64,000 nt of DNA from the sequence record OR525698.1; one strand, given 5' to 3'. Shown one piece after another: positions 1-64,000 of the stretch. The position numbers were made by a program, and so were the translations under genes. Each line of letters opens with the position of its first letter. Positions within the stretch are counted from its first letter, which is position 1. Source of the stretch: Escherichia phage vB-Eco-KMB43. The notes beneath the pieces are model-generated. The model saw only the letters and a list, made by a program, of their open reading frames with translations, ran no database searches and was not told the origin of the DNA.

Positions 1-308
1 TAGAAATGCTGCGGTTCGGTGATATTTACGATTAATTCAGCTTCTTCCATGAGGAAAACTTCAGATTCTACTGATTCCGTCGTATCGGTATCTTGTACCG
101 TTACTTTATAGCTACCCGCATTTTCACTTGTTGCACCTACTACAGATAGCGTAGCTGTGCTATTTTCATGTGGTTGGTCGTCTTTTGTCCATGTATATGT
201 CAAATTGCTGGGTAATGGTTCGTCACCCGCTACAGTCGCCGTTAAGGTGAAACCATCTCCAGCAAGAAAACATCTTTTGTCAGATTTAATTGATACTGTG
301 AAAGTCAT
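1..308 (-). CDS. hoc: Hoc-like head outer capsid protein, N-terminal part only (gene continues beyond window start)
   Basis: Minus-strand ORF starting ATG at 308 (MTFTVSIKSD...), Ig-like domain pattern (Y.W...SY.V), position next to inh/uvsW as in T4. Confidence 0.5.
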   Translation of the reverse strand, partial: MTFTVSIKSDKRCFLAGDGFTLTATVAGDEPLPSNLTYTWTKDDQPHENSTATLSVVGATSENAGSYKVTVQDTDTTESVESEVFLMEEAELIVNITEPQHF

Positions 309-477
309 ATAAAGCCACTCCCATAGAAAATCCGAATTTAATTAATTGAAATAGTTGATTGCCATCAACCAGATAACCATTGCGAGATTCCAATACATGA
401 GTATTAGAATAGTGATGTAACGAGGCCGAAATAGTATCGATCTCGTCTGGGTATTTGTTCTGTTTGATGTAATACAT
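286..477 (-). CDS. hypothetical small protein (63 aa)
   Basis: ORF track; sits between the inh-position gene and hoc; no recognisable motif. Confidence 0.3.
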   Translation of the reverse strand: MYYIKQNKYPDEIDTISASLHHYSNTHVLESRNGYLVDGNQLFQLIKFGFSMGVALYDFHSIN

Positions 478-573
478 TGATTTTGTTAGAAATGTAGTAT
501 CCTCTTTTTAATTGCATAACGGAACTACAATTAAAATTATAACAAATATTTCACAACTTTTATCACCCAAAAA

Positions 574-1299
574 TTACTTGAGTGTGTGGAATTGGCTGTG
601 TTTAGTCTCTCGCACCTTGACAGACCCATCGCGTTTGATATAATAGATCAGCGACTTGAGGGTGTCGTGTACATACGCGTGCGGGAAACGTTCTGGATAC
701 TTCTTCCAATCTGGAGTATTAACGATCCAGTCGAAAATCCACCACGGGCAGGAGTAGTAACCACGACCGCCACCGATCAAGCAAATGGTCGGACGGAAGC
801 CAGTAAGATCGCAAAATGAATCAGTGTCATGTGCTGGGGAACGATGCTCTGCTTCGTTAGAGAAAATGTTGGCTACCGGAGATTCCACTTTAACTTCCGG
901 TGCTTCTTCAACATCTGACTTAACTTCTTCGACCACTGGTTCAACTGCCGGAGATTCTTCTTTTGTTTCTTCAATGACGATCTCAGGTTCTTTCATTGCT
1001 TCAACCAGAGACGGATCAACTTCGTCGAATACCACTTTATCATCTGCGGTGTCTGCTGCCAGAATAAGATCGTTAATACTGGTTCCTTCTGCCGGAGTTT
1101 CTTCTTCCATTTCGGAAGCCAGTTTAGTTAATTCTGTTTCTACGAACTCGATCATGTTCTCTAGCGAGAGCGTCTTTTTGACCTTTATATCAAATTGTTT
1201 TGCGTAGTCCGCTAATTCTGTTTTAGCGGCTTTCTGTGATTCTTTGTCGTCGGACGCCGCAATAGCGCGGAGTTCTTCGAAATATTCTTTATCAAACAT
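574..1299 (-). CDS. hypothetical protein with acidic central region (positional equivalent of T4 inh)
   Basis: 241 aa ORF, E/D-rich middle, position between hoc and uvsW. Confidence 0.5.
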   Translation of the reverse strand: MFDKEYFEELRAIAASDDKESQKAAKTELADYAKQFDIKVKKTLSLENMIEFVETELTKLASEMEEETPAEGTSINDLILAADTADDKVVFDEVDPSLVEAMKEPEIVIEETKEESPAVEPVVEEVKSDVEEAPEVKVESPVANIFSNEAEHRSPAHDTDSFCDLTGFRPTICLIGGGRGYYSCPWWIFDWIVNTPDWKKYPERFPHAYVHDTLKSLIYYIKRDGSVKVRETKHSQFHTLK

Positions 1300-1325
1300 G
1301 TTATTCTCCTGATTGGGGGTGTTTG

Positions 1326-1333
1326 TATAAATA
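1326..1333 (+). promoter_or_regulatory. T4-type late promoter TATAAATA (uvsW)
   Basis: Exact TATAAATA ~37 nt upstream of uvsW ATG. Confidence 0.6.
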
Positions 1334-1369
1334 TTTGTATACTGTATTTATTGAGTGAGGCTATTCGCT

Positions 1370-2854
1370 ATGCAAGATATTAAAATTCACTTTCTGAACT
1401 ATTCCCATGTTCAAATTGAATGTAGCGATTCAATTTTATTAGAAATGCGAGATTATTTTAGTTTTGAAGTCGAGGGAGCGCGGTTTCAAAAAAGATTTAA
1501 GTATGGTGGATGGGATGGGCGTATTCGTCTTTTAGACTACAACGGAAAGTTGCCTATCGGCCTAACTAAAACCGTGGGAATCTTCGCTAAAAATATGGGC
1601 TATAGCGTATGGGTAGATCCTCGCTTATTCGAAAAAGAACAAGTTACAGAAGAAGAAATTACAAAATGGTGTAATGACTTAGAATTATATTCCGGTGCTA
1701 ACAGGATCACCCCGCACTGGTATCAATCAAAGGCTGTCTTTGAAGGTATCCATCATAAACGCCGTATGTTAGTTTTGCCTACGTCCGCTGGTAAATCTGC
1801 GATTGCTTGTATGTTGTCTCGCTGGTACTTAGAGAACTACGAAGGGAAAGTGCTGATCATCGTTCCTACCACGTCGCTAGTGCTGCAAATGCGTGATGAC
1901 TTTGTTGATTATCGCCAGTTTCCTTATGAAGCAATTCATACTATCATGAGCGGTACTAGTAAACACGTAGGTGATCGCCTGATCGTTGTTAGTACGTGGC
2001 AATCAGCATGTAAACAGCCTCGTGAGTGGTTCCAACAATTCGGGATGGTTATTGTTGACGAATGTCACAAAGCCACTGCTAAAAACCTGCTAAACATCGT
2101 TACTGATATGGATCATTGCCAATTTAAGATCGGTATGACTGGTTCCCCTCGTGACGGGAAAGCTAACATGATGCAGTATGTCGGGCTTTTCGGTGATATT
2201 TCTAAGATCGTGAGTATTGACCGCCTGATGGAAGAAGGGCAGGTGACAAAACTGAAAATTAACTGTCTTTTCCTTCGTTATACCGATGAGGAATGTAGCG
2301 CGGTTAAGGGTAGAGAATATGCGGAAGAGATCAAGTATATTACGTCTAACCCACGACGAAATAAGTTTGCTTGTAATTTGGCGCTAAAACTCGCTAAGAA
2401 GGGCGAAAACGTATTCCTTATGTTCCGCAATACTAAGCACGGAAAACTTATGTATGACGCGTTACAGAAGGTACACGACAAGGTTTATTATATTGACGGT
2501 GGAGTTAAGACAGAAGAACGTGATGAATTTAAGAAATTAGCGGAAGGGGAAACCGGGATCATTTGCGTTGCATCCTATGGTGTGTTCTCTACTGGTGTTT
2601 CAATTAAGAATTTGCACCATGTTATTTTCGGTCATCCAGTGAAGGAATCAACTATCGTTCGTCAGAGTATCGGTCGTGCATTGCGTAAACATGGTTCTAA
2701 GGATATTGCAACGGTCTGGGATCTTATAGATCATCTGGCGGTGAAGACAAAGAGCAAGAATGCTAAGAAACAGTTTAGTCACCTTAATTATGCTCTTAAA
2801 CACGCGCTTTTGAGGATACAGCTTTACAATACCGATAAATTTGAGTATGCTTAA
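1370..2854 (+). CDS. uvsW: UvsW RNA-DNA/DNA helicase (SF2), C-terminus altered by 55 bp tandem duplication
   Basis: Strong similarity to T4 UvsW (MQDIKIHF..., Walker A LPTSAGKS, DECH box); late promoter TATAAATA upstream; stop codon created at duplication junction. Confidence 0.9.
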   Translation: MQDIKIHFLNYSHVQIECSDSILLEMRDYFSFEVEGARFQKRFKYGGWDGRIRLLDYNGKLPIGLTKTVGIFAKNMGYSVWVDPRLFEKEQVTEEEITKWCNDLELYSGANRITPHWYQSKAVFEGIHHKRRMLVLPTSAGKSAIACMLSRWYLENYEGKVLIIVPTTSLVLQMRDDFVDYRQFPYEAIHTIMSGTSKHVGDRLIVVSTWQSACKQPREWFQQFGMVIVDECHKATAKNLLNIVTDMDHCQFKIGMTGSPRDGKANMMQYVGLFGDISKIVSIDRLMEEGQVTKLKINCLFLRYTDEECSAVKGREYAEEIKYITSNPRRNKFACNLALKLAKKGENVFLMFRNTKHGKLMYDALQKVHDKVYYIDGGVKTEERDEFKKLAEGETGIICVASYGVFSTGVSIKNLHHVIFGHPVKESTIVRQSIGRALRKHGSKDIATVWDLIDHLAVKTKSKNAKKQFSHLNYALKHALLRIQLYNTDKFEYA

Positions 2855-2904
2855 ACACGCGCTTTTGAGGATACAGCTTTACAATACCGATAAATTTGAG
2901 TATG
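2795..2904 (+). repeat. perfect 55 bp direct tandem duplication (2 copies) at uvsW 3' end
   Basis: 2795-2849 identical to 2850-2904; junction creates GCT TAA stop. Confidence 0.95.
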
Positions 2905-2933
2905 TCACGAAAACCATCGAGATTTAATAAATA

Positions 2934-2956
2934 GGGGCTTTAATGCCCCTTTATTC
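2934..2956 (+). terminator. rho-independent terminator after uvsW
   Basis: Hairpin GGGGC-TTTAAT-GCCCC followed by TTTATT. Confidence 0.6.
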
Positions 2957-2970
2957 TACGGAGATTAAAA

Positions 2971-3207
2971 ATGATTAGCTTTAAACGTTTTTTGGTTGAG
3001 GCCGCTATTGACGGTTTCATGCGTAAGATTTATTCTTGTAATACTATCGAGGGATTAAATGAACTTGAGGCATATTATGAGAAGCGCAAGAAAGAAACAG
3101 AATTGAAACCTGCTGATGATATTTCGATCCGTGATGCCATCGCTGGACGCCGTAAGCAACTGGAAGCGGACAACGAGCCAGAAGATGAGCCGGAAGAGGA
3201 TTTTTAA
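2971..3207 (+). CDS. UvsW.1-like small acidic protein
   Basis: 78 aa ORF with GGAG RBS immediately downstream of uvsW terminator, same position as T4 uvsW.1. Confidence 0.5.
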   Translation: MISFKRFLVEAAIDGFMRKIYSCNTIEGLNELEAYYEKRKKETELKPADDISIRDAIAGRRKQLEADNEPEDEPEEDF

Positions 3208-3210
3208 GAT

Positions 3211-3237
3211 ATAAAAAAGCCCCATCATTGATGGGGC
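3211..3237 (-). terminator. rho-independent terminator (minus strand) after uvsY operon
   Basis: Hairpin GCCCCAT-CATTG-ATGGGGC with A-run on plus strand (T-run on minus). Confidence 0.55.
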
Positions 3238-3270
3238 AAAATAAACCAATTAAAATCGGTTATCAACAAA

Positions 3271-3447
3271 TTACATTAACAGCATTGTTTGCTCTACGAG
3301 TTGTTCTTGTTCTTCGCCGTTCGCATCTTCACTAATCGAACGTTCTGTTACTAGCTGTAAGCAGTAGCCAGTGTGAACAACGCCGTTTTCTGTCTGGACG
3401 GATAACGCATCCTCGACAGGTTGTTTACAACAAATACAGATTTTCAT
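3271..3447 (-). CDS. small Cys-rich protein (58 aa), uvsY-downstream ORF
   Basis: ATG at 3447, ORF MKICICCKQP..., below ORF-track size cutoff; followed by hairpin terminator. Confidence 0.35.
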   Translation of the reverse strand: MKICICCKQPVEDALSVQTENGVVHTGYCLQLVTERSISEDANGEEQEQLVEQTMLLM

Positions 3448-3468
3448 AAAAATTCCTCCTGCATGTAT

Positions 3469-3876
3469 TTAGCGACCAGATTCCAGCATACGCAATTCTA
3501 TAGCATTCTTGATCGCAAAGCCACGAGATTTAACGATATCAAGTGCGCGACCAGCAAAATCCATTACCATCTGGTAATATGCAATTTTCGTATCAAGTGG
3601 TAAGATCTCGTCGTCTGCTGCCATGACAACTTTCAATTCTGATTTCTCATATTCAGCACGACACCAGTCATCACTACGGTTAGTGTAAAAATCAAGACGA
3701 TTTTTCATAGCCTTTTTCTTTTTAGCCTCAAGAGCAATCGTCTCTCTTTTCGCCTCGCTGTAAATCCTTAACCACTTTGAGTATACTACCGGATTATTCA
3801 GCGCCTCCCATTGCAACTTAGTCGCATCGATCTTCATGTCAGCTTCTAATTGTTCTTTCAAATCGTTTAGGTCCAT
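3469..3876 (-). CDS. uvsY: UvsY recombination mediator
   Basis: 135 aa, similar to T4 UvsY (KSRGFAIK motif), conserved position. Confidence 0.85.
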   Translation of the reverse strand: MDLNDLKEQLEADMKIDATKLQWEALNNPVVYSKWLRIYSEAKRETIALEAKKKKAMKNRLDFYTNRSDDWCRAEYEKSELKVVMAADDEILPLDTKIAYYQMVMDFAGRALDIVKSRGFAIKNAIELRMLESGR

Positions 3877-3923
3877 AATATCCCCTTATTCACACTAAGA
3901 CCTATATCATATCACACACAAAA

Positions 3924-4310
3924 TCACTTTGCAAGTCTTATGCGTAGTTGTTCAAGATCATCTGGGTTATCTATTACTGAAAAGTAGATTGATACTATGA
4001 TTGAGTTATCGTCGTACTGCGGAGTTACTTCTACTGTCAGGTTTCGGACCCGTGGTTCATAGTTTCGGATCGCCTCATTGATGTTTTTTGATAAGGTGTC
4101 CACTGTCAGTGGGTTCATGTTCTCAAACAGTGATTTATTGAGATCGCATCCAAACAGTGGATCAAATGGACGAGATCCCTTGCGAGTAGTCACGATCAGT
4201 AGAATAGAATCCTTAACCGCTTTAATCCCTATGTTCTTTTTAACGTCGTTATTCCACGATCTGGATATATTGAGATCCAAATCAGTATACATCTGATTAA
4301 TAGTTGCCAT
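3924..4310 (-). CDS. 25: baseplate wedge protein gp25
   Basis: TTRKGSRPFDP.FGCDL and FSVIDNPDD motifs as in T4 gp25; start set at ATG 4310 with GAGG RBS. Confidence 0.85.
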   Translation of the reverse strand: MATINQMYTDLDLNISRSWNNDVKKNIGIKAVKDSILLIVTTRKGSRPFDPLFGCDLNKSLFENMNPLTVDTLSKNINEAIRNYEPRVRNLTVEVTPQYDDNSIIVSIYFSVIDNPDDLEQLRIRLAK

Positions 4311-4318
4311 GTTATACC

Positions 4319-4948
4319 TCAAAGAATTTTAAGGAAACTGGATAGACCTGATAATGAATATACACCAGATTCCCCGCATTCGCACTTGATCGGTACTGCC
4401 AGCGTGATTTGATTTCTTGTTAGCTCGTCGATCACTTCTTCCACTTTATCCGTGGTAAGCATATCCAGCACACGGTCAAAGTCCTGTGCGTTCAGGTCGT
4501 CTATATTGAATTGCTGATCGCCGATCACGATATATTCGATACATGCAATTACCATCTGCATAATATCAACATCTTCTGTAAATTTAGGTTGACGAAACTT
4601 GATTTTTACTTGTCCTAAGTCTAGAATATATGGTTCAACTTCTGGTATCTGTGTGCGTGAAACATCAAGAGAATATACTTTCTCTTTATTGCATACACCA
4701 CACACCCAAGTAGCATCAATTTTCATCTTATTGAGGCTGTGACACCATAAGAGAAGAAAAATATATTCTGCTTCGCATTTCTCTAGCTCTAATGCATTGA
4801 TCCCCGTACATTCATGTATGATCTCTATAACAACCTCTGACAGCTTGCCAGTCTCTTTTGCTGCTACCAGTTTTTGAAATTCGCCGAAGGTGAAAGCACG
4901 GGCGTGTATCAACTTTTCGCCTAATTGGATCTTGAAAAAGTATTGCAT
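4319..4948 (-). CDS. 26: baseplate hub protein gp26
   Basis: 209 aa ORF at T4 gene 26 position and size, divergent from gene 51. Confidence 0.7.
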   Translation of the reverse strand: MQYFFKIQLGEKLIHARAFTFGEFQKLVAAKETGKLSEVVIEIIHECTGINALELEKCEAEYIFLLLWCHSLNKMKIDATWVCGVCNKEKVYSLDVSRTQIPEVEPYILDLGQVKIKFRQPKFTEDVDIMQMVIACIEYIVIGDQQFNIDDLNAQDFDRVLDMLTTDKVEEVIDELTRNQITLAVPIKCECGESGVYSLSGLSSFLKIL

Positions 4949-4990
4949 AATAAAACACCCTTTATAAACACATAGAATTATTTAGTATTT

Positions 4991-4998
4991 TATAAATA
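4991..4998 (+). promoter_or_regulatory. T4-type late promoter TATAAATA (gene 51)
   Basis: Exact TATAAATA ~21 nt upstream of gene 51 start. Confidence 0.6.
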
Positions 4999-5018
4999 CC
5001 CGAAAGGGGGATTATACC

Positions 5019-5789
5019 ATGAATATTATCCGAATAAAACTACCGGAAGGTGTGCAGAGATTTAAACCCTTCACGGTAAAAGATTATAGAGATTTCCTTC
5101 TGGTGTCAACTGAAATTAAGATGAATCCAGAAGAAGAACAAACGATTCTGGATGAGCTATTAGAAGAAATATATCCAGAAGTAGATCCGGCATTTCGTGA
5201 ATATATTTTCCTGAATGTCTTTACTAGTTCAATTGGTAAAACTAAGATACCGCTTTGTTTTACTTGCCCGACTTGCAACAAAGAAAGAAAAATGTTGCTT
5301 AACTTACAGGTTGAAGCACTAAAACCAATCGTTCTAGAGGCCGCAGGGCTTAAAATAACTTTCCGGTATGTTAAACCATCAACCGACTATGCAAAAACGT
5401 TTCTGGATGCGATAGAGCGTGTATCTGATGGTATTAATGATTATCTATGGACTGAATTACCGGAAGAAGTTAGAGAACAGGTTATCGATTCAATCTCATT
5501 TGCTGAATTTGAAGAAGTTGTTAAGCAGATGCACACAATCAAGATCGAACAAAAGATATCTTGTTGTGAAAGTCATGACCTGAAATACATAGGTCTTCTT
5601 CCATTGTTCAAATTGTTGTTGAATCCAGATGAGTTATTCATCTTTTATCGAATAAACCATCTATTGGCAAAATCAAATTATTCTATCAGTGATCTTATGG
5701 ACATGTTACCCGTCGAGAGAAACATTGCACTGACACTGGTCGAGAAAGACGTAAAAGAGGCAAACAATGCAAAGAACGGGGTTTCCTAA
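5019..5789 (+). CDS. 51: baseplate hub assembly protein gp51
   Basis: 256 aa, late promoter TATAAATA at 4991-4998, position as T4 gene 51. Confidence 0.75.
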   Translation: MNIIRIKLPEGVQRFKPFTVKDYRDFLLVSTEIKMNPEEEQTILDELLEEIYPEVDPAFREYIFLNVFTSSIGKTKIPLCFTCPTCNKERKMLLNLQVEALKPIVLEAAGLKITFRYVKPSTDYAKTFLDAIERVSDGINDYLWTELPEEVREQVIDSISFAEFEEVVKQMHTIKIEQKISCCESHDLKYIGLLPLFKLLLNPDELFIFYRINHLLAKSNYSISDLMDMLPVERNIALTLVEKDVKEANNAKNGVS

Positions 5790-6876
5790 TGTCTCAATAA
5801 AACTTTATCAGGATTATGAGGCATTTCTAAATCATCGCTTTATAGAATTGGGTGCTACCTTTGTTACAATGACTCTGCGTGATTCGATTCGTGGGGTGAA
5901 CGAAGGATTGTTGCAATTCTATGATAATAAGGCGATGCATACAAAATTAAACGGGAGAGAGATCATTCAGATTTCTCTATCCACTGCTAATACAGATGAA
6001 GTGTTTAACCGAATCTATGGGATCTCTCATAGTAATGTAACAATTGACCAAAAATCAGACAACATTTTAACATTCCAGTTAAAGAGTTATCATGAAACCC
6101 TAAACCTTAAATTTTCTAGCTCATTGACAAATAACGCTGTTAATAACGTAACTAGTATGATTGATGCCATCTATAAGGAAGTTCCTTTATGGAAACCTAC
6201 TATAAAGGGTGATAACGTTGTTATTCCTCGTTGTCCGTGGGTTAGTACCATAAATGACTATATGGATTTTGTTAGGGCATACGGGCAAAGCGTAGAAACC
6301 GAGTCTTTCGTGTATTGCTGGGAAGATTTTGATGGTATAACGATCGCTGGACACGATACAATATTAAAAAATGAGCCAATACCAGCTATAATCTGTGAGC
6401 CTAGACTCATGGGGCAATTTATTGATATGTCGCCTAATCTGATGGTTTTTAATTTCGAGTGGCAGACTAAGAGCAATGCTAAAGTTAAAAATTCATTTAG
6501 CAATGTGACATACACAACTATTGATTTTGTTACTAAGCAGTATAATAAAATTATTGTTGGTAATGGGGATAATATTGCACACTTTGCTCATGGCGGCGCT
6601 TATGGCGATTTAACTTATAAGAATGCGTTTTTGGAAGGTTCTAAACTTGCCACAATAGAACAATATGATTCATATGCTACCGCCGTGTGTCACGGTAATT
6701 TTTCGTTGCGCCCTGGTATGGTTATTCGATTCTTTGATGAGAAGCAACAAGCACGCAATGATTTTATTGTTGACGAAGTTGTGCATGAAATTAGCCGAGA
6801 GCAATCATTAACTCACCTGTATATGATCGGTAACAGCGAAGAATTACAGGAAGTCAAATTTGAAGGTAAGATATAA
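5767..6876 (+). CDS. 27: baseplate hub protein gp27
   Basis: 369 aa, similarity to T4 gp27 N-terminus (QRPGYPN.S.KL...LQFYD). Confidence 0.85.
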   Translation: MQRTGFPNVSIKLYQDYEAFLNHRFIELGATFVTMTLRDSIRGVNEGLLQFYDNKAMHTKLNGREIIQISLSTANTDEVFNRIYGISHSNVTIDQKSDNILTFQLKSYHETLNLKFSSSLTNNAVNNVTSMIDAIYKEVPLWKPTIKGDNVVIPRCPWVSTINDYMDFVRAYGQSVETESFVYCWEDFDGITIAGHDTILKNEPIPAIICEPRLMGQFIDMSPNLMVFNFEWQTKSNAKVKNSFSNVTYTTIDFVTKQYNKIIVGNGDNIAHFAHGGAYGDLTYKNAFLEGSKLATIEQYDSYATAVCHGNFSLRPGMVIRFFDEKQQARNDFIVDEVVHEISREQSLTHLYMIGNSEELQEVKFEGKI

Positions 6877-8582
6877 TGACAGAAACTAAACCTATGTTAA
6901 AATTTGTTGTTCCTGTAAAAAAATTAGAGATAAACGGGAAACATATCAAGATCCCAAAAATGGGGATTAAGCAACATCGATTATTAAAAGATGTTCGTAG
7001 CTGTGATGAAACATTAAAGATTCTTCTTGATTCAATCTGTCCTGGGTTAAACGCTGCCGAGTCTGAATTGGTTATGCTTAACCTTTGTGCGTATGAAGAA
7101 TTGCAAAAACTCAATAATTTCTCTTCTCAGATGAATGAGAAATTACGTGGTTTTGGTGTTATGATGGAACGTAGATTTGGTGTTGTCAGTAAAATGGCTA
7201 GCGGTATTGGTGCGATTGAAGAAGCACTGAAAAAACCGGAACAACCGCAAACAATGCCATCACCTCAGCCAGTTTTGCCTACTGTACCGGAACAGCCTAA
7301 TAATGACAACTATCAAGGTCTTCCAAAGAAAAAACCAGATGTTGAGGAACGGAAGAAAAAGAACGCCGCAGATAAGCGCAATGCGGATTCTATGGAAAAT
7401 CTTCTTAAAGTTGTTCGTGGAGGATTTAAAGAAACCATAGGTATCTCTAATAAGGTCTTAGGGATGTTATTTAAGATCACCTTGACCGCTATGGCAGAAG
7501 CCGCAAAATGGGGCGCTATTTTGATGGGTATTGTTTTTGCCATTGATACCCTTATGATTCATTTCAGATATTGGAGTGATTTATTCGAAACAAAATTTGA
7601 TGAATTTATGGATAAAGCCGGAGAATGGGCTGGACCCATTAGTGATATTCTAACAACTATTCGTCAAGTTCGAGATTATTGGTCTAAAGGTGAATATGGA
7701 GAATTAATTAAATCTCTTGTTATGGGTATTGGTGATGCATTCTATAAAACCTTTATCCAACTTGATCGAATTATCACTACTGGTATTGCTAAAATTCTTC
7801 GCATGATCCCTGGTATGGGTGATTATGCCGATAAGTTAGAATATGGTGCTTTAAAATCTGCTGTCGCTCAAGGTTATACGCCAAATGAAAGAGAACTCGA
7901 ATTAATGGATAAGGTCGAGTCTGAACACGAAGAGGACAAATACGGGGAGCGTACTGGTTGGACCGGAAAAGCCCGTGATATTGGTGAGGCTATCGGTGAC
8001 TCCATTAAAGATAAAGTTAACGAGGGTCTTGTTAGTCTGGGTTGGAGAGATCAAAAGGATGTTGACGCAGAGAAGCGACAAGAAGAATTAAAGCGCGGAG
8101 AATATGAGTCTGTTTCTGCTGAACAACGATCTGCTAGTCGTAAACTTAGAATTAAAAGTGAGGGCGCGATCAACAATATTAATGAAGTTATGGAGAATTT
8201 GAGCGGTGACTATGACAAAGAAAGAATGGGAGAGTTGAAAAAGGATATTGATGTTTACCGTGAGCAAGTTCAAGATCCTACATTAGTTGAAAGTGATCGT
8301 TCTCAGTTAGAGCGTCTTATTGAAAAATTTGATGAGATGTATGCTGATAAAACTAAGGGTGTTGTGCAAACACAGCCGGTTCCTGCAACTGAAACGGAAA
8401 CAGCAAAACAAGCGGAACGTACTGAACAAATGCAGAAACAAGCTGCAATCCAGAAACAAACGACAAATCAGACCTCAAACGTAAATAATACACAAATTGT
8501 AACAAACAATAGAACTATTAAACAGGGTGCACCAACAACTAGAATTGATGCCCCCGGTACAATTAATATGGGGAACTTTTAA
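6876..8582 (+). CDS. 29: baseplate hub / tail tube length determinant, gp29-like (no separate gp28 ORF seen)
   Basis: 568 aa ORF with hydrophobic segment and coiled-coil-like regions at gene 29 position; start overlaps gp27 stop (TAATG). Confidence 0.6.
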   Translation: MTETKPMLKFVVPVKKLEINGKHIKIPKMGIKQHRLLKDVRSCDETLKILLDSICPGLNAAESELVMLNLCAYEELQKLNNFSSQMNEKLRGFGVMMERRFGVVSKMASGIGAIEEALKKPEQPQTMPSPQPVLPTVPEQPNNDNYQGLPKKKPDVEERKKKNAADKRNADSMENLLKVVRGGFKETIGISNKVLGMLFKITLTAMAEAAKWGAILMGIVFAIDTLMIHFRYWSDLFETKFDEFMDKAGEWAGPISDILTTIRQVRDYWSKGEYGELIKSLVMGIGDAFYKTFIQLDRIITTGIAKILRMIPGMGDYADKLEYGALKSAVAQGYTPNERELELMDKVESEHEEDKYGERTGWTGKARDIGEAIGDSIKDKVNEGLVSLGWRDQKDVDAEKRQEELKRGEYESVSAEQRSASRKLRIKSEGAINNINEVMENLSGDYDKERMGELKKDIDVYREQVQDPTLVESDRSQLERLIEKFDEMYADKTKGVVQTQPVPATETETAKQAERTEQMQKQAAIQKQTTNQTSNVNNTQIVTNNRTIKQGAPTTRIDAPGTINMGNF

Positions 8583-9640
8583 TGAAAATTAGTGTTATCA
8601 ATGATGCCGTTGATAGCTTTAAAGCGGGGGTTAAAACCTCCGCTGGTTTTACCTCAAAAAATAAAGGGAAAACATTAACCGCTCAATTCCCCGCTGAACG
8701 TGCTAGCGGTAATGATGCTAGCGGTTATTATATCAACGACTTATATAATAATGGTCTGTTATTCACTGCATACGATTACACCTCTCGTACTACTGGATCG
8801 CTGCGTGATTTCAGGAAAAAGAAAAATGTTGCTAGCGGTTTTGGTGGTAGCGTTAATATCGCTGGTTTTGATTTAAATTTGGGTGGGAGAAATGCTGCAT
8901 TTGACCGAGAGGCAATTGCTAATATTCTTCTTCCTCGTAGTCAATCTGACGTTGACGCTGCCAGCCATAAGTTTAATGATGTTGGTGAATCTGTTATTTC
9001 TCGCGGCGGTGGTACTTTAGGCGGTGCTCTTTCTAATATGGCATCTACTGCCGTTTTTGGTGGTATCGAAAGTATTACTGGTGGATACCTTGCCGATCAC
9101 GGTGAACAGATTTATAATACTGCGCGAAGCATGTATGCGGGTGCTGATGCACGAACTAAAAACTACGTATGGCATCTAACCCCACGTAGTATTGAAGACC
9201 TTCGCAATATTCTGATCATATACGAAACGTTTTTAGAATTGTCTTATGGTTCTAGTGGCATTTCCAGCACCGCAAAAGAATTAAAAGCGGAAGTTGATGC
9301 GTGGTATAAAAATACACTATTGAGAAAATCCACCCCAGAGGAAGCGAAGAGAAATGATACTCTGTTTGAAGGGATCACCGATTTTCTATCAAACGTAATT
9401 ACTGTATCTAACCCGACAATATGGATGATCTCTAACTTCGGCAAGCGTACATCGTTTGAAGGGCGTAGCGATGCATTTGGTCCCGCTCAGATCTCAAGTG
9501 TACGTCTGGACAAGTCGCCTGATGGTAAGTTTAATGGCCTTGCTATTTCTCCTAACTTGCCGAGTACCTTTGTTCTGGAAGTATCATTTAGAGAGATCTT
9601 GACACTTTCCCGTGGTACTATATTTGGGAGTGCGGCATAA
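8582..9640 (+). CDS. 48: baseplate tail tube cap gp48
   Basis: 352 aa ORF at conserved position, start overlaps upstream stop. Confidence 0.8.
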   Translation: MKISVINDAVDSFKAGVKTSAGFTSKNKGKTLTAQFPAERASGNDASGYYINDLYNNGLLFTAYDYTSRTTGSLRDFRKKKNVASGFGGSVNIAGFDLNLGGRNAAFDREAIANILLPRSQSDVDAASHKFNDVGESVISRGGGTLGGALSNMASTAVFGGIESITGGYLADHGEQIYNTARSMYAGADARTKNYVWHLTPRSIEDLRNILIIYETFLELSYGSSGISSTAKELKAEVDAWYKNTLLRKSTPEEAKRNDTLFEGITDFLSNVITVSNPTIWMISNFGKRTSFEGRSDAFGPAQISSVRLDKSPDGKFNGLAISPNLPSTFVLEVSFREILTLSRGTIFGSAA

Positions 9641-10089
9641 TGTTTGATTTAAATGACTTTAACGAACAAGCCGCTAACCTTGACTTTCAGCGATCGAACT
9701 TATTCAGCGTGGCATTTGCCACCACTCCAAGTAATAAGACACAAGCGATCCTAGAAAGTATGGGTGGTGCGGTATATGATATTATACCAAATGCATTAAA
9801 TGACTATTTCGGGATTACTCGTGGTGATTATACTGACGCATTAACAAATCTTGCTGTGCAGGGTGTTAGGCGTGCTGTTGATTCATCTGGTGTCAAAAAG
9901 TATCTTTTAGGTGCAATGTCATCCCGCGTAGTTCAATCTCTTCTGGGGCAATTTGATGTTGGTACATATGCGCTTGACTGGTTCAATCTGGCATATAAGA
10001 CAAGCGGTCTTCTGGTGTATGCTGTTAAGGTTCCAGAAAACAGATTGAATTATGAAATGGACCGTAACCACAATGCGCCAAACATTCGA
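9640..10089 (+). CDS. 54: baseplate tail tube initiator gp54, N-terminal segment (residues 1-150)
   Basis: Collinear with T4 gp54 up to ...PENRLNYEMDRNHNAPNIR; reading frame then diverges and stops at 10170. Confidence 0.8.
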
Positions 10090-10466
10090 TTAATGGTAAG
10101 TGTCTGGAAGAAAAAGATGGTCTTAAGCTGTCTGATGTGTATATTTGTACAGAGACTGAATTTACTTTAAATGGTAAAGTCTTTAAATTTAAAAATCCAA
10201 TGTATACTTCTGACCCCATTATCGATGACGCTGATTTCTTGAGTCATCATTATCACGATCCTAGTGTAGACTTCCATGATTTCCCAGCTTTTATTATGGA
10301 TTGGGCTACAGGATTAAGAAAAACTATTGCACTGGATACACCGGAAGGTACTATCTATGGTGGAATTAACATATTGGATCGCCTATCATGAATGACGCAT
10401 TAACATCATTTCGCGGGATGCGCAAGGAAGCGGAAGAAAACCCGATTGATAAACTTAACAAATTAG
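10090..10466 (+). other. intervening sequence interrupting gene 54 (candidate group I intron or other excised element)
   Basis: Removing 377 nt (or 380 nt, 10087-10466) joins NIR to INGRDFDPLVLSFRMD in frame, matching the contiguous T4 gp54 sequence; 3' end is G. Confidence 0.6.
10137..10391 (+). CDS. open reading frame inside the gene 54 intervening sequence (~100 codons open, function unknown)
   Basis: Frame open from 10083 to TGA at 10391 in AT-rich DNA; weak RBS; same frame as gp54 C-terminal segment. Confidence 0.3.
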   Translation: MYICTETEFTLNGKVFKFKNPMYTSDPIIDDADFLSHHYHDPSVDFHDFPAFIMDWATGLRKTIALDTPEGTIYGGINILDRLS

Positions 10467-10949
10467 ATAAACGGACGTGATTTCGATCCGCTTGTATTGA
10501 GCTTTAGAATGGACTCTAGCGCATCAAACTATCGAGCAATGCAGGATTGGGTTAACTCAGTAGAAGACCCCGTTACAGGGCTTCGTGCGCTTCCTGTTGA
10601 CGTTGAAGCAGATATTCAGGTTAACTTACATAACCGAATGGGAGTTCCTCACACGATCATGATGTTTAATGGTTGTGTTCCTGTTGGTGTGAGTGCACCG
10701 GAATTAACCTATGAAAATAACAACGAAATAACAACATTCGATGTTACTTTCGCATATCGTTCTATGCAAACTGGTGCTGTAGGAGAGCAAGCCGCGCGAG
10801 AATGGATTGAGGATAAGGCAATAAACGCAATAACAAACACTTTCGGCAATAATTTACTTGATAGTGGGTTATCTGCTGCTGGTAATGCTTTATCGCGTCT
10901 AAATGGCGTTGGTGGGCGTGTGGTGAATACTGTCACTAACTGGTTCTGA
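10467..10949 (+). CDS. 54: baseplate tail tube initiator gp54, C-terminal segment
   Basis: INGRDFDPLVLSFRMDSSASNYRAMQDWVNSV... collinear with T4 gp54 C-terminal half; no good own start or RBS. Confidence 0.8.
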   Translation: MNGRDFDPLVLSFRMDSSASNYRAMQDWVNSVEDPVTGLRALPVDVEADIQVNLHNRMGVPHTIMMFNGCVPVGVSAPELTYENNNEITTFDVTFAYRSMQTGAVGEQAAREWIEDKAINAITNTFGNNLLDSGLSAAGNALSRLNGVGGRVVNTVTNWF

Positions 10950-10958
10950 TAATCGAAA

Positions 10959-10984
10959 GGCGGGGATTATCCCCGCCTTTTTAT
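10959..10984. terminator. bidirectional terminator between gene 54 and lipoprotein gene
   Basis: Hairpin GGCGGGGA-TTAT-CCCCGCC followed by TTTTTATTTT. Confidence 0.65.
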
Positions 10985-11466
10985 TTTGCTAAATCATTGC
11001 AATATTTTAGTGCCTTAGTTTGAAATTCTGCGCTGTTAAGTTCTTCATAACGGTCATAATCACCGTTTAATGCTGCTTTTCTTGCTTCTTGCTCTATCTG
11101 CATGTCAGACATGATAATACAGCGATCCCGTGCTTTCATCTTCTCAAGTTGTATAAACTCTTCTTTCTGTTTGCGCAATTCTTCTTGACGCTTCTTTTCT
11201 TCTCGTGCTTTCTCTTCCCGCGCTTCTTTGATTGCATCCTTGAACATCTGCGTTTGTGGTGCTAAACCAACTTTAACGCGACCCACGTCTCGACGTTCCA
11301 TTTTAGAAATAAAGCATGATTCGATCTGATCATCACTTGCATATGCTGCTTTACATTCACGAAGCAAGAAAACCGGATCTGATTTAGCATTCATCATAGC
11401 TTCCATGTTAGCACAACCAGTAAGCATGAATGCAGACGCAAGACCAATTAGTTTAATCATTTTCAT
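10981..11466 (-). CDS. putative lipoprotein (signal peptide plus lipobox LTGC)
   Basis: N-terminus MKMIKLIGLASAFMLTGC, charged coiled-coil-like body. Confidence 0.6.
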   Translation of the reverse strand: MKMIKLIGLASAFMLTGCANMEAMMNAKSDPVFLLRECKAAYASDDQIESCFISKMERRDVGRVKVGLAPQTQMFKDAIKEAREEKAREEKKRQEELRKQKEEFIQLEKMKARDRCIIMSDMQIEQEARKAALNGDYDRYEELNSAEFQTKALKYCNDLAK

Positions 11467-12287
11467 TTAGTCACCTCACCGAAAATTGTAAATTGTCTAC
11501 GATTCTCATCGCCGAAAGATTCTACTACGTCGTTTACCTTGACGCAAGTCCCGCGCGGTAAAATTACTTCACATTCGCAAGGATTCCATGCAATTGACCC
11601 AACAACAAAACCTTTATGATCTTTTACGTCAATTACCCACGATACATTACAAGAATGTTGCATCTTTCCGGTCATCGATTCATATCGATTCTCACAATAA
11701 AGGCTAGTGCTGTTTGATAGCCATCCTCCAAAGATGATCGGTGTCATGCTGGTCGATACAAAGTTTTTAAAGGTAAACTCCTTATCTTCAATGATGCGCT
11801 CTATTGTCTGAATGTCAAGATGTTGACCGCGATAAAGAGTACCGTTTAACTTTTCGGTTTTATCCATGACACAATCCATCAAATCGACAATCTCTGATAT
11901 CTCGTCGGTCATGTCTTCTTCCCCTAAGAGAGCACCATTTACCCATTCGTATTGTTCAGATACATAATCACAGATTGCATTATATTCTGCTGGGGTTATG
12001 TTGTTATGTTTGTAATGTTTGAATACATTATCTCCAAAGTCTTCGGAATGTACTTCATACATCACATTAATGATTTTCTTGACAAATCCATAATCTTGTG
12101 TCTCGCGCTCAAGGAAGCGGATAACCTTCACATAATCATCAAAGTTAATCTGATCGCTGATCATCTCAGTGATCATGTAACCATTAATCCCCTCAATGTC
12201 ATATGTTTCAATATAATTGTCCATACGTTCCATCATTGATTCGCGTGATTCTTCCGAAAGACGAAAATCCTGTAATTTCTTGAACAT
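11463..12287 (-). CDS. Alt-like ADP-ribosyltransferase domain protein (paralog of alt)
   Basis: R-S-E type motifs LYRG, FKNFVSTS, ECEVILPRG shared with the adjacent Alt. Confidence 0.7.
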   Translation of the reverse strand: MFKKLQDFRLSEESRESMMERMDNYIETYDIEGINGYMITEMISDQINFDDYVKVIRFLERETQDYGFVKKIINVMYEVHSEDFGDNVFKHYKHNNITPAEYNAICDYVSEQYEWVNGALLGEEDMTDEISEIVDLMDCVMDKTEKLNGTLYRGQHLDIQTIERIIEDKEFTFKNFVSTSMTPIIFGGWLSNSTSLYCENRYESMTGKMQHSCNVSWVIDVKDHKGFVVGSIAWNPCECEVILPRGTCVKVNDVVESFGDENRRQFTIFGEVTK

Positions 12288-12307
12288 TTTAAACCTCCCA
12301 TATAACA

Positions 12308-12340
12308 GAAAACGGGGCTAGTATAAAACTAGTCCCCGTT
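12308..12340 (-). terminator. terminator after alt
   Basis: Hairpin ACGGGGCTAGT...ACTAGTCCCCGT with flanking A-run on plus strand. Confidence 0.55.
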
Positions 12341-12366
12341 TGAGTCAACCATTATTTCTTAAAAAA

Positions 12367-14418
12367 TTACATTTTAAATTTATCTGGCATTGCGTCTACA
12401 GATACCAGATCAGCGATAAGCTGACGTAGAGTTGCCTTATCTGCTTTCTTACGTTCGGTTTTAGCTTCGCTAATGAAGCTGGAGAAAGACAGGTCAGAAG
12501 CAGGTTTAATAACACCTTCACGGATGAATGCATCACCGTCTGCGATCATCTCGCCAGATTCTTGTAATGCTGCCAGTTCATTTTTGTTCATAATATGTGC
12601 CTCAATGTAATAAGTTTCTTGTGAATCCGTCGATGCCGTAGCACGAGTTACCGTATCAAAGGATAACACAACACCGCGAGGAAGTAAAATCTCGCATTCT
12701 TTGTAAGCAAATGCTTTGTTACCTACTGGCAACACAGGGATGTTTTCCGCGCCAGCAATGGAGAAAGCAACATTAGCGCCACCTTCACCGCGAGAGCCAG
12801 CCATAGAATCAACACCAGCAACGGCACTAGCCACGTTTGCATTCCAGCCGCCAAAAATGTTAGGTGCAAGGGAAGTGCTCACATAGTTTTTAAAGTAAAA
12901 CGCTTTTTGCTTACGTGCAGTTTCCCACATTTGAGTCCGGAAGTCCATACCACGATACAGAATAGTACCCGGATCAAGTTTAACGCCATAGTTGGAGAAG
13001 GCATTATCCAGTGCATCGCACATCTTGACCAATTCTTCTGGATCTGCGATGCCTTCAAACTCTTCCAGCTTACGATCAGTTAGGAAGTTGTTCATATTGA
13101 TGTATGCTGCATCGGCATATTCGCTCAATACAAAACCTTCCGCGCCCGGCAGATCAAGATCAATATCTGCCATCATTTCACCCATGTTGCTAGCAATTGC
13201 TTCAAACATACCGGAAGCAACATTACGTAGGGCATCGGTTTTAATCTGGGTGATATGACTACGCAGCATTTCAGCTTTTACATCTGCTGGCATAGACTGG
13301 TCTACTCGATCCATTGCCAGGGCGGTGATCTTGTTTTCGAATACTTCCTCGCTCATGATTTCTTTTAAGCGTTTGATTGATGCTGCGATAACTTCCGCAG
13401 ACAACGGATCATATTGATCCTGAACTTTTACCAGTTCGCTTACTGCGTATTTTGCATCTGCTTCGCTTTCAAAAATAGTACGCATGAAACCATAGCGAGT
13501 GATAATATCACTTGTCCAGTCATTCAGAGAACGGGCGGTTGAACGTTCTAATGCTTGACGATCAATCAGAGTATTAAACTGTTTCTTAGGTTCGGCTTCG
13601 GTGATATCTTCTTCCGGTTTAAGATTAATTTTTTCTGGATGATTCACATAGTCGCTGTTATAGGTCGCTTGAGTTTTCAGCATTTCTTCTTTAGTCAAAC
13701 GAGATTTAGCCGCTACGCGTTGTTCTGCTTCCGCGTTTCGTTCTTCTTCTGACACAAGACTAGCCGCATACGCCTCATCTTTAGTCAGAGATTCACCAGT
13801 AGCCTTAGATACCCAGCGATCACCTAAATCACTTTCTACTTTAGTGAACAAGGATTCATCAAGTTTAATCCCTTTAATCTTATCAATCGCCATCCCGCGA
13901 CGCTTGACAACAACTAAAGCGATCTTTTTGCTGGTCATTACTTCCTGCTGGAATACTTCAAACTTCGGTGTACGACGCACCAAACGCTCTATAACGCGCT
14001 TAACCAGTTCGGTCTTACCTTTCATGCGGGATACGTTAAAACGGAACATAACAGCGTCTAATTGCGCTTTACGGGCTGTTTCCATAACCACATCAAAAGC
14101 ACTTGCCATAACTGCAATCGGGTTATCTCCTAGACCATTTTTAAGCTGTACAATACGACCGCTTTTGTTCATTTCGCACAGTACAACATGTGCGGTCTTG
14201 TCACCCATACGAATGATTTTAGGTGTTTTGTTGGTGAAGTTACAAAGACGGACAATCACATCTTTATCGCGTGTCTGTACTGCAAAAAGCTGTTTAGGAT
14301 TCTGCTTAGGCTTTAAGCACTGTACCGGAGCAATACTGCCAAAGTTTTCTTCCTCTTCCGTCAACAGCCATTTCTCGAAAGATTCAATCATTAGATCGTC
14401 GATTTCTAAGTTAAACAT
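12367..14418 (-). CDS. alt: Alt ADP-ribosyltransferase (head-packaged)
   Basis: 683 aa, T4 Alt size; motifs ILYRG, FKNYVSTS, YKECEILLPRG. Confidence 0.85.
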   Translation of the reverse strand: MFNLEIDDLMIESFEKWLLTEEEENFGSIAPVQCLKPKQNPKQLFAVQTRDKDVIVRLCNFTNKTPKIIRMGDKTAHVVLCEMNKSGRIVQLKNGLGDNPIAVMASAFDVVMETARKAQLDAVMFRFNVSRMKGKTELVKRVIERLVRRTPKFEVFQQEVMTSKKIALVVVKRRGMAIDKIKGIKLDESLFTKVESDLGDRWVSKATGESLTKDEAYAASLVSEEERNAEAEQRVAAKSRLTKEEMLKTQATYNSDYVNHPEKINLKPEEDITEAEPKKQFNTLIDRQALERSTARSLNDWTSDIITRYGFMRTIFESEADAKYAVSELVKVQDQYDPLSAEVIAASIKRLKEIMSEEVFENKITALAMDRVDQSMPADVKAEMLRSHITQIKTDALRNVASGMFEAIASNMGEMMADIDLDLPGAEGFVLSEYADAAYINMNNFLTDRKLEEFEGIADPEELVKMCDALDNAFSNYGVKLDPGTILYRGMDFRTQMWETARKQKAFYFKNYVSTSLAPNIFGGWNANVASAVAGVDSMAGSRGEGGANVAFSIAGAENIPVLPVGNKAFAYKECEILLPRGVVLSFDTVTRATASTDSQETYYIEAHIMNKNELAALQESGEMIADGDAFIREGVIKPASDLSFSSFISEAKTERKKADKATLRQLIADLVSVDAMPDKFKM

Positions 14419-14460
14419 TTTATATCCTCTAGTTGATAACCTATAAACCTATATTTATGA

Positions 14461-14480
14461 AAAAGGGGCTTAACGCCCCC
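14461..14480 (-). terminator. terminator (GGGGC-TTAAC-GCCCC hairpin family)
   Basis: AAAA upstream on plus strand gives T-run on minus strand. Confidence 0.55.
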
Positions 14481-14485
14481 ATTTA

Positions 14486-14698
14486 TTATAATGCACCATC
14501 GAGCAATTGCTCTAAGGTGTATCCTGAATAGTCTTTTTCAATCAGGATATATTTTCCTACTCGTTTAATACAACCGCGCATTTCAACGTATTCTGCGTAG
14601 TTGATGGTGCGAGTTGTTCCATCTTCCAGTAATGCAGTACCGATTTCGTTAATGCGGTCATAAGTTACGTCGGTAATGATGATTTCGATGTTAGCCAT
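14486..14698 (-). CDS. hypothetical small protein (70 aa)
   Basis: ORF with AAGGAG RBS, preceded by early promoter, followed by hairpin terminator. Confidence 0.5.
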   Translation of the reverse strand: MANIEIIITDVTYDRINEIGTALLEDGTTRTINYAEYVEMRGCIKRVGKYILIEKDYSGYTLEQLLDGAL

Positions 14699-14734
14699 TT
14701 GATACTCCTTAGTAGTTCGTTTCGGTATGGGTGT

Positions 14735-14763
14735 ATTATGATATACACCCTCTGTTATGTCAA
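14735..14763 (-). promoter_or_regulatory. early promoter, PeSL-like (TTGACA ... CATAAT)
   Basis: -35 TTGACA and -10 with palindromic element, upstream of 14486-14698 ORF. Confidence 0.5.
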
Positions 14764-14769
14764 CAACTT

Positions 14770-14949
14770 TTAGAACATTTTTGAAATCAATTCTGCTTTG
14801 ATTTCGCAGAGAACATCTAAAGATTTCTCGTCACCTGCTTTTGCTGCTTCTGCTTGCATTTTTGAAATGGCTTCAATGTCGGTGCAATTATAAGCCGCTT
14901 GAACTTTAGCGATTGCGATGATTGCCGATTCGATGGTTAAGTGTTTCAT
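14770..14949 (-). CDS. hypothetical small protein (59 aa)
   Basis: ATG at 14949 behind a PeSL promoter and GGAGAATCAA leader; below ORF-track cutoff. Confidence 0.4.
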   Translation of the reverse strand: MKHLTIESAIIAIAKVQAAYNCTDIEAISKMQAEAAKAGDEKSLDVLCEIKAELISKMF

Positions 14950-14981
14950 GTTTGATTCCCCTTTCGTTTCGGTATGTGTGT

Positions 14982-15011
14982 ATTATAGGGGATCACCGAT
15001 CCCCCTGTCAA
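14982..15011 (-). promoter_or_regulatory. PeSL early promoter (TTGACA-GGGGGATCGGTGATCCCC-TATAAT)
   Basis: Consensus -35/-10 with GC stem-loop in spacer. Confidence 0.6.
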
Positions 15012-15022
15012 CAACTTTTTAG

Positions 15023-15538
15023 TTATTTTTTTAATTGCTCATCTTGCAATAGGGCAATCACATGCTGGCGATGTTCTTCCGATTGAGGCACACCGAAAAA
15101 GTTTGTTTTGTAGAAATACTCTAATCGGTCTTCTCGTGTGCTCTCTTCCATCATGATCGCGGGTAGTCCGAGATTTCGGAAACGTCGCTTTTCTGCTGGC
15201 GTAAAATCACTGTAATACAACATAGAATCATCATTACCAGCAATGCTAAACTCATCCTTCATAAAGGAGAATATTGCGTTTAAACGCTGTTTACCGTCCA
15301 CGATTTCGATCTCATAGCGAGAGCCATCATCAATCTTAGCCATTGCGATAGCACCGACCGGAAAATCATTAATCAGGTTTTCGATAAACATACGTTTGTT
15401 TTCGGTGTCCCATACCAAAGGACGCTGATAATCTGGGTTCATGTTGATATAGCCATCTTCTAACCATGCTTCGTAAACAGAGATGACAAAGTTTTTAGTA
15501 TTGGTATAGTAACGGCGTTTAGGCGTTAAACGGTTCAT
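15023..15538 (-). CDS. DUF262 / ParB-like nuclease domain protein
   Basis: Motifs DYQRPLVWD and VDGKQRL (DGQQR-type); start at ATG 15538 with AGGAG RBS. Confidence 0.65.
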   Translation of the reverse strand: MNRLTPKRRYYTNTKNFVISVYEAWLEDGYINMNPDYQRPLVWDTENKRMFIENLINDFPVGAIAMAKIDDGSRYEIEIVDGKQRLNAIFSFMKDEFSIAGNDDSMLYYSDFTPAEKRRFRNLGLPAIMMEESTREDRLEYFYKTNFFGVPQSEEHRQHVIALLQDEQLKK

Positions 15539-15539
15539 G

Positions 15540-15872
15540 TTATAGTCTCCTGAATGGATCATCACGTAAATCAATATCTTTTAAGAACTCATCCCATGAA
15601 TGGCGGATATTGTTCTTAATTCTCCAGATAAGCGCAGGGATTGAACGCTCTCCCATCTGGAAGTATGGATCATATGATCCGTATGCCCAATATGCTACTA
15701 CAATTCCACAATCAGCGCAATAGTATTCTATTTCACTTGCTGGCGACCAAAGTCCATCAATATGATCGGTGATCTTGCTTTCGATGTTATGGCTATGACA
15801 ATCAGGGCAACGGATGCAATGACCTTGTTTATCGTAATTTGACGTTAGCGAATACTTAAACAATCTCATCAT
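15540..15872 (-). CDS. zinc-ribbon protein (CxxC...CxxC)
   Basis: CIRCPDCHSH ... YYCADCG cysteine pairs; coupled to flanking genes. Confidence 0.5.
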   Translation of the reverse strand: MMRLFKYSLTSNYDKQGHCIRCPDCHSHNIESKITDHIDGLWSPASEIEYYCADCGIVVAYWAYGSYDPYFQMGERSIPALIWRIKNNIRHSWDEFLKDIDLRDDPFRRL

Positions 15873-16585
15873 AGATCCTTATTTGCTTCAAATACTGCCT
15901 TTGCGAATCCTCGCGGGGTAAGTGACCTGATAGTCTTTGTTTTCGTTCCTTTCCCGCCTAGCTTAGAATGCTGTTTACTGTACCCTTTATTAATCTGCAA
16001 AGGTTTCTTTTCTGGCATTATAAAGCCTTGTCCGGTCCATAAGCAAGTCTTTTTCGGGTACATATCACGGGCGGCGATATACTCAGGAAAAGTAGGATGT
16101 TTATCATCTTCCGGCAAATAACCGCCATATTCCCACGGATGGAACATATAATCAGGCTTACGCCACATGCTAGAGATAACGCTTACAGGATTCTCTATCA
16201 TGTAGGGAACTCCTAGCCATTCACCCAAATAAGCGGTTATTTTAGCTGCCCGTACATCATGAACTTGAATCAATGGTCCTTGCTCTCGTTTCTTTCGTTC
16301 AAAGTGTGCAGCGCCACTAACAGCTAAATTGGTGCACGGTGGGAATGCAAAGATAATATCCGGTTTCCCCCATTCAAGGTCCATTGCTCTTTCCAGCCAG
16401 TTCAAATCAATCCAGGTGTTTACATAGGTAATGTTTGGATGTTCAAATCTGGTATTATACTTTTTGTATGTACCGTGGTCGGCGTCATCCGCATTAAAGC
16501 AGACTACCTTATGACCTGCTTTAGCCCATTCTAGCCCCATTATCCCCGATCCGTCAAAGTTACAGAATATTAATTTTTGTTTCAT
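15869..16585 (-). CDS. minimal C5-cytosine methyltransferase-like protein (238 aa, no obvious target recognition domain)
   Basis: Motif I-like FDGSGIMG, motif IV AFPPCTNLAVSG, motif VI ENP, motif X-like LTPRG. Confidence 0.55.
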   Translation of the reverse strand: MKQKLIFCNFDGSGIMGLEWAKAGHKVVCFNADDADHGTYKKYNTRFEHPNITYVNTWIDLNWLERAMDLEWGKPDIIFAFPPCTNLAVSGAAHFERKKREQGPLIQVHDVRAAKITAYLGEWLGVPYMIENPVSVISSMWRKPDYMFHPWEYGGYLPEDDKHPTFPEYIAARDMYPKKTCLWTGQGFIMPEKKPLQINKGYSKQHSKLGGKGTKTKTIRSLTPRGFAKAVFEANKDL

Positions 16586-16827
16586 ATACGCCCCTTTAAT
16601 CCAACACAGATTTTAGAAGGTTCTTTGCCGTGCCACATTAAGTAAAGTCCATTAATGCGGCCTTGTTTTGTATATGATTCTTTTCTGATCTTCTTATAGT
16701 GTCGTGCTTCCTCAGCCGATTGTTTAGAATACCAATCATAAAGGAAGAGGCACAAAGGCCAACCATTAGCGGCCTTAATGCAGTTATTAAGAAATTCCTT
16801 ATTGCGTTTAATTAATTTTCTTTTCAC
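16582..16827 (-). CDS. hypothetical protein (81 aa)
   Basis: ORF overlapping neighbours by 4 nt within operon. Confidence 0.5.
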   Translation of the reverse strand: MKRKLIKRNKEFLNNCIKAANGWPLCLFLYDWYSKQSAEEARHYKKIRKESYTKQGRINGLYLMWHGKEPSKICVGLKGRI

Positions 16828-17075
16828 GCTGCCCCCATTGGTTTGATAGTAACAGAATCTAAAAGACCTTTGTTAGCCAGTTCGCGGCAAGTTTTCAGAT
16901 CCGCAACTTCCCAGCCAGCCGCAATCAGGTTATCGATGAGGCTGTTAGCAACTTCTTCGCTCATGAAAGAGCACTGTTTGCCGATGGTGTAGCGTACACG
17001 CTGTAATTTCAGTTTACGGAAGCCTTTAACGTTCAGGTCTTTAGCGATTTTCTTTGCGGTTTCGATGTTAGCCAT
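16824..17075 (-). CDS. hypothetical protein (83 aa), first gene of the PeSL-driven operon
   Basis: AGGAGA RBS, PeSL promoter at 17115-17144. Confidence 0.5.
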   Translation of the reverse strand: MANIETAKKIAKDLNVKGFRKLKLQRVRYTIGKQCSFMSEEVANSLIDNLIAAGWEVADLKTCRELANKGLLDSVTIKPMGAA

Positions 17076-17114
17076 TGTTTGATTCTCCTAAGTGGTATCT
17101 AGTCTTGATGGTTG

Positions 17115-17144
17115 TATTGTAGGGGAGTTATCCTCCCCTGTCAA
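17115..17144 (-). promoter_or_regulatory. PeSL early promoter (stem GGGGAGG/CCTCCCC)
   Basis: TTGACA with GC palindrome; drives operon 17075 to 15023. Confidence 0.5.
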
Positions 17145-17158
17145 CACTTTTTATAAAA

Positions 17159-17326
17159 TTATTTGTTAATTTCCGGTGCGTTGCTAGGATAGTAACCTTC
17201 TTTAACTCCGAGGTATTTCGCAACCATCCCTACAATCTTCTGTGCTACTACAATGTCAAATTTCAGATAATCTTCGCCGTGGGTTTCAATGATATATGCT
17301 TCACATGCTGCTTTAGTCTCGAACAT
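17159..17326 (-). CDS. hypothetical small protein (55 aa), paralog of 20780-20947
   Basis: MFETKAACEAY...NAPEINK; near-identical copy elsewhere; PeSL upstream. Confidence 0.45.
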   Translation of the reverse strand: MFETKAACEAYIIETHGEDYLKFDIVVAQKIVGMVAKYLGVKEGYYPSNAPEINK

Positions 17327-17359
17327 TTTGATTCTCCTATTTCGTTTCGGTATGTGTGT

Positions 17360-17388
17360 ATTATAGGGGATCTCCCGATCCCCGTCAA
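17360..17388 (-). promoter_or_regulatory. PeSL early promoter (TTGACG-GGGATCGGGAGATCCCC-TATAAT)
   Basis: Consensus hexamers with stem-loop spacer. Confidence 0.6.
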
Positions 17389-17404
17389 CAACTTTTTTTT
17401 AAAA

Positions 17405-17686
17405 TTATTCGTGATTAGTTTCGATGTTGTGCATTTTGCACCAGTTCAGCCAATCACCCAGATCCTGATAGTTAATGCTTTTATCTGCTGCCATCGTTTT
17501 TGTCTTGATACCCATATGTGCGTTATGAGTAAGCATTTTTACAGTGAACTCAATTTTATCACCTTTAGCTTTAACATCAACCAGTTTGGTCCACTGGCTA
17601 CCAGCGCCGCGAATGTTCATACCAACGATGTTTCCGATGTATGCTTCTTTGTTTTTCAGGATTTCGGTTGCTTTGATGAATTTCAT
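17405..17686 (-). CDS. hypothetical protein (93 aa)
   Basis: ORF after PeSL promoter with GGAGAATCAA leader. Confidence 0.5.
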   Translation of the reverse strand: MKFIKATEILKNKEAYIGNIVGMNIRGAGSQWTKLVDVKAKGDKIEFTVKMLTHNAHMGIKTKTMAADKSINYQDLGDWLNWCKMHNIETNHE

Positions 17687-17719
17687 TTTTGATTCTCCAG
17701 TTCGTTTCGGTATGTGTGT

Positions 17720-17748
17720 ATTATGCTATTTTCTTACTTTGGTGTCAA
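17720..17748 (-). promoter_or_regulatory. early promoter (TTGACA-17-CATAAT), PeSL-related without clear stem
   Basis: Hexamers at correct spacing plus shared CACACATACCGAAACGAA leader. Confidence 0.5.
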
Positions 17749-17757
17749 CAACTTTTT

Positions 17758-18027
17758 TTAGATATTTTCAGAAATAAATTTTAAAACTTGACGTAAATGT
17801 TTCTCATCTTTGATAGTCGCCGGAAGTTCTTCTTTTACTTCCTGTGCAAGATAGATATTTCCGTTCCAAGTGAAAGATCCGTCTTCGTTTACGCGATAGC
17901 TGAACATCCACTCGCAATCATTTTCGATTTCATATACACACAGAAGAGTGTAATCTTCAAAGCTATTGATTTCAAGGTCGAAGCCGTGACGTTTTGCAAA
18001 GTTGGTAGTGGTTTTAGTCAGTGCCAT
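17758..18027 (-). CDS. hypothetical protein (89 aa)
   Basis: ORF after PeSL promoter. Confidence 0.5.
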   Translation of the reverse strand: MALTKTTTNFAKRHGFDLEINSFEDYTLLCVYEIENDCEWMFSYRVNEDGSFTWNGNIYLAQEVKEELPATIKDEKHLRQVLKFISENI

Positions 18028-18068
18028 TGTTTGATTCTCCTAAGTGGTATCTCGTCTTGATGGGTGTA

Positions 18069-18096
18069 TTATGCTATAGGCGTGATCTGGTGTCAA
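18069..18096 (-). promoter_or_regulatory. early promoter (TTGACA ... CATAAT)
   Basis: Hexamers upstream of 17758-18027 ORF. Confidence 0.5.
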
Positions 18097-18344
18097 TGCT
18101 TTTTTTAATTTTATGCAATAAAAAGACGACACTAAGGTCGGCACATTTTAAAAATTCTTGCCATATATGCAAGCCTCATAATCTAGAGGATGACCGCCAA
18201 TCCTACCCGGCTTAATATTCCAACCGCATCGATATTTGCTGACCATGCTAACAGTTTCGGTTCTTAGAGCATTTTCTTTGCAAATCATACCCCATAAATT
18301 CTTTTCTATAAGGACAGTCCGCTTTGCAAGTTGGCGGTTCTACG

Positions 18345-18536
18345 TCATTTAGCGGGTCGGAAGCAGTTGGCTTTATTATCAATTCTTTGTTTGCAATAAT
18401 CATAAGCACATCCCATTGAAGACAATTTAACATCTTCGCAATAAGTGTTGAATCCGTCAAACACGGTCACTTCGTATTTGACTCCATCAGCGATAGCTTT
18501 TACTTTATACCATCCATGCTTGTATAAAATCTTCAT
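18345..18536 (-). CDS. hypothetical Cys-containing protein (63 aa)
   Basis: GAGGAAAT RBS plus ATG right after PeSL. Confidence 0.45.
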   Translation of the reverse strand: MKILYKHGWYKVKAIADGVKYEVTVFDGFNTYCEDVKLSSMGCAYDYCKQRIDNKANCFRPAK

Positions 18537-18568
18537 CTTTATTTCCTCAATCTCGTTTCGATGGGTGT

Positions 18569-18598
18569 ATTATGCTATAGGCTAGACCAGGTTGTCAA
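18569..18598 (-). promoter_or_regulatory. early promoter (TTGACA ... CATAAT)
   Basis: Hexamers upstream of 18345-18536 ORF. Confidence 0.5.
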
Positions 18599-18621
18599 CA
18601 ACTTTTTTAATTTTTTGGAAA

Positions 18622-18647
18622 TAAAAAAGCCGACGCTAAGGTCGGCT
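18622..18647 (-). terminator. terminator
   Basis: Hairpin AGCCGAC-GCTAAG-GTCGGCT with A-run. Confidence 0.55.
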
Positions 18648-18654
18648 AATAAAA

Positions 18655-18963
18655 TCATTTAGACAAATAATCATTCTGTGCAATCCGGTCGGCGTATGCT
18701 GGTGTTACGTCAATCGCCAACACTTTAACGCGTGCTTTCTTGCGACCTGGGTTTTCTCGTAACCAGTGCTCATGACCGTGCACATTTTTATATTTTGATG
18801 CGGTTTCGAAGGTACGGATCGGACCTGGATAATCTGCGTAAAGGATCTCTAGGTCTTCGGTGATGTAAAAATATACATCATAATTACTGTTCTCTAGTTT
18901 AAGCAGAGAATTGCGAAATTGTGGTAAATTCTCGCGGGTAAATTCAACTACAAGATTTTTCAT
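18655..18963 (-). CDS. HxHW-motif small protein family member
   Basis: Shares H.HW and LAIDVTP motifs with five paralogs; start at ATG 18963 with GAGGA RBS. Confidence 0.5.
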   Translation of the reverse strand: MKNLVVEFTRENLPQFRNSLLKLENSNYDVYFYITEDLEILYADYPGPIRTFETASKYKNVHGHEHWLRENPGRKKARVKVLAIDVTPAYADRIAQNDYLSK

Positions 18964-18988
18964 AGTGATATCCTCATTCAGATAGATT

Positions 18989-19007
18989 AAAAGGGGCTTA
19001 ACGCCCC
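18989..19007 (-). terminator. terminator (GGGGC-TTAAC-GCCCC hairpin family)
   Basis: Same hairpin as the 14461 copy. Confidence 0.55.
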
Positions 19008-19012
19008 GTATA

Positions 19013-19300
19013 TTAAAACAGTCCTTCCTGTACACCGTAGTAGAGTTCGTCACTGATAATTTCATTAATGCGACGGTGTGCATATTCCTGATTTGCGAAG
19101 TTGTCAGCAAGTTCTACTTTAGTTTCGCCGTCATGAGTCCATTTAGTGATAACTTTACCATCTGCAAATTTGAAGTTGAACTCTTTAGCTACTGCATCGC
19201 GTACCAGACGTGCGAACTTGTTGTTACGGATTGCATTATCGGTTTCGTGTGCAGCGTGAGCAAATTTGTTAACTTTCAGAGTGATAGTAATGTATGCCAT
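19013..19300 (-). CDS. hypothetical protein (95 aa), AKEFN-motif pair with 22182-22493
   Basis: ORF after PeSL; shared motif RDAVAKEFNFK. Confidence 0.5.
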   Translation of the reverse strand: MAYITITLKVNKFAHAAHETDNAIRNNKFARLVRDAVAKEFNFKFADGKVITKWTHDGETKVELADNFANQEYAHRRINEIISDELYYGVQEGLF

Positions 19301-19346
19301 AATTTGATTCTCCTAGTTAGAAAGTGTATCTCGTTTCGATGGGTGT

Positions 19347-19375
19347 ATTATGCTATACACCCGATCCATTGTCAA
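19347..19375 (-). promoter_or_regulatory. early promoter (TTGACA-17-CATAAT)
   Basis: Hexamers upstream of 19013-19300 ORF. Confidence 0.5.
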
Positions 19376-19707
19376 CGCCTTTTTATAAAATAATTTTCGA
19401 TATCTTTATGATGTTTTTCTCGTGCTTGGTCTGCCTCGGCTGGCGATACGTTGGAAGCGATAATCTTCACTACTGTTGCACCTTTTTCGGTGTCCGACAC
19501 CCAATGATTATGGAAACCGCTATTATTAAACACTTGATAAGAAAATGATTTAATGCTAGGGAAATTATATGTGTAATAGCGTACCTTTAATTCTGAATCT
19601 ATGTATAGATAGATCACCGCACCTAGATAGACCGTCTCACTCGTTCCATCAACTAACAGTAGAGTATTTCGCAATTCTTCTAAATTGTCTTTTGTAAGAA
19701 AAATCAT
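19372..19707 (-). CDS. HxHW-motif small protein family member
   Basis: FHNHW ... IIASNVSPAEADQAREKHH. Confidence 0.5.
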   Translation of the reverse strand: MIFLTKDNLEELRNTLLLVDGTSETVYLGAVIYLYIDSELKVRYYTYNFPSIKSFSYQVFNNSGFHNHWVSDTEKGATVVKIIASNVSPAEADQAREKHHKDIENYFIKRR

Positions 19708-19721
19708 AGTATAATCCTCAA

Positions 19722-20045
19722 TTAAACCAAATTAACTTTGGTGTTGTGGTGTTTTTCTCGTGCTTCGTCCGCTTCTTCCGGTGTCACGTTACGAGCGACT
19801 ACAATAACACTTGCTGCCTCTCCGTGATGAGAGATCTCTACCCAATGGTTATGATTTGTGAATCCGTGTTTTATTGCGTAAGCGAACGGCTTGGACGTCC
19901 AGTAGTTACTATAATATCGTACATTTAGATCGCTATCAATGTACAAATATGTGCTGTCGTTTACATTGCCACTAACAACAAAAACAAGACAATTGCGAAG
20001 ATCTGGCAATATTTTGTCTGTCAATTTTATAATGTGACTGTTCAT
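19722..20045 (-). CDS. HxHW-motif small protein family member
   Basis: NHNHW ... VVARNVTPEEADEAREKHH; ATG at 20045. Confidence 0.5.
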   Translation of the reverse strand: MNSHIIKLTDKILPDLRNCLVFVVSGNVNDSTYLYIDSDLNVRYYSNYWTSKPFAYAIKHGFTNHNHWVEISHHGEAASVIVVARNVTPEEADEAREKHHNTKVNLV

Positions 20046-20047
20046 AA

Positions 20048-20257
20048 TTAACACCACTCAAGAGTTTTTGAAAACACATCTATCCATTGTTGAGTATATG
20101 CAGTTTCTTTCCACGAGACAATACCAGTAGAATAATGATTCTTGTTTCCAGAAAAGGACGGGCATTTTGATGCATCTTCCATCATCTTTTCGGCGAACTC
20201 TGGTTCGTATACTCGCAAGATCTGTTGATATGCTTTGTAGTCTTTAAATTTGCTCAT
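20048..20257 (-). CDS. hypothetical protein (69 aa)
   Basis: ORF in overlapping operon. Confidence 0.45.
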   Translation of the reverse strand: MSKFKDYKAYQQILRVYEPEFAEKMMEDASKCPSFSGNKNHYSTGIVSWKETAYTQQWIDVFSKTLEWC

Positions 20258-20522
20258 AATCGTTAACTACCTTATCAGCTTCTTTTATTGTTTTTACATC
20301 AACTGCGATAACCCGTAAAGGTTCGTCGTGGTTCCACCAATGATCGTGAATATCAGCTTGTGATTTATCACCAAAGGAATCACGAATATCATTTTTACAT
20401 TTATAGCTAATGTGACCGTCATAGTCAACATAAAGGTAATTATCGAAAATCGGCGTTTTTAAGATCATGCCGAAAAATCTTTCTTTGTGTGTCTTATCCA
20501 GTGTTGCAGTAATTCGCATCAT
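20244..20522 (-). CDS. HxHW-motif small protein family member
   Basis: HDHWW ... IAVDVKTIKEADK. Confidence 0.5.
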   Translation of the reverse strand: MMRITATLDKTHKERFFGMILKTPIFDNYLYVDYDGHISYKCKNDIRDSFGDKSQADIHDHWWNHDEPLRVIAVDVKTIKEADKVVNDYEQI

Positions 20523-20534
20523 AATATATTCCTC

Positions 20535-20714
20535 TTAGAAAGGGATGGTCATTTCTTGAGCTTGTACATTCTCGTTAGGATTAAACTTCATCCAACCGAT
20601 ATTGTCTACCAGCATATGCACATTTTTATCATATCCTACGTGAGTAGTCAATACTAAATGTGCTTTACCTTCAACGATGATTTCCATGTACTTCTGAACT
20701 TCGATAGCTTTCAT
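20535..20714 (-). CDS. hypothetical small protein (59 aa)
   Basis: ATG 20714 behind PeSL and GGAGAATCAA leader. Confidence 0.4.
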   Translation of the reverse strand: MKAIEVQKYMEIIVEGKAHLVLTTHVGYDKNVHMLVDNIGWMKFNPNENVQAQEMTIPF

Positions 20715-20747
20715 TTTTGATTCTCCGTTTGTTGTCTTGATGGGAGT

Positions 20748-20776
20748 ATATTACTACTCCCTTTAATCATTGTCAA
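20748..20776 (-). promoter_or_regulatory. PeSL early promoter (stem GGGAGTA/TACTCCC)
   Basis: TTGACA plus palindrome GGGAGTATATTACTACTCCC. Confidence 0.5.
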
Positions 20777-20779
20777 CTA

Positions 20780-20947
20780 TTATTTGTTAATTTCCGGTGC
20801 GTTGCTCGGATAGTAACCTTCTTTAACACCCAGATATTTTGCGACCATTCCGGTGATCTTCTGTGCTACTACAATGTCAAATTTCAGGTAGTCTTCACCG
20901 TGGTTTGCTACAATGTATGCTTCGCATTCTGCTTTAGTCTGGAACAT
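20780..20947 (-). CDS. hypothetical small protein (55 aa), paralog of 17159-17326
   Basis: MFQTKAECEAY...NAPEINK; PeSL upstream. Confidence 0.45.
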   Translation of the reverse strand: MFQTKAECEAYIVANHGEDYLKFDIVVAQKITGMVAKYLGVKEGYYPSNAPEINK

Positions 20948-20981
20948 TTTTGATTCTCCTATATCTCGTTGGTATGTGTGT

Positions 20982-21010
20982 AGTATAGGGGATCACCGAT
21001 CCCCTGTCAA
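20982..21010 (-). promoter_or_regulatory. PeSL early promoter (TTGACA-GGGGATCGGTGATCCCC-TATACT)
   Basis: Same stem-loop spacer as the 14982 copy. Confidence 0.6.
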
Positions 21011-21017
21011 CAACTTT

Positions 21018-21326
21018 TTATTCTTCATCTTCATCTTTATCTTGATATGCGTACGTCATAAATTTGTCTGCTACTTTGTCCGCGTTTTCAGGTTCTACGT
21101 CTGACGCTAGGACAACAGCTAGTTCTGTTTTGTCGTTTCCATCATACCAATGATTATGAGTGTCGTTTTCTTCGATATAAAACGAATCATTTGGAGTTGT
21201 GCGACAATATACGTCTAAATTCCCATCGATATAAAAGATCCAATCCGAATACAAAATGATTGTTTTAGCAAGATTTTTATTGCCTTCAACGAAAGGTTCG
21301 GCTACAAACAAATTAGTATGTTCCAT
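21018..21326 (-). CDS. HxHW-motif small protein family member
   Basis: THNHW ... VVLASDVEPENADK; start ATG 21326 with GAGGAAAAA RBS. Confidence 0.5.
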   Translation of the reverse strand: MEHTNLFVAEPFVEGNKNLAKTIILYSDWIFYIDGNLDVYCRTTPNDSFYIEENDTHNHWYDGNDKTELAVVLASDVEPENADKVADKFMTYAYQDKDEDEE

Positions 21327-21343
21327 AGTATTTTTCCTCAAAA

Positions 21344-21535
21344 TTATACAGCTTCGTAAACTTCCCAATGTCCAACACCAGCACGCTTAACGAAAAGGTT
21401 TTCTTTTATGTTATTCATAAACGTCTGGATGGATTTAATTCGTTTGGAAGGTTTCCAGTCTTCGTTGGTATTGCGTCGATACATCATAACATTACCAGAC
21501 CGCTTATATTCAGCAACCATTTTAAGACCACACAT
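21344..21535 (-). CDS. hypothetical protein (63 aa)
   Basis: ORF track; promoter-like motif upstream. Confidence 0.4.
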   Translation of the reverse strand: MCGLKMVAEYKRSGNVMMYRRNTNEDWKPSKRIKSIQTFMNNIKENLFVKRAGVGHWEVYEAV

Positions 21536-21580
21536 AATATTATCCTCAATTTGTGGGAGAGTATTACCCTCCCGATTATT

Positions 21581-21612
21581 GTTATACTACATTACGCAAA
21601 ATGGCGTGTCAA
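21581..21612 (-). promoter_or_regulatory. early promoter-like element with nearby GC palindrome
   Basis: TTGACA present; -10 weak; palindrome GGGAG...CTCCC displaced. Confidence 0.3.
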
Positions 21613-21912
21613 TGCTTCTTTTGCTGTTCCGCTAAGATTCTCTATCTCTCCTGGCATAACATCAACCGCCAGAACTTCTACAACATCCTCTGATCCTAAC
21701 CAGTGAGTATGACCTTTGTAGAACTTGATAATCAGACTACCTTCCTCATCCCATTTAACGCTATCGCTAGCCCACCACACATCACCGTCGATAAAGTTGA
21801 TGTAAAGCACACTACGCCACATTGAATTAATTACTTTCAATACTGCGCCTTTCATATCTTCCACGGTGTGGTCTTCCATTTTGAAGACCTCGCCTACCTG
21901 AACTTTTGCCAT
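21592..21912 (-). CDS. HxHW-motif small protein family member
   Basis: GHTHW ... LAVDVMPGE; RBS GAGAGGTGA. Confidence 0.5.
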   Translation of the reverse strand: MAKVQVGEVFKMEDHTVEDMKGAVLKVINSMWRSVLYINFIDGDVWWASDSVKWDEEGSLIIKFYKGHTHWLGSEDVVEVLAVDVMPGEIENLSGTAKEALTRHFA

Positions 21913-21929
21913 TTAGTCACCTCTCTTTA

Positions 21930-22109
21930 TTACATAACAATTACGCCAGCCGTTGAAAGTTGATGTTTCAACTGAGCATTTTCTGCTACTGTCAAATCAA
22001 TGATTTCTTGTGACGCTGCAATCATATAGCCATTGGTGATATTGTTTTGCATCAGTTCAATGGTTTCTTCGTTGTAGCGGATTTTAGCGATGATTTCGTT
22101 GAAGTTCAT
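21930..22109 (-). CDS. hypothetical small protein (59 aa)
   Basis: ATG 22109 behind PeSL; MNFNEIIAKIRY... Confidence 0.4.
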   Translation of the reverse strand: MNFNEIIAKIRYNEETIELMQNNITNGYMIAASQEIIDLTVAENAQLKHQLSTAGVIVM

Positions 22110-22143
22110 AATTGATTCTCCTAGTTCGTTTCGGTATGTGTGT

Positions 22144-22173
22144 ATTATAGGGGAGTTTAACCTCCCCTGTCAA
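22144..22173 (-). promoter_or_regulatory. PeSL early promoter (TTGACA-GGGGAGGTTAAACTCCCC-TATAAT)
   Basis: Consensus hexamers with stem-loop spacer. Confidence 0.6.
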
Positions 22174-22181
22174 CAACTTTT

Positions 22182-22493
22182 TTAAAGTTTTTCCATGATA
22201 ACGGTCATAATTACATCTTCTGCGCGAGCGGTCAGATTATCAGCGTCAGCATGTGGGCGGTTGGTTGTTACAGAGATAACACCGTTGCGCACTGGTTTGA
22301 TATTGATATCAAGATGATCCGCGAAACGTTCGCCAGTTACAGAATGAATTTTGGTGTTAAATTCTTTTGCCAGTGCCTTGCGAACTTCACGAATCAGGAT
22401 AGCGTTTTTCAGTTGGTTCTCCGCGCTCATGGTCTTCTGAGTGTTCATGGTTCCGTCGAAGTCAATCATTGGCAGCGTTACGATGTATTTCAT
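22182..22493 (-). CDS. hypothetical protein (103 aa), AKEFN-motif pair with 19013-19300
   Basis: Shared motif REVRKALAKEFNTK; PeSL upstream. Confidence 0.5.
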   Translation of the reverse strand: MKYIVTLPMIDFDGTMNTQKTMSAENQLKNAILIREVRKALAKEFNTKIHSVTGERFADHLDINIKPVRNGVISVTTNRPHADADNLTARAEDVIMTVIMEKL

Positions 22494-22537
22494 TTTTGAT
22501 TCTCCGTTTAAGAAAGTGTGTTTCGTTTTGATGTGTG

Positions 22538-22567
22538 TAGTATAGGGGATACGTGATCCCCTGTCAA
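22538..22567 (-). promoter_or_regulatory. PeSL early promoter (TTGACA-GGGGATCACGTATCCCC-TATACT)
   Basis: Consensus -35 with stem-loop spacer. Confidence 0.6.
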
Positions 22568-22580
22568 CAACTTTTTTGAA

Positions 22581-22925
22581 TTATTTTTTCATGAGCTTAA
22601 TGGCTTCTTCCATAGCCAGCACATTTCGATAGTTAGGGTATCGTGTTAGATCGTCATACATTCGCTTAAGGGTGGAAACTTCCTCAAACTCTGGGTTTTC
22701 TAGATACAGTTGAACAAATTGTTTCTCTACCATCTCGGCTTTTAGCTTGTCTGCTTGTTCCTGTTCATATGATTTCGTTGGACCCAACACCAACAAAATG
22801 ATAAAGGTGATCAACGGGCTAATGATCAATGATAGGATAACATAACCAATAACGCTACGGTTTAAACGGCTTGCGTACATGCCTACAAGGAAAACAAAAA
22901 GGATATAGATAAACAGAAAGAACAT
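22581..22925 (-). CDS. small membrane protein (two predicted TM segments)
   Basis: Hydrophobic N-terminal half FFLFIYILFVFLVGMY... IISPLITFIILLVLG. Confidence 0.5.
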   Translation of the reverse strand: MFFLFIYILFVFLVGMYASRLNRSVIGYVILSLIISPLITFIILLVLGPTKSYEQEQADKLKAEMVEKQFVQLYLENPEFEEVSTLKRMYDDLTRYPNYRNVLAMEEAIKLMKK

Positions 22926-22932
22926 ATAATGG

Positions 22933-23406
22933 TTACTCCTTATTTTCGCGCTCGTACTTTTCGAAATAAAATTCTACTGGCTGGTCGTGGATTGACAGCA
23001 AGCCAAAGCGTTTAGCCGCTCGCAATCCCATATTGCGCTGAATGTACTTCTGGAAGTTCTCGCGTATACACTTACGCCAGGATTCTAAGCCCATGCAGCT
23101 TTTATAAAGATTGCATTGCACACATGCCGGATTCATGTTATCAAGTATATCATGCTCCGGTTTATGCATTCCTACAACCTTATACTTCCACGATCCATCA
23201 TCATTACGGACAATTCGTCCATTTTCATCATAGACTACCTTTGAGCGTCGCAATACTGGTTTGATGTGGTCTGCGTGCCAGCGATCCCCTAGTTCCTCGC
23301 CACAATAGGCACAACGTCCACCATATTTCATTTTCAGGATCTGGCGTTGCTCTTTCTTTGACAATTTTTTAGGTTTAGGGGCTTTCGCCCCTTCATTATC
23401 ACACAT
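22933..23406 (-). CDS. HNH endonuclease (free-standing, homing-endonuclease-like)
   Basis: CAYCGE...WHADHIKP...N...CVQCNLYK pattern typical of the HNH motif. Confidence 0.7.
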   Translation of the reverse strand: MCDNEGAKAPKPKKLSKKEQRQILKMKYGGRCAYCGEELGDRWHADHIKPVLRRSKVVYDENGRIVRNDDGSWKYKVVGMHKPEHDILDNMNPACVQCNLYKSCMGLESWRKCIRENFQKYIQRNMGLRAAKRFGLLSIHDQPVEFYFEKYERENKE

Positions 23407-24901
23407 CGAATACCTCTTTTACTGTATTTGCAGTGGTCTTGTCGTAGCGAATACGTTTGATGATTGGGAGAAATAAAGAGAACTCCGGTTCATCTTCTTT
23501 ACGTGATTTGCTGCGAATGTACCCGTTGCATGTCATCTCAATGACTTTTCCAATCAGGTTATGACGGTCAGCCCATAACATTTCTCGGTCGAGTTCATTT
23601 CGACGATCGAACGGAATTACACGTTCAGTACCATCATCACCTTTTTCGGTTGTAGTGTCGGTTAATCCCGATCCGGTGTTAGTCATCATTCGTCCGCACG
23701 CACTACGGACAGTAAAACCGCCTACCTTATTGGGGTCTTTACTATGCGGATATACATCAACAATTTCCGCGTCGAAGTCAATCACTTCTTTAAATTTAAC
23801 CTGATCTTTACTACGGCGATCTTCAAATACACCATGTAAATTTTTAAGGATAATACCTTCTAAGCCCATGTTGACATAACGATGATATACTTCGCGAGCT
23901 TCATCGATATTGTTAACTACAGTGTTTTCTATGATCTGAACACGAGGATCGTTAAGTTCTTCAACAATCTGTTTTAGTTCTTCGAATCGATCTTTATATT
24001 GCTTCGTTGCTTTCTCGTTTCCGTAATACACATCACGGTCGATAACATCCCAGACAGTGTAAACAATACATTGGGCTTCTTCTTTTGGAATAGTTCCTTT
24101 AAGTGATTTGTTGAGGATACCATTTCCGGTCTGACGATCTGCAACAACGGATTCTTTCACTGCTTCCGCTACTGGCGTTAATGGCATTTCCTCTTCTTCA
24201 AATATCCATGACAGAGTACCATCATAAACGCTTTCAACGAAGTTCTGCGCTGGTGTTTGCGAAAGGGTAGGCATATATACCAATTCGCCATCTAGAACAA
24301 TTCCACGGCCTCGTAGACGCTCTAAAACCGCAAACAAATCATCAAGCCCTTGATAGGTATTACCTGAGCGGGTATAGATTGCTAATGTTTCCCCGTCAAT
24401 ATCAGCCATACCACGAGCGCCATCGCTTTTAAGTTGTGCATACGCCGGATACTTGATATTAGCAATAGTCTTATCAGAACATGACGATGCAAGGTGGCAC
24501 GGTTGCTGGGGGATCAGTTTCTTCCATACCTTGTTTGCAGTGGTAGCGGAACAGCCGCATTCCAGATCACGATTCAGGACCATCATTGCAACTTTAGCAT
24601 CATCCTCTGACAAGCAAGTCAGAGTATCGGTAACTAGCTGTAATGCTGCATTACCAGTTACTTGACGCGTGGCAAGTTTATTTTTAAAGACCTGTAATGC
24701 ACCGGATAAAGACAATACAGACGAATAGCGAGACGGTTTATCGTATTTCTTTACGCCAAACGTAACCTGTTTGCAATATGCCAGATAAAAGCATTCTTTC
24801 AGCGTTTCATTGCTCGCGGATTCTTTCAGAATCTTTTCTTTCAGCGATGTTTTGTCTGTTGCTGCAAGCTGATTAATGATATTAAGAATTGACATTTTCA
24901 C
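23399..24901 (-). CDS. 30: ATP-dependent DNA ligase gp30
   Basis: 500 aa, adenylation motif KSDGARG, T4 ligase-like length and position. Confidence 0.9.
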   Translation of the reverse strand: MKMSILNIINQLAATDKTSLKEKILKESASNETLKECFYLAYCKQVTFGVKKYDKPSRYSSVLSLSGALQVFKNKLATRQVTGNAALQLVTDTLTCLSEDDAKVAMMVLNRDLECGCSATTANKVWKKLIPQQPCHLASSCSDKTIANIKYPAYAQLKSDGARGMADIDGETLAIYTRSGNTYQGLDDLFAVLERLRGRGIVLDGELVYMPTLSQTPAQNFVESVYDGTLSWIFEEEEMPLTPVAEAVKESVVADRQTGNGILNKSLKGTIPKEEAQCIVYTVWDVIDRDVYYGNEKATKQYKDRFEELKQIVEELNDPRVQIIENTVVNNIDEAREVYHRYVNMGLEGIILKNLHGVFEDRRSKDQVKFKEVIDFDAEIVDVYPHSKDPNKVGGFTVRSACGRMMTNTGSGLTDTTTEKGDDGTERVIPFDRRNELDREMLWADRHNLIGKVIEMTCNGYIRSKSRKEDEPEFSLFLPIIKRIRYDKTTANTVKEVFDV

Positions 24902-25361
24902 CTCGTTTTGTTAAACGTTCACGAATATCATTGAGGATACTACAAAATTCCGATTCAGTCAATATAGTCTTTAACGGATCAGTTCCACCTATGCTATGAC
25001 GTAATTTCTTATTTCCGGTAGCAAGTAATGCTTTACAAAATTCTGGGTTATTCCGTGCCATCGTAACAAATGCCAGATGTACCAGTCTGTAATAATGCTC
25101 ACTCATTCGATGAATCGGGCGACCCTGAAAATATAACATGTGATTCTCAATCTTTTCAGTTCTTCCGGTTCTTTTTGCTTTGCCACCGTGCATCAAAAAG
25201 ATTTCTCTTTGTCTCTGAGGGTTCTTAAATCTTAGCCCCTGTAAAAATCCTTCTGTGCTGTTAATATCGCAGCCAAATAAACGGAATGGTCTTTTATTGA
25301 AATTACTCAATTCACCCGATGGATAAGGTCCACCCGCATAGATATCAATTTCAGAAGTCAT
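24882..25361 (-). CDS. NADAR (YbiA/DUF1768)-like domain protein
   Basis: Motifs YAGGPYP.GELSNF, TEGFLQGLRF, KALLATG resembling the NADAR family. Confidence 0.5.
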   Translation of the reverse strand: MTSEIDIYAGGPYPSGELSNFNKRPFRLFGCDINSTEGFLQGLRFKNPQRQREIFLMHGGKAKRTGRTEKIENHMLYFQGRPIHRMSEHYYRLVHLAFVTMARNNPEFCKALLATGNKKLRHSIGGTDPLKTILTESEFCSILNDIRERLTKRGENVNS

Positions 25362-25598
25362 TGAAACTAATCTCGCTAATCAGAGAGAACGGATCATAAT
25401 CGTCATTAGGAATATCGATAGTAATCGAATGAGGATTTACCCATACACCAAACTGGTCTTCTTCGGTGAATACTTCGGTATGGATTTCGTGGATGTTTAC
25501 ATTCATAGTTTTCATAATAAAATTTCCTTAATAATCAATAACTTACAAAATCATATAGCCAAAATATAGGCGGGATTATTTCCCGCCGTTTAAAATCA

Positions 25599-25922
25599 TT
25601 AACCGTAAACTACCACAATATTCTGTTTGTGTGTTACAGTCCATTTCAGGTCGATCTCTTCTTCCTTCTTAACGCCGTTAATAACGTCTGGATGAGGAAC
25701 TTTATTCATCTTGCCATGTGGCAGTAAAACAGTTTTACCCAGCAATTCTTTATCTACCGTTTCACCGATATCAATAATCTTACCTACCAGCGGAATCTCG
25801 CCCATAGTGCGCTTTTGCTCAATAATGATCCCCATAGAGCTTTTTACTTCTGTCCCTGCGCTTTCTGCTTTAGCTTCAATGATCACATAGTCACCAAGTG
25901 CTTTAGGAGTTTTAACGGTCAT
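25599..25922 (-). CDS. 31: co-chaperonin gp31 (GroES-like)
   Basis: 107 aa; GDYVII and NKVPHPDV motifs as in T4 gp31. Confidence 0.8.
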   Translation of the reverse strand: MTVKTPKALGDYVIIEAKAESAGTEVKSSMGIIIEQKRTMGEIPLVGKIIDIGETVDKELLGKTVLLPHGKMNKVPHPDVINGVKKEEEIDLKWTVTHKQNIVVVYG

Positions 25923-25963
25923 AATTTTATTACCTCTTCAAATCAATACAGTTTAATGATGAA

Positions 25964-26284
25964 TTATTTATAAATTTCGACGATCTGCGCTGGAGTCAGC
26001 CCGTCTACATTAATCAGACTATCAAGCCCAAAACTACGGAAACCTTCAACTGCAATTTCATATACTGGCAAAGATGTTTCTGATTCTTTACGCGGTTTTT
26101 CAACATTCGGAACTAACCACTTTTCGTATGTTTCAAACGGCATCAGTGCCGGATCTCGCGTGGCGATCATCTCACGGACAGTACCATCTTTCTTAGTAAA
26201 CTGCAAAGAGTGAGTACCGACCGAAAACATTTTCTTTAGTGCTTCACGAAGTGCGATATTATCAACTTGTTCAGTCATTATCAA
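25964..26284 (-). CDS. hypothetical protein (106 aa)
   Basis: ORF between cd and gene 31, overlaps cd stop. Confidence 0.5.
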   Translation of the reverse strand: MIMTEQVDNIALREALKKMFSVGTHSLQFTKKDGTVREMIATRDPALMPFETYEKWLVPNVEKPRKESETSLPVYEIAVEGFRSFGLDSLINVDGLTPAQIVEIYK

Positions 26285-26777
26285 TACCCTTCAAATCAGT
26301 CAATAATGCTTTTGGAATACGCGTGATTGTAATATCTGCATTATTCAGAATATCAGCCCAATCACGCCCACCATTTCGATCATATGTGTCGCAATAGTAT
26401 AGATGTTTAATACCACTGTTTGCAATTGCTTTAGCGCAATCTGGACACGGTGAAGCAGTACACCACATACTAGCGCCTTCAATCGATACACCGCTACGGG
26501 CAGCAAACAAAATAGCATTTAATTCAGCATGGATCTCGTTTTTCTGTGACCATGCACTATGCTCTGGTCGTTTTTCTGGGATCATTTTGCCGTCATCATC
26601 CAGCCAACCGTTTTTATGTGCATGACAGCTACAATTTACTTGCCCTGCTGGAGTTCCGTTAAATCCAGTAGAAATGATTCGCCCGTCTTTTTCGATCAGT
26701 GCGCCTACCTTCCACGAAACGCATTTAGAGTTCTTTGCGATTAGATAGGCGATCTGCATGTAAGTTTGTGACAACAT
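26271..26777 (-). CDS. cd: dCMP deaminase
   Basis: Zinc-binding motifs HAELNAI and PCPDCAKAI. Confidence 0.85.
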   Translation of the reverse strand: MLSQTYMQIAYLIAKNSKCVSWKVGALIEKDGRIISTGFNGTPAGQVNCSCHAHKNGWLDDDGKMIPEKRPEHSAWSQKNEIHAELNAILFAARSGVSIEGASMWCTASPCPDCAKAIANSGIKHLYYCDTYDRNGGRDWADILNNADITITRIPKALLTDLKGIDND

Positions 26778-26798
26778 AATATAATCCTCACATAGTAA

Positions 26799-27002
26799 TT
26801 AACCGTATACGCGAAAGTATTCTACTGATCCGTCGCTATACTGTTTTACATTGAATGTATTCACACCATGATTATTTCTCATGATGACATATACACTGCG
26901 ACGTTCATCGCTAAACGGCATAACTGGCGCTGGTTCAATATCAACACTAAAACCACGTTTAGCAAGTGCTTCGCCTAATTGCTTGAGTTTATCGGTAAAC
27001 AT
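26799..27002 (-). CDS. hypothetical protein (67 aa)
   Basis: ORF coupled to pseT. Confidence 0.45.
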   Translation of the reverse strand: MFTDKLKQLGEALAKRGFSVDIEPAPVMPFSDERRSVYVIMRNNHGVNTFNVKQYSDGSVEYFRVYG

Positions 27003-27880
27003 TAAAAGTCTCCGTAGTTAACCTGAAAACATTCTACACCAATTGAGCGGTACATGTCAACCACTTGATCACGGTCATCTACCGCCAAAACAACATGATA
27101 ACGCGGTGCAATTTCAGAGAAGAAGATCTCTTTCTTCACTTCATGATCAGGACGACGATCATTAGTTTCACGTTGAAAGTGATCACTCGGTTCAATACCC
27201 TGTTCACGCAACCATTGCAGAGTATCTTCTTCGCAAACATCCTCACGCCCTGAGCATGTAATGATACGATAACCATTATCACGATACAGTTTAAGCATTT
27301 CGACCACTTGCGGACGAGGTTTATCTTCTTTGACCTTTGTCCAGTCAAACGGATGACGACCGCCCTTATCCGCTAATGTCCCATCAATATCAAAGATCAC
27401 TGCCTTTGGCAGCATGGTATTCGGTTTGTATACTTCTTGACCCATATATTCCTGCATCAGATAAAATTGGTTGCGCAAATGAGAAAGTGGAATTGCTTTC
27501 TCACCGCGATATAAATTACGTTTCTTTAGTGTCTCAAATGATTCATTGAACACTTGTTCAGTATACACCGCGTTAAATTCTTTTGCAAGTTCTTTGTAGA
27601 ATACACGATGTTTTTCTTTCAGGTTGGTATCGGAGATAATGATACTCAATCCGCGTGATAGAGTCTCACGAGCAATCATTCTCTGAATAGACTCTACCAG
27701 CTTTTCTTTTTCCTTAGTATACTTGTATTTCAAATGTGAGTCAACACCAAACAACATAAGACGAAGATCATCACGATTCACATTACGATAATTACTAAAC
27801 CGTTTACATGTTTCCATCGCCCATGTAGTTTTACCGGACCCAGAACAACCAACGGTTAAAATCACTTCACATTTCGGCAT
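27002..27880 (-). CDS. pseT: polynucleotide 5'-kinase / 3'-phosphatase
   Basis: P-loop GCSGSGKTTWA, HAD phosphatase motif VIFDIDGTLA, C-terminal IGVECFQV; start ATG 27880 with AAGGAGA RBS. Confidence 0.9.
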   Translation of the reverse strand: MPKCEVILTVGCSGSGKTTWAMETCKRFSNYRNVNRDDLRLMLFGVDSHLKYKYTKEKEKLVESIQRMIARETLSRGLSIIISDTNLKEKHRVFYKELAKEFNAVYTEQVFNESFETLKKRNLYRGEKAIPLSHLRNQFYLMQEYMGQEVYKPNTMLPKAVIFDIDGTLADKGGRHPFDWTKVKEDKPRPQVVEMLKLYRDNGYRIITCSGREDVCEEDTLQWLREQGIEPSDHFQRETNDRRPDHEVKKEIFFSEIAPRYHVVLAVDDRDQVVDMYRSIGVECFQVNYGDF

Positions 27881-28332
27881 TATTTCTCCTTCGGTTTGCA
27901 CCGTTCCTCATTAAGTTCTTTTCGATAATAACACATGATCAACTTACTTTCAAGTGTATATCTCTTAATATCCGCAAGCCAGACTCTGAATTTTTGGGAG
28001 TCCTCCCACGACATAGAAACTCTAGGTTTACCGTCTATTGTATCCACTTTCAGGTCAATGTCAACTTTTTCTATTGGTGCTGGTAGTGGAGGATGTAATT
28101 TCGGTTCCTGTGAATAATGGTCCATTGTACACGAAGAAAGCGCAAATACAATAGGCAAAGCGAAGACATGGATTATGGAGGTCTGAAAATTCTTATGTGC
28201 TTTCTTAAACATCCAGTGTATCACGAAAATTGAAAACACCATCAGGATAATAATGCTTGCACCTATCCACAGATAATCAACCAGATTAAAATTGCTTATC
28301 TGCTCTTGTGTAGGCAATATTTCTATGCTCAT
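27880..28332 (-). CDS. membrane/lipoprotein ORF, outer-membrane spanin candidate (lipobox FALSSC) with N-terminal TM extension
   Basis: Strong AGGAGG RBS, ATGA overlap with upstream gene; internal signal-like segment ending LSSC, proline-rich region. Confidence 0.4.
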   Translation of the reverse strand: MSIEILPTQEQISNFNLVDYLWIGASIIILMVFSIFVIHWMFKKAHKNFQTSIIHVFALPIVFALSSCTMDHYSQEPKLHPPLPAPIEKVDIDLKVDTIDGKPRVSMSWEDSQKFRVWLADIKRYTLESKLIMCYYRKELNEERCKPKEK

Positions 28333-28652
28333 TTAGTAGCCTCCTTTAATTCTTCGGTAAACTCCTTAAATGAATCATTAAGCTGTTTCTCTACCAACTT
28401 TGGTTTTTGTGCTACTACATAGCCTCGTGTAGCGTCTTTCATTGCTTTGTTTTGTTCTTCTGCAAACTTAGTTCTTATTCCGTACATCTCCTTTTGTAGT
28501 GAGTCTACGACCTTCATCTTTTCATCTGTCTTTTTCTTATACTCTGTAAATTCCTGATTCAGTCGATCTACCTCCTTTTTATTTTCCCACCACATATTAC
28601 CACCTACCCCTAGCAACACAGAGATGATAACAATGTATATCAGCTTTGACAT
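28329..28652 (-). CDS. inner-membrane spanin candidate (N-terminal TM plus coiled coil)
   Basis: MSKLIYIVIISVLLGVGG then charged helical region; adjacent to lipoprotein ORF. Confidence 0.45.
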   Translation of the reverse strand: MSKLIYIVIISVLLGVGGNMWWENKKEVDRLNQEFTEYKKKTDEKMKVVDSLQKEMYGIRTKFAEEQNKAMKDATRGYVVAQKPKLVEKQLNDSFKEFTEELKEATK

Positions 28653-28696
28653 ATTACCCCCAACGACAAAAGGCGGGGAACTAGCCCCGCTTATTA

Positions 28697-29866
28697 TTAC
28701 CAATCAATCTTATCAGCCGGAATAAGTTTCTTATAATTCCGTAGATAGTAAGTTTTCATTGAATCCAGAATACGGTCATAATCAAGACCATCAAATGCAA
28801 TCATCAGACACATGAAAATATATGCTTGTGCATCACCATGTTTACGTGATTCGATAGTCGCATTTGATGCATATGTCTTTCTGTCTTCTCCCGCGTGTGC
28901 GTTATAAAATTCTGTTGCTGTCGTGAAGGCATTGCGAAGAATAGACCTGAATGCTTCCTCGAATAGCTCGATTCGTTCCAGTGCTTCCGGTTCGCCTTCA
29001 TATGCAGCACGCAAATCATCGGTTTCGCTTTCTACGACATAGTAGATCAGGTTATTAGGAAACATCGATGTGTTTTTAATGTTATGCACACCAATATACC
29101 ATTCACTCTTCACTTTGAACATTTGACCGTCTTTAGTGCGTGCAACAATTCCTTCGATACCTTCTGCGGTCCGAACTTCATCAAGAATATTGCTAAAACG
29201 CGCTGAATCAACCTGTAACGCATTTACCAGATGAGGACGTAGGATTGCGTCAGAAAATAGCATTTGATGCGGTACGTACTCTCCTGTGACGTTATGGCGT
29301 ACATTCAGAAGTGTTAGCGACGGTTCAGAATATTCTACAACAATTCGGTTGCTGGGCGCTGTATATTCAAAGTTGAAAGTATAATCAGACCCAATATCAG
29401 CAATCTTAGCGCGTAGATCCGCATACTTCTCTGAATACAGAAGACCGTTTGCTCTCTCTGCCTGGCTTGAGTACAAGGCCGCTTTAGACTTCAACTGAAC
29501 ATAGCCGTTATCAATGTATGTGCTTACTAGACTACCGTCCATTTTGTCCATGACCATTTCCACATCTTCCGGCTTAAAGCGAGCGCGATCATTCTCACCC
29601 AAATTAAAAAACTTCTCCATAGGACGAGATGCGATGCGGACCGGACGACCTTTATCGTCAATTTCAAACATGATCCCGCGACACTCTAACGCATCTGGTT
29701 TATTCCACATTTCCGGTTTGCTCAAGTACAGATAACTAAAAATGCGCATACGGGTTTGCATCGCCGTAATTTCATCTTTGTAATAGAACGTATCAGATCC
29801 GTCACATAGTGCCATCAGATTTTTGAACAATGCTAAAACTTTTTTGTTGTTTTCTTTTGTTGACAT
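28697..29866 (-). CDS. rnlA: RNA ligase 1
   Basis: Similarity to T4 Rnl1 (RIFSY, DALECRGIMFE, VRIASRPMEKFFNL, KxDGSLVS adenylation lysine). Confidence 0.85.
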   Translation of the reverse strand: MSTKENNKKVLALFKNLMALCDGSDTFYYKDEITAMQTRMRIFSYLYLSKPEMWNKPDALECRGIMFEIDDKGRPVRIASRPMEKFFNLGENDRARFKPEDVEMVMDKMDGSLVSTYIDNGYVQLKSKAALYSSQAERANGLLYSEKYADLRAKIADIGSDYTFNFEYTAPSNRIVVEYSEPSLTLLNVRHNVTGEYVPHQMLFSDAILRPHLVNALQVDSARFSNILDEVRTAEGIEGIVARTKDGQMFKVKSEWYIGVHNIKNTSMFPNNLIYYVVESETDDLRAAYEGEPEALERIELFEEAFRSILRNAFTTATEFYNAHAGEDRKTYASNATIESRKHGDAQAYIFMCLMIAFDGLDYDRILDSMKTYYLRNYKKLIPADKIDW

Positions 29867-30263
29867 AATTTGTGTTCCATTCTGGTTTAAATTTGGTGAT
29901 CAAAACAGGTTCTTCGATATCGGCAGTGCTTATAATATCCTTACCCGTTGGATTCTCGATGTACAACTCAAAGCACTGTCGGTAATAGAATGTTACTGTC
30001 TTACCTTCCTCTAGCGCCTTATGAATATTCTTACTCTTGCGAGTATCCGCTGTTGGTGTTTGTCTGTTAATGCTAGTCCGGTAATAATTGATCCGCTTTC
30101 TGAGATTGACAGTCTGACCAATATATACCAGTTCATCATCAACAACAATAGCGTAAAGAACATTTAAACGGTTCTTCTGAGGCGGCAGAATCACATCACC
30201 ATCTTTACACTCTAAACATGAATATTTAACGAATCCATAGTTTTCTATTAGCTCATTAATCAT
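29802..30263 (-). CDS. denA: GIY-YIG endonuclease, DenA (endonuclease II)-like
   Basis: GIY-YIG motif LYAIVVDDELVYIGQT...LRKRINYY; position between rnlA and nrdB as T4 denA; 3' end overlaps rnlA start by ~65 nt. Confidence 0.6.
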   Translation of the reverse strand: MINELIENYGFVKYSCLECKDGDVILPPQKNRLNVLYAIVVDDELVYIGQTVNLRKRINYYRTSINRQTPTADTRKSKNIHKALEEGKTVTFYYRQCFELYIENPTGKDIISTADIEEPVLITKFKPEWNTNYVNKRKQQKSFSIVQKSDGTM

Positions 30264-30313
30264 TATCCTTTCCTCACGTCACAACAAAGGCGGGATTTCT
30301 CCCGCCCGCCTTA

Positions 30314-30712
30314 TTAACTTTCCAGAATATCGCGAGCTTCGTTACGCTCCTTGATGATTTTCAGGACAAATTCCAGTTTTTCTTTGTTCAGTGTTCCGTT
30401 TTCCATTGCTTCTTTGACGGTAAACACTCCGCCACCTTGCCCGTATACAGTGACAGTGATTTCACCTAACATCGTGGTATGAAAACCGCCAATTTTCGGT
30501 GATTCGAAAGAAACAATTACCTCGCGAACAGTATTACCGTCGTTGATTTCTGAGAGGGTAATGTCGTTTTTGTAGGCGGTTGCTTTAACCATACGGATCA
30601 ACATAGTCTGATCTGGTGAGATGGTCATTTTGTCCATTGCATGTTGCAATGCAGCGTAACCGAAAACTTTAACGAAGTCCAGAACATCTTTGCGAGTTTG
30701 AAATTTAATCAT
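30314..30712 (-). CDS. hypothetical protein (132 aa)
   Basis: ORF behind PeSL with hairpin terminator downstream. Confidence 0.5.
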   Translation of the reverse strand: MIKFQTRKDVLDFVKVFGYAALQHAMDKMTISPDQTMLIRMVKATAYKNDITLSEINDGNTVREVIVSFESPKIGGFHTTMLGEITVTVYGQGGGVFTVKEAMENGTLNKEKLEFVLKIIKERNEARDILES

Positions 30713-30745
30713 CTTGATACTCCTTAGTTGTTTTGGTATGGGAGT

Positions 30746-30774
30746 ATCTTACTACTCCCGTGATATGCTGTCAA
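30746..30774 (-). promoter_or_regulatory. PeSL early promoter (stem GGGAGTAG/ATACTCCC)
   Basis: TTGACA, palindrome overlapping -10 TAAGAT. Confidence 0.5.
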
Positions 30775-30782
30775 CTGCTTTT

Positions 30783-30932
30783 TTATGCAACCGCAAACAT
30801 CAACATTTGAACATTCTTGGCTGTCTGGCTTTCAAAGTTCTGACATTCTTTGATAATGTCCTCTACTTTCTCGCCGGAGATCTCCGCGTAAGTTTCGATT
30901 GCCATTTTCAGTACCGCGTCAAAGTTGTTCAT
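30783..30932 (-). CDS. hypothetical small protein (49 aa)
   Basis: ATG 30932 behind PeSL and GGAGAATCAA leader. Confidence 0.35.
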   Translation of the reverse strand: MNNFDAVLKMAIETYAEISGEKVEDIIKECQNFESQTAKNVQMLMFAVA

Positions 30933-30970
30933 TTGATTCTCCTTAAAGTTTATTTCGTTTCGATGGGGGT

Positions 30971-30999
30971 ATATTAATACCCCCGTTATTCAGTGTCAA
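30971..30999 (-). promoter_or_regulatory. PeSL early promoter (stem GGGGGTAT/ATACCCCC)
   Basis: TTGACA-17-TAATAT with palindrome. Confidence 0.55.
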
Positions 31000-31218
31000 C
31001 TACTTTTTAATGACAATTTCGAATTTTGCTACCTTGCGTCCTCGTTTATTGAAAGCAACCCACGGACGGTTTTCAATATAGAACAATTCTTCGCCAATAA
31101 TGAATACTGGCTGATTGTAAAGGCGACCCATCAGGTCACGCTGGCGAATGGTAGTAGATTCGTATACTTCGCCTACTACAAAGTGTTTGCTGATAGAGTC
31201 GGTGCAAGTAAATTTCAT
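31000..31218 (-). CDS. hypothetical protein (72 aa), VAKFEI-motif pair with 59495-59701
   Basis: C-terminal KVAKFEIVIKK shared with a paralog; PeSL upstream. Confidence 0.5.
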   Translation of the reverse strand: MKFTCTDSISKHFVVGEVYESTTIRQRDLMGRLYNQPVFIIGEELFYIENRPWVAFNKRGRKVAKFEIVIKK

Positions 31219-31251
31219 TTTGATTCTCCTTTGTTTCGTTTCGATGGGAGT

Positions 31252-31280
31252 ATCTTACTACCCCCGTTATTCAGTGTCAA
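31252..31280 (-). promoter_or_regulatory. PeSL early promoter
   Basis: TTGACA-17-TAAGAT with imperfect palindrome. Confidence 0.5.
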
Positions 31281-31287
31281 CTACTTT

Positions 31288-31506
31288 TTACTTGTTGTAT
31301 TCATTCCACCATTGGGTGAGCTTATCAATTATTTTTGTGTTTCTATCCAACTTATCCCACCGTTTTCGAGGGTTTATCAACCGTAATAGGTAAGGTGTAC
31401 TTGTTAAGTGAACTCGGTCAATATAGTGATTGATGTACTGCTTTTCGATTCTAAGTTTCATCTTTTTACGATGAAAATATGCAATGACTTGTTCTTCTGT
31501 TTCCAT
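31288..31506 (-). CDS. hypothetical protein (72 aa)
   Basis: ORF behind PeSL. Confidence 0.5.
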   Translation of the reverse strand: METEEQVIAYFHRKKMKLRIEKQYINHYIDRVHLTSTPYLLRLINPRKRWDKLDRNTKIIDKLTQWWNEYNK

Positions 31507-31529
31507 ATGTTCCTCCGTTTCGATGTGCG

Positions 31530-31559
31530 TATTATGCTATGGCAAGATCAGATTGTCAA
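31530..31559 (-). promoter_or_regulatory. early promoter (TTGACA-17-CATAAT)
   Basis: Hexamers upstream of 31288-31506 ORF. Confidence 0.5.
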
Positions 31560-31570
31560 CACCCAATAAC

Positions 31571-31596
31571 AAAAAAGTCGCCACTATGGGCGACTT
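31571..31596 (-). terminator. terminator
   Basis: Hairpin AGTCGCC-ACTATG-GGCGACT with A-run. Confidence 0.55.
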
Positions 31597-31606
31597 TGAA
31601 CAAACA

Positions 31607-32083
31607 TTAATCATGACCGTGATTTGCAATATCCGCTCGCGTCTTATCTTTGTGATTTCCTACGTCAAAGACACGATAACCATTTTCACGCAAAACTTTA
31701 ATCACTTCTGGGTTATCCTCAAAGACTCCGACAACTTCATCTTTATCAAAGGATTTAATTACCTCTAATTTGATGTGATAGTCTTTACGGGAATCGGTAC
31801 GGCCTCTCATAAAGATTTTATCAAAACACACCCCGTTAGAAATTAACCAATCAATTGTTTCCATGTAAGCATGTGAACTTCGTCCTGTGAGGATGTAAAT
31901 CAAATGCCCGTTGTCGGAAAGAGCATTAATAACACGAATTACATCGTAAATGGGGGAATCTCCCCCACATGCTTTGTTATATTCGATCCATGACTCGACT
32001 TTATCAAGATTTTCGGTTGGCATCTTTGCTAGTCGATGCGTTGGATCTGTGATCGTAAAATCTAAATCGACAAAATATATCAT
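31607..32083 (-). CDS. HAD-superfamily phosphatase-like protein
   Basis: N-terminal DxDxT motif (FVDLDFTITD); overlaps nrdB stop. Confidence 0.5.
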   Translation of the reverse strand: MIYFVDLDFTITDPTHRLAKMPTENLDKVESWIEYNKACGGDSPIYDVIRVINALSDNGHLIYILTGRSSHAYMETIDWLISNGVCFDKIFMRGRTDSRKDYHIKLEVIKSFDKDEVVGVFEDNPEVIKVLRENGYRVFDVGNHKDKTRADIANHGHD

Positions 32084-33243
32084 AGATATTTCCCGAATCG
32101 GTTGTAGTCATCGTCTGTTAAATCGGTATTAACCTGAGATACCAGATACATAATCTCTACTTCTTGCGCTGCATTCTGTACTTCGTCAGAGTTTAACCAC
32201 TTACGCATCCACGGTAAAGGATGACGACGAACACTAAACGGGCTTTTCAGTCCGACAGCACGCATACGGGAATCTGCCAGGTATTCTACATAAGTTTTCA
32301 GAATTTCCGGTGACAATCCAGGAATTGACCCCATTGCGAATAGGTGGTCTACCCATTCTTTTTCTTGCTCGACAACATCCAGAAAGATTTTCGTTGCTTC
32401 GCCTTCAAGTTCTTCCGCAATCTGTTTCCACTCATCACCATCAGCCCCCGTTTGCCATTGACGAATAATGTATTGTGTGCCTTTTAAGTGAAGTTGTTCA
32501 TCACGCGCAATAAATTTCATGATCTTCGCGTTACCTTCCAGTAAACCACGTTCGGCAAAGCTGAAAGTACATGCAAAGGACACATAAAAACGGATTGCCT
32601 CCAGTGCATTAACGCAATGCATACACAGATAGAGTGATTCCATCAGATTGCGTTTAGTTTCTTCCACGTACGAAATGCTATCAGAATATGCATCAAGGTC
32701 AAATTCATTTTCAGAAGAACGACTAAAACTTTCTTTAGCGTCCTCGTATTCACGGATTTTCACCAGAACATCATCATAATATTTCCCGATAGATTCCGCT
32801 CGCTTCATGATAGCAGGGTTATCGATGATCTGGTCGAACTCACTAGCCGGATCAATGAAACAGTTACGCATAATGTGTGTATAGCTTCGGCTATGAATCG
32901 TTTCGCTGAATGTCCATGTTTGCAACCATGTATCGAGAGTTGGATCAGATACAATTGGACCAAATGCTGCGGACGGTGCGCGACCTTGAATAGAATCAAG
33001 TAATGTCTGATACTTCAAGTTTTCGGTAAAGAAACGCTTTTCAACGTCACCCATATTAAGATATTGAATGCGGTCGGTTGCAAGTGAAATCTCTTCTGGA
33101 CGCCAGAAAAATGACAATTGCTTTTCGATCAGTTCTTCAAATACTTGATGACGCTGAATATCATAGCGAGCGATACCCAACCCACTACCCAGAAACATCG
33201 GTTCGTTCATAATATCAACATGTTCGCGGTTAAATACGCTCAT
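32080..33243 (-). CDS. nrdB: ribonucleotide reductase class Ia beta subunit (uninterrupted, no intron)
   Basis: 387 aa, di-iron site helices (ARDEQLH), C-terminal NrdA-binding tail. Confidence 0.9.
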   Translation of the reverse strand: MSVFNREHVDIMNEPMFLGSGLGIARYDIQRHQVFEELIEKQLSFFWRPEEISLATDRIQYLNMGDVEKRFFTENLKYQTLLDSIQGRAPSAAFGPIVSDPTLDTWLQTWTFSETIHSRSYTHIMRNCFIDPASEFDQIIDNPAIMKRAESIGKYYDDVLVKIREYEDAKESFSRSSENEFDLDAYSDSISYVEETKRNLMESLYLCMHCVNALEAIRFYVSFACTFSFAERGLLEGNAKIMKFIARDEQLHLKGTQYIIRQWQTGADGDEWKQIAEELEGEATKIFLDVVEQEKEWVDHLFAMGSIPGLSPEILKTYVEYLADSRMRAVGLKSPFSVRRHPLPWMRKWLNSDEVQNAAQEVEIMYLVSQVNTDLTDDDYNRFGKYL

Positions 33244-33258
33244 TAATTCACCTCACTA

Positions 33259-33426
33259 TCACTTTTTAACACAAAAGAACTTAGTATTTCTGTTTATTTC
33301 GCTATCCTGCTGCAATTCCTGCACAGCTTCAAAACAATTTTGATATGATGAAAACTCTACGCTGGTAACAGTTCCTTTATTATATACGCCTACGCTAACG
33401 GAAAGCAATAACCATAATGTAGCCAT
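33259..33426 (-). CDS. hypothetical small protein (55 aa), signal-like N-terminus, tandem paralog
   Basis: MATLWLLLSVSVG...; TAATG overlap with upstream ORF. Confidence 0.4.
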   Translation of the reverse strand: MATLWLLLSVSVGVYNKGTVTSVEFSSYQNCFEAVQELQQDSEINRNTKFFCVKK

Positions 33427-33599
33427 TAGTTCACCTTTTGTTTTTCAACGCAATATAGATTCATAAAGCGTTTATTGTCTTCGCGGATAATCTCGCGAGC
33501 TTTAACGCAATCCTGCTTTGTTGCAAACTCAATGCTTGACATATTTCCGTAATTATACATTGAATTGCTTATTGCAATCAATAACCATACAGTAGCCAT
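33426..33599 (-). CDS. hypothetical small protein (57 aa), signal-like N-terminus, tandem paralog
   Basis: MATVWLLIAISNS...; AAGGTGA RBS; TAATG overlap. Confidence 0.4.
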   Translation of the reverse strand: MATVWLLIAISNSMYNYGNMSSIEFATKQDCVKAREIIREDNKRFMNLYCVEKQKVN

Positions 33600-33766
33600 T
33601 ATCCGACAACCTCAAAACATTTATCATCAGGAAGAATCGCCCATTCTACACCGTATTCATCCTCAACGTAGTAGCAAGTCCCATCATGTCGAGCATCATA
33701 TTCATCACCAACAACAAAGCTATCAGCTAGTTCAAAATCTACAGCAACACATTTTAATTTGGTCAT
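33599..33766 (-). CDS. hypothetical small acidic protein (55 aa)
   Basis: ATG 33766 with GAGGA RBS behind PeSL. Confidence 0.4.
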   Translation of the reverse strand: MTKLKCVAVDFELADSFVVGDEYDARHDGTCYYVEDEYGVEWAILPDDKCFEVVG

Positions 33767-33797
33767 AATAAAATCCTCACTTGTTTTTGATGGTTGT

Positions 33798-33826
33798 ATT
33801 ATAGCGGGGATTTCTCCCCGCGTCAA
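33798..33826 (-). promoter_or_regulatory. PeSL early promoter (TTGACG-CGGGGAGAAATCCCCGC-TATAAT), downstream flank of MTase cassette
   Basis: Core identical to the copy at 34696-34724. Confidence 0.65.
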
Positions 33827-34674
33827 CAGCTATTTGACAATCCATCGCAAGCATCAATGTAAGCACCTACAAAACTTTCTATAAAAAGTGCTCCGACTTG
33901 AGGAACTATCGCATTGCCATAACCGCGCAATCGTCCCATTGTTGAGGATACCCCATCAGCCAACAAGGGAATCGTGGGTTCAACAATTCGTTTTTTCCCG
34001 TCTCTGCATAGATACTCTGTTCCACTGTCCCAAAACCGTAATACATCTTCACTTGTTCTGATAAATTTCCCGGCGCTAGTGATTTCCTCCCCGTTGCAAG
34101 TCTCGCTTCCATTCTCCGTTGCATTGCTTCCGGCGATCTTGCTGATATATTCGTTACAGTAGGTGTTTGCCAACTCGTTAATAGCCCCGAAGAAAAGTCT
34201 GTCCCGCTTGTGCGGCGCACCGACGATATCACATGATAATACCGCAGCCCCGACACTGTAACCTTCTCTTTCCAATTCCTCGTGAAGATCATCCAACCAC
34301 CCCGTTTCGATAGCTTTTGCAACCTGTTCCCCAAAGAGCATTGGAGGTTTGCACGCTGACACGAGTTTAAGAAATGTCGGTGCAAGGTGTCTTTCGTCGA
34401 ACTTTCCTTTTTGCTTTCCGGCTCTTGAAAATGGTTGACATGGTGGCGATCCGGTCCATAGCCTTGTTGTTTCTGGTACTCCAGCGAGTTGCAATGCTCT
34501 TGACCACCCCCCAATCCCCGCGAAGAAGTGACATTGTGTAAATCCTTCCAGATCTCTAGGGGTGACTTCTGTAATTGATCTTTCATCGACATACCCATAA
34601 GGAATTAATTTGTTTGCTATAAGTTCACGTAACCAGTTAGCCGCGCCTTTATCCCACTCATTGTAATAATTCAT
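33823..34674 (-). CDS. DNA (cytosine-5)-methyltransferase, compact (283 aa)
   Basis: Motif I FFAGIGG, motif IV GSPPCQPFSRAG, C-terminal GNAIVPQV; GC-rich versus flanks; identical PeSL copies on both sides. Confidence 0.8.
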   Translation of the reverse strand: MNYYNEWDKGAANWLRELIANKLIPYGYVDERSITEVTPRDLEGFTQCHFFAGIGGWSRALQLAGVPETTRLWTGSPPCQPFSRAGKQKGKFDERHLAPTFLKLVSACKPPMLFGEQVAKAIETGWLDDLHEELEREGYSVGAAVLSCDIVGAPHKRDRLFFGAINELANTYCNEYISKIAGSNATENGSETCNGEEITSAGKFIRTSEDVLRFWDSGTEYLCRDGKKRIVEPTIPLLADGVSSTMGRLRGYGNAIVPQVGALFIESFVGAYIDACDGLSNSC

Positions 34675-34695
34675 TCTTACAATTCACCTCACATT

Positions 34696-34724
34696 ATTAT
34701 AGCGGGGATTTCTCCCCGCGTCAA
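34696..34724 (-). promoter_or_regulatory. PeSL early promoter (TTGACG-CGGGGAGAAATCCCCGC-TATAAT), upstream flank of MTase cassette
   Basis: Core identical to the copy at 33798-33826; overlaps nrdA stop. Confidence 0.65.
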
Positions 34725-34732
34725 CAGTTATT

Positions 34733-36976
34733 TTACAGCTTACAGGATGAACACTCGCTAGCGTCTTCCGTACCATCTGCACCGTCGCGAACGTTCGCAT
34801 AATACAGGGTTTTCAGACCGTAATATTGAGCAAACAACATATCATCTAACACATCAGCAATATCGACTTTACCAGTCTTATAAGTGCTTGGATCGTATGA
34901 TGTATTGGAACTAATCGCCTGATCCACAAACTTCTGCATGATCGCTGCCAGTGTCAGATAAGGCTTGTTACCTTTCTTGATCAGTGTCCAAAGCAGGTCA
35001 ATAACATCAGCATTATTCTCTACGTTCGGAATAACCTGATTAAATTGCCCTTCTTTCGATCCTTTAACCGATACAATCCCGCGAGGCGGTTCAATACCAT
35101 TTGTGCTGTTAGACACCTGAGAAGATGACTCACAAGGCATCAGCGCCGAAAGCGTACTGTTACGAATGCCATATTTTTTCAGGTCTTCGCGCAGTTCTTC
35201 CCAATCCATCTCATACACCGGATCAACCAGTTCATCTACTGTCTTTTTGTACCAGTCGATAGGAAGTTCACCGCGACCGTAGCGTGTTTCGTGCATCAGT
35301 TCGCAAGCACCCTTCTCTTTTGCGAGTTGCACACTAGCCTTAATCAGAGCATATTGCAAGCGTTCAAACGTTTTATGCGTAAACTCGTTAGCGTCTTCAT
35401 ATGTGAAGAAATTATCTGCTAGATATGATGCAAAGTTAGTAACACCAACGCCCAGAGAGCGACGTTTTTTGGCTGTCAGAGCTTGTTCTACAGGATAATC
35501 CTGATAATCTAACAGGTTGTCAAGTGCACGCACCATAACCATAGCAATGCGTTCTACTTCTTTCATGTTTTCGATATCGAAATTACCTAAAACATATGCT
35601 GCCAAAGTGCATAGGCTGATCTCTGAATCATCACGACCCATCGGTTTAGTAGGCAGTGCAATTTCACAACACAGGTTAGATTGTTTAATCGGTGCTACAT
35701 TACGAATAAACGCCCCGTGATTGTTCATGTTGTCTGTGAACGTTGGGTAGATTCGACCAGTGTTAAAACGTTCAATTGCCACCGCTAAAAACAGGTCTTC
35801 GGCTTTAACACGAGTTTTACGAACACTCGGATCTTTTTCCAGTTTTTCGTAAAGCTGGCGGAAACCTTCCTCATCTCGGAAGTACAGATCCCACAACAAG
35901 CCACCTGCAACATCTGGACTAAACAGAGTAATGTAATCCCGTTTAAGGAATCGCTCTACCATCAGGTTATTAATCTGTACGCCGTAGTCAAGATGGCGAA
36001 TGCGGTTATCTTCCACGCCCTTATTGTTCTTTAACACAATCAGACTTTCAAACTCTAAATGCCACATTGGGTAATAGAGTGTCGCTGCCCCGCCACGAAT
36101 ACCGCCTTGTGAGCATGACTTAACGGCAGTCTGAAAATGTTTCCAGAATGGGATAACGCCAGTATGACGAACTTCACCATGCCCGATCTTAGATCCTTCC
36201 GCGCGAATCATACCAGCATTGATACCGATACCAGCACGCTTGCTAATATACTTGATGATTGCATTTGCTGTTTCGTTGATGCCCTGCAATGAATCATCAG
36301 ATTCGATCACCACACACGAACTAAATTGGCGTGTTGGGGTACGCACACCTGCCATAATCGGAGTAGGCAGAGAGATTTGCTTATTCGCAACAGCATTATA
36401 AAAATCAATCACATGTTCAAGTCGATTTTCTGTCTCTTCTTGATGCAAGCACATACCGATCAGCATATACGCAAATTGCGGTGTTTCGATGATTTTCTTA
36501 GTGCTGCGATCCTGAACAAGATATTTCTCTTTTAACTGCATCGCACCAGCATAGGTCATTTTAAAATCAAGTTTATGGTCGATGAATTTCTCCAGATATT
36601 CCACTTCTTCACGGGAATATTTTTGCAGAATTTCGCGATCATATTTTCCGGTTGCAATATTACGCTCAATATGGCTATAAAAATCAATAGGTTGGAATTG
36701 ACCGTATACTGATTTACGAAGCGCGAACATTGCAAGGTTACTTGCTACATATTGATAATCAGGTGTTTCTACAGTAATGTTATCTGCGGCGACCTTAATC
36801 AATACTTTCTGGATATCATTGGTAGACATACCTTCTGTCAGAAGTGGTTCAACCATATCAAACAATTCATATGGATCAACGTTATGACCTTCGGCTGCCG
36901 CTTCCAGAATTTTCATTACTTTTTCTTTTTCAAACGGAACAGTCAGACCGGAAGACTTAACAACATTTTTAATCAT
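34733..36976 (-). CDS. nrdA: ribonucleotide reductase class Ia alpha subunit
   Basis: 747 aa, ATP-cone N-terminus, active-site NLCCEI, C-terminal CSSCKL. Confidence 0.9.
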   Translation of the reverse strand: MIKNVVKSSGLTVPFEKEKVMKILEAAAEGHNVDPYELFDMVEPLLTEGMSTNDIQKVLIKVAADNITVETPDYQYVASNLAMFALRKSVYGQFQPIDFYSHIERNIATGKYDREILQKYSREEVEYLEKFIDHKLDFKMTYAGAMQLKEKYLVQDRSTKKIIETPQFAYMLIGMCLHQEETENRLEHVIDFYNAVANKQISLPTPIMAGVRTPTRQFSSCVVIESDDSLQGINETANAIIKYISKRAGIGINAGMIRAEGSKIGHGEVRHTGVIPFWKHFQTAVKSCSQGGIRGGAATLYYPMWHLEFESLIVLKNNKGVEDNRIRHLDYGVQINNLMVERFLKRDYITLFSPDVAGGLLWDLYFRDEEGFRQLYEKLEKDPSVRKTRVKAEDLFLAVAIERFNTGRIYPTFTDNMNNHGAFIRNVAPIKQSNLCCEIALPTKPMGRDDSEISLCTLAAYVLGNFDIENMKEVERIAMVMVRALDNLLDYQDYPVEQALTAKKRRSLGVGVTNFASYLADNFFTYEDANEFTHKTFERLQYALIKASVQLAKEKGACELMHETRYGRGELPIDWYKKTVDELVDPVYEMDWEELREDLKKYGIRNSTLSALMPCESSSQVSNSTNGIEPPRGIVSVKGSKEGQFNQVIPNVENNADVIDLLWTLIKKGNKPYLTLAAIMQKFVDQAISSNTSYDPSTYKTGKVDIADVLDDMLFAQYYGLKTLYYANVRDGADGTEDASECSSCKL

Positions 36977-37024
36977 ATTACCTCACTTCATATTTTAGCA
37001 GGAACAAGTTTTATCCTCCATATT

Positions 37025-37045
37025 GGGGGCTTTCGCCCCCTTTGT
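37025..37045. terminator. GC hairpin GGGGGC-TTTC-GCCCCC between td and nrdA (terminator-like)
   Basis: Perfect 6 bp stem; T-run only on plus strand while genes are minus; function uncertain. Confidence 0.3.
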
Positions 37046-38278
37046 TTATACTGCCATTTGAGCGGTGATCGCTGGATGGCTTTGATAGTTGTGAATTTTA
37101 AAATCTTTCGGAGTCTTTGTCAATACCTCATCTAAAGATTTAAATTCCGGCAACTCAATTGTTGGTTTATCAAACGGAACACGGCTTAACTGTTCCATAA
37201 CTTGATCAAAATGGTTTTTGTAAATGTGAGTATCTCCACCAGAGAAAATCAGTTCTCCTACCTCAAGATCACACATTTTCGCTATGATGTGAGTTAACAG
37301 CGCATAGCTGGCGACGTTAAAGGGCAAGCCCAAAAAGCTGTCTACGCTTCGCTGAAACCACATACAAGACAGTTTACCTTCATTGACGTAGAATTGTACG
37401 AACGGATGACATACACCCAATACAGCATTATGTGTTCCTTGTACGTTCCATGAGTCAATGATGATACGTCGATCCGTTGGATTGTTTTTAATTTGTTCAA
37501 TCACGTTTTGTAACTGGTCTTCCCAAATCTTCGGGCGATAGACATATTCTTCATCGTCTTTAGTGCTTGATGTGTCTACGTCCATACTAACAAACATCGT
37601 GGTATCCGGTGCTATAATATCCCCACCCAGATAATCACTATCAAGCAGATAACCGAAATAACCATCATCTACCCATTCCTGGAATCCCCACAAGCAATAT
37701 GCATCATTAACAAAATTAGATTGAGTCTTCCAGTGGTCTGCTACTAAGAATTGATTATATTCAGAATCAAACTCTTCATAACGCATACCACGCCAGATAG
37801 CACATAAACGGTCTTCTGTGTCATTAGTTGGCGTAAAGTCTTCTACCCACGGGTGCTTAAATGTATGTGTATATTTGCTCTTAACGCGCTTAATTTTGAT
37901 TTCACCATGTGGATGAATCGGTTTGCGTCGCCACGCCATACCATACATATTTCCGACATTATAACCATTGAATCGCAATGGATTCTTTTCTTTCATATCA
38001 AGACAGTTGCCGCGCCAAATATCAAAGGCTTCCTCGTCAAACTTGCCGCGTGTAATTTCCTGTAAGCGACGGCGGTCAAGTGATCCCTCCATAAACCATA
38101 GCAATTCGCCAATTACAGAGGCTGTAGCCATCTTTTTAGTGGTCAGTAATGGGAAACCCTTGCTTAAATCAATTCGCATCTCTGCGCCGAATTTAGAGAG
38201 CGTACCTACCCCCGTGCGGTCTTCACGAGGACAGCCATTATCAAGAACATCACGCAATAGTTTCAAATATTCTTTCAT
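37046..38278 (-). CDS. td: thymidylate synthase with ~125 aa in-frame insertion
   Basis: N-terminal DRTGVGT, FPLLTTKK; catalytic region RRIIIDSWN...CHPFVQFYV...LGLPFNVASYALL; 410 aa versus ~286 in T4. Confidence 0.8.
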   Translation of the reverse strand: MKEYLKLLRDVLDNGCPREDRTGVGTLSKFGAEMRIDLSKGFPLLTTKKMATASVIGELLWFMEGSLDRRRLQEITRGKFDEEAFDIWRGNCLDMKEKNPLRFNGYNVGNMYGMAWRRKPIHPHGEIKIKRVKSKYTHTFKHPWVEDFTPTNDTEDRLCAIWRGMRYEEFDSEYNQFLVADHWKTQSNFVNDAYCLWGFQEWVDDGYFGYLLDSDYLGGDIIAPDTTMFVSMDVDTSSTKDDEEYVYRPKIWEDQLQNVIEQIKNNPTDRRIIIDSWNVQGTHNAVLGVCHPFVQFYVNEGKLSCMWFQRSVDSFLGLPFNVASYALLTHIIAKMCDLEVGELIFSGGDTHIYKNHFDQVMEQLSRVPFDKPTIELPEFKSLDEVLTKTPKDFKIHNYQSHPAITAQMAV

Positions 38279-38519
38279 CCCACATCACCTTTTTCTTATT
38301 GATTGCTTTCTTACGCAGTTTTGCTACTGTCTCGTCAATGTCTATAAAGATAACACCACGGTCGAATATAGTAGCAGGTCTTGATATATCGCTATTTTCT
38401 TGCACAGGAAGCCATGATGCGCTCGCTTCATCATAGAGATATTGTAAACCGTAATAATCTACGGCTACTGCGTAGTTTTCACTGGTAGCTGACCATAATT
38501 GAATAATACCGACTTTCAT
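38250..38519 (-). CDS. hypothetical protein
   Basis: ORF between frd and td; ATG 38519 overlaps upstream stop (TAATG). Confidence 0.4.
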   Translation of the reverse strand: MKVGIIQLWSATSENYAVAVDYYGLQYLYDEASASWLPVQENSDISRPATIFDRGVIFIDIDETVAKLRKKAINKKKVMWDERIFETIA

Positions 38520-38611
38520 TATTGTTCCCGTCCACAATGTAAACACCGACTACCAGCAAACATCAAAGATTCACCACAATGTTTGCACTCATAATCTGTC
38601 AGAATTTTCAT
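38519..38611 (-). CDS. tiny zinc-ribbon peptide (30 aa)
   Basis: MKILTDYECKHCGESLMFAGSRCLHCGREQ; coupled to frd stop. Confidence 0.3.
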   Translation of the reverse strand: MKILTDYECKHCGESLMFAGSRCLHCGREQ

Positions 38612-38612
38612 G

Positions 38613-39194
38613 TTACGCCTTCTTACGTTCTAAAATTTGTTCGCTGATCAGGTAATCATCAAGGAAGTAATTATGTTCTTCTTTTGTTGCAAAGTCAAAA
38701 TATAATTCCTGAATCATTTCCTTAGAGATGCCAACATCATATTCAAACGGATCATTAATTCCTGATCGTTGAACATACGTTAACACAATACGGTCCGCAA
38801 AGTCAACTGCTTTTTCAATCAGGGAAGGTCCGCCAATAACGCTTACCAAACCTTGCAATTTCTCTATGACTTCTAATAATTCCTTCAATCCACCATCATT
38901 AGTAATCGCGGTATACACATCTGGTTGGTCGCCGTTTTTTGCTTTCGGTGCTGGCTTACTGGTATCGGTGCTAACAACCACATTCACACGGCCTTCCAGT
39001 GCTTTAGGTAGACTTTCAAAGGTATTACGTCCCATTACAACCGCCGCAAGATCAACATCTCCCATAGTGCGCATTTTAAAGTTTTCCATGTCCTTTTTGA
39101 TTGGACGTCCCCACGGTAAACCGCCTTTAAAACCAAAAGCCCAATTTTCATCTGACATTTTAGTATCACCAATCGCAAATACACATTGAATCAT
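38613..39194 (-). CDS. frd: dihydrofolate reductase
   Basis: 193 aa, GLPWG motif, same length as T4 Frd. Confidence 0.85.
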   Translation of the reverse strand: MIQCVFAIGDTKMSDENWAFGFKGGLPWGRPIKKDMENFKMRTMGDVDLAAVVMGRNTFESLPKALEGRVNVVVSTDTSKPAPKAKNGDQPDVYTAITNDGGLKELLEVIEKLQGLVSVIGGPSLIEKAVDFADRIVLTYVQRSGINDPFEYDVGISKEMIQELYFDFATKEEHNYFLDDYLISEQILERKKA

Positions 39195-39209
39195 AATATA
39201 AATCTCCTA

Positions 39210-39539
39210 TCAAACCAGCTTGAGATAGTTTTCGTTAACGTTTTCTTCTGTGATCTCGGTTTTAAACTCATTACCAACATCAGGAGAAACATAATAGCGT
39301 TCGGAATAATCACGCCACATTTTCAGTAGGCTGACACCAACATTAACACCATTTTCCCAGAAACGGAAGATAATTTTATTTGCGGTGTAGCGGTAATCGC
39401 TTTGAATCAAGCTGCCATCACCGCGACGTGATTCATAAACCGTAATACATTCACGGTTAGCGGCTTTAAGACATTCTTCAATAGTGCCGCATGAGATAAT
39501 TTCGGTTGAGTCGTTTACGATTTGTTCTACAGTCCACAT
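39210..39539 (-). CDS. hypothetical protein (109 aa)
   Basis: ORF behind PeSL. Confidence 0.5.
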   Translation of the reverse strand: MWTVEQIVNDSTEIISCGTIEECLKAANRECITVYESRRGDGSLIQSDYRYTANKIIFRFWENGVNVGVSLLKMWRDYSERYYVSPDVGNEFKTEITEENVNENYLKLV

Positions 39540-39570
39540 AATATAATCCTCTCTTTGTTTCGATGTGTGT

Positions 39571-39598
39571 ATTATACATTACCACATCAGCATGTCAA
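39571..39598 (-). promoter_or_regulatory. early promoter (TTGACA ... TATAAT)
   Basis: Hexamers upstream of 39210-39539 ORF. Confidence 0.5.
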
Positions 39599-39629
39599 CA
39601 CCTTTTTCATAAAATTTTAGGCAATAAAA

Positions 39630-39655
39630 AGCCTCCCCGAAGGAAGGCTTTAAAA
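39630..39655 (-). terminator. terminator after gene 32
   Basis: Imperfect hairpin AGCCTCCCC-GAAG-GAAGGCT with A-run. Confidence 0.5.
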
Positions 39656-39660
39656 ATTCA

Positions 39661-40684
39661 TTACAGATTCAGAAGTGAGTCCAGGTCATCCAGATCAGAA
39701 GCGGAGGAAGTACCGCCACCCAGATCCAGCGATGCCATCAGGTCATCAGCGGAAGAATCTAACGCCGTGCTAGCTGCGTTAATACCAACTACAGTGCTAG
39801 CTGCGGTAATACCAGAATCGAATGCATTCATCTGTGCGTCAAAATCGTCAAGCTGGCTGTTAATCGCTGCCGCAGCACTGGAAGCCGCAGCGCCAGCTAC
39901 CATAGAAACGCCCATAGTTTTCTTAAATTTGGTTTCCAGTTCATCGAACGGTTTAAACTGGCTAGGCGCTACAATCTCACCCAGATCAACCATGTTTTCC
40001 ATCAGATATTTCTGATATGCTTCGTCTTCAATTTTCGGAAGCTGTGATTGCTGCATGAAACGAGAATCATCATAGTTCTGGTGTTTATCAACCTTCTTAG
40101 CTTTCAGGAGGAAGTTAGCACCGGAGAACACACAAGTTACATCTACCGGAACTTCGCCCATGTCGGTATTCACGTTCACCATTGCAACGATCTTATCATA
40201 AATTTTCTGACCGAAGCGGAATTTGAATACCTTACCTTCATTTTCTGGTGCTTGAGGATCTTTCAGTACCAGAATATTTGCGTAGTAAGACGCTTTACGC
40301 TTAATCAGTTGCCATTCGGTTTTATCGGTATTGTACAGGTCTTTTTCGTTAATATATTTGCACACAGGGCAAGAATCAAAATCACCGTGGGTGCTGGAGC
40401 AGTTTTCCCAATACCATTTGCCATTAACTTTGAAGGAATGGTTTACCAGTTTCACAATCGGCAGACCGTCTTCTGTCTTAGACGGCAGGAAGCGAATCAG
40501 GGCTTCACCGTTACCTGCTGCATCAGTCTTAATCTTCCACTCTTTCGGATCTTCTTTGGAGAAACCGTTGCCACCTTTCAGTGTTAATCTTCCACTCTTT
40601 CGGATCTTCTTTGGAGAAACCGTTGCCACCTTTCAGTGAGGCCAGTTGAGCTTGCAGTTTGGAAGAATCTTGGCGTTTAAACAT
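39661..40684 (-). CDS. 32: single-stranded DNA-binding protein gp32, reading frame disrupted by 55 bp tandem duplication
   Basis: ATG at 40684 ([23 protein letters not shown]...) matches T4 gp32 N-terminus; frameshift inside the duplication gives a stop; remainder of gp32 is in the ORF-track frame 39661-40629. Confidence 0.85.
40529..40638 (+). repeat. perfect 55 bp direct tandem duplication (2 copies) inside gene 32 5' region
   Basis: 40529-40583 identical to 40584-40638; 55 is not a multiple of 3, so gene 32 is frameshifted. Confidence 0.95.
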
Positions 40685-40720
40685 ATTCACTATTCCTTCT
40701 TTTGATTAATTTACTAGACT

Positions 40721-40748
40721 ATTATACAGATTTAAATTTACTTGTCAA
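40721..40748 (-). promoter_or_regulatory. sigma70-type early promoter for gene 32 (TTGACA-16-TATAAT)
   Basis: Minus strand reads TTGACAAGTAAATTTAAATCTGTATAAT upstream of gene 32 ATG. Confidence 0.55.
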
Positions 40749-41425
40749 CTATTTGTTTCGGCTTTTAATTGAGATATTTCTTTACACTCTTTAACTACTT
40801 TAACAAATAATGCTCTTGCTTTTGCGGCGTCAATAACAAGTAGTTTCTTGTACGCCTTCATTTTAACACTATAAGTTTGCCAAATCAAGTCTTTGGCTAC
40901 CTTGTCGTGTTCGTCGATTATATTTAGAAAGCTATCTAACAACATAAACGACTCAAACGATATAATCCGATTTTGCAGTAGTTTAAAGATACCGCTTGTT
41001 TCGGTTGTGGGATTGTATGTAATTAGCTCTTTAAGAGTAACCCCGCGTTTCTCGGAGAAGTATACCAGACTTTTAATGTCATCGTCAAATCGTGTTGCTG
41101 CATCGGTTATCTTTCCTATGTATTCCATATAAAAGCCGTATGCGTCAACATCAGTGATTTCACCTACCCATGCATCGGTATTAGCTACCAGATTGCTTAG
41201 GAATAGGAAGTATAATTCTCTTAGATTGTACTTTTCCGCTAATTTTGCGAAATAATACTTATCTCTGCGTTTATTGAATGCGGCATCAGACAACCGCATC
41301 CTCCAATTGTATTTTACGCAATCATAACGCCCGTTCATGTGAGCTTTCATCATGCAATATAACATATACACAGATTTAGCATTAATTCGCATATCTGGAT
41401 CTGGAGGAAGACGGTTTCTGATCAT
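40745..41425 (-). CDS. 59: helicase loader gp59
   Basis: 226 aa, similarity to T4 gp59 (KSVY.LY, HMNG.YD, YNW.MR.SDAA). Confidence 0.8.
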   Translation of the reverse strand: MIRNRLPPDPDMRINAKSVYMLYCMMKAHMNGRYDCVKYNWRMRLSDAAFNKRRDKYYFAKLAEKYNLRELYFLFLSNLVANTDAWVGEITDVDAYGFYMEYIGKITDAATRFDDDIKSLVYFSEKRGVTLKELITYNPTTETSGIFKLLQNRIISFESFMLLDSFLNIIDEHDKVAKDLIWQTYSVKMKAYKKLLVIDAAKARALFVKVVKECKEISQLKAETNS

Positions 41426-41434
41426 ACATACCCC

Positions 41435-41704
41435 TTAAATATCGAGAGTGTTGGTCGGTTCGTCGATCACTCCCTTCCTGAGCGTTCTATTTACTATACA
41501 TTCTTGTGTGATCTTGTCAATAATGGACACCGGAATATATTTCTGATAGTGACCATATTCGATAGAGTTTTCCTCTACAAACTGAGTGGTCGCTTCAAGA
41601 TAAGTCAATCCCTCTTCAACAACCAGTTTTTCGATTGCAAGACCGTTTGCTGTTTTATTCGCGGCTTTTACCGCATGTTCATTAAGCATTGAACACCCGA
41701 TCAT
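41435..41704 (-). CDS. 33: late transcription co-activator gp33
   Basis: 89 aa, motif YLEATT.F.EENSI shared with T4 gp33; position after gene 59. Confidence 0.6.
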   Translation of the reverse strand: MIGCSMLNEHAVKAANKTANGLAIEKLVVEEGLTYLEATTQFVEENSIEYGHYQKYIPVSIIDKITQECIVNRTLRKGVIDEPTNTLDI

Positions 41705-41957
41705 AGAGTTCTACCGCTTCATCGCGTTCTGCTTCGAAGGTTTCGCGCTGTTGCTGGTGATACAGTTTAAACAGAATGCCCCACATTTTACCGTCTACGC
41801 CTAATTCTTCTTTAGCACGCTGTTTGATCTCTTTGATCTTATCGCCGTATGCTTCTTGAATGGTTTTCTGATCGCTGGCTTCTTTAATCAGTTGTGCCAG
41901 GGTATTTCCGTGTACATTTTCGTCAAATACTACTTTTTCTTTTTTCTGTTCAGTCAT
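41682..41957 (-). CDS. dsbA: DsbA-like late transcription dsDNA-binding protein
   Basis: 91 aa basic/acidic protein at T4 dsbA position. Confidence 0.55.
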   Translation of the reverse strand: MTEQKKEKVVFDENVHGNTLAQLIKEASDQKTIQEAYGDKIKEIKQRAKEELGVDGKMWGILFKLYHQQQRETFEAERDEAVELYDRVFNA

Positions 41958-41961
41958 AATA

Positions 41962-42561
41962 TTAACCCTCTTTCGTCATTAATTGAAAACCACGTTCAGC
42001 TTTTGAGATTTCGCTAGGACGTAAATCGTCACCCACATATTCTAGCATCATTTCTCGGATAATGTCAAGTGCTTTTTCATCACCTGATTTTAACTCGAAC
42101 TCAAGTTCATAATGAGCAGTGTCGCCCAATCCTTCGCCTACTTTGCCATAATAGAAAGTGTCTTTGCACATTTCCACTATACCACAACCCATATCTAGAG
42201 TCAATGACTTGCGATATGTCATTACTTGCATTGTTGTAGTGATATAGTCTGAGTTTACCCCTATACTATCAATAAAATGGACAAACTCATCCCAATTTGA
42301 AAATGTAATTTCCTCGCGGTTGAATAGTCCAGATTCATTATCACCCATTTTGACCATGATCTCTGATTTTCGACAGTCAAGTCGTGCATAAATTCCTTTT
42401 TGACGTAGCGCATGATCTTCGGTATCATAATAAAATTCGTGTTTTAGAATGTTATCTCGGTCTAAGAGATTGTATCCGTCATACATTGCCACCCACAAAT
42501 CACAGATGGTTTCGACGCCAATTTGTGAGTGTGCATAGTATTTTAATTCAAGTTCTTTCAT
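41962..42561 (-). CDS. CYTH-like domain protein (triphosphate tunnel metalloenzyme family candidate)
   Basis: N-terminal ExExK (MKELELKYY) and C-terminal YELEFELK acidic strand motifs, ~200 aa. Confidence 0.4.
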   Translation of the reverse strand: MKELELKYYAHSQIGVETICDLWVAMYDGYNLLDRDNILKHEFYYDTEDHALRQKGIYARLDCRKSEIMVKMGDNESGLFNREEITFSNWDEFVHFIDSIGVNSDYITTTMQVMTYRKSLTLDMGCGIVEMCKDTFYYGKVGEGLGDTAHYELEFELKSGDEKALDIIREMMLEYVGDDLRPSEISKAERGFQLMTKEG

Positions 42562-42571
42562 ATGTCAACCC

Positions 42572-43519
42572 TTAGAACTCACCAATTTTCTGCAACATTT
42601 TAACTAACGCATTTGTTACAAAATAGTTATAAATTTTACCGCGTGGTGCTGGTTTAGATTTTTCCCATGACTCCAGAATCTGATTCTGAATATCATCTGG
42701 GATGTAATCGAAATCAATAAGTTCGCGGTTTTCGTCAAATCGTCGTGCTTCTTCCTCTGTCATCAAAGACTTTGGATCTTCGGCATCGAAAATTTGCTCC
42801 AACCATTTGGTTGGAACTGGTTTAGCTCGTTCCCCTTCCAGTCGAGAGATAATGAAATCACTACGACACTTGACAGAAGCCACACCGTCTTTTGCGTCAC
42901 CCTTAACACATTTTACCATAAGGTCTTTGTAAGGGCTACCATATTTGCATTTCTTCCATGCTTTCTGTACTGGCGCCCACTGTTTCACATTTTTGTATTT
43001 GTGCAACTGTGTGTAGTCACCATCGCCGGAGTTGATTAGCACCTGACGACCTTCTACAGAAAACTTTTTAGTTAACACAGCGATTATATCATCTGCTTCA
43101 ACTTTGTCAACCTTAATAACGTGATAAGGCATGTTCTCTTTAAACTCTTCGGTGATCTTATTGATCGCAGCAAAGATCATCTCCCAATCACGCGGATCTG
43201 CGTCTCGTTTTTCCTTACGGTTGCGTTTATAGTAAGGTGCGATATCACGTCGCCAGTAACCTTTGCTTGAATCAAAAGCAAGTACCGTGATTGGGTATTG
43301 ATCTTTGAATTTTGTCATATTATAACGCATGGTGTCAAGAATAAGATGACGGATCATGCCTTCATTAATAGGATCTTCCGGTTTAAAGGTATGCGAGATA
43401 GTAGCAATCATAAGCTGCGACATATCAATCAAATGCACACCTTCCGGCAGTTTATCTTCTGGATCATCAAAGAAATCATTAAGTGTAGCGGTAGTTTTTG
43501 TAAACGGGTTATACGTCAT
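42572..43519 (-). CDS. rnh: RNase H / 5'-3' exonuclease (FEN family)
   Basis: 315 aa, acidic catalytic clusters (DDIIAVL, SGDGDYTQL), T4 rnh position. Confidence 0.85.
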   Translation of the reverse strand: MTYNPFTKTTATLNDFFDDPEDKLPEGVHLIDMSQLMIATISHTFKPEDPINEGMIRHLILDTMRYNMTKFKDQYPITVLAFDSSKGYWRRDIAPYYKRNRKEKRDADPRDWEMIFAAINKITEEFKENMPYHVIKVDKVEADDIIAVLTKKFSVEGRQVLINSGDGDYTQLHKYKNVKQWAPVQKAWKKCKYGSPYKDLMVKCVKGDAKDGVASVKCRSDFIISRLEGERAKPVPTKWLEQIFDAEDPKSLMTEEEARRFDENRELIDFDYIPDDIQNQILESWEKSKPAPRGKIYNYFVTNALVKMLQKIGEF

Positions 43520-43521
43520 AA

Positions 43522-43707
43522 TTAAGTTCTCTCCACTCTCACAACAACAGACTCATCAAACGAGCTAGATACTTCACGATCATACCCGTATTTCTCCATA
43601 ACTCGCAGAATTGCATTGTTTAGTTCTGCGCGAAAATAATTGTAATCCTTATCAGGGATTCGGTCAACTACCCATTTTGCACCGTCTGACAAATCAACTT
43701 TAACCAT
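43522..43707 (-). CDS. hypothetical protein (61 aa)
   Basis: ORF between rnh and gene 34. Confidence 0.4.
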   Translation of the reverse strand: MVKVDLSDGAKWVVDRIPDKDYNYFRAELNNAILRVMEKYGYDREVSSSFDESVVVRVERT

Positions 43708-43745
43708 AATATATCATCCTCTTTTGTTTCTATCAAGCCTTATTT

Positions 43746-43753
43746 TATAAATA
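43746..43753 (+). promoter_or_regulatory. T4-type late promoter TATAAATA (gene 34)
   Basis: Exact TATAAATA ~29 nt upstream of gene 34 start. Confidence 0.6.
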
Positions 43754-43781
43754 TGAACATACTATAAAAGGAGACCCAATA

Positions 43782-46700
43782 ATGGCAGATTTTTCTCAAC
43801 ATTTCAAGGCCACATTTGGCTTTGACGCTGGTAATGAAAAGGTCGTCAATGTAGCATACGCAGATAAAAACACATCAACGGATGCGGTCAACGTTGAATT
43901 TTTCAATTACCATAATGGTATTACTCAGTATGACACAACTCGCGGTTATGATCAATACGGAACTACAATCTATCAAAACCGTCCGTATTATGCAAAAGAA
44001 GATATCGCAAAACCAGCAGGTGACTTTGACCCGACTAAATGGCAAGCACTGCGCACGGACCCACGTTGGGATTATGTTGCAGCAACTTCCGGCGATACTC
44101 CTTTAAAGTCCGGTGATTATATCGCAGCGGACTGTCAGTTTGCAAACTTGACATTCTCAATGCCTACTAATCCGGCAGAGGGCGACACTATAACAGTAAA
44201 AGATATCGGTGGCAAGTGCGGTGTTAATGAGTTATCGTTCCTTGCGGCTGGTCATGAGTTCTATCATAACGGTGTGGTAAACAACCGCAAATGGTATTGT
44301 ACTACCCCTTATGCAATGAACTACTTCATTTTTGTTCGCAATCGCTGGCACGTTTACCAGACGGGAACGGAGCCGCGCGGGGTATATGCACAGCCATCTA
44401 TTGATCCGATTCAGATGCAAAACGGTGATCAGGTATTCCGTCGTAGTTCTTTAGGTAACATTGTTTTGATGCTTCCTAAGTTTGCTAATAACGGTGATAT
44501 GATCCAGACTACCGATCTTGACGGATTGACTGCAACCAACCATGTTACAGTAAAAGTACATGAAGGTGCGCAAGAACAATCGATCGGTACTTTCGGGGTA
44601 AAAGAAATTGTTGGTAAGCGTAGCGGTCATGGTGTATTCATCTTTGACAAACCGGAAAACTTATGGCGTTTGTGGGATGGCGATCAGTCTGTTCGCTTGA
44701 ATCCTATCATTAGTGATACTCGCTTATCCCCTAATAGCTATGTTGCAGTATTTGGTGATCGTGATGTTACCTTGACTTTACCGACCAATGTCGAGCCGGG
44801 TGATCGTATCCAAGTTTCTATGCAGTATATGCACGGAAACCAGACTTGCCGAATCGTTACCTCAGAAGAGGATACAAAAATCCTTATGCAGAAAAACATG
44901 GTTCAGTTTCCTAAGCGTAGCGAGTACCCATTCAATGGGACCGATACATGGACGGGAGTGTCTGAATTGTCTTTCAACGCTGCAAATGATTATGTACCTT
45001 ATCTGGAGTTCTCTTATTCAGAAGGTGATGATGGTAAGAAATACTGGTTGGTTGCACATGCTCACCCGATTGTAGAACGAGTAGATCCTACACGTAAAGA
45101 TCGTGTTGGTGTAATTGCACTGGCTACCCAGGATGAAACAAACAAAAACCATGAAGATAATCCTAGCGACGAAGTTGCGGTGACCCCAAAGGTTCTGGCT
45201 AATAAAACAGCCAACGAAACTCGACGCGGTATTGCTCGCATTGCAACTCAAGCGGAAACGCATCAAGATACTGGTTCCAGCTTCCTGGATGATGTTATCG
45301 TTACACCTAAAAAGTTAAATAACTGTGTTGCTACCGAAGACCGTCGTGGTGTGGTGGAAATTGCAACTCAACATGAAACAAACGAAGGTTTAGACGATAC
45401 CCGCGCAATCACTCCTAAGAAGTTAGAAGAACGTCGCGCGTCCGAGGATCTTGCTGGTATCGCTGAAATTGTTCAGGTAGGCGGTAATGCTGCCGCTCTA
45501 AGGGGTGAAGCTGGTACGGGGATCTATAACATCAACGACCACGCTAAAATAGTTACTCCGCAAAACATCAACGAAGTTAAGGCGACCGAAACTTCCCGTG
45601 GTGTTGGCTATCTGGCAACTGATGCGGAAGTGCAAGGGGCTACAGAATCAACCCCGCAAGATGCTTTACTAATCACGACTCGCACGCTAACGAAACGTAC
45701 TGCTACCGAATCGCGTACTGGTATCGCTGAAATTGCAACGCAGGAAGAAACAAACTTAGGTCAAAGTGATAACCATATCATCACGCCTAAAAAGCTGCAT
45801 ACTCGCCGCGCAACGGAAACTTTACACGGTTTAGCAGAAATTGCAACTCAACCGGAATTTGACGCAGGTCGTGACGATTCTCGCATTTCTACCCCATTGA
45901 AGATTAAAACCTTCTTTGAGAATGCACAGCGTTTGAAAGTAGATCCGACTCAGGGGCTTAACCTTACTGGTGATTTGTGGCAAGGTATCATGATCAGCGG
46001 TCTGGATGCAACCGAAGACACAAAAGGTGTCGCTAAAGTTGCTACTACTCAGCTTACTGACGCTGGTCAAGATGATACTACAATCATCACGCCTAAAAAG
46101 CTGCAAGGCAAAAAGGCCACCGAAGGTAAAGAAGGTATTATCCGAGTTGGTACTCAAGCCGAAACCGTGGCTGGTACACTGGCTAATGTAGCAATTTCTC
46201 CGAAGAACTTCAAATATGTTGTTCAGACAGAGGATACATGGAAAGCAACCGAAGCGCGTCGTGGATTCTTGAAAGTTGCTACTCAGGAAAACTGTTTTGT
46301 TGGTGATAATCTGCAAGGTTCTACTCAAGAACTAGGAAACTACCAGCATGACGGAATTGCTGTTACCCCGAAAGGATTAAACTACGCACTTGCTAATTTC
46401 TTACCTAAGATGGCAACCGCTCAGAATAGTTTGAAATTAGGTAACGTAGAGGCCGCTAAATGGGCGCGTAGAGACATTGACCAGACCATAGAGAGCAATT
46501 ACACGTTTAATAAAAACGTTAACGTGAAGGGCGATTTAGAGTGCTTAAAATCTGGTTCCTTTGAAACTCTGTCTGTGACTAAGAACTCGACCGATGATCC
46601 GAGTAATGGTCATCTGGTGTTGGGTGAGCGTGGAGTTGACGGTCACACCGGAATTACTCTGCATGGCACAACCGCATCGGAAGGCATGGAAAACTCATGG

Positions 46701-47522
46701 TCTATTATCGTTGGTGGCACGGGAACAGCGCAAGTTGTTGATAGTAATGCTATCGCTTTCGGTAAAATCAATGATGGTGGATTAGTCGAGCATTACGCCT
46801 TTGCTATGGAACACAATGGCGACGCGACAGCATATAGAGACTTTATTGCAGGTCGTAACCTGTATGCGAAACAAGGCGGTTTATACATTGTTGACCAGTC
46901 TAATCCGGCAATGACTCGTTCCCCAGATGGTATGCTGAATATCGGTCACGGTGGAAGTGTTAACATCAAGGCAGGTCATCAAACGTTAACTACAGAGATC
47001 GCCGGACAGAAATATCAGATCGTACACGCAGGAAACGCTGACGAAGTTCTTAACCGTCAGTTTGTTAAGAATGCTGGCGATACAATGGTCGGTAAGCTGA
47101 CTATGGATAATGCGCCTATTGTTTCTGTTAAGCATGAAGCTAGCGCGGCAACCGCTCCGGCAATCGGTAACATCGGTTTCTGGAATATGCGAGTTACTAC
47201 CCAGAACATCAAAGAAACTTATCCAGAGAAGAAAAACGGTACTCTGATGCAATGGGGTACTGACGCGGACGGGCTTACCCAGCTTTGGTCCCCTGATGGT
47301 ACTCATAAACATTATATCCGTTCCGGTACTGGTGGTCAATGGACCGCATGGGGCGAAATTTACACCAAACAGAACAAGCCTACCGCTCAGGAAATCGGGG
47401 CAGTTGTTGCCGAAGGTGGTTTAATGAACTCTATGACGGTTCGTGACTGGATCAAGGTTGGTAATGTTAAAATCATCGCCAATAATCTGACTCGTACCGT
47501 AGATTTTATCTGGGAAGACTAA
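43782..47522 (+). CDS. 34: long tail fibre proximal subunit gp34
   Basis: 1246 aa, repeat-rich fibre protein; late promoter TATAAATA at 43746. Confidence 0.9.
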   Translation: MADFSQHFKATFGFDAGNEKVVNVAYADKNTSTDAVNVEFFNYHNGITQYDTTRGYDQYGTTIYQNRPYYAKEDIAKPAGDFDPTKWQALRTDPRWDYVAATSGDTPLKSGDYIAADCQFANLTFSMPTNPAEGDTITVKDIGGKCGVNELSFLAAGHEFYHNGVVNNRKWYCTTPYAMNYFIFVRNRWHVYQTGTEPRGVYAQPSIDPIQMQNGDQVFRRSSLGNIVLMLPKFANNGDMIQTTDLDGLTATNHVTVKVHEGAQEQSIGTFGVKEIVGKRSGHGVFIFDKPENLWRLWDGDQSVRLNPIISDTRLSPNSYVAVFGDRDVTLTLPTNVEPGDRIQVSMQYMHGNQTCRIVTSEEDTKILMQKNMVQFPKRSEYPFNGTDTWTGVSELSFNAANDYVPYLEFSYSEGDDGKKYWLVAHAHPIVERVDPTRKDRVGVIALATQDETNKNHEDNPSDEVAVTPKVLANKTANETRRGIARIATQAETHQDTGSSFLDDVIVTPKKLNNCVATEDRRGVVEIATQHETNEGLDDTRAITPKKLEERRASEDLAGIAEIVQVGGNAAALRGEAGTGIYNINDHAKIVTPQNINEVKATETSRGVGYLATDAEVQGATESTPQDALLITTRTLTKRTATESRTGIAEIATQEETNLGQSDNHIITPKKLHTRRATETLHGLAEIATQPEFDAGRDDSRISTPLKIKTFFENAQRLKVDPTQGLNLTGDLWQGIMISGLDATEDTKGVAKVATTQLTDAGQDDTTIITPKKLQGKKATEGKEGIIRVGTQAETVAGTLANVAISPKNFKYVVQTEDTWKATEARRGFLKVATQENCFVGDNLQGSTQELGNYQHDGIAVTPKGLNYALANFLPKMATAQNSLKLGNVEAAKWARRDIDQTIESNYTFNKNVNVKGDLECLKSGSFETLSVTKNSTDDPSNGHLVLGERGVDGHTGITLHGTTASEGMENSWSIIVGGTGTAQVVDSNAIAFGKINDGGLVEHYAFAMEHNGDATAYRDFIAGRNLYAKQGGLYIVDQSNPAMTRSPDGMLNIGHGGSVNIKAGHQTLTTEIAGQKYQIVHAGNADEVLNRQFVKNAGDTMVGKLTMDNAPIVSVKHEASAATAPAIGNIGFWNMRVTTQNIKETYPEKKNGTLMQWGTDADGLTQLWSPDGTHKHYIRSGTGGQWTAWGEIYTKQNKPTAQEIGAVVAEGGLMNSMTVRDWIKVGNVKIIANNLTRTVDFIWED

Positions 47523-47555
47523 TTAAAGGGGGCGAAAGCCCCCTATGGGGTTATT

Positions 47556-48695
47556 ATGACACAAGATATAGAATTACGCAACACCGGAATTAAGTTTGCG
47601 CATTTCGACGAAGACTCCGCGACATTTACAAGCATTTCAGAAAATAACTCTGTGATGTATAAGCTGGAAGTGCGCGGATCTAATGCGGATTCTACCAAAC
47701 CAGCAAGGATTAGATTTAATGGAGTGGAGATAGTTGGCACTGGCTATGAAAATGGCCTAAATTTTAAAGTTCTTACTCCAACTGGACAACTACACGAAGA
47801 AAAGGTATTCTATGGTCGCGGTGCTGTTTTGGCAATGCGTGATTATCTCTCTTTGCTGAAAGGTGACTATATCATTGCGATGGCAACGCATGGAGAATTG
47901 TTTGCAGATCCGATAAGTGATGTTGTATTCTCTAAGATGGGATCTGTATCATTCCCGAATCACATTTTGCTACAGCAAATGCCTCGTGTATCCTATGCAG
48001 CAATTTATTCTACTAAAATGGGCAAAATTGTGTGCGAAGGGATGCAAGCAACGAACGGGGAAGGTCAAGATTCGTCTATACAGATCGAGAAAGTTTATGA
48101 TACTATAGACGATCTTGCAATAACAGGAACACCACAACGATTTTTAGATTATCCGGTTGAATATGTTAGCGAAGATGCCGAACATTTCGAGCTAATACAA
48201 TGGCCTCATGATGAGATCAGCTCACCACTTGAAGATTTTAACATAAAGGCAGGTGACAAACTATCAATATCCTTTGAATTGTTCCGTGATAGTGCCGCAG
48301 CCGCAGCCAACGTAACAGCGCGTTTCTATCACAACTACTTCACTGATGGACAATATCAAACTGGCGTTCGTTATAATGCCAGCCAGAAAGATCAATGGGA
48401 AAAGTTTGAAGCCGTCTATACCGTACCGGAAGGAGTTGATAGTGTTACCACTGGTTGTATCAGATATCCAACCAACTCAAATGAAGGTATTGTTAAAATT
48501 AGAAACATACTAATAACGCCGATCAGTGGAGTCGTCAAAACTACTGGTCCTACTTCATTTGGTGTTAACGGTATTAGAACAACTCACATTCAGGATAACG
48601 GCAATTTCGATAACCCTGTTATGAGTCTTCTTAAATTACCTAGAGACAATAAACATATCACATCCAACAACTTTAAAGAGTTCGATGTTGATTAA
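47556..48695 (+). CDS. 35: long tail fibre hinge protein gp35
   Basis: 379 aa at conserved position. Confidence 0.85.
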   Translation: MTQDIELRNTGIKFAHFDEDSATFTSISENNSVMYKLEVRGSNADSTKPARIRFNGVEIVGTGYENGLNFKVLTPTGQLHEEKVFYGRGAVLAMRDYLSLLKGDYIIAMATHGELFADPISDVVFSKMGSVSFPNHILLQQMPRVSYAAIYSTKMGKIVCEGMQATNGEGQDSSIQIEKVYDTIDDLAITGTPQRFLDYPVEYVSEDAEHFELIQWPHDEISSPLEDFNIKAGDKLSISFELFRDSAAAAANVTARFYHNYFTDGQYQTGVRYNASQKDQWEKFEAVYTVPEGVDSVTTGCIRYPTNSNEGIVKIRNILITPISGVVKTTGPTSFGVNGIRTTHIQDNGNFDNPVMSLLKLPRDNKHITSNNFKEFDVD

Positions 48696-48707
48696 CATTT
48701 TTAACAA

Positions 48708-48738
48708 GCCGATCCTCGTGGTCGGCTTTATTTTTATA
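48708..48738 (+). terminator. terminator after gene 35
   Basis: Hairpin AGCCGA...TCGGCT followed by TTTATTTTTAT. Confidence 0.6.
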
Positions 48739-48856
48739 CAGTTGGTTAAAACATAACCAAAACGAAGAAAGATCTTTAGAATAATAGAAAATTTGTTTCG
48801 GTTAAAAAGTAGTCAGTGCCTACGGCACGTCGCGAAGCGATATTTTGTTAACATTC

Positions 48857-48864
48857 TATAAATA
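48857..48864 (+). promoter_or_regulatory. T4-type late promoter TATAAATA (gene 36)
   Basis: Exact TATAAATA ~34 nt upstream of gene 36 start. Confidence 0.6.
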
Positions 48865-48897
48865 CTCGGAACTATAACTAATTTTTGAGGTTACTTT

Positions 48898-50388
48898 ATG
48901 GCAGATTTGAAACATGGATCTACTGTAGGCGGATCTCCCATTTGGACGCAAGGAAACTTGACGATCCAGCCAGCGGGTGATCAGCTTTTCTATAAAGGTC
49001 ATAAAATCTATACCGCTTTTGATAAACCTTCGGCTGCCGATTTTGATGCTGTTAGTGCATCTGAGGGTGGTACATTTCAGAAACTGGTCCATTTTGAGGA
49101 AGGTTTAAGCGTAGGTAGCGCATCCGGTGGAGAAACCAAAAAGAACGGGATCTTTAAAGGAAAGAGCGATGCGGCTAACTTTGATGGTGTAAGTTGGGGT
49201 TTGCATTCGTGGAAATCTATTGGTTTTGTTAATGCTCGTGATGATGTTATCATGGCTTATATTGACACTACCACAGGTGATTTTAAAACTAAAGGGACCA
49301 TCGAAGGGACAACCATTAAAGACACTGGTCAACGCGTCTATAGTCCTGTTAATAAGCCGACAAACAATGATTTGGATTTGGTGTCTCGTCGCGGTGATAC
49401 TCTCACGGGAACGTATAATTTAAACACGGCTACATTTAAACTTGATGTTAATTCGAAAATACTTGCGCGGGATCGTGGTTTCATTGCTTTCGATTCTAAT
49501 GCCATTTATTTTGGAAATAGTCTTGATACTTTGGCATTCAGTAGCAAAAACGAGCCGACAATTTCTGTTAATGGCAAGGCAGGTAGATTCTACCACACCA
49601 ACAATAAACCGACTAAAGCCGATGTTGGACTAGGTAATGTCACCAATGATGCACAGGTTAAACGTGCTGGTGATATTATGGAAGGTAACTTGCAAGCGCC
49701 TAGAATGTTGGCGACAAACGATCCTGCTGGTCCTAATGAATTGGTTCGTTTGAGCTACTTTGAGAAAAAATCAATGGTAGCAAATCCAACAATCATTGGA
49801 AACGTTGATTGGAACACTCTTATTAATCGCGGTATCTATCGTGTGGAAAATGCTGGATCAGGTACTAATAAACCGTCTGATAGCTATTATAACGGCGTTT
49901 TGATGGTATATCGCCCAGAAGATGCGGTCGGTACTCGTCGAATTGTTCAGGTATACTATCCTGAATCTATTGATCATCCGATGTGCTGGCGTTCTTGTTC
50001 TAATGAATCATGGACCGCATGGAACTATGTAGATCACCGTAAATTGGCTGATGCTCGCTATGTTAATGTGACTGGCGATACCATGAGAGGTGCTTTGACA
50101 GTTCCCGCTGCAAACGGCGTTCGTACCGCAAAAGCTAACTATAATGGTGATAATTGCTACGCTGGACTTAATAGCTTAGATGGCACAGCAATGATTCATC
50201 GTGTTAGTGATATTAAAGCGCACGAGAAACTAGGCATCACACATGATTCTAAAATTATTTTCGTTAAATCACGCAACAATACTCAGGACACCGATACATT
50301 TGAATTATACCACGAAGGACACAAACCAACTCCTGATGATGTTGGCGCTGTTCCGCTTAATGCGGTAATTGATTTTGGTACTTTCTAA
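48898..50388 (+). CDS. 36: long tail fibre distal connector gp36 (extended, 496 aa)
   Basis: N-terminus MADLKHGSTVGGSPIW like T4 gp36; late promoter TATAAATA at 48857. Confidence 0.85.
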   Translation: MADLKHGSTVGGSPIWTQGNLTIQPAGDQLFYKGHKIYTAFDKPSAADFDAVSASEGGTFQKLVHFEEGLSVGSASGGETKKNGIFKGKSDAANFDGVSWGLHSWKSIGFVNARDDVIMAYIDTTTGDFKTKGTIEGTTIKDTGQRVYSPVNKPTNNDLDLVSRRGDTLTGTYNLNTATFKLDVNSKILARDRGFIAFDSNAIYFGNSLDTLAFSSKNEPTISVNGKAGRFYHTNNKPTKADVGLGNVTNDAQVKRAGDIMEGNLQAPRMLATNDPAGPNELVRLSYFEKKSMVANPTIIGNVDWNTLINRGIYRVENAGSGTNKPSDSYYNGVLMVYRPEDAVGTRRIVQVYYPESIDHPMCWRSCSNESWTAWNYVDHRKLADARYVNVTGDTMRGALTVPAANGVRTAKANYNGDNCYAGLNSLDGTAMIHRVSDIKAHEKLGITHDSKIIFVKSRNNTQDTDTFELYHEGHKPTPDDVGAVPLNAVIDFGTF

Positions 50389-50392
50389 TTCT

Positions 50393-50416
50393 AGCGGGGA
50401 TTATCCCCGCTTTTCT
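50393..50416 (+). terminator. terminator after gene 36
   Basis: Hairpin GCGGGGA-TTA-TCCCCGC followed by TTTTCT. Confidence 0.6.
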
Positions 50417-50455
50417 AAATAATATTATTCTAACAACCGTTAAGGATTTTATAAA

Positions 50456-53254
50456 ATGGCAGATTTACAGAGAATCCAATTTAAAAGAACAAGTACGGCA
50501 GGTCGCAAGCCGGATGCGAATATTCTAACTCCGGGTGAACTTGCTATTAACCTAGCGGATCGAGAACTATATACAAAAGATGACAGCAATAATGTAATTA
50601 CTTTGGGACACTTTCGCGGTGAGTTGCCATCTGATGCAAATTTAGATAATTATGGACCTACTGGTAAATTTACTGGCGTTTGGTCTAAATCAACTTCAAC
50701 AAATGCGCAGCCAGCAAATAAATTCCCAGAAGAGAATGCTGTAGGTGTATTAGAAGTATTTGTGGCTGGTCAATTTGCTGGCACTCAGCGTTATACTGTT
50801 CGGTCTGGTAACGTTTATATCCGTTCTTTGTCTGCGAAATGGAATGGCGTAGATGGTCCATGGGGTCCGTGGCGCAATATTCAAACTGGCACACGTCCAC
50901 TATCAACTACACTAGACTTGAATACTTTAGGTGATGCTTCTCATTTTGGGTTATGGCGAAATAGTTTAAGTTCCATTGCATCATTTTCTCGAAATTACCC
51001 AGAAGAAGGTGGTCTCGCGCAAGGTCTTTTAGAAATTTATGAAGGTGGTAACTATTCTCGCACGCAACGTTATACTACCCGAATGGGTGTTGTATATGTT
51101 CGTTGTCTTGCTGGTGCATGGGATCCAGAAGCTCCGAATTGGGGACCGTGGCAACAAGTAGGTATGGTTACTCCAAACACATTCTATGACGGGGATCTTA
51201 ATAATTTTCGTTCTCCTGGCTTGTATAACATTTTAGGGACTGATGCCGTTATTAACCGTCCAGTTGCAGAAGGTGTTCCGGTTGAGATGACCGGATTGCT
51301 TGAGGTTAAACAGCGTGCTTCCGGTGCCGCTATTTTCCAACGTTTCACTACCGCAGGAACGGGTGCAACTACGCGATCTCGCGTGTTTGAACGTGCGATG
51401 ACAAATAACATCTGGGGAAATTGGTACGAAGTATATACGTCCTATTCTATGCCGATCACTCTGGGTATGGGTGGTGTTAAATCTCAATTAGCGGAGCTAG
51501 ACTGGCAAACCTTTGATTTTGTCCCTGGTAGTATGTTTAGTGTTCCTTTGAACAAAATAAAGAATATGCCAGCAAATATGGATTGGGGGACGATTGACGG
51601 AAACTTGGTTATGTTTTCTGTCGGTCCTAGCGAACATACCGGAACGGGTCGAACTGTTCAAGTGTGGCGCGGTACTGTATCTCAGGCGAACTATCGTTAT
51701 TTCGTTGTTCGTATCGCTGGTAATCCAGGAAGTAGGACTAATACTTGTCGTCGTGTTGTTGTGGAAGATGGTCGCCACACATGGACAGCGCAACAAGATT
51801 TTAATGGTGCAGTTAACTTCGGTGCTCCTACCAATTTTAACTCTACTGTTAACCTTAATAACACTACCACATTTAAAACAGAAGTTAAATTCCGCTCATC
51901 TAATGCATTCCGTATGTATGGCGGTAATTTTGGCACAATTTTCCGTAATGATGGTGAAAGTCTTTATATTCTTTCCACCGACGAAAATGATCAAGATGGA
52001 AACTTTAATACAAATAGACCTTTCCGCTATCAATTAAAAACTGGCGATGTTACTTTGGGTGGCACTAGCGGTGCTAACGCTTTAGTATTAAAAGGCGGTT
52101 CTCTTGCTGCTACCTTTAGCGGTGATGTTAATTTAAGTAAAGGTACGCTGACGTTTGAAGCGGGTGGTAAGCAATCACGCGATTATTTCCGGTTTAATCA
52201 TTGGGGTGATAGCAATAACGCTCGTGATAACATTATTCAGTTAGAAGATAGTAAAGGCGCTCATTTTTCCACTGAACGTACTTTAGCGACGGGCGCAATT
52301 AAAACTAAGTTCTTTGGTGAAGTTGAATCCGATGGTCGATTGACTATTAAACGTCCTGGTGATGCTATTGTATTATCAACAACTGCTGGTAATGCTTTGC
52401 ATATTCGCGGTGATATAGACGGGAGTGGTAACTGGTATATTGGCAAGGGTGGTGCTGATAATTCGCTAGCATTTTATAGCTATGCTACTCAGGCGGCAGT
52501 ACATATAACAAACAATGGTGAGATTGCGTTAAACCCGCAAAATACCGCAATGGTTAACGTTAACCGCGACCGTGTACACATTAACGGTTCTGGATGGATT
52601 GCTAGACAACCGGGTGATTGGGGCAACCAATGGCGAGTAGAAGCTCCATTATTCGTTGATCATGGTTATGTTGGTCAAGATAGTTATTATCCTATTCTTA
52701 AAGCAAGAAGCGTTATAACCAATCAAGGATATAGCACCGCTGTTGACTTTGGTATGCGTCGTATTCCATCACAGTGGGGGCAAGCAATCATTCGCGTCGG
52801 ATCCACGGAGGCTTCTCCTGATGCTGGACACCCACAAGCTATATTTGAATTCCATCATGATGGATTCTTTTATACACCAGGAAATGGTAGCTTTAGCGAT
52901 GTGTATATTCGTTCTGACTCCCGTCTCAAGATTAATAAAGAAGAATTAGAATATGGAGCGGTCGAAAAAGTTTGCCGACTGAAAGTTTATACATACGATA
53001 AGGTTAAGTCTATTAAAGATCGTAGTGTTATTAAACGTGAAGTTGGTATTATTGCTCAGGATCTTGAAAAAGAATTACCGGAAGCTGTGTCTAAAGTTGA
53101 AGTTGATGGTTCTGATGTTCTGACAATTTCTAACTCGGCAGTGAATGCTCTTTTAATTAAGGCTATTCAGGAAATGAGTGAAGAAATTAAAGAATTGAAA
53201 ACGCCTCTCTTTACTAAAATTGCTCGCAAAATTAGTAAATATTTTAAATTCTAA
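50456..53254 (+). CDS. 37: long tail fibre distal subunit gp37 with C-terminal intramolecular-chaperone-like domain
   Basis: N-terminus MADLQRIQFKRTSTAGRKP like T4 gp37; C-terminal SDSRLKINKEELEYG...IIAQDLEKELPEAV resembles auto-cleaving chaperone domains. Confidence 0.9.
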   Translation: MADLQRIQFKRTSTAGRKPDANILTPGELAINLADRELYTKDDSNNVITLGHFRGELPSDANLDNYGPTGKFTGVWSKSTSTNAQPANKFPEENAVGVLEVFVAGQFAGTQRYTVRSGNVYIRSLSAKWNGVDGPWGPWRNIQTGTRPLSTTLDLNTLGDASHFGLWRNSLSSIASFSRNYPEEGGLAQGLLEIYEGGNYSRTQRYTTRMGVVYVRCLAGAWDPEAPNWGPWQQVGMVTPNTFYDGDLNNFRSPGLYNILGTDAVINRPVAEGVPVEMTGLLEVKQRASGAAIFQRFTTAGTGATTRSRVFERAMTNNIWGNWYEVYTSYSMPITLGMGGVKSQLAELDWQTFDFVPGSMFSVPLNKIKNMPANMDWGTIDGNLVMFSVGPSEHTGTGRTVQVWRGTVSQANYRYFVVRIAGNPGSRTNTCRRVVVEDGRHTWTAQQDFNGAVNFGAPTNFNSTVNLNNTTTFKTEVKFRSSNAFRMYGGNFGTIFRNDGESLYILSTDENDQDGNFNTNRPFRYQLKTGDVTLGGTSGANALVLKGGSLAATFSGDVNLSKGTLTFEAGGKQSRDYFRFNHWGDSNNARDNIIQLEDSKGAHFSTERTLATGAIKTKFFGEVESDGRLTIKRPGDAIVLSTTAGNALHIRGDIDGSGNWYIGKGGADNSLAFYSYATQAAVHITNNGEIALNPQNTAMVNVNRDRVHINGSGWIARQPGDWGNQWRVEAPLFVDHGYVGQDSYYPILKARSVITNQGYSTAVDFGMRRIPSQWGQAIIRVGSTEASPDAGHPQAIFEFHHDGFFYTPGNGSFSDVYIRSDSRLKINKEELEYGAVEKVCRLKVYTYDKVKSIKDRSVIKREVGIIAQDLEKELPEAVSKVEVDGSDVLTISNSAVNALLIKAIQEMSEEIKELKTPLFTKIARKISKYFKF

Positions 53255-53260
53255 CAACAA

Positions 53261-53278
53261 GGGGGCATTGCCCCCTTT
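53261..53278 (+). terminator. hairpin after gene 37 (terminator-like)
   Basis: GGGGGC-ATT-GCCCCC followed by TTTGG. Confidence 0.4.
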
Positions 53279-53290
53279 GGAGTATAAATT

Positions 53291-54073
53291 ATGGCAGTAG
53301 TTGGTGTTCCTGGTTGGATTGGAAGTTCAGCCGCAAATGAAACAGGACAAAGATGGATGAGTCAAGCGGCTGGTCAATTAAGATTGGGTGTTCCTTGCTG
53401 GATGATTCAATTTGCAGGTCGCTCGCGAGAAATTATTCATACACTTGGTGCAGACCATAACTTCAACGGTCAGTGGTTCCGTGATAGATGCTTTGAAGCA
53501 GGTAGTACACCTATAGTGTTTAATATCACTGGAGATTTAGTATCATATTCTAAAGATGTTCCTTTATTCTTTATGTACGGAGATACACCGAATGAATATG
53601 TTCAGTTGAATATACATGGCGTAACGATGTATGGTCGTGGCGGGAATGGCGGTAGCAATGGTCCTGGATCAGCCGGGGGGCATTGTATTCAAAATGATAT
53701 TGGTGGGAGACTAAGAATTAATAATGGTGGAGCTATTGCAGGTGGCGGTGGCGGTGGCGGTGGTGGGTATTATTCTCCTTTTTCACAAATGAGATTAACC
53801 TTTGGCGGTGGCGGTGGGCGTCCGTTTGGTGCGCCGGGCGGATCTATTGATATGCAATCAGGCGCAACTGCTGGTACTCTTTATGCGCCCGGTTCGGGGT
53901 CCGTGAACGGTATCTATAATGGTGGAAGCGGTGGTGAGGTAGGCGCCGCAGGAGGTAGATGTAATATTCGTGGTCAAGGATCTGAATATAATGGCGGCGA
54001 TTCTGGATATGCTGTTATAGGGTCTTCTCCAACGTGGCAAAATCGCGGAGCTATTTACGGACCGGCTGTTTAG
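53291..54073 (+). CDS. 38: tail fibre adhesin gp38 (T2-type, glycine-rich motifs)
   Basis: [11 protein letters not shown]...[19 protein letters not shown] and poly-Gly blocks characteristic of T2/T6-type gp38. Confidence 0.85.
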
Positions 54074-54136
54074 ACGCAATTATAAAAAGAATTAAGGAAA
54101 ACTCCCACGGAAGGGAACTACTAAGGAGAAACGGCT

Positions 54137-54376
54137 ATGGTCTATAATATCGTCATTGGTGCTTTGTCTAATTTCGGAATGAAACTATTGTCAAAGTTAA
54201 TTAGTGAAAAGATGCTCACTAAAATTTTCTTCTATTGCGCTCGTCGTCTTGCGGCTTATACCAATACGCCAATTGATGATCGTTTTGTGGAAGAACTTTA
54301 TAAGGAGTTTAATAAAGATCAGTCAGAAGATAGTAACGAGCAAGATAAACCTAATGATAGTCAACTACCTAAATAA
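54137..54376 (+). CDS. hypothetical small protein (79 aa)
   Basis: ORF between gene 38 and t with GGAG RBS. Confidence 0.4.
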   Translation: MVYNIVIGALSNFGMKLLSKLISEKMLTKIFFYCARRLAAYTNTPIDDRFVEELYKEFNKDQSEDSNEQDKPNDSQLPK

Positions 54377-54409
54377 GAGTACACTGTCATAGTTATCTTA
54401 GGGCATTAT

Positions 54410-55066
54410 ATGCAAGTTTCTGAAAAAGGGAAAGACTTTGCTATCTCAAATGTCCTGCGCGCTATTTTCACAACTAAAAGCACGGAGTTGCTCGTACTTC
54501 GTGTTTTTGCTGCCGTCGTGTTGTCCATATTAGCATTTGTCGTTTATAGTAAAAACGAGTTATTTGCGCTTTATAAAGAGACTCGTTATGAGACTTATGC
54601 TCACATTCTCCAGGTAGAGAAAGACCGCAATTTTGATAATGCAGCACAGGAGCAGTTACAGATAGTTCATGTGTCGGCTGATGCCGATTTTTCTGCTGTT
54701 TTTAGTTTTCGTCCGAAAAACCTAAACTATTTTGTTGATTTGGTGGCATATGAAGGAAAGTTACCGCATACAATCGATGAAAAAAATTTAGGCGGATTCC
54801 CTATCAATAAAACGAGTGAAGAATATCGTAGGCATCTTTTAGGTAAATCATATTTTACCGATAAAGATTTCCAGTATATTCCATCAAGAGAAAAGAAATT
54901 AGAGAGTATCGATATAGGGTTTATGTATTCTTGCCCTATATTCAATCTCGATAATGTCTATTCTGGTAGTATCTCCATTGCATGGAAGAATAAACCGGAT
55001 ATTGACATTGAGAATTTAGATACTCTTTGCAATCAATCTGCCAGAATCCTCGGTAGGATTAGATAA
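54410..55066 (+). CDS. t: holin T
   Basis: 218 aa, single N-terminal TM, conserved LEQLQIVH, FSAV.SFRPKNLNYFVD, ARILGR as in T4 holin. Confidence 0.85.
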   Translation: MQVSEKGKDFAISNVLRAIFTTKSTELLVLRVFAAVVLSILAFVVYSKNELFALYKETRYETYAHILQVEKDRNFDNAAQEQLQIVHVSADADFSAVFSFRPKNLNYFVDLVAYEGKLPHTIDEKNLGGFPINKTSEEYRRHLLGKSYFTDKDFQYIPSREKKLESIDIGFMYSCPIFNLDNVYSGSISIAWKNKPDIDIENLDTLCNQSARILGRIR

Positions 55067-55070
55067 CTTA

Positions 55071-55103
55071 AAGGGGGAAGCCTTTCGGCCTCCCCTTCTT
55101 TTT
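55071..55103. terminator. bidirectional terminator after holin t
   Basis: Hairpin GGGGGAAGCC-TTTC-GGCCTCCCC followed by TTCTTTTTTATT. Confidence 0.6.
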
Positions 55104-55351
55104 TATTGACGCATAGACGCGCCTGAATCGCATTTTGACGCTGTATGATGAAAACATGTAGCGTACCAGTCATCGGCTTGTTTGTCTTCGTCAGAAAACG
55201 CGTAATTTCGTTGTATGCCGTTTTCTACTTTGACCAGTGCAATAGCTGTTTCTGGAAGATCAATCAATCGGACAAAATCACCATCTTCCCACTCTACACG
55301 AGCAATATCATAGCCCATCTCAAAGTATACAATCGCTTGTTCTAATTTCAT
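55103..55351 (-). CDS. hypothetical protein (82 aa)
   Basis: ORF; bidirectional terminator between it and t. Confidence 0.45.
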   Translation of the reverse strand: MKLEQAIVYFEMGYDIARVEWEDGDFVRLIDLPETAIALVKVENGIQRNYAFSDEDKQADDWYATCFHHTASKCDSGASMRQ

Positions 55352-55677
55352 TCTGGAAACTTCCCGTAAACATTCTCTGCCAACTTACGTGCATCGTTTA
55401 CAATATCTTTCATGTAATGACTATAATTTTTAGCTAGATCAATGATGCAATCAACAAAGAAGTAATAGCGTCGCAGTGCTACCAGCTCAACATCTTCAAG
55501 ATGACCATTTTCTCCAATCGCTGAAATATGTTTAAATTCCTTTCGGATCGCGTCCATCGCTACATTAACTTCTTTTATAATATCTTTCGTATTATATGCA
55601 CCTCGACTAATCAAAATTTTGGTTAGGTCTTCTGCTTTTTCGTGAAAGTTGTCAATTTCAAACTCGATCATAATCAC
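55348..55677 (-). CDS. hypothetical protein (109 aa), paralog of 55786-56118
   Basis: Shared C-terminal motif AENVYGKF. Confidence 0.5.
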   Translation of the reverse strand: MIMIEFEIDNFHEKAEDLTKILISRGAYNTKDIIKEVNVAMDAIRKEFKHISAIGENGHLEDVELVALRRYYFFVDCIIDLAKNYSHYMKDIVNDARKLAENVYGKFPE

Positions 55678-55785
55678 CTCTCATAATTTCACGCTGTTGT
55701 GTCAACATTTTTTCGTGGTTTGCTAATTCTATACCTTGTAATAGCATAACCAGTGCAATTTTCAATGATTCATCATCTTTCATAA

Positions 55786-56118
55786 TCAAAATTTACCGAA
55801 AATATTCTCTGTCATAATTCTTGCTTCGTCGATTATTTTCGTCATGTTCATGGTGTAGTTATGATCATTTAGTGCTTTAATGACAACGAGCAAGGAATCT
55901 AAAAACACTCGATACCGGGTATATTCTACGCTATTTGTGAATACCGATGTTTTCTCTACTTTATCGATCAGATAGCCTAAAACCGATAGAGCCTCGTTTA
56001 CTTCCCTTGTTACTTTATCGGCGCTAAACAACACCGGATAAAGACGCGGTGTGATTAACCGCGCTGCCTCTTTCAATTCGGTCGCTTTCCATGATTCATA
56101 TTTGTCATAGTTAAACAT
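55786..56118 (-). CDS. hypothetical protein (110 aa), paralog of 55348-55677
   Basis: C-terminal TENIFGKF. Confidence 0.5.
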   Translation of the reverse strand: MFNYDKYESWKATELKEAARLITPRLYPVLFSADKVTREVNEALSVLGYLIDKVEKTSVFTNSVEYTRYRVFLDSLLVVIKALNDHNYTMNMTKIIDEARIMTENIFGKF

Positions 56119-56130
56119 TGTATAATGTCC

Positions 56131-56463
56131 TTACAGATGAAAACCTGTTACAATCACCGCATCGATCATACCGCTAGGAATAAACGGTTCACCCTCTTTT
56201 ATTTCAACTTTGAATTGATGCCATTTCGCTAATACTTCTTCCAGTACACCCAGCGATTCGGCGTCTGCTTTGGTGTCATCTGTCACCCATTCCGGATTCA
56301 TGAGAGCATAGTTTACATAGTCCATTTCTGGGGTCATGTCATCAATGTTAATATATTTGTAGTTGACGCGTTTCAGAATTTCAAATTCTTTATTATCAAC
56401 CTGTACCATGTATAATTCAGTAGTTTCTGGAATCAGTTCCCACACAATCAGTACATTTTTCAT
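56131..56463 (-). CDS. hypothetical protein (110 aa)
   Basis: ORF track, operon context. Confidence 0.5.
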   Translation of the reverse strand: MKNVLIVWELIPETTELYMVQVDNKEFEILKRVNYKYINIDDMTPEMDYVNYALMNPEWVTDDTKADAESLGVLEEVLAKWHQFKVEIKEGEPFIPSGMIDAVIVTGFHL

Positions 56464-56471
56464 AGTTCACC

Positions 56472-56840
56472 TCACTTAACAAAGATTTTCTTTAATGCTT
56501 TCAGGATCGTTGCTTCCGGTGCTTCCTCCGGTGGAGGAAGCAATTCTACCACTTCCTCTTCCAACTCGATATAGTCTACCAGATATTCTACATAGAATGC
56601 AAGTGCTTCCATGAAATTAAATGCTACATCCGATTCACCACAAGCGCCTACATGCATTGTATAAACATCACTGCGATCAAGTTTGTGGATGCTTCCCAGA
56701 TAGTTCCGGTTATACCAGACTTCCCACACTTTCAGCTTTCCGGTTTTGGTTGCTGTTTTATAATCGGTTTCGTAATGATGCAATTGACGTTGCAGATCAT
56801 TGATAATAACACATTTTTCGTAATTGTTTTGAATTTCCAT
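56472..56840 (-). CDS. hypothetical protein (122 aa)
   Basis: ORF track. Confidence 0.5.
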   Translation of the reverse strand: MEIQNNYEKCVIINDLQRQLHHYETDYKTATKTGKLKVWEVWYNRNYLGSIHKLDRSDVYTMHVGACGESDVAFNFMEALAFYVEYLVDYIELEEEVVELLPPPEEAPEATILKALKKIFVK

Positions 56841-56850
56841 GATGTAATCC

Positions 56851-57042
56851 TCACTTATCGTTAAGAAGTTCTAAAACTTTCTGTCGTACTTTGTCAATAT
56901 TAGTTGATTCAAAAACTGTATGGTATCCCCAACTTTGACCGTATGATCGCGAGCAATCCCCATATCCCCATTGTTCAACCTGATAGTATTCAAGGAATGG
57001 GTGCTGCCGAACTATGATACCATCGCGATTAAAAATTACCAT
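56851..57042 (-). CDS. hypothetical protein (63 aa)
   Basis: ORF track. Confidence 0.45.
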   Translation of the reverse strand: MVIFNRDGIIVRQHPFLEYYQVEQWGYGDCSRSYGQSWGYHTVFESTNIDKVRQKVLELLNDK

Positions 57043-57065
57043 AATATAATCCTCACGTCAACAAC

Positions 57066-57353
57066 TTATTTTCGGTTGTGGTCACGATATGTTTTAAAAT
57101 ATCCCTCGTACCACGGTAAAATATCTGGATTTTTACCACTATACAGACCTTTAACCATCATGTCAATAAGACCGTCCGGTGTTTGATAATTACCAGCTTT
57201 TATAAGCTCTCTGATTAAAATCTCTCTGTATATGTCTTTCGGATCTTCGTAATCAACTTGTATTGTTGTTGTGGTCTCATTCAATTTGGTTTCTGGAGTA
57301 TCTCGCATCGCATCCCACCAATCTTTTGTGATCTTCATGTTATTGAATTTCAT
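57066..57353 (-). CDS. hypothetical protein (95 aa)
   Basis: ORF track. Confidence 0.45.
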   Translation of the reverse strand: MKFNNMKITKDWWDAMRDTPETKLNETTTTIQVDYEDPKDIYREILIRELIKAGNYQTPDGLIDMMVKGLYSGKNPDILPWYEGYFKTYRDHNRK

Positions 57354-57364
57354 AATTTAACCTC

Positions 57365-58123
57365 TTACTTGCAAACGTATTGATCTACATCAATTGCGCC
57401 ACCGAATGTAGGATGACGTTTTTCGAATCGAATAGTTCCGTCGTTTGGTTCGAAAACGGAGTATTCATATAGATCTTTCTTGCCAACATTCTTATAAAAC
57501 CCGCCTTTAGTCATAAGGGTTTCTTGTACGTTTGCTTTGTGTACGTTGTATTCATCAATGTATACAAAATCAACCATCTTCCCATTTTTAATGGTTACTT
57601 TAAGATCTCCTGGTTGATTTCCATATTTGGCATACAGTGGCGCTTCTTTAATTTTTGTGGAAATTCCATCTTTCATACTCCACTCATAACGAACGGTGCA
57701 TTGATAGGTAAAAGTTTCGACCTTCGGTTCTTCTACCACTTTTGCTTCCTGTTTCGGTTGTTCTTCTTCAACCTTCGCAGAAGTCTCTGAATCGCTTTCT
57801 GACGCGGTTTCTTCTTTAGGTAATACATTCATCAAGTTTTGGATTTGAGCGTTGTATACAGCCTCCAGTGGCTGAATCTGCCCGATATTGATCATTGTAT
57901 CACGAACAGTTTTATTCCAGTTACGTTGCTCTTGTTTCAGAGACGGATCAATCTTAACAGCCTTAACATACACCTCATGAAGTTTAGAGTCCAGTGCGGA
58001 GATAGACTCATTAGCACAAATAAACTTCTCTGATTTGGTAGTAGCTTTAGCGCAATCAAAGGACGCAGCGTTAGCACCGAAAGCAGTAGCAGAAAGAACG
58101 ATAGCAGCGATAATGTTTTTCAT
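57365..58123 (-). CDS. secreted protein with DUF1311/LprI-like N-terminal domain
   Basis: Signal peptide MKNIIAAIVLSATAFGANA; pattern C...C...LD..L..VY...QR.W typical of DUF1311; PeSL upstream. Confidence 0.5.
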   Translation of the reverse strand: MKNIIAAIVLSATAFGANAASFDCAKATTKSEKFICANESISALDSKLHEVYVKAVKIDPSLKQEQRNWNKTVRDTMINIGQIQPLEAVYNAQIQNLMNVLPKEETASESDSETSAKVEEEQPKQEAKVVEEPKVETFTYQCTVRYEWSMKDGISTKIKEAPLYAKYGNQPGDLKVTIKNGKMVDFVYIDEYNVHKANVQETLMTKGGFYKNVGKKDLYEYSVFEPNDGTIRFEKRHPTFGGAIDVDQYVCK

Positions 58124-58157
58124 AATATATTCCTCAGTGTTTTGTCTTGATGGGAGT

Positions 58158-58187
58158 ATCTTACTACTCCCTTAATCCTGTGTCAAC
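58158..58187 (-). promoter_or_regulatory. PeSL early promoter (stem GGGAGTAG/ATACTCCC)
   Basis: TTGACA with palindrome, upstream of DUF1311 gene. Confidence 0.5.
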
Positions 58188-58198
58188 AACTATTTTTT

Positions 58199-58411
58199 TT
58201 AATTTTTACCCGCTCGTGCATTAATACGCATTTTCTGCATAGCCATGATCTGGCTTACTACTTCTTCTTTACGTTCTTGCGTGATAACGTGACCAGATTC
58301 CGCAAACTCTCCCGCAACTTCTTCTACGATCTCGCGAACTTGAGAACGTCCAAAGATGCGGTTTCCTTCGTAGCTCATAAATTCAGTCACTACTTGCTCA
58401 ATAGATTTCAT
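58199..58411 (-). CDS. hypothetical protein (70 aa)
   Basis: ORF behind PeSL. Confidence 0.45.
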   Translation of the reverse strand: MKSIEQVVTEFMSYEGNRIFGRSQVREIVEEVAGEFAESGHVITQERKEEVVSQIMAMQKMRINARAGKN

Positions 58412-58440
58412 GTGATTCTCCTTTCGTTTGGTATGGGAGT

Positions 58441-58469
58441 ATATTACTACTCCCTTATCTTTACGTCAA
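58441..58469 (-). promoter_or_regulatory. PeSL early promoter
   Basis: TTGACG-17-TAATAT with palindrome GGGAGTATATTACTACTCCC. Confidence 0.5.
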
Positions 58470-58476
58470 CTAGTTT

Positions 58477-58719
58477 TTAGAAATTTTTCGCTTCTTCTTC
58501 GGTCATCATAACCGCGCATTCGTGCATAACTTTGAAAACCGGATCAATCATGTCGAATGCTTCGCGGGACAGTTTACGAGAAGCGATTTTGATTGCTTCA
58601 TCGTCTTCGACTACAGGAACAAAAACAGTTTTCAGTTCATCGAGCACGGCAGCTTCTTTTTCATTCAGGAAGATCCCAGCGTCGTACAGTGCAACTTCGA
58701 TAACATTCACTTTAACCAT
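58477..58719 (-). CDS. hypothetical acidic protein (80 aa)
   Basis: ATG 58719 behind PeSL at 58754-58782. Confidence 0.45.
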   Translation of the reverse strand: MVKVNVIEVALYDAGIFLNEKEAAVLDELKTVFVPVVEDDEAIKIASRKLSREAFDMIDPVFKVMHECAVMMTEEEAKNF

Positions 58720-58753
58720 TTTTATTTCCTCCAGTTCGTTTCGGTATGGGAGT

Positions 58754-58782
58754 ATAATACTACCGATGACCTTTGGCGTCAA
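58754..58782 (-). promoter_or_regulatory. early promoter (TTGACG-17-TATTAT)
   Basis: Hexamers upstream of 58477-58719 ORF. Confidence 0.5.
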
Positions 58783-58984
58783 CTAGTTTTTTGTTATTTT
58801 CGTGAAAATTTTTCGTCGCCTCAAGTGCTTTTCGCTGGGCTTCTTGTTGTGCTTGCTGGCGTGCTGCCTCTTGCGATGCCATAACGGAAGCATTTGCGGC
58901 AGTTACAGCCGCGACCATCGCTGCGGTGTTAGCATTTACAGTACATGCGCTCGCCAACAAAGCAATCGCAATCATTTTCTTCAT
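58760..58984 (-). CDS. small secreted/lipoprotein-like protein (74 aa)
   Basis: Signal peptide MKKMIAIALLASAC, A/Q-rich body. Confidence 0.45.
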   Translation of the reverse strand: MKKMIAIALLASACTVNANTAAMVAAVTAANASVMASQEAARQQAQQEAQRKALEATKNFHENNKKLVDAKGHR

Positions 58985-59151
58985 AGTTTCCTCTTTAGGT
59001 TATCTTCGACCTTCACCCATTCCGCGTATTCTTGCGCGGCTACTTTCGGATTTAGTCCGTCTTCATACATTGCATCAAGTAATTCTTTGTCGGTGGGCTT
59101 ATACCCTAGATAAGCCTCCACCTGATTTTTCCAAATTTTATACCAGTTCAT
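58981..59151 (-). CDS. hypothetical protein
   Basis: ORF; likely start ATG 59151 with GGTGA RBS. Confidence 0.4.
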   Translation of the reverse strand: MNWYKIWKNQVEAYLGYKPTDKELLDAMYEDGLNPKVAAQEYAEWVKVEDNLKRKL

Positions 59152-59155
59152 ATTA

Positions 59156-59428
59156 TCACCAATCAAGAGCGCGTGTCTCTGCGTCTTCCCATGCTTGATC
59201 CATAACAGCCTTGAAAACATATTCTAGAGTATCATCTTTAGAGAATCCGAAGACCTTAGACGGGATATCTTCAATTGCTACTCCAGCAACTTCTGCATTA
59301 CGCGCTTGGCAATAATGCAACTCTAAGTTATCGAGATAGCGACCGCCTAATTTCTCCATATCATCCCAGCATTTCCAGTAACCTACTTTATTTGCAATTG
59401 CTAACACTTTGCTGTTTTCGTTGCTCAT
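59156..59428 (-). CDS. hypothetical protein (90 aa)
   Basis: ATG 59428 behind PeSL at 59460-59488. Confidence 0.45.
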   Translation of the reverse strand: MSNENSKVLAIANKVGYWKCWDDMEKLGGRYLDNLELHYCQARNAEVAGVAIEDIPSKVFGFSKDDTLEYVFKAVMDQAWEDAETRALDW

Positions 59429-59459
59429 CTTTGATTCTCCTTTTGTTTGGAATGGGAGT

Positions 59460-59488
59460 ATATTACTACTCCCATTATTCAGTGTCAA
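59460..59488 (-). promoter_or_regulatory. PeSL early promoter
   Basis: TTGACA-17-TAATAT with palindrome GGGAGTA...TACTCCC. Confidence 0.5.
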
Positions 59489-59494
59489 TAGATT

Positions 59495-59701
59495 TTATTC
59501 GATTATTTCAAATTTTGCTACCGGATCACCGTTTCGTTTGGTTGCAGTAAGTTGTTGTTTGTCAAAGTAAAACCAAATATAGTCACCATGAACTACATCA
59601 AATGTGTTTCCGCTATTGTCCGTGAATACATCAACATCATAATCACACCCGACACCAAAGCTATAATTGATGTGATCGGTTTCAATGCAACGTACTTTCA
59701 T
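59495..59701 (-). CDS. hypothetical protein (68 aa), VAKFEI-motif pair with 31000-31218
   Basis: C-terminal PVAKFEIIE; PeSL upstream. Confidence 0.5.
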   Translation of the reverse strand: MKVRCIETDHINYSFGVGCDYDVDVFTDNSGNTFDVVHGDYIWFYFDKQQLTATKRNGDPVAKFEIIE

Positions 59702-59732
59702 TTTTTGAATCTCCTTTTTGTTTCACTGTGTG

Positions 59733-59762
59733 TATTATGCAATGCTGGATTATGGAAGTCAA
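59733..59762 (-). promoter_or_regulatory. early promoter (TTGACT ... CATAAT)
   Basis: Hexamers upstream of 59495-59701 ORF. Confidence 0.45.
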
Positions 59763-59774
59763 ACAACTTTTCAA

Positions 59775-59801
59775 ATAAAAAAGCCGACCACAAGGATCGG
59801 C
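59775..59801 (-). terminator. terminator
   Basis: Hairpin AGCCGA...TCGGCT with A-run. Confidence 0.5.
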
Positions 59802-59812
59802 TTAATAGTCAG

Positions 59813-60205
59813 TTACTTACTAAATTTCTTTTTGGCTTCGTCTACTGCATGAGATGCCAGCACCGCTGCCGCATGTGCACTTTTATCTGTGTTGCATAGA
59901 ACACCCAGATAAACATCACGCCAAAGTTTAATCATCTCGTAGATCATATCAATATCATTTTCTTGTTTGTTGGTGATGCTATTCGTCGTTATCTGGTAAG
60001 GTAACGGCTTGATCTGTACTGGTTCCGCCATCGGGCTAATCGGTCTCGGATCAGTCATCGGATTAATTGATGGTGATGATTTCCATACGTCATTATTCCA
60101 CGGTTTAATCGTTGTATCGTAAAGTTTATAAGGATTTTTGTCTGGATTAACCATCCAGGCATGATGAGTACCCAAACCATTTGAAGTGATGCGTCGTTCA
60201 GTCAT
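59813..60205 (-). CDS. hypothetical protein (130 aa)
   Basis: ORF with downstream hairpin terminator. Confidence 0.5.
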   Translation of the reverse strand: MTERRITSNGLGTHHAWMVNPDKNPYKLYDTTIKPWNNDVWKSSPSINPMTDPRPISPMAEPVQIKPLPYQITTNSITNKQENDIDMIYEMIKLWRDVYLGVLCNTDKSAHAAAVLASHAVDEAKKKFSK

Positions 60206-60407
60206 ACTTTCCCTCCAAAAATTCTTTCATCAAATAGTCTATCGTTGCTCTGTGTTCTGGTGTGTTTGTTATCTCTGCTAACTTATTCAGAGATTCAATA
60301 GTGATCCGGTTGGCTTCTTCCATAGTCTCAACGACCATTGGCACAATCTTTTTATTGTTGTACACAAATGCAATATAACCGCCTTCTGGATATTCTTTCA
60401 TAATCAA
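60198..60407 (-). CDS. hypothetical protein (69 aa)
   Basis: ORF coupled to gene 52. Confidence 0.45.
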   Translation of the reverse strand: MIMKEYPEGGYIAFVYNNKKIVPMVVETMEEANRITIESLNKLAEITNTPEHRATIDYLMKEFLEGKYD

Positions 60408-61765
60408 CCCTTCTTAAGTTCTTTAAGATCTTTCTTATATTCCTTCATTGCTGTCGTCTTTGTCCAATACTCATATTCACTATGATGTTTATTGGCATCT
60501 TTGACCAGTCGATCATACTCTTCTTGAGTAACGCTATACAATGGCATAGAAACTAGCTTATCGGCGTATGGACGCAGTTTTTCATGTCCATTGATGGATT
60601 GCATTACCTCGGCCTTTTTCTTGCCCTGTAGCTCGATTTCGCCCTTAATTACGCGATCGATAAATTCGGCTTTAGCCATTGCATAATTGTATGCTTCCAG
60701 CGTTTCCGCTTGCATCAATTCAATGCGTTTATCGACATACCCTAAGCGAATTTCGACGAATCGACGGATCAGATCGCTCGCTTTCTCGAATACTTCTACT
60801 AAACCACGTTCATTAACCACTACGATATTCTGGGCTACTAACTGCGTTAGTTTAAAATCCTTCATGATTTGCTCATGTCGAGCGGATTCATCTTCGCTTT
60901 TGAAATAATCGCGTTTCAGTGTTACTTCAAATCTGAATCCATCCTTAGAGCAACGGTCATTATACGATACAATCAGATCTTTTTCTTCCAGTGCATCCAG
61001 TACCGCTACATATTCTTCACGGTCGAACTTATAAGGAACTTCTGATATTGTCAGCTTAGTCTTGCCGTTTAGTTCATATGTACCCTCAAGAATCACACCA
61101 TCGCGATCATCTCGCGGGATAACTTTACCCGTGAATTTTGGGAATTGAACACTAGGTTCTTTATCCAGTTTTCCGGCAAGTGCTAGCTCTGTGCATTCAA
61201 TAAGGCTTTCCAGTGAATGCGGTAAAATGTCAGTTTTATACCCTGTAGCAATACCACTAATACCATTAGCCAATACCATTGGCACAACTGGCAAGTAGAA
61301 CGCTGGCGGGATGTGTTCCAGATCTTCGTGCTTAGGTGCGCAATTCATATCTTTATAGATTTTAAAGAAGTTTTCATGCACACGAGCAAAGATATAACGT
61401 GCTGCACCTGCTTTCTGGACTAAACGAGATCCGAAGTTACCTTGACCGTCAAGCAGTGGAGTATTATTGCTCCATGTATTCGCCATGAGTGATCCGGCTT
61501 CTACGGCATTAGTTTCCCCGTGGTGATAACCCAACTCAGCAACACCAGATCCAATATCTGCCATCTTACGGAATTTCTTACGGTCGCCTTTACTCTTTTG
61601 CAAAGCACATTCCATAACAAAGCGTTGCACTGGTTTAAGCCCATCTACTAATTGAGGAATCCCGCGTTCCTCGGCAGAATAGATCGCATATTCCTTAGCT
61701 TCATTATGTACAATGCTTTCAAGGCTGCGGTAAGTAACTGATTTATTCATCTTCACCTCATACAC
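60404..61765 (-). CDS. 52: DNA topoisomerase II medium subunit gp52
   Basis: 453 aa, GyrA-like N-terminus (GLKPVQRFV), T4 gp52 size. Confidence 0.85.
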   Translation of the reverse strand: MYEVKMNKSVTYRSLESIVHNEAKEYAIYSAEERGIPQLVDGLKPVQRFVMECALQKSKGDRKKFRKMADIGSGVAELGYHHGETNAVEAGSLMANTWSNNTPLLDGQGNFGSRLVQKAGAARYIFARVHENFFKIYKDMNCAPKHEDLEHIPPAFYLPVVPMVLANGISGIATGYKTDILPHSLESLIECTELALAGKLDKEPSVQFPKFTGKVIPRDDRDGVILEGTYELNGKTKLTISEVPYKFDREEYVAVLDALEEKDLIVSYNDRCSKDGFRFEVTLKRDYFKSEDESARHEQIMKDFKLTQLVAQNIVVVNERGLVEVFEKASDLIRRFVEIRLGYVDKRIELMQAETLEAYNYAMAKAEFIDRVIKGEIELQGKKKAEVMQSINGHEKLRPYADKLVSMPLYSVTQEEYDRLVKDANKHHSEYEYWTKTTAMKEYKKDLKELKKG

Positions 61766-62120
61766 GCTTACAAATCACATTCTTTACTTTATCAGATTTA
61801 TCAGCCCAATCCAATAGCCATTTTAACGGAAGGATTGACACAATAAACGGGGCAGCAATCAAAGCAAACATGATACACCTGATAATCAGGAAAACGCAAG
61901 TGACAAAACTAGCGATAGTGATCCCGACAAAACAAAATACCATAGAAAACAGAGTAATGATATAGAAAGGCCAGAATACCCACTCCCGCATCTTAACTCC
62001 TTTGTATTCTCTGAATTGCTTAAAATCTACAAACAACTCTCGGATAGACGCGTACAGGACCGAAAAATCATCTTTCATTGCTCTGAATGAGCAATCTTCT
62101 ATTTTAGAATGACCTAGCAT
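61758..62120 (-). CDS. membrane protein (120 aa)
   Basis: Several hydrophobic segments. Confidence 0.5.
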   Translation of the reverse strand: MLGHSKIEDCSFRAMKDDFSVLYASIRELFVDFKQFREYKGVKMREWVFWPFYIITLFSMVFCFVGITIASFVTCVFLIIRCIMFALIAAPFIVSILPLKWLLDWADKSDKVKNVICKRV

Positions 62121-62122
62121 TA

Positions 62123-62416
62123 TTAACCGCCTTTAACCATTGATACCGGAATTGTTTTCTGATTTGTGTATAATTGGCCTACTTCAATTTTTTCTTGAAT
62201 CACCACGACGTTACAATATCCACTGTCTTTAAGTTTTCTGATAATGACTCGCTTTTGTTCGTCGGTGATAGGATTGACTGTTCTCACCAATTCACCGCAA
62301 ATAATAGCACCATCTTTACAATTGCCAGTAACTTTCATGCTACGACCGTGAACAACAACCACATCACCGTAAATCACATTTTCGTCGTCGTATTTGGTAA
62401 TAACCGTGACTGTCAT
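62123..62416 (-). CDS. hypothetical protein (97 aa)
   Basis: ORF track. Confidence 0.45.
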   Translation of the reverse strand: MTVTVITKYDDENVIYGDVVVVHGRSMKVTGNCKDGAIICGELVRTVNPITDEQKRVIIRKLKDSGYCNVVVIQEKIEVGQLYTNQKTIPVSMVKGG

Positions 62417-62430
62417 AATGTATTCCCTCT

Positions 62431-62453
62431 AAGAAAGGCCGCGCAAAGCGGCC
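62431..62453 (-). terminator. terminator
   Basis: Hairpin GGCCGC-GCAAA-GCGGCC with A-run. Confidence 0.55.
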
Positions 62454-62461
62454 TATGTTGA

Positions 62462-62788
62462 TTATTGTTCTACAGTATAACCGTTGTTTTCAAGCCATGC
62501 AATAACAATCTTTTCGCCAATTTCATCGAGCATTTCATCAGCGCCATATTCTTTAATGAAAGTCGATGGATCATTATTGCTTACTACGTGCTGGATCACA
62601 ACATGTTCAGGAATTGCGTCTAGCAGTTCGCTATGATCATACTCATTAACGATATCTTCAACACTAACATTATTAACCAAATCAACATCATCCATAGTCA
62701 CAGTAACGCGACCGGACGGACGCAATGAATATTGGCTACTTTCAACTTCAACATGTGCACTTTCGCAAGTAACTTTCATATCAACCAT
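62462..62788 (-). CDS. hypothetical acidic protein (108 aa)
   Basis: ORF with hairpin terminator downstream. Confidence 0.45.
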   Translation of the reverse strand: MVDMKVTCESAHVEVESSQYSLRPSGRVTVTMDDVDLVNNVSVEDIVNEYDHSELLDAIPEHVVIQHVVSNNDPSTFIKEYGADEMLDEIGEKIVIAWLENNGYTVEQ

Positions 62789-62802
62789 AATTAATTCCTC
62801 TG

Positions 62803-63804
62803 TTAGTAATGGCTAAAACCTTCGGTTACATCTTCAACCACATAGTAACGATGACAGCGCATTTTGGCATTCGCATAATCTTTCGGGATACTTACAACGT
62901 GACGCGGGTCAACTTTACATTTAATGATTCGGCCTCGTCCACCGCCATAGTGCGGAATATAGTGTTTCGCTGCAACGTGGAGGCCATTAGAGCAAGTGCG
63001 ATCATCATCTGGGTCCACGTCTTTACGCTTCATTTTAACCGTGCGACCTGGGCTATTATCAAACGTATGCGTAAAGAAATCTTTATAATCAACATCAACA
63101 CGTTTCCATGCATAGAAACAACCATCTTCCACGATCTCAATGTCGTTGTGCTCTAAGAAGTCAAATAGACGATCTACGGCCTTACGGCTAGGGTTTTTCT
63201 TGCACTTCTCAAAGAAGTTCAGATAGTGCGTATATGGCTTATTCTCTTTAATCGACTCCACAACTCGACGAGTCAGATTATTATCAAGAACAATATTATG
63301 ATAATACACAATACCATTTTCGATACGGAAAGCGCCGTGATAATATACTTCAACCGCTTTCTTAATGTCAATCAGCGTAATAGCTTTGATGAAATCATTA
63401 TGTTTAATCGCTTCCAGTGCTTCATTAAAGTTAACATGTGATGGATCAGCAGTATAAACAATGTCACCACATGTAATAGTAATAAACTTAGTTGAGGCTA
63501 TGGCTACGATTTTTGAGGAAGTAGTCACGGGCTTTTTTGCGCGTTCACCGCCTTTTCCTTTACTGGTTTTACGGCGTGCTTTACGTTTTTCTAGTGCCTT
63601 GCGACCTTCCGCTACTGCGTCTTTCTGAATCAGTAATACACGGGAGGCAGTGCGACGAGATACACCAAATGCTGCCGCAAGTGCTTCGCGGGTAGTAAAC
63701 TTACCTTCGCCCCACTGTTTAGCCAGTTTGATTTGTTTCGCAGAATCCAGGCATTGAACGTTACGGTCAGAGACTGTGATTTTTGCTTTAGTCATAGTAT
63801 TCAT
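62803..63804 (-). CDS. rIIB: rIIB-like protein with N-terminal HTH
   Basis: Motifs RLFDFLEHNDIEIVEDGCFYAWK, TFDNSPGRTVKM, CSNGLHVA, PRHVVSIP, MRCHRYYVVEDVTE resembling T4 rIIB. Confidence 0.6.
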   Translation of the reverse strand: MNTMTKAKITVSDRNVQCLDSAKQIKLAKQWGEGKFTTREALAAAFGVSRRTASRVLLIQKDAVAEGRKALEKRKARRKTSKGKGGERAKKPVTTSSKIVAIASTKFITITCGDIVYTADPSHVNFNEALEAIKHNDFIKAITLIDIKKAVEVYYHGAFRIENGIVYYHNIVLDNNLTRRVVESIKENKPYTHYLNFFEKCKKNPSRKAVDRLFDFLEHNDIEIVEDGCFYAWKRVDVDYKDFFTHTFDNSPGRTVKMKRKDVDPDDDRTCSNGLHVAAKHYIPHYGGGRGRIIKCKVDPRHVVSIPKDYANAKMRCHRYYVVEDVTEGFSHY

Positions 63805-63857
63805 TCCTCTATTAGTTGGGCGACTATCGCCGCCCGATTCACATCATTATACCAGAA

Positions 63858-63989
63858 TTATTTTGCTTCTACAACCTTGCGGATTGTGCGGTCTGATACA
63901 TTATAGATTCGTGCCAGTTCGCCTTTAGTCAAGCCGCGAGCGTATTGTTTACGGATGGTTTCTTTCTGGATAGCGGTCAGTTTAGTCAT
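63858..63989 (-). CDS. small HTH protein (43 aa)
   Basis: MTKLTAIQKETIRKQYARGLTKGELARIYNVSDRTIRK; resembles the rIIB N-terminal HTH segment. Confidence 0.35.
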   Translation of the reverse strand: MTKLTAIQKETIRKQYARGLTKGELARIYNVSDRTIRKVVEAK

Positions 63990-64000
63990 AGTATCACCTC

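Follow-up and report, generated by a model that had tools for sequence, protein, structure and literature searches.

What ends the uvsW gene early in this phage sequence, and does the cause lie in the phage or in the file? In the stretch of DNA analyzed here (hereafter the window, 64 kb), the last 20 codons of uvsW hold a 55-bp segment twice in tandem. Positions 2795-2849 are identical to 2850-2904, as the initial annotation had stated; direct reading with exact string comparison and Tandem Repeats Finder (2795-2904, period 55, 2.0 copies, 100% match, 0 indels) both give this result. The bases that flank the two copies are T and G on the left and C and T on the right; because they differ on both sides, the boundaries are unambiguous and microhomology is absent. 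Chance cannot account for an exact match of 55 bp. The length of 55 is not divisible by three, so that the frame shifts and GCT TAA (2849-2854) arises at the junction; in the file, UvsW starts at the ATG at 1370, measures 494 aa, has its last 7 residues replaced, and ends in ...KFEYA. When one copy is removed, the reading runs to 500 aa and ends in ...KFEYVTKTIEI, which is both the length and the C-terminus of RB49 UvsW; translation against RB49 thus bears out the two protein ends first proposed. The features of the locus are as follows.

1370..2854, plus strand: uvsW as read in the list of open reading frames, 494 aa, ending ...KFEYA, with a TAA supplied by the junction.
2795..2849, plus strand: first copy of the 55-bp unit, putative end of an upstream contig; relatives have one copy.
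2850..2904, plus strand: second copy of the unit, putative start of a downstream contig, with the premature TAA at 2852-2854.
2905..2927, plus strand: orphaned natural 3' end of uvsW (...VTKTIEI), with the natural stop at 2925-2927.
2933..2950, plus strand: terminator-like hairpin 3' of uvsW, located by a consensus scan, annotated as a terminator in related records and spared by the duplication.
2971..3207, plus strand: uvsW.1, intact, 78 aa (Pfam UvsW-1, E=1e-21; RB49 annotation).

The identity of the affected gene as a clear UvsW orthologue is secure: it has the Pfam domains UvsW_N, ResIII, DEAD, and Helicase_C (all above cut-offs), matches the structure of T4 UvsW (2OCA, E=1e-194, residues 3-493), and is syntenic with uvsW and uvsW.1 of RB49. 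Set against T4 UvsW/UvsW.1, the window gene has the same domains and the same downstream uvsW.1, and the change in the file is confined to its last 7 residues. Relatives vary at the 3' end of the gene as well. A hypervariable patch at 2803-2846, inside the duplicated unit, holds 14 differences in ~45 bp and falls into two allele classes separated by 4 amino-acid changes, with the window, LF73P4, and Makalu in one class and RB49 and most other relatives in the other. The patch nearly coincides with the duplicated unit, and its flanks are nearly identical between the classes.

The window belongs to an RB49-like T-even phage of Escherichia coli (Krischvirus). Its identity to ~60 records, among them RB49, JSE, LF73P4, and the Makalu phages, is 95-99%, and it is collinear with RB49 from inh/uvsW through rIIB; the nearest phage record is LF73P4 (~98-99% identity), and none is identical. 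Open reading frames of at least 120 aa are full length except at gene 32 and at the gp28/gp29/gp54 lesion described below. Because gene-breaking is limited to discrete lesions while the other reading frames are intact, general low sequence quality is not the cause. The variable stretches of the window amount to ordinary mosaicism. For example, a segment of ~625 bp (19416-20043) is missing from RB49 and LF73P4 and is contiguous only in JSE among phage records (98.1%); it is ordinary mosaic content in a region of small reading frames. The distal tail-fibre gene (932 aa) and the next reading frame (260 aa), at 50456-54073, are strongly diverged from RB49, with 36-68% amino-acid identity in pieces, and an exact look-up in 153 billion gene positions on record matched neither. 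The receptor-binding module of this strain appears to be unrepresented in the collections searched.

The uvsW duplication has a twin in the same window, as the initial annotation had noticed. Positions 40529-40583, which lie 37,734 bp from the first duplication, are identical to 40584-40638 by exact string comparison, and here too the flanking bases differ on both sides. The second duplication falls within gene 32, which encodes the single-stranded DNA-binding protein on the minus strand. It causes a frameshift at about codon 33, with a stop after 51 codons, and the RB49 gene 32 product accordingly falls in two pieces on the window in a tblastn search. Coordinate arithmetic shows that with one copy removed the gene measures 969 nt, or 322 codons plus a stop, which is the RB49 length.

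40529..40583, plus strand: first copy of the gene 32 unit, inside gene 32 (minus strand); single and invariant in 11 relatives.
40584..40638, plus strand: second copy of the unit, followed by an A/C polymorphic site at 40639 (A in the window).
40529..40684, minus strand: 5' fragment of gene 32, 51 codons, with its stop at 40529-40531; no Pfam match.
39661..40583, minus strand: remainder of gene 32, its start codon cut off by the +55 frameshift (Pfam gp32, E=4e-51).

A nearby TCAGT...TCAGT pair is present at the gene 32 site, with the junction lying outside the pair, and a search for RNA families around this duplication gave no match. In RB49, a 1.4-kb gene annotated as an endonuclease (RB49p240, 39931-41363) adjoins the 3' end of gene 32; it is absent from the window (~39546-39619). 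In a relative, OR352938.1, a GIY-YIG Seg-like gene lies between uvsW and inh. With RB49p240 beside gene 32 and the GIY-YIG gene beside uvsW, both duplicated loci therefore adjoin sites of mobile endonuclease genes.

The two duplications stand alone in the window and are absent from its relatives. A scan of the whole 64-kb window for exact tandem duplications with periods from 8 to 2000 returned only these two, both of 55 bp, so that no further tandem repeat of that period is present. The comparison with related genomes, which covered ~60 phage records and 7 further contigs, found neither junction. At uvsW, 1101 query bases align with ~1046 bases of the listed related records, as expected of a single copy, with the exception of G37-3; at gene 32, 1201 query bases align with 1146 record bases, again a single copy. 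Likewise, 70-mers centered on the junctions align as two permuted pieces on 55-61 bases of these records and never contiguously. The 7 contigs, 4 of which are Logan assemblies of raw runs, are Krischvirus contigs with an Inh protein identical to that of the window, and all of them encode a 500-aa UvsW in a single-copy alignment. The Inh protein of the window is widespread, but it was found only on contigs with a single-copy uvsW. Neither junction had an exact match in IMG/VR, in JGI metagenomes, or in GTDB genomes; the units themselves occur in 0 and 1 contigs of IMG/VR.

One reading of these facts is biological: replication slippage, illegitimate recombination, or aberrant double-strand-break repair in a mixed infection would have produced genuine mutations, and UvsW would really lack its 7 C-terminal residues. 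Tandem duplications do arise in T-even phages. The exception among the relatives, vB_EcoM_G37-3 (MK327941.1), has a tandem duplication of its own inside uvsW (154-535, ~190 bp, 98.5%), either genuine or an assembly error, and its authors annotated the gene as a disrupted feature, "similar to helicase; UvsW", and not as a CDS. The loss of 7 C-terminal residues could also be tolerated, given that the alignment with 2OCA reaches residue 493. Like the repeats in the window, the G37-3 duplication is a head-to-tail direct repeat in a coding region that changes the frame; however, it is ~190 bp long and imperfect (98.5%), whereas the window has two exact repeats of the same length with no microhomology beside them, one of which inactivates gene 32. 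Gene 32 is essential in T4, and the N-terminal domain of gp32, which the second duplication cuts off, is needed there for cooperative DNA binding. In addition, the mutational reading calls for two independent events of equal length and zero divergence, which is improbable, with no microhomology at either boundary and no relative that carries either product. That the two duplications share a common, non-independent origin, as the initial annotation proposed, is supported by their equal and exact 55-bp lengths.

Other repeats in the window are of a different kind. A scan for exact direct and inverted repeats of at least 20 bp across the 64-kb window found none longer than 33 bp besides the two duplications. 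Dispersed intergenic repeats, exact over 20-33 bp, lie between small early reading frames at 14960-22580 and 58150-59470; examples are TTCGTTTCGGTATGTGTGTATTATAGGGGA, followed by a GATCCCC hairpin, and TGTCAACAACTTTTT. These may be akin to the promoter-stem-loop cassettes described for RB49. The nearest relative, LF73P4 (OZ035795.1), is rearranged relative to both the window and RB49, with three large blocks inverted or moved. The block boundaries lie near 37609-37690, 56743-56851, 83256-83313, and 141390-141499, and the breaks fall within dispersed intergenic repeats; an exact 55-bp core is held in common at one boundary and a 110-bp stretch of 95% identity at another. When the LF73P4 order was tested as a set of k-mer-overlapping contigs, the exact 55-bp core was found to sit inside a dispersed intergenic repeat. 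The rearrangement could be a mis-assembly via repeats or genuine repeat-mediated recombination.

Two equal, exact, and microhomology-free repeats of 55 bp point to a fixed word length, and 55 is the usual final k of SPAdes and metaSPAdes. Overlaps of this kind have been described in phage genomes. The ends of a SPAdes contig of a T4-like phage overlapped by 55 bp and needed trimming (PMC8483715), another phage was joined from seven SPAdes contigs via 55-bp overlaps (PMC12697093), and SPAdes overlaps of 127 bp have been removed as artefacts (PMC5923482); the lengths of terminal repeats show peaks at 55, 77, and 99 bp. We consider it probable that the duplications in the window are untrimmed contig overlaps of this type (k=55) and not a feature of the phage. 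Neighboring contigs from a de Bruijn graph assembler whose final k is 55 would share exactly one 55-mer, and so would both ends of a phage genome that assembles as a circle. The graph would have branched where the reads held a second allele, which would be T/C behind the unit in uvsW and A/C behind that in gene 32; the final 55-mer in common would thus close one contig and open the next. Concatenation of the pieces with the overlap untrimmed would then yield two exact 55-bp tandem duplications. Four elements of this account are our inference: which assembler was used, what k it had, that the reads contained a minor allele, and that the join went untrimmed. At both sites, the repeat length equals an assembler k, identity is 100%, the boundaries are sharp, and relatives lack the repeat. 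Known k-mer overlap artefacts (SPAdes k=55, 77, 99, 127) resemble the window in being exact repeats of length k that ignore the reading frame and sit at branch points; however, the repeat is usually split over the two ends of a contig, whereas in the window the copies are adjacent and internal, in two places. Adjacent internal copies would arise only if the overlap was left untrimmed when pieces were concatenated or a circle was re-opened.

An assembly-graph origin makes a prediction, which we fixed before looking: the unit should be the last 55-mer common with a variant, so that the next base is polymorphic. The next base proved polymorphic after both units. At 2905, the window has T, whereas Makalu_002, JK32, and Whisky have C; Makalu_002 matches the window over all 55 bases of the unit. 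At 40639, the window has A and 10 of the 11 relatives have C, all of them with the whole preceding 55-mer; no other position varies within 118 bp. Forward branch points make up about 2.2-2.6% of the positions in the two regions. The joint chance that both units lie at branch points is 5.6e-4 for the same direction and 2.5e-3 for either direction, figures that come from panels of 13 relatives (uvsW) and 11 relatives (gene 32) serving as a proxy for the real read set and that are somewhat flattered by the enlargement of the uvsW panel with records picked for the unit allele. As judged from these alignments, branch-point placement favors a real assembly graph over randomly placed edits, and it suggests that a second allele was present in the sequenced sample, whether from a mixed lysate, from carry-over, or from cross-contamination. 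On the mutational reading, the same placement has another meaning, as both sites adjoin allele boundaries that may be recombination joints.

The allele involved at uvsW can be narrowed down. An RB49-like second allele was rejected as the cause of the break, since the hypervariable patch lies inside the unit and does not border it; a Makalu-like allele can explain the break. We also considered a chimeric join in which the nearest relative switches at 2850, and rejected it: the SNP profiles show ordinary mosaicism with no clean switch.

Several points count against a k=55 join. First, a simple SNP bubble would open a second branch node on the right, yet the 55-mer at that node is not duplicated, so that the model needs the minor path to be a dead-end tip. 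Second, the window contains a third lesion that lies outside the mechanism.

7092..10472, plus strand: rearrangement unique to the window, by local BLAST against RB49, LF73P4, and the 7 contigs.

A piece of 382-383 bp, comprising the end of gp28 and the start of gp29, has moved ~3 kb downstream to 10090-10471, inside gp54. The adjoining 158 bp of gp29 are lost, as are 4-5 bp (ATTAC) at the insertion site, and gp28, gp29, and gp54 are each split. All 54 of 54 related records have the canonical order, with 542 bp between the halves of the 7092 junction. The junctions of this lesion show no 55-bp overlap, and its breakpoints lie off polymorphic sites; it follows that a k-mer join does not explain it, and that it must have arisen separately, for example when sequences were joined or edited by hand or by a script. 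Since gene 32 is frameshifted and gp28, gp29, and gp54 are broken, the sequence as written cannot be a viable genome. In other words, the three lesions are incompatible with viability and belong to the file, on an otherwise natural genome. This weighs further against genuine mutation, because the third lesion destroys three baseplate and tail-tube genes and a plaque-forming phage cannot carry these changes; we regard that reading as very improbable.

The third lesion gives more weight to a reading in which editing or construction in silico (a script, simulated structural variants, or manual cut-and-paste) made all three lesions. Each is discrete, clean, gene-breaking, and unique to the window in an otherwise intact genome. 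The third is a cut-and-paste that lacks an overlap signature and is not readily made by an assembler, and the equal lengths of the duplications look like the product of a fixed parameter. Exact look-ups in 153 billion gene positions did not find the truncated UvsW (494 and 499 aa) or the gp28-gp29 fusion (568 aa), so that the aberrant products are as absent from that collection as are the tail-fibre proteins of the strain. However, editing at random would land on k=55 branch points at both sites with a chance of only ~6e-4 to 2.5e-3, the length of 55 is already explained by assembler defaults, and the third lesion is messy (542 bp out, 382-383 bp back, 158 bp lost, and a target loss of 4-5 bp). 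We consider construction in silico unlikely, but by no means negligible.

The initial annotation had also drawn attention to the sequence at which the units begin. It read both as starting with TTAA; this is exact for the gene 32 unit, whereas the uvsW unit begins CTTAA, with TTAA offset by one base. The moved gp28/gp29 piece starts with TTAA as well. Two starts would have any one 4-mer in common, give or take one base, with P ~0.014; with the third lesion included, the figure falls to ~5e-4. For the two units, with the motif unspecified beforehand, the coincidence is modest, and the k-mer model must treat the TTAA starts as chance. No TTAA-specific mechanism, such as a restriction site or a transposon target, was found that gives a 55-bp duplication, and we know of no process that links TTAA to one. 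Together with the third lesion and the need for a dead-end tip, the TTAA starts keep construction in silico alive as a rival to the untrimmed join.

Computational steps other than contig joining have to be considered too: an insertion made during polishing or local reassembly, a merge of assemblies, or an untrimmed re-opened circular contig, with the 55 coming from another tool. Exactness, uniqueness, and lethality also fit such causes, and the adjacent polymorphic sites fit a polisher that misbehaves where reads disagree. However, exactly 55 bp twice indicates a fixed word length and not local realignment. SPAdes overlaps of 55 bp are on record, but our search turned up no polisher or merger described as leaving a mark of 55 bases; this source is, in our estimation, improbable. 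Artefacts of construction or editing other than a k=55 join, taken together, make up a minority possibility of some substance. Of the three origins initially offered for the duplications, the artefactual one is thus favored and deliberate construction stands as a rival, whereas a shared mutational mechanism fares poorly, with gene 32 frameshifted, no relative carrying either duplication, and no microhomology at the boundaries.

Could a phage live with such inserts? Gene 60 of T4, where ribosomes bypass a coding gap of 50 nt, offers a parallel, as it too has an insert of ~50 nt of non-coding sequence in an essential T-even gene. In the window, a hop of 55 nt between identical codons would restore the wild-type product, and the uvsW stop lies at or near the junction. 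The window differs from gene 60 in that its inserts copy adjacent coding sequence and are not a dedicated gap, and in that no relative keeps them. By inspection, we rejected programmed bypass: in uvsW, GCT separates the candidate take-off codon TAT from TAA, and in gene 32 the stop comes 55 nt later, so that neither stop adjoins a codon with a matched landing codon that restores the frame. The duplications would be present in packaged DNA if a novel form of break-and-copy acted at TTAA sites beside allele boundaries in a mixed infection, and if complementation by a co-infecting genome or a 55-nt ribosomal hop made them tolerable; we consider this combination far-fetched.

With an untrimmed k=55 contig overlap as the preferred explanation, the real phage most likely has one copy at each site, a UvsW of 500 aa, and an intact gp32 of 322 aa. 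The truncation of the UvsW C-terminus reported initially therefore holds for the file and, in all likelihood, not for the phage protein. As to the biology of UvsW and gp32, the finding adds nothing new, and its value lies in quality control. It provides a reusable diagnostic: when a tandem repeat is exact and as long as an assembler k, and the base that follows it varies among close relatives, an untrimmed contig join is indicated. If the sequence were annotated as it stands, uvsW would be 6 residues short, gene 32 would appear as two fragments or as a pseudogene, gp28, gp29, and gp54 would be mis-called, and a false loss of genes in Krischvirus could be reported.

Follow-up and report, generated by a model that had tools for sequence, protein, structure and literature searches.

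Takeover of the host by ADP-ribosylation is a classic feature of phage T4 and its proteins Alt, ModA and ModB, and interest in it has been revived by the RNAylation carried out by ModB. T4 Alt (NP_049811) is an injected, arginine-specific mono-ADP-ribosyltransferase (ART) that is cleaved by the prohead protease at ITE-6 and LTE-619 (PMC5694885). ModA and ModB are small, free-standing ARTs of the R-S-E type encoded at the srd-mod locus behind early sigma70-type promoters. Many T4-type phages have short or split Alt-like proteins, and duplication or splitting at the alt locus is seen in T4 itself (alt.-1/alt.-2), in Aeromonas phage 44RR (ORF187c/188c) and in the split Alts of Acinetobacter phages. 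In phage RB49, Nolan et al. (2006) described RB49ORF183c as an alt paralog and grouped it with T4 alt.-1/alt.-2 as paralogous duplications; the GenBank note on this gene (RB49ORF183c/RB49p183) reads "similar to C-terminal part of T4 Alt". The tandem of alt and a short ART gene is therefore already known, the RB49 gene having been annotated in 2003-2006. GenBank and PHROG name the short protein only by that phrase or as 'ADP-ribosyltransferase', and a search of the literature on RB49p183 and its orthologs found no experimental work. The cytosine in RB49 DNA is unmodified, which should make this phage easy to edit.

We analysed a 64,000-nucleotide stretch of Escherichia phage vB-Eco-KMB43 (OR525698.1), called the window here, whose DNA is 98.4-98.9% identical to genomes of RB49-like Krischvirus (T4-like coliphages). 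The original prediction, made from the letters of this DNA, was of tandem ART genes with a lipoprotein gene immediately downstream. The three open reading frames (ORFs) concerned all lie on the minus strand.

12367-14418, minus strand: alt, a full-length Alt-type ART of 683 aa, assigned from the ORF, PHROG 802 and synteny
11463-12287, minus strand: the short ART (sART), 274 aa, counterpart of RB49ORF183c/RB49p183, a free-standing Alt-type catalytic module
10981-11466, minus strand: lipoprotein gene, 161 aa, its first 4 nt shared with the end of sART
10955-10981: bidirectional intrinsic terminator, serving gene 54 as well as the sART-lipoprotein operon convergent with it
12691-12954, minus strand: catalytic triad codons of Alt (R489, 12952-12954; S514-T-S516, 12871-12879; E574-C-E576, 12691-12699)
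11568-11831, minus strand: catalytic triad codons of sART (R153, 11829-11831; S178-T-S180, 11748-11756; E238-C-E240, 11568-11576)

The tandem was borne out: both ART ORFs are intact and of the R-S-E type, their LYRG, STS and ECE motifs lie at the coordinates checked, and their match to ART families is far beyond chance. The two ART domains align with each other at 37% identity over 109 aa (BLASTP, E 7e-17), and the R, STS and ExE residues are invariant across alignments A2-A5. RB49p183 and its orthologs in phi1, JSE, GEC-3S and other Krischvirus are the same gene as sART, in the same position and with the same neighbours, and the order alt, sART, lipoprotein and convergent gene 54 is kept wherever a metagenomic contig reaches that far. 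The terminator at 10955-10981, found by a terminator scan and by folding (dG -20.5 kcal/mol), is annotated on both strands at the corresponding site in the GEC-3S record. NCBIfam and PADLOC gave no match for any of the three proteins, and Rfam gave nothing on positions 9500-15200 beyond sub-threshold matches to the terminator.

The 683-aa protein aligns with T4 Alt at 26.6% identity over 695 columns (residues 31-681 on 15-679, E 1e-60) and with PHROG 802 ('Alt-like') at E 3e-179, its residues 16-683 covering 2-674 of the 674 profile positions. These alignments identify it as the T4 Alt ortholog, collinear with that protein including the N-terminal region of ~390 aa, and as in T4 the alt gene has gene 54 on one side and upstream early genes on the other. 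The ART domain scores 37.5 bits against PF03496 (ADPrib_exo_Tox; E 2e-9, cut-off 23.4 bits), with LYRG at residues 487-490, STS at 514-516 and ECE at 574-576; the catalytic positions do not vary in alignment A4, which is that of the Alts, and pN/pS for the gene is 0.042. In the same alignment L618-Q-E620 (12559-12567, minus strand) lines up with the C-terminal gp21 cleavage site of T4 Alt, LTE-619, and the 63 residues beyond LQE-620 form a conserved C-terminal tail (..DGD..G....P.KF). By analogy with T4, we infer that the protein of the window is cleaved at LQE-620. The first [LI]xE near its N-terminus is LTE-21. The window's Alt thus has in common with T4 Alt its locus, its C-terminal site and tail, and the layout of terminator and late box described later in the text.

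The shorter protein matches PHROG 15144 ('ADP-ribosyltransferase') at E 3e-198 over 274/274 positions and PF03496 at E 4e-16 (59.3 bits), with LYRG at residues 151-154, STS at 178-180 and ECE at 238-240. These catalytic residues are invariant in the sART-family alignments A2 and A3. Residues 65-273 align to 395-610 of Alt with an hhalign probability of 99.9, residues 8-268 align to 330-602 of PHROG 802, and identity to T4 Alt is 31.5% over 181 aa. Missing from the protein are the N-terminal half of Alt, some 330-394 residues long, and the propeptide and tail formed by the last ~70 residues of Alt; it ends ~10 residues short of the aligned LQE-620. Because the Alt N-terminal region and tail are missing, the alignments make sART a paralog of the Alt catalytic module and not an ortholog of Alt. 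A rough NJ tree places it apart from the clade formed by the full-length Alts.

The N-terminal region of sART had been called different from that of Alt, and this is only partly correct. No sequence match to residues 1-66 was detectable anywhere in Alt, and a retained Alt N-terminus, produced by internal deletion with the targeting peptide kept, was considered for the first 64 aa and rejected (hhalign E 0.56). The N-terminal half of Alt has, however, been lost rather than swapped, and residues 1-64, although without an Alt sequence match, nevertheless correspond in structure to the helices ahead of the ART core in Alt models. sART itself is confidently predicted to have a C3/VIP2-like mixed alpha/beta fold, and a Foldseek comparison with the predicted Alt of SP18 gives TMq 0.81; a sequence search for solved structures of Alt or sART found none. 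Since R, S-T-S and E-x-E are kept on a fold like that of C3, Tre1 and Vis, sART is expected to be active as a mono-ADP-ribosyltransferase. Arginine is the probable acceptor, to judge from the E-x-E motif, and it is plausible that the target differs from that of Alt.

Two other groups of R-S-E enzymes invite comparison. The bacterial (ARTC) toxins Tre1, Lmo0066, C3bot2 and Vis are only 19-24% identical to sART, are found in secretion-system or toxin-immunity contexts rather than in a phage early operon, and do not have the extra N-terminal three-helix extension of sART. ModA and ModB would be functional analogs, being likewise small and free-standing behind an early-type promoter and presumed to come into play later than Alt. 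No similarity in sequence was detected, however (BLASTP E 5.0 to ModA and no hit to ModB), and sART is encoded at the alt locus and descends from the Alt catalytic module. Orthology with ModA or ModB was rejected both for this lack of similarity and because the Mod gene of RB49 sits elsewhere. That gene, RB49p014, is a single Mod homolog closer to ModB, where T4 has two.

sART is under strong purifying selection. Its pN/pS is 0.062, and there are 17-18 synonymous and no non-synonymous differences from RB49 and GEC-3S. All 58 Krischvirus records encode the protein, with an aa identity of 97-100%, and the versions of RB49 (NP_891754), phi1 and GEC-3S are 100% identical to it. Homologs of the same length, with invariant catalytic residues, occur in metagenomic T4-like contigs at 83, 63, 48, 44 and 45% identity, and the same neighbours recur in such contigs at 41-48% identity. 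sART thus branched off long ago from the Alt catalytic module, corresponding to about Alt 330-610, and has been kept by selection. These figures bear on the idea that sART is a decaying remnant of an alt duplication without enzymatic function. T4 does have remnants of the N-terminal part of alt at the corresponding site, and RB49ORF183c was classed with the paralogous duplications by Nolan et al. (2006); alt.-1 and alt.-2, however, keep part of the N-terminal region and no ART domain, whereas sART keeps the ART module only. A decaying gene would hardly show a pN/pS of 0.062 with no non-synonymous change against two genomes, a full-length frame whose R, STS and ExE residues are invariant down to ~41-48% identity, a confidently predicted fold, and its own conserved promoter and Shine-Dalgarno sequence. 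We consider a remnant extremely improbable, and the pseudogene or fragment that the original prediction had named as its own refutation is effectively refuted by the selection, the invariant residues and the fold.

The predicted expression signals of the two ART genes differ in kind.

14452-14480, minus strand: putative signals upstream of alt, comprising the terminator hairpin GGGGGCGTTAAGCCCC with a T-run (14464-14480) and then CATAAATA (14452-14459)
12305-12360, minus strand: PeSL-type composite promoter/terminator between alt and sART, with an AT-rich upstream stretch
12343-12348 and 12320-12325, minus strand: predicted sART promoter, -35 TTGACT and -10 TATACT with a 17-nt spacer
12310-12341, minus strand: hairpin upstream of sART, overlapping the -10 and followed by TTTTCTGTT

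Upstream of alt, the hairpin came from a terminator scan and folding, and CATAAATA agrees with the T4 late promoter TATAAATA at seven of eight positions. T4 alt has the same layout of hairpin and box, with an exact TATAAATA, and a distant relative, L008, has a hairpin and AATAAATA; a hairpin followed by (C/A/T)ATAAATA is thus conserved upstream of alt in the window, L008 and T4. The CATAAATA box is a putative late promoter of alt, its imperfect match counting against that role.

The signals between alt and sART are of another type. The promoter scan gave 10/12 consensus matches, the hairpin has a dG of -18.9 kcal/mol (z = -5.5), and a GGGAGG Shine-Dalgarno sequence lies 7 nt ahead of the sART ATG. 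The arrangement TTGAC(A/T)-nn-AACGGGG...TTTTATACT..CCCCGTTTTCT varies hardly at all across four lineages with flanking proteins just 41-48% identical, and the GEC-3S record annotates a promoter at this site. PeSLs, or promoter-early stem-loop cassettes, have been defined, and promoter and terminator activity demonstrated by experiment for other copies in RB49 and phi1 (PMC2839356), the main text of which does not mention the sART cassette. In its sequence features the sART cassette fits the PeSL definition: like the cassettes of Arbiol et al. (2010) and Comeau et al. (2014), it has an AT-rich stretch, sigma70-like -35 and -10 elements, a stem-loop overlapping the -10, and then a Shine-Dalgarno sequence and ATG. 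It differs in two respects. The cassette is not among the repeated PeSL copies of the window found by self-BLAST and, unlike shuffled PeSLs, it has kept its conserved position even in distant relatives. It is possible that the hairpin attenuates rather than stops transcription, so that late alt transcripts read through into sART.

We favor, with a probability of roughly 0.55, a reading in which sART is an early-made, free-standing and probably arginine-specific ART that works like ModA and ModB of T4. The locus would consist of two separately transcribed units, one being alt and the other the sART-lipoprotein operon. Alt, placed as in T4 behind a terminator and a late-promoter-like box, would by homology with T4 Alt be assembled into the prohead, lose both of its ends to the prohead protease and enter the host along with the phage DNA. 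sART and the translationally coupled lipoprotein would be driven by the conserved sigma70-type promoter embedded in the alt terminator, so that unmodified host RNA polymerase could make sART in the first minutes of infection for it to modify host proteins inside the cell. Early synthesis is suggested because the early-type promoter is present and the processed termini of Alt are absent. The phage of the window would have three ARTs, since RB49 has a single Mod-type gene, and they would be deployed as in T4, one injected and two made early. We infer that sART is made early, is enzymatically active and is not packaged; a search of the literature for expression, virion-proteomic or enzymatic data on Krischvirus gave nothing usable.

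The original prediction had left it between an injected and an early effector. The promoter/terminator cassette favors the second, as does the lack of the processed Alt ends: sART has the catalytic module in common with T4 Alt, but both gp21-processed termini of the T4 protein lie in regions that sART lacks. Early transcription is nonetheless compatible with packaging, T4 internal-protein genes also being transcribed before late times. sART might be a second injected effector if it were targeted to the prohead core by an N-terminal propeptide of its own, cut after L-S-E12 by the gp21-type protease and delivered with Alt. Residues 10-12 are indeed L-S-E, which has the form of a gp21 cleavage site, and the N-terminus, MFKKLQDFRLSE, bears a loose likeness to the capsid-targeting sequence (CTS) of T4 IPIII, which is MKTYQEFIAE. 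An [LI]xE tripeptide lies within the first 13 residues of five of seven sART family members, against a background of ~1.8-3 per 100 aa, but is missing near the N-terminus of the other two (P0006 and P0009). A loose CTS-like pattern picks out only seven ORF starts in RB49 and the window, including those of sART and of two prohead proteins, gp22 and gp24, but the test is circular because the pattern was designed partly from the sART sequence. T4-type phages do package diverse proteins by means of short N-terminal targeting peptides (PMC9026906). The N-terminal 66 aa of sART, however, are unlike any part of Alt, both Alt propeptide regions are missing, and a terminator and a conserved early-type promoter set sART apart from the late alt transcript. 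Injection therefore appears unlikely.

The lipoprotein gene predicted downstream is present and has a canonical lipobox.

11413-11424, minus strand: lipobox L-T-G-C, codons 15-18, with Ala at +2

The signal peptide, MKMIKLIGLASAFMLTG|C, fits [LVI][ASTVI][GAS]C, and homologs retain a lipobox in the form LLTGC, SLFGC or MLNGC. The protein is probably targeted to the outer membrane. It matches PHROG 16112, which has no assigned function, and Pfam gave nothing above cut-offs for four alleles. The stop/start overlap with sART, a 4-nt ATGA, is conserved, and a lipoprotein homolog follows every sART homolog found. The gene is present only in the 58 Krischvirus records, in two very different alleles (89-97% against 26-29% identical) beside a nearly invariant sART, and its pN/pS is 0.135.

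Such tight coupling is left unexplained by a ModA-like role, and raises the question of whether the ART activity is tied to the lipoprotein in a single functional unit, acting for example in anti-defense, superinfection exclusion or remodelling of the envelope, instead of serving a ModA-like takeover of transcription. The two genes co-occur strictly, in 58/58 Krischvirus genomes and in every metagenomic contig long enough, they have a promoter and terminator in common as well as the overlap, and two-allele variation is typical of proteins that face the host surface or competing phages. sART would, however, stay in the cytoplasm because it has no signal peptide, while the lipoprotein is exported, and no physical link between them is evident. 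Furthermore, the lipoprotein has no recognisable domain, and unrelated small early genes are often co-transcribed in the hyperplastic regions of T4-type phages. We regard a joint module of this kind as decidedly unlikely.

A further reading keeps the conserved early two-gene module but gives the Alt-derived domain a new role, either standing in for ModA without being its ortholog or acting on a new class of substrate, such as a host defense or envelope-biogenesis factor, or RNA. The specificity determinant would be NSTSLYCENRY, an invariant loop that adjoins the FGGW motif and is specific to the sART family. This is a tentative proposal, and doubtful as it stands. If true, it would describe a multi-ART takeover toolkit built by duplicating and truncating an injected enzyme.

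sART is already catalogued, and its fold and chemistry are ordinary. What is added here are the boundaries of its module, the purifying selection, the metagenomic synteny, the conserved cassette and the coupling to the lipoprotein. RB49-type phages would, like T4, have three ARTs, but the third is a free-standing Alt catalytic module behind an early-type promoter. If its targets differ from those of Alt, the pair would be a natural experiment in the evolution of ART specificity that follows a duplication.

Two minor points concern neighbouring genes. T4 alt.-3, named in the CmdTAC paper, was considered as a relative and is unrelated to the ORFs of the window. Gene 54 carries extra DNA in the window, which may be an assembly artefact; a group I intron was rejected as its source, and the extra DNA is a piece relocated from genes 28/29.

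The locus comprises three genes and a predicted terminator:

12367-14418, minus strand, alt, encoding an Alt-type ADP-ribosyltransferase (ART) of 683 aa (ORF list; PF03496; phrog_802)
11463-12287, minus strand, the short ART gene, encoding 274 aa (ORF list; PF03496; phrog_15144)
10981-11466, minus strand, lipoprotein gene, encoding 161 aa (ORF list; lipobox LTGC)
10955-10981, putative bidirectional terminator at the end of the ART-lipoprotein operon

The original prediction of two consecutive ART genes with a common motif set, followed directly by a lipoprotein gene, is borne out by the ORF list, Pfam, PHROGs, BLASTP and a codon check, and by the lipobox at residues 15-18 of the third product. 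The stop codon of the short ART gene and the start codon of the lipoprotein gene share 4 nt (ATGA). PF03496 (ADP-ribosyltransferase exoenzyme) scores above cut-off in both ARTs. Alt matches phrog_802, ‘Alt-like RNA polymerase ADP-ribosyltransferase’ (E 3e-179), and the short ART matches phrog_15144, ‘ADP-ribosyltransferase’ (E 3e-198), covering the entire 274-position profile. When the two proteins are compared by BLASTP, 109 residues align at 37% identity (E 7e-17), and LYRG, FKN(Y/F)VSTS and ECE(I/V)(L/I)LPRG all lie inside this match; the codon positions of R, S-T-S and E-x-E were verified in both proteins.

The 683-aa protein is orthologous to T4 Alt over its full length (26.6% identity across 695 columns, E 1e-60). 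In T4, the prohead protease gp21 cuts Alt at ITE-6 and LTE-619, the latter cut removing 63 C-terminal residues (PMC5694885; PMC9026906). In an alignment of five Alts, LQE-620 of the protein described here sits where T4 Alt has LTE-619, and the tail beyond it is conserved (..DGD..G...F..F....P.KF).

Residues 65-273 of the short ART correspond to Alt 395-610 in a profile-profile comparison (probability 99.9, E 9e-33). The protein ends ~10 residues short of Alt's C-terminal processing site and so lacks the C-terminal tail, as well as the entire N-terminal half of Alt. Its N-terminal region had been described as different from that of Alt. This holds at the level of sequence, as residues 1-64/66 gave no detectable match anywhere in Alt (hhalign E 0.56), but not at the level of fold. 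Positions 330-602 of the PHROG 802 profile align to residues 8-268, and in Foldseek the short ART model superposes along its entire length on predicted structures of Alt, covering their C-terminal ~290 residues (TMq 0.81 for SP18 Alt and 0.75 for the ‘split’ Alt of Acinetobacter phage ZZ1). From profile and predicted structure, the short ART is therefore best described as a complete Alt C-terminal catalytic module rather than one whose N-terminus is foreign.

Megablast of 10900-14500 matched 58 phage records at full length and 98.4-98.9% identity. All are Krischvirus, the RB49-type T4-like coliphages, and they include RB49, phi1, JSE and GEC-3S. RB49, phi1 and GEC-3S encode a short ART 100% identical to the present one, and identity is 97-100% across 58/58 genomes; no full-length match at E < 1e-25 was found among cultured phages outside these. 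In eight Krischvirus genomes (this one, RB49, GEC-3S, W115, SSG23, JSE, Brandy and JK32), pN/pS is 0.042 for alt, 0.062 for the short ART and 0.135 for the lipoprotein, and the short ART gene differs from those of RB49 and GEC-3S by 17-18 synonymous and 0 non-synonymous changes. A search of 5.8 billion proteins recovered homologs of the same length at 83, 63, 48, 44 and 45% identity. Within the family R153, S178-T-S180 and E238/E240 do not vary, and a family-specific stretch, FGGW..NSTS..CE..Y, is also invariant. The possibility that the short ORF is a decaying remnant is rejected because of its pN/pS, its same-length homologs and its invariant catalytic residues. It is a live gene.

Homologs are few: an exhaustive search of 1.84 billion representatives gave only 87, comprising three clusters of the short type and a remainder of mostly full-length Alts of 600-710 aa. 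In a rough NJ tree the short ART clade falls outside the clade of full-length Alts, where T4 Alt and the adjacent Krischvirus Alt are both placed, and the scores agree, the short ART matching T4 Alt (88 bits) better than its own neighbour (67 bits). This makes the split either old or followed by fast divergence, the tree being indicative only.

The context of the locus is conserved far outside Krischvirus. The contigs that encode the 44, 48 and 45% homologs share one gene order, namely alt (668 aa), short ART, a lipobox protein of 155-167 aa and convergent genes 54/48/29, and the stop-start overlap of ART and lipoprotein is present in every one. In cultured phages the lipoprotein has the same distribution as the short ART, being confined to those 58 genomes. 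It comes in two alleles, 50 records being 89-97% identical and eight only 26-29% (as in JK32, L015 3422-3934), next to short ARTs that are 97-100% identical; this pattern resembles the outcome of cassette replacement or of diversifying selection and would be expected of a protein exposed at the surface or involved in exclusion. The strict co-occurrence, coupling and allelic variation call for explanation, and the two products might form a functional pair, but with a cytoplasmic ART and an exported lipoprotein we consider this improbable.

Upstream of alt, a terminator hairpin is followed by CATAAATA 33 nt ahead of the ATG; T4 alt likewise has a hairpin and then an exact late promoter, TATAAATA, 28 nt ahead of its ATG, and the contig of a distant relative (L008) has a hairpin and AATAAATA. 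The alt-short ART intergenic region differs in content: TTGACT-17 nt-TATACT, 10/12 to the sigma70 consensus, is preceded by an AT-rich stretch and overlapped by a hairpin at 12310-12341 (dG -18.9 kcal/mol, z = -5.5) leading into TTTTCTGTT. The ~42-nt element, TTGAC(A/T)nnAACGGGGnnnAGTTTTATACTnnCCCCGTTTTCT, scarcely varies across four lineages in which the proteins encoded on either side share only 41-48% identity, and substitutions in the upper stem preserve pairing. That a non-coding element is more conserved than its flanking genes is strong evidence that this putative promoter/terminator is functional. It fits the published definition of PeSL (promoter-early stem-loop) cassettes, which are strong sigma70-like early promoters with terminator stem-loops, with the loop in the spacer or extending over the -10; other copies show promoter and terminator activity in reporter fusions (PMC2839356). 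In the GEC-3S record a promoter is annotated at precisely this position.

Elsewhere, repeated intergenic sequences of ~75 nt, 85-90% identical (14735-14763, 14945-15020, 17324-17397 and 22105-22183), carry TTGACA-17/18-TATAAT consensus promoters whose spacers contain G/C-rich stem-loops; they evidently correspond to the PeSL cassettes known from RB49/phi1. A 244-nt dispersed repeat in the early region (17158-17397 and 20779-21019, 87% identity) may be a duplicated small gene plus PeSL.

A transcript starting ~7 nt past the -10 would be missing the hairpin's left arm and therefore would not terminate there, whereas one coming from alt would include the whole hairpin. The simplest reading is of two units, a late alt and an early ART-lipoprotein operon running to the bidirectional terminator. 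By homology to T4 and the conserved signals, Alt would be synthesized late, packaged, trimmed and injected. The short ART would be expressed by host RNA polymerase as soon as infection begins and would ADP-ribosylate host proteins, probably on arginine. We put the probability that it is an active ART at about 0.9; early expression is likely, and absence from the virion slightly less so. Packaging as a second injected effector would be compatible with early transcription, and the N-terminus (MFKKLQDFRLSE) has L-x-E at residues 10-12, a suggestive but weak sign; [LI]xE occurs in the first 13 residues of 5/7 family members, against about 2-3 per 100 aa overall, but the pattern search was partly circular and we regard packaging as unlikely, if a little less so than the pairing with the lipoprotein. 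RNAP alpha is the obvious first candidate target of the short ART, solely because the domain descends from that of Alt.

The short ART would thus be functionally analogous to the small early ARTs ModA and ModB of T4 while evolutionarily unrelated to them; BLASTP finds no similarity to either. T4 has modA and modB at its Mod locus, whereas RB49 has one Mod-type gene there, RB49p014 (167 aa, adjoining srd, LYRG...ERE; L005 8917-9420), 33% identical to ModB over 113 aa and less similar to ModA. Both phages would then deploy three ARTs, since RB49 has Alt, the short ART and one Mod, and T4 has Alt, modA and modB; the third enzyme differs.

The locus itself is a re-discovery of an annotated alt paralog, a known member of the R-S-E (R/S-T-S/E-x-E) ART superfamily. 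The RB49 counterpart, RB49p183, is described in GenBank as ‘similar to C-terminal part of T4 Alt protein’; Nolan et al. 2006 (PMC1524935) group RB49ORF183c with 44RRORF188c and T4 alt.-1/alt.-2 as apparent paralogous duplications of alt; and in several later records the locus is annotated with two ADP-ribosyltransferases plus a ‘putative lipoprotein’. A literature search found no experimental work on the short ART. Apparently new are the exact domain correspondence with Alt, in which neither processed terminus is retained; how strong selection is; the conservation, in distant lineages, of both the promoter/terminator cassette and the ART-lipoprotein coupling; and the parallel with T4 in the number of ARTs. 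Nothing here will surprise a T4 specialist, but the results define a simple experiment.

Several other features of the window deserve mention. The early genes upstream encode a DUF262-type protein (15023-15574; W115 annotation) and a DNA methyltransferase (15869-16585; GEC-3S and RB49 annotation), which may have anti-restriction or epigenetic roles. At ~7092, 541 nt corresponding to RB49 106954-107494 at the gene 28/29 junction are missing, unlike in all 58 related genomes. A 386-nt part of this segment, single-copy in the window, is inserted in gene 54 at 10087-10472 (99.2% identical), so that 9640-10949 reads as three ORFs; the other 158 nt do not occur in the window. An intron was rejected, Rfam being negative. 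As the rearrangement would inactivate the essential baseplate/tail genes 28, 29 and 54, it probably reflects misassembly, a defective genome or an artificial construction. Near the end of uvsW, 55 nt are perfectly duplicated in tandem (2795-2849 and 2850-2904); RB49 lacks this duplication, and its 102711-102765 aligns there twice, and an overlapping, near-perfect (98%) tandem repeat of 61 nt lies at 40523-40583 and 40578-40638.

Follow-up and report, generated by a model that had tools for sequence, protein, structure and literature searches.

The repeated units of the early small-gene region of Escherichia phage vB-Eco-KMB43 (record OR525698.1) are, with a probability of about 90%, the PeSL (promoter-early stem-loop) cassettes of Krischvirus, which combine an early promoter, an insulating hairpin and recombination between units. 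Cassettes of this kind were described before in RB49-type coliphages, so the identification is correct but ordinary. The observations made on this phage and its relatives are the anatomy of the units, their strand bias, the stability and compensatory changes of the hairpins, the orthology to tested elements and the chimeric junctions. The literature supplies the promoter strength, the mini-circles and the shut-down of a reporter by the PeSL211/210 stem-loop. Small additions to what is known are the fast divergence of the hairpins with pairing kept, a sense-strand G·U bias, a RegB-like Shine-Dalgarno and a likeness to Certrevirus.

Identity and anatomy of the units

The window, meaning the whole stretch of 64,000 nucleotides analysed, is placed in Krischvirus, the RB49-like T4-type coliphages, by megablast, which aligns it at 94-98% identity to RB49, phi1, JSE and some 60 relatives, in agreement with the RB49-group assignment of the first-pass annotation. 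The flagged span (14.7-22.6 kb), which lies between alt and the DNA ligase gene gp30, corresponds to RB49 ORF185-211 by orthology. PeSLs were defined in this variable ORF185-211 region, where PeSL193/192, PeSL206/205 and PeSL211/210 were tested; five stem-loop positions were distinguished, the PeSL206/205 promoter reached about 13,000 Miller units, the PeSL211/210 stem-loop, tested as a terminator/attenuator, shut down lacZ in an rrnB-T1-like manner, and ORFan192, within the orthologous stretch, was assigned to HPR3 (Arbiol et al. 2010, PMC2839356). The early promoter consensus of RB49 also agrees with 5'-end mapping in the literature. The proposed match to the PeSL elements of phi1/RB49 is borne out, as the unit at 22567 is identical to RB49 PeSL211/210 (100/100 nt) and the unit at 21010 differs by a few bases from PeSL206/205 of RB49 and phi1. 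On the whole RB49 genome, a profile of the window's units gives 43 matches at E<0.01 and 48 at E<1; the published PeSL count is 51.

The same profile, built from the window's own units and searched with nhmmer at a cut-off of E<0.01, finds 24 matches on the minus strand of the window and 0 on the plus strand. The earlier estimate of about 25 minus-strand copies thus stands, although only 12 lie inside 14700-22570. All loci listed with it (14.7-22.6, 30.7-31.6, 33.8-34.7 and 58.1-59.8 kb) were found again, but a site at 39.6 kb had been missed. Beyond the 24 there are two variant units, 21612 and 12348, and 57046-57077 holds a half-unit. A direct-repeat search of 14.0-23.5 kb returns 16 families.

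Each unit consists, in order, of an A-rich stretch, TTGAC(A/G/T), a spacer of 17-18 nt, a TATAAT-like -10, a C/A-rich leader, a Shine-Dalgarno and ATG. Spacer length and -10 are as first described; the -35 was given as TTGAC(A/G), which fits 23 of the 24 units (18 TTGACA, 5 TTGACG) but not one with TTGACT. The conserved leader end before the ATG holds in part: the Shine-Dalgarno GGAGAATCAA is exact in 12/24 units and present with at most one mismatch in 17/24, whereas the remaining 7 carry a GAGGA-type sequence. The Shine-Dalgarno of the units resembles a RegB site, and any role of RegB would be conjectural. The stop codon of the preceding gene falls from 65 nt 5' of the -35 to 20 nt within the promoter. 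In the 23 units with a located downstream start, the ATG lies 53-77 nt past the first base of the -35. The units thus sit upstream of small ORFs, as had been noted; these measure 49-132 aa, with the exceptions of one of 252 aa and one of 283 aa after unit 34724, the latter identified separately from the other downstream ORFs.

With its A-rich upstream stretch, such a near-consensus sigma-70 promoter would be used by the host RNA polymerase immediately after infection, each unit driving leftward transcription of one to five small early genes. The transcript would start about 7 nt past the -10, the exact start sites and 3' ends in vB-Eco-KMB43 being predictions, and its C/A-rich leader would be unstructured, with a strong Shine-Dalgarno GGAGAAUCAA 4-7 nt before the AUG.

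The units along the window

Units are named here by the first base of their -35, and all are on the minus strand. At the left of the flagged span, unit 14763 (14694-14780) has a hairpin GGGTGTAT..ATACACCC that overlaps the -10 CATAAT (MFE -13.6, z -2.9) and precedes a 70-aa ORF (14486-14698), the homologue of phi1 ORF185. Unit 15011 (14945-15027) carries the spacer hairpin GGGGGATCGGTGATCCCC before a 59-aa ORF186 homologue. Unit 17144 (17075-17162; spacer hairpin GGGGAGGATAACTCCCC, MFE -19.4, z -4.8) heads a five-gene unit from ORF190 to ORF187 that includes a DNA methyltransferase. Unit 17388 (17319-17405; spacer hairpin GGGGATCGGGAGATCCCC) precedes a 55-aa ORF191 homologue and represents the phi1-type 193/191 junction, RB49 ORF192 being absent here. 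At 17748 (17679-17765) a PeSL-type promoter and leader have no hairpin (MFE -2.4, z -0.3) and precede a 93-aa ORF193 homologue. The core of unit 18096 (18024-18112; 89-aa ORF194 homologue) also lacks one, and a decayed copy of an upstream terminator lies at about 18125-18145.

The hairpin of unit 18598 (18528-18612; 63-aa ORF196 homologue) is a canonical terminator just upstream, at 18628-18647, composed of AGCCGACCTTAGCGTCGGCT followed by TTTTTTAT (MFE -11.5, z -3.0). Unit 19375 (19299-19392) has GGGTGTAT..ATACACCC over the -10 and a long leader before a 95-aa ORF198 homologue. In unit 20776 (20711-20791; 59-aa ORF204 homologue; MFE -12.2, z -3.3) the hairpin is GGGAGTAGTAATATACTCCC, cited earlier as a second example of a spacer palindrome; this was mistaken, as it overlaps the -10, with TAATAT in its loop and 3' arm. 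Unit 21010 (20942-21022), the PeSL206/205 orthologue, bears the spacer hairpin GGGGATCGGTGATCCCC before a 55-aa ORF205 homologue, and the variant unit 21612 (TTGACA-N17-TAGTAT, 21535-21622; 63-aa ORF207 homologue) has its hairpin GGGAGGGTAATACTCTCCC downstream of the -10. Unit 22173 (22106-22191; spacer hairpin GGGGAGGTTAAACTCCCC; 59-aa ORF209 homologue) corresponds to a site with four different hairpin alleles among relatives. The span closes with unit 22567 (22488-22584), in front of a 103-aa ORF210 homologue. After alt, the divergent unit 12348 (12287-12365; TTGACT-N17-TATACT) has a 30-nt hairpin covering spacer and -10, followed by a T-rich tail.

Further along, the hairpin lies over the -10 in units 30774 (30703-30787), 30999 (30929-31016; GGGGGTATTAATATACCCCC) and 31280 (31216-31291; one G·U pair), and upstream with a T-tract in 31559 (31513-31576). 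Unit 33826 (33756-33841; spacer hairpin GCGGGGAGAAATCCCCGC) is the right-hand member of a perfect 33-nt direct repeat; the core of unit 34724 (34666-34738) equals that of 33826 with a different leader and drives an inserted C5-methyltransferase gene. The overlooked unit 39598 (39530-39616) has an upstream hairpin and T-tract. In the distal cluster, hairpins lie over the -10 in 58186 (58118-58197), 58469 (58405-58487), 58782 (58711-58798; decayed) and 59488 (59420-59504; 10 pairs), and upstream with a T-tract in 59762 (TTGACT, 59694-59776). The half-PeSL at 57046-57077 joins an A-rich stretch and GTTGTTGAC directly to the Shine-Dalgarno GAGGATTATATTATG; spacer, -10 and leader are missing, and it is comparable to the 'degraded PeSLs' of Comeau et al. 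2014.

Probable recombination between units

Since copies have about 50-100 nt in common, phage homologous recombination may cross over between units, and such crossovers would delete, insert, duplicate or swap the intervening gene. The suggestion of recombination-driven shuffling is supported by chimeric junction units in relatives. In PHB13 the 5' side of the junction matches unit 15011 and the 3' side unit 14763, with the switch inside the shared CATACCGAAACGAA; in phi1, units 18598 and 18096 are joined inside the terminator T-tract. Identical 33-nt PeSL cores flank the methyltransferase cassette on both sides, and 3/82 records contain this cassette. The PeSL+ORF cassette ORF191/ORF205 is a duplication, and ORF198 and ORF210, each with a PeSL in front, belong to the same PHROG family.

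The units could also be ordinary early promoters and terminators only, alike through constraint and shared descent, with recombination incidental to any dispersed repeats in a recombination-proficient T4-type phage. The sole difference from the main explanation is whether selection has favoured shuffling as a function, and this reading is possible, if doubtful. PeSL junctions show no clear enrichment of indel breakpoints (about 9/14 ends vs 13/~26 gene junctions with a unit in the flagged span); this weak enrichment over other junctions leaves 5 of about 14 ends at junctions without a PeSL, and the events at 16584/16811, 20039-20043, 21910-21912 and 22946 involve none. No recombinase is known for PeSLs, and the GenBank record of the relative GEC-3S labels the corresponding site simply promoter/-35/-10. 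Certrevirus phages, an unrelated genus, have the same promoter-hairpin design, which suggests a regulatory and not a mobility rationale. Against it, however, stand the PHB13 and phi1 junction units, each an exact chimera of two units of the window, the cassette between identical cores, and the published inverse-PCR mini-circles, with crossovers within PeSLs, between the -10 and the Shine-Dalgarno/ATG.

Stem-loops and their RNA

A stable hairpin is present in 21/24 units, with a free energy, folded singly, of -9.3 to -14.2 kcal/mol. The GC-rich palindrome expected in the spacer is found there in 8/24 units; in 9 the hairpin lies over the -10 and in 4 upstream of the -35 with a T-tract, positions that fall in classes already described in the literature. 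In nine flagged-span units, 49-nt folds give -11 to -19 kcal/mol (z-scores -1.6 to -4.8). The hairpin is not obligatory, because unit 17748 has none and two units (18096, of upstream type, and 58782, over the -10) have decayed ones.

Whichever of the three positions it takes, the GC-rich hairpin lies upstream of the unit's own start and so would be present only in RNA reading in from the preceding gene. There it may stop, attenuate or cap that gene's transcript, by which each cassette would be insulated from its neighbour. Termination is presumed over 3'-end protection: in four units the equivalent place is taken by a canonical terminator of hairpin and T-tract, which suggests that the hairpin's job is termination.

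Pairing is preserved by compensatory changes: pair 6 of class A occurs as U-A or G-C, pair 4 of class B as A-U, G·U or G-C, and in class C both sides of pairs 4 and 5 change; as the copies are paralogues and orthologues, few independent events lie behind these changes. At orthologous sites in eight relatives the spacer diverges by 9.6%, the -35 by 0.2% and the first 45 nt of the ORF by 0.9%, and every spacer-hairpin allele folded or read directly still pairs. Among 53 distinct hairpins, G·U pairs number 11 on the sense vs 2 on the antisense strand, and the RNA is more stable as sense in 30 and as antisense in 13 (Wilcoxon p=2e-5). Such a bias suggests that the hairpins act in RNA transcribed in the early direction.

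The bias specifies an RNA-level role and not its kind, and the hairpins might instead serve the preceding gene's mRNA as 3'-end protection, processing barriers or 5'/3' stability elements that set its half-life and do not halt RNA polymerase. The 8 nt after spacer and -10-overlapping hairpins hold 1-3 T, with no canonical intrinsic-terminator T-run, and a terminator scan flagged only the upstream type; the published lacZ assay, moreover, reads downstream expression and not termination itself. Yet the PeSL211/210 stem-loop cut downstream lacZ to the rrnB T1 level, an effect not expected of an element that only stabilises 3' ends, and this, with the four canonical terminators, makes stabilisation without termination rather unlikely.

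Quite improbable is a DNA-level role of the palindromes, as operators bound by a dimeric protein of phage or host that shuts off early promoters, or as targets of a recombination protein specific for structure or sequence, the latter a speculation of Arbiol et al. (PMC2839356) for GGGG...CCCC. A palindrome between -35 and -10 does lie where operators classically do; class A stems have GGGG/CCCC as their invariant outer part, many class A arms include GATC, and the alternation at orthologous sites of the loop triplets GGT and ACC, each the reverse complement of the other, would be compatible with hairpin or cruciform formation in DNA. A duplex-DNA site, however, would show no strand bias of G·U pairs; inner stem and loop differ widely while pairing is kept, hairpin position varies, and the Certrevirus stems (GGGGCC/GGCCCC, GCCGGG/CCCGGC) are quite unlike those of Krischvirus at the same position.

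A chance or low-complexity origin of the repeats, to which only a generic promoter scan at a lenient threshold lends itself (36 sites vs 28.2±5.9 in shuffles), is refuted by the profile's strand bias and by motif counts: the minus strand has 12 exact copies of GGAGAATCAA vs 0.22 expected (0/100 shuffles reach 12) and the plus strand 0, and TTGACR-N17-YAYAMTAC with at most one mismatch occurs 15 times vs 0.51 expected. The repeated promoter-stem-loop units of about 50 bp are therefore real, and comparison with relatives finds that the motif is present and that over 60 related genomes have kept the units.

Early promoter cassettes of the RB49/phi1 type

The repeated units of the window are promoter-early stem-loop (PeSL) cassettes of the RB49/phi1 type, which are already known. 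By megablast, the window is Krischvirus DNA, with 94-98% identity to RB49, phi1, JSE, and about 60 others, and the span 14700-22570 is the orthologue of the RB49/phi1 ORF185-211 stretch, between alt and DNA ligase. PeSLs were defined in this stretch by Arbiol, Comeau, Kutateladze, Adamia, and Krisch (2010, Genome Biol Evol 2:140; PMC2839356). When each minus-strand unit is named by the first base of its -35, unit 22567 is RB49 PeSL211/210 at 100/100 nt, and near-identity is seen between unit 21010 and PeSL206/205 and between unit 17388 and the phi1 193/191 junction. Both the PeSL interpretation and the RB49-group assignment of the first-pass annotation are thereby borne out.

The published counts are 52 PeSLs for phi1 and 51 for RB49, and five positions of the stem-loop were distinguished; promoter activity was tested for PeSL193/192 and PeSL206/205, the latter reaching about 13,000 Miller units, and the stem-loop of PeSL211/210 had a terminator-like activity comparable to that of rrnB T1 (PMC2839356). 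Mini-circles around ORF192 and ORF210, formed by exchange between flanking units, were also described in RB49/phi1 (PMC2839356). For RB49, the consensus of the early promoters is in accord with 5′-end mapping (Nolan et al. 2006). As in RB49 and phi1, the window units consist of a near-consensus TTGACA-N17-TATAAT promoter, an AT-rich upstream region containing the previous stop, stem-loops of the form G(n)-loop-C(n) that vary in position, and a Shine-Dalgarno and ATG at the 3′ end; they lie in hyperplastic regions before ORFans, at the same locus, and form chimeric junctions at indels. The only difference from RB49/phi1 lies in cassette content, all other comparable features being in agreement, and the present genome is one more that confirms the published PeSL model.

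The units are visible as repeats by plain reading of the minus strand at 14.5-22.8 kb, and a direct-repeat search of 14.0-23.5 kb returned 16 families. An nhmmer profile, seeded with 12 obvious copies and then rebuilt on 24, matches 24 sites on the minus strand of the 64-kb window at E<0.01 and none on the plus strand. Twelve of these fall within the 14700-22570 span, with the -35 at 14763, 15011, 17144, 17388, 17748, 18096, 18598, 19375, 20776, 21010, 22173, and 22567. The others, also on the minus strand, are found at 30774-31559 (four units), 33826, 34724, 39598, and 58186-59762 (five units), and two divergent variants are present on the same strand at 21612 and 12348. The earlier estimate was about 25 minus-strand copies; unit 39598 was absent from its list. 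Run over the complete RB49 genome, this profile gives 43-48 sites, versus the 51 published.

Such repetition is far above chance: 12 occurrences of GGAGAATCAA were counted where 0.22 are expected, and 15 of the promoter pattern TTGACR-N17-YAYAMTAC where 0.51 are expected. In a generic promoter search with a lenient cut-off, the region did not stand out from shuffled sequence (36 vs 28±6); the signal is restricted to near-perfect matches, so that a dedicated profile is required. A regular expression with a TA..AT -10 misses the CATAAT and TAATAT classes, and nhmmer profiles were used instead.

Structurally, the 24 units carry TTGACA (18 units), TTGACG (5), or TTGACT (1) as the -35, with an A-run and GTTG (aaaaaGTTG) just before it, a spacer of 17-18 nt, and TATAAT, TATACT, CATAAT, TACAAT, TAATAT, or TAAGAT as the -10. 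Every unit occupies the interval from one gene's stop codon to the start codon of its downstream neighbour. That stop codon precedes the -35 by 3-21 nt, or by 50-65 nt where a terminator hairpin intervenes; in 4 units it overlaps the promoter. The ATG follows 53-77 nt after the -35 in the 23 units with a located start, and a Shine-Dalgarno was found 3-11 nt before it in all 23 units scanned; by eye, unit 34724 has GAGG, a 12-nt spacer, and ATG. The leader is C/A-rich (ACACACATACCGAAACGA...). The conserved leader end claimed by the first-pass annotation holds for part of the set, GGAGAATCAA being exact in 12 units and present with at most one mismatch in 17; the other 7 have Shine-Dalgarno sequences of the GAGGA type.

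The units cluster in stretches of small hypothetical ORFs, and the downstream ORFs encode 49-132 aa, with two larger exceptions. Pfam assigned no family to nine of the small ORFs, and the only PHROGs matched were of unknown function. With 12 canonical units and 1 variant for about 26 genes, the 14700-22570 span would be divided into transcription units of 1-5 genes. In the published model, PeSLs arrange the early ORFan regions as self-contained expression cassettes and act as linkers in modular gene shuffling; in annotation, the 24 units can be used as markers of early transcription units and of the phage group.

Hairpin position, evolution, and possible roles

The hairpin occupies different places in different units. 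Eight hairpins fill the spacer, with GGGG..CCCC or GCGGGG..CCCCGC stems and energies of -9.3 to -14.2 kcal/mol, and nine overlap the -10, with GGGAGTA..TACTCCC or GGGTGTAT..ATACACCC stems. Four others precede the -35 and have a T-run after them, and are hence canonical terminators. Two units have decayed hairpins, unit 17748 has none, and in variant 21612 the hairpin is downstream of the -10. The spacer palindromes described earlier are consequently real in eight units, but one example offered for them, GGGAGTAGTAATATACTCCC, overlaps the -10 and is not a spacer. GATC, the Dam site, recurs near positions +10 to +14 of the spacer in units 15011, 17388, 18096, 19375, 21010, 22567, and 31559, and twice in most class A hairpins (those with outer GGGG/CCCC); RB49-type phages encode Dam. 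These copies are paralogous and hence non-independent, so that no statistical claim is made on Dam sites.

Eight relatives were compared with the window site by site. Over orthologous sites, divergence amounts to 9.6% in the spacer, 4.3% in the -10, and 3.0% in the leader, compared with 0.2% in the -35 and 0.9% in the first 45 nt of the ORF. All the spacer-hairpin alleles listed for orthologous sites keep their pairing, and the site before the ORF209 homologue carries four different hairpins among nine phages. Compensatory changes, with G·U intermediates, occur at 4 stem positions; pairs of hairpin classes B and C were counted directly, since MAFFT misaligned those hairpins. Structure, not sequence, is conserved in the hairpin, which is the fastest-changing yet structurally kept part of the unit.

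Every hairpin in the 24 profile units is upstream of the predicted start site of its own unit, the exception being 21612 among the variants, and a hairpin so placed would be present solely in RNA reading in from upstream. The U-run of a canonical intrinsic terminator belongs to the upstream-type hairpins of units 18598, 31559, 39598, and 59762 (6-7 T in 8 nt) and is absent from the 17 spacer and -10 hairpins (1-3 T among the 8 nt that follow). Because these 17 have no U-tract, the case for true termination comes from the published reporter assay, made on a sequence identical to that of unit 22567, and the same feature is an argument for a less likely rival reading of the spacer and -10 hairpins as 3′-end protectors. 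A duplex-DNA operator, which the palindromes could also suggest, is argued against by a strand bias: among 53 distinct hairpins, G·U pairs number 11 in sense stems vs 2 in antisense stems, and stability is greater for the sense RNA in 30 hairpins vs 13 (p=2e-5). This bias speaks for a role at the RNA level, on transcripts that read through.

Against Rfam (E≤1), the stretch at 14.0-23.5 kb gave two sub-threshold chance matches only and no known RNA family. Two near-identical terminator-like hairpins without a promoter, GGGGCGTTAAGCCCC followed by a T-run, stand alone on the minus strand, one at 18993-19007 after the ORF198 homologue and the other at 14464-14480 after the ORF185 homologue and before alt. 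At two orthologous PeSLs (20982-21010 and 22539-22567), the GGT of the 3-nt loop alternates with its reverse complement ACC among phages 94-98% identical (the window and the eight relatives). This alternation could reflect palindrome inversion or conversion from another unit. It was rejected as proof of DNA hairpin events, given that the single-step intermediates GGC and GCC are also found and the steps GGT-GGC-GCC-ACC, or inter-unit conversion, explain it equally.

Cassette content and recombination footprints

The recombination-driven shuffling proposed for these elements has left two clear traces in relatives: the junction units of PHB13 and phi1 are chimeric. PHB13 is devoid of 14740-14962, and its junction unit joins unit 15011 on the 5′ side to unit 14763 on the 3′ side, with the switch in CATACCGAAACGAA. 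In phi1 and five others, 18143-18549 is missing and the switch falls in the terminator T-tract common to units 18598 and 18096. Relatives also differ at unit 17388, where RB49, JSE, and G2494 have an extra ORF, and at unit 22567, where the presence of ORF211 varies. Four other breakpoints contain no unit, and with 8 relatives the enrichment of breakpoints at PeSL junctions over all gene junctions is not convincing.

A further case is the gene of a 283-aa C-5 cytosine DNA methyltransferase (Pfam PF00145, E 4e-19) at 33823-34738 on the minus strand, with nrdA and the ORF233 homologue as neighbours. A perfect direct repeat of 33 nt flanks the gene, each copy being a PeSL core, CTGTTGACGCGGGGAGAAATCCCCGCTATAATA (units 34724 and 33826), and the stop codon of the gene is the TGA within the second TTGAC. 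The cassette occurs in 3 of 82 matching phage records (LF73P4, Delraymugoa, and Aragogtheria), the others having a single unit. Together with the two chimeric junctions, this gene between identical promoter cores offers a clean new illustration of the model, and mini-circles are predicted from the pairs 14763/15011, 18096/18598, and 33826/34724.

Comparison of cassette content with RB49, phi1, and JSE, as the first-pass annotation had proposed, revealed a mix of the three types. The genome combines the phi1-type absence of ORF192, RB49-type ORF195/196 and ORF211, the two-ORF segment of JSE, and the rare methyltransferase cassette. The two-ORF segment (19417-20042), consisting of two paralogous ORFs of about 110 aa, is found elsewhere in the phage collection only in JSE (97.8%), and the ORF195/196 segment (18143-18549) is present in 16 records, JSE not among them. 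The full combination is in no record of the collection. Since coverage of the 14700-22570 span reaches at most 87% in any record, the combination is new, as is expected for this region.

Duplication has also contributed to the array. A PeSL and its gene are duplicated at 17158-17329 and 20779-20950, where the ORF191 and ORF205 homologues (55 aa) share 89% protein identity and 87% identity over 172 nt. The homologues of ORF198 and ORF210, at 19013-19300 and 22182-22493, belong to one PHROG (7474) and both have a long leader containing ACACTTTCT. Four ORFs of about 100 aa and of unknown function (18655-18963, 19372-19707, 19722-20045, and 21018-21326) form a paralogous family spread through the array, with blastp identities of 30-45% and E down to 7e-23; by eye, 20244-20522 may be a fifth member.

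Shine-Dalgarno sites and counterparts in other phages

Only two leads go beyond the literature, namely, a RegB-like Shine-Dalgarno and a Certrevirus counterpart. The first concerns GGAGAAUCAAA, which is present in 11 units (e.g., 17078-17088, 20716-20726, and 22495-22505). The RegB/S1 consensus of T4 early mRNAs is GGAGRAYARAA, an 11-nt single-stranded element of the translation initiation region (Durand et al. 2006; PMC1702504). Like the T4 sites, GGAGAAUCAAA is located in the Shine-Dalgarno of early genes, and it agrees with the consensus at 10/11 positions; unlike them, it has C at position 8 in all copies, where T4 strongly favours A. RB49 encodes regB (RB49p094), a gene which lies outside the window, and RegB is not mentioned in the PeSL paper (PMC2839356). 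Being one base off the consensus, the motif suggests that the Krischvirus cassette may carry its own mRNA shut-off signal.

The second lead derives from a blastn search with one unit, which also matched Certrevirus phages (Vequintavirinae), which are not T4-like. At about 80.5-92 kb of Cronobacter phage CR3 (NC_017974), some 20 sigma-70-like early promoters precede small ORFs. About 13 of them have GC-rich spacer hairpins of -10.8 to -13.5 kcal/mol, and several more have hairpins over the -10 by eye. The Krischvirus profile finds 8 units in CR3 at E<0.01, the best of them matching, leader included, at 2.4e-9. The Certrevirus early promoter has been given as AAAA(N3-4)TGTTGAC(N17-19)TATAAT (Buttimer et al. 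2020; PMC7344957); by word search, the main text of that paper describes the promoter alone, the terms "stem-loop," "hairpin," and "PeSL" being absent. The Certrevirus array resembles the window PeSLs in its dense series of sigma-70-like promoters before small early ORFs and in its C/A-rich leaders, whereas it belongs to an unrelated lineage and has GGGGCC..GGCCCC and GCCGGG..CCCGGC stems.

The match with CR3 could represent convergence or horizontal spread of cassettes, the latter being predicted by the mini-circle model. It is tempting to regard the hairpin-in-promoter as a design common to large virulent myoviruses of enterobacteria in general and not as a T4-like peculiarity, but we consider this rather unlikely; under such a design, the unit would be a compact RNA-level insulator, the transcript of the neighbour being stopped exactly where the next begins.

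Other known systems share part of this organisation. Lambdoid morons (Hendrix et al. 2000) and integron cassettes, a comparison drawn by Arbiol et al. themselves (PMC2839356), are likewise single genes with their own expression signals, variably present. However, morons have no conserved flanking linkers mediating exchange, and integron cassettes need an integrase and attC/attI and usually have no promoter of their own; for RB49/phi1 PeSLs, no recombinase has been identified (PMC2839356). The PeSLs/PmSLs of PST/T4 and nt-1/KVP40 described by Comeau, Arbiol, and Krisch in 2014 (PMC4122927) are also composites of promoter, stem-loop, and Shine-Dalgarno in hyperplastic regions and near indels. 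They differ in promoter consensus (TTTACW..TAYWAT and TTGYVH..TAWWAT), in stems (A3-4G3..C3T3-4 and AGNA..TCNT), and in the position of the stem-loop just upstream of the promoter, some being middle-promoter versions (PMC4122927). The degraded "half" units of those phages resemble a half-PeSL of the window at 57046-57077 on the minus strand, in which an A-rich stretch and GTTGTTGAC are fused to the Shine-Dalgarno GAGGATTATATTATG, the spacer, -10, and leader being absent.
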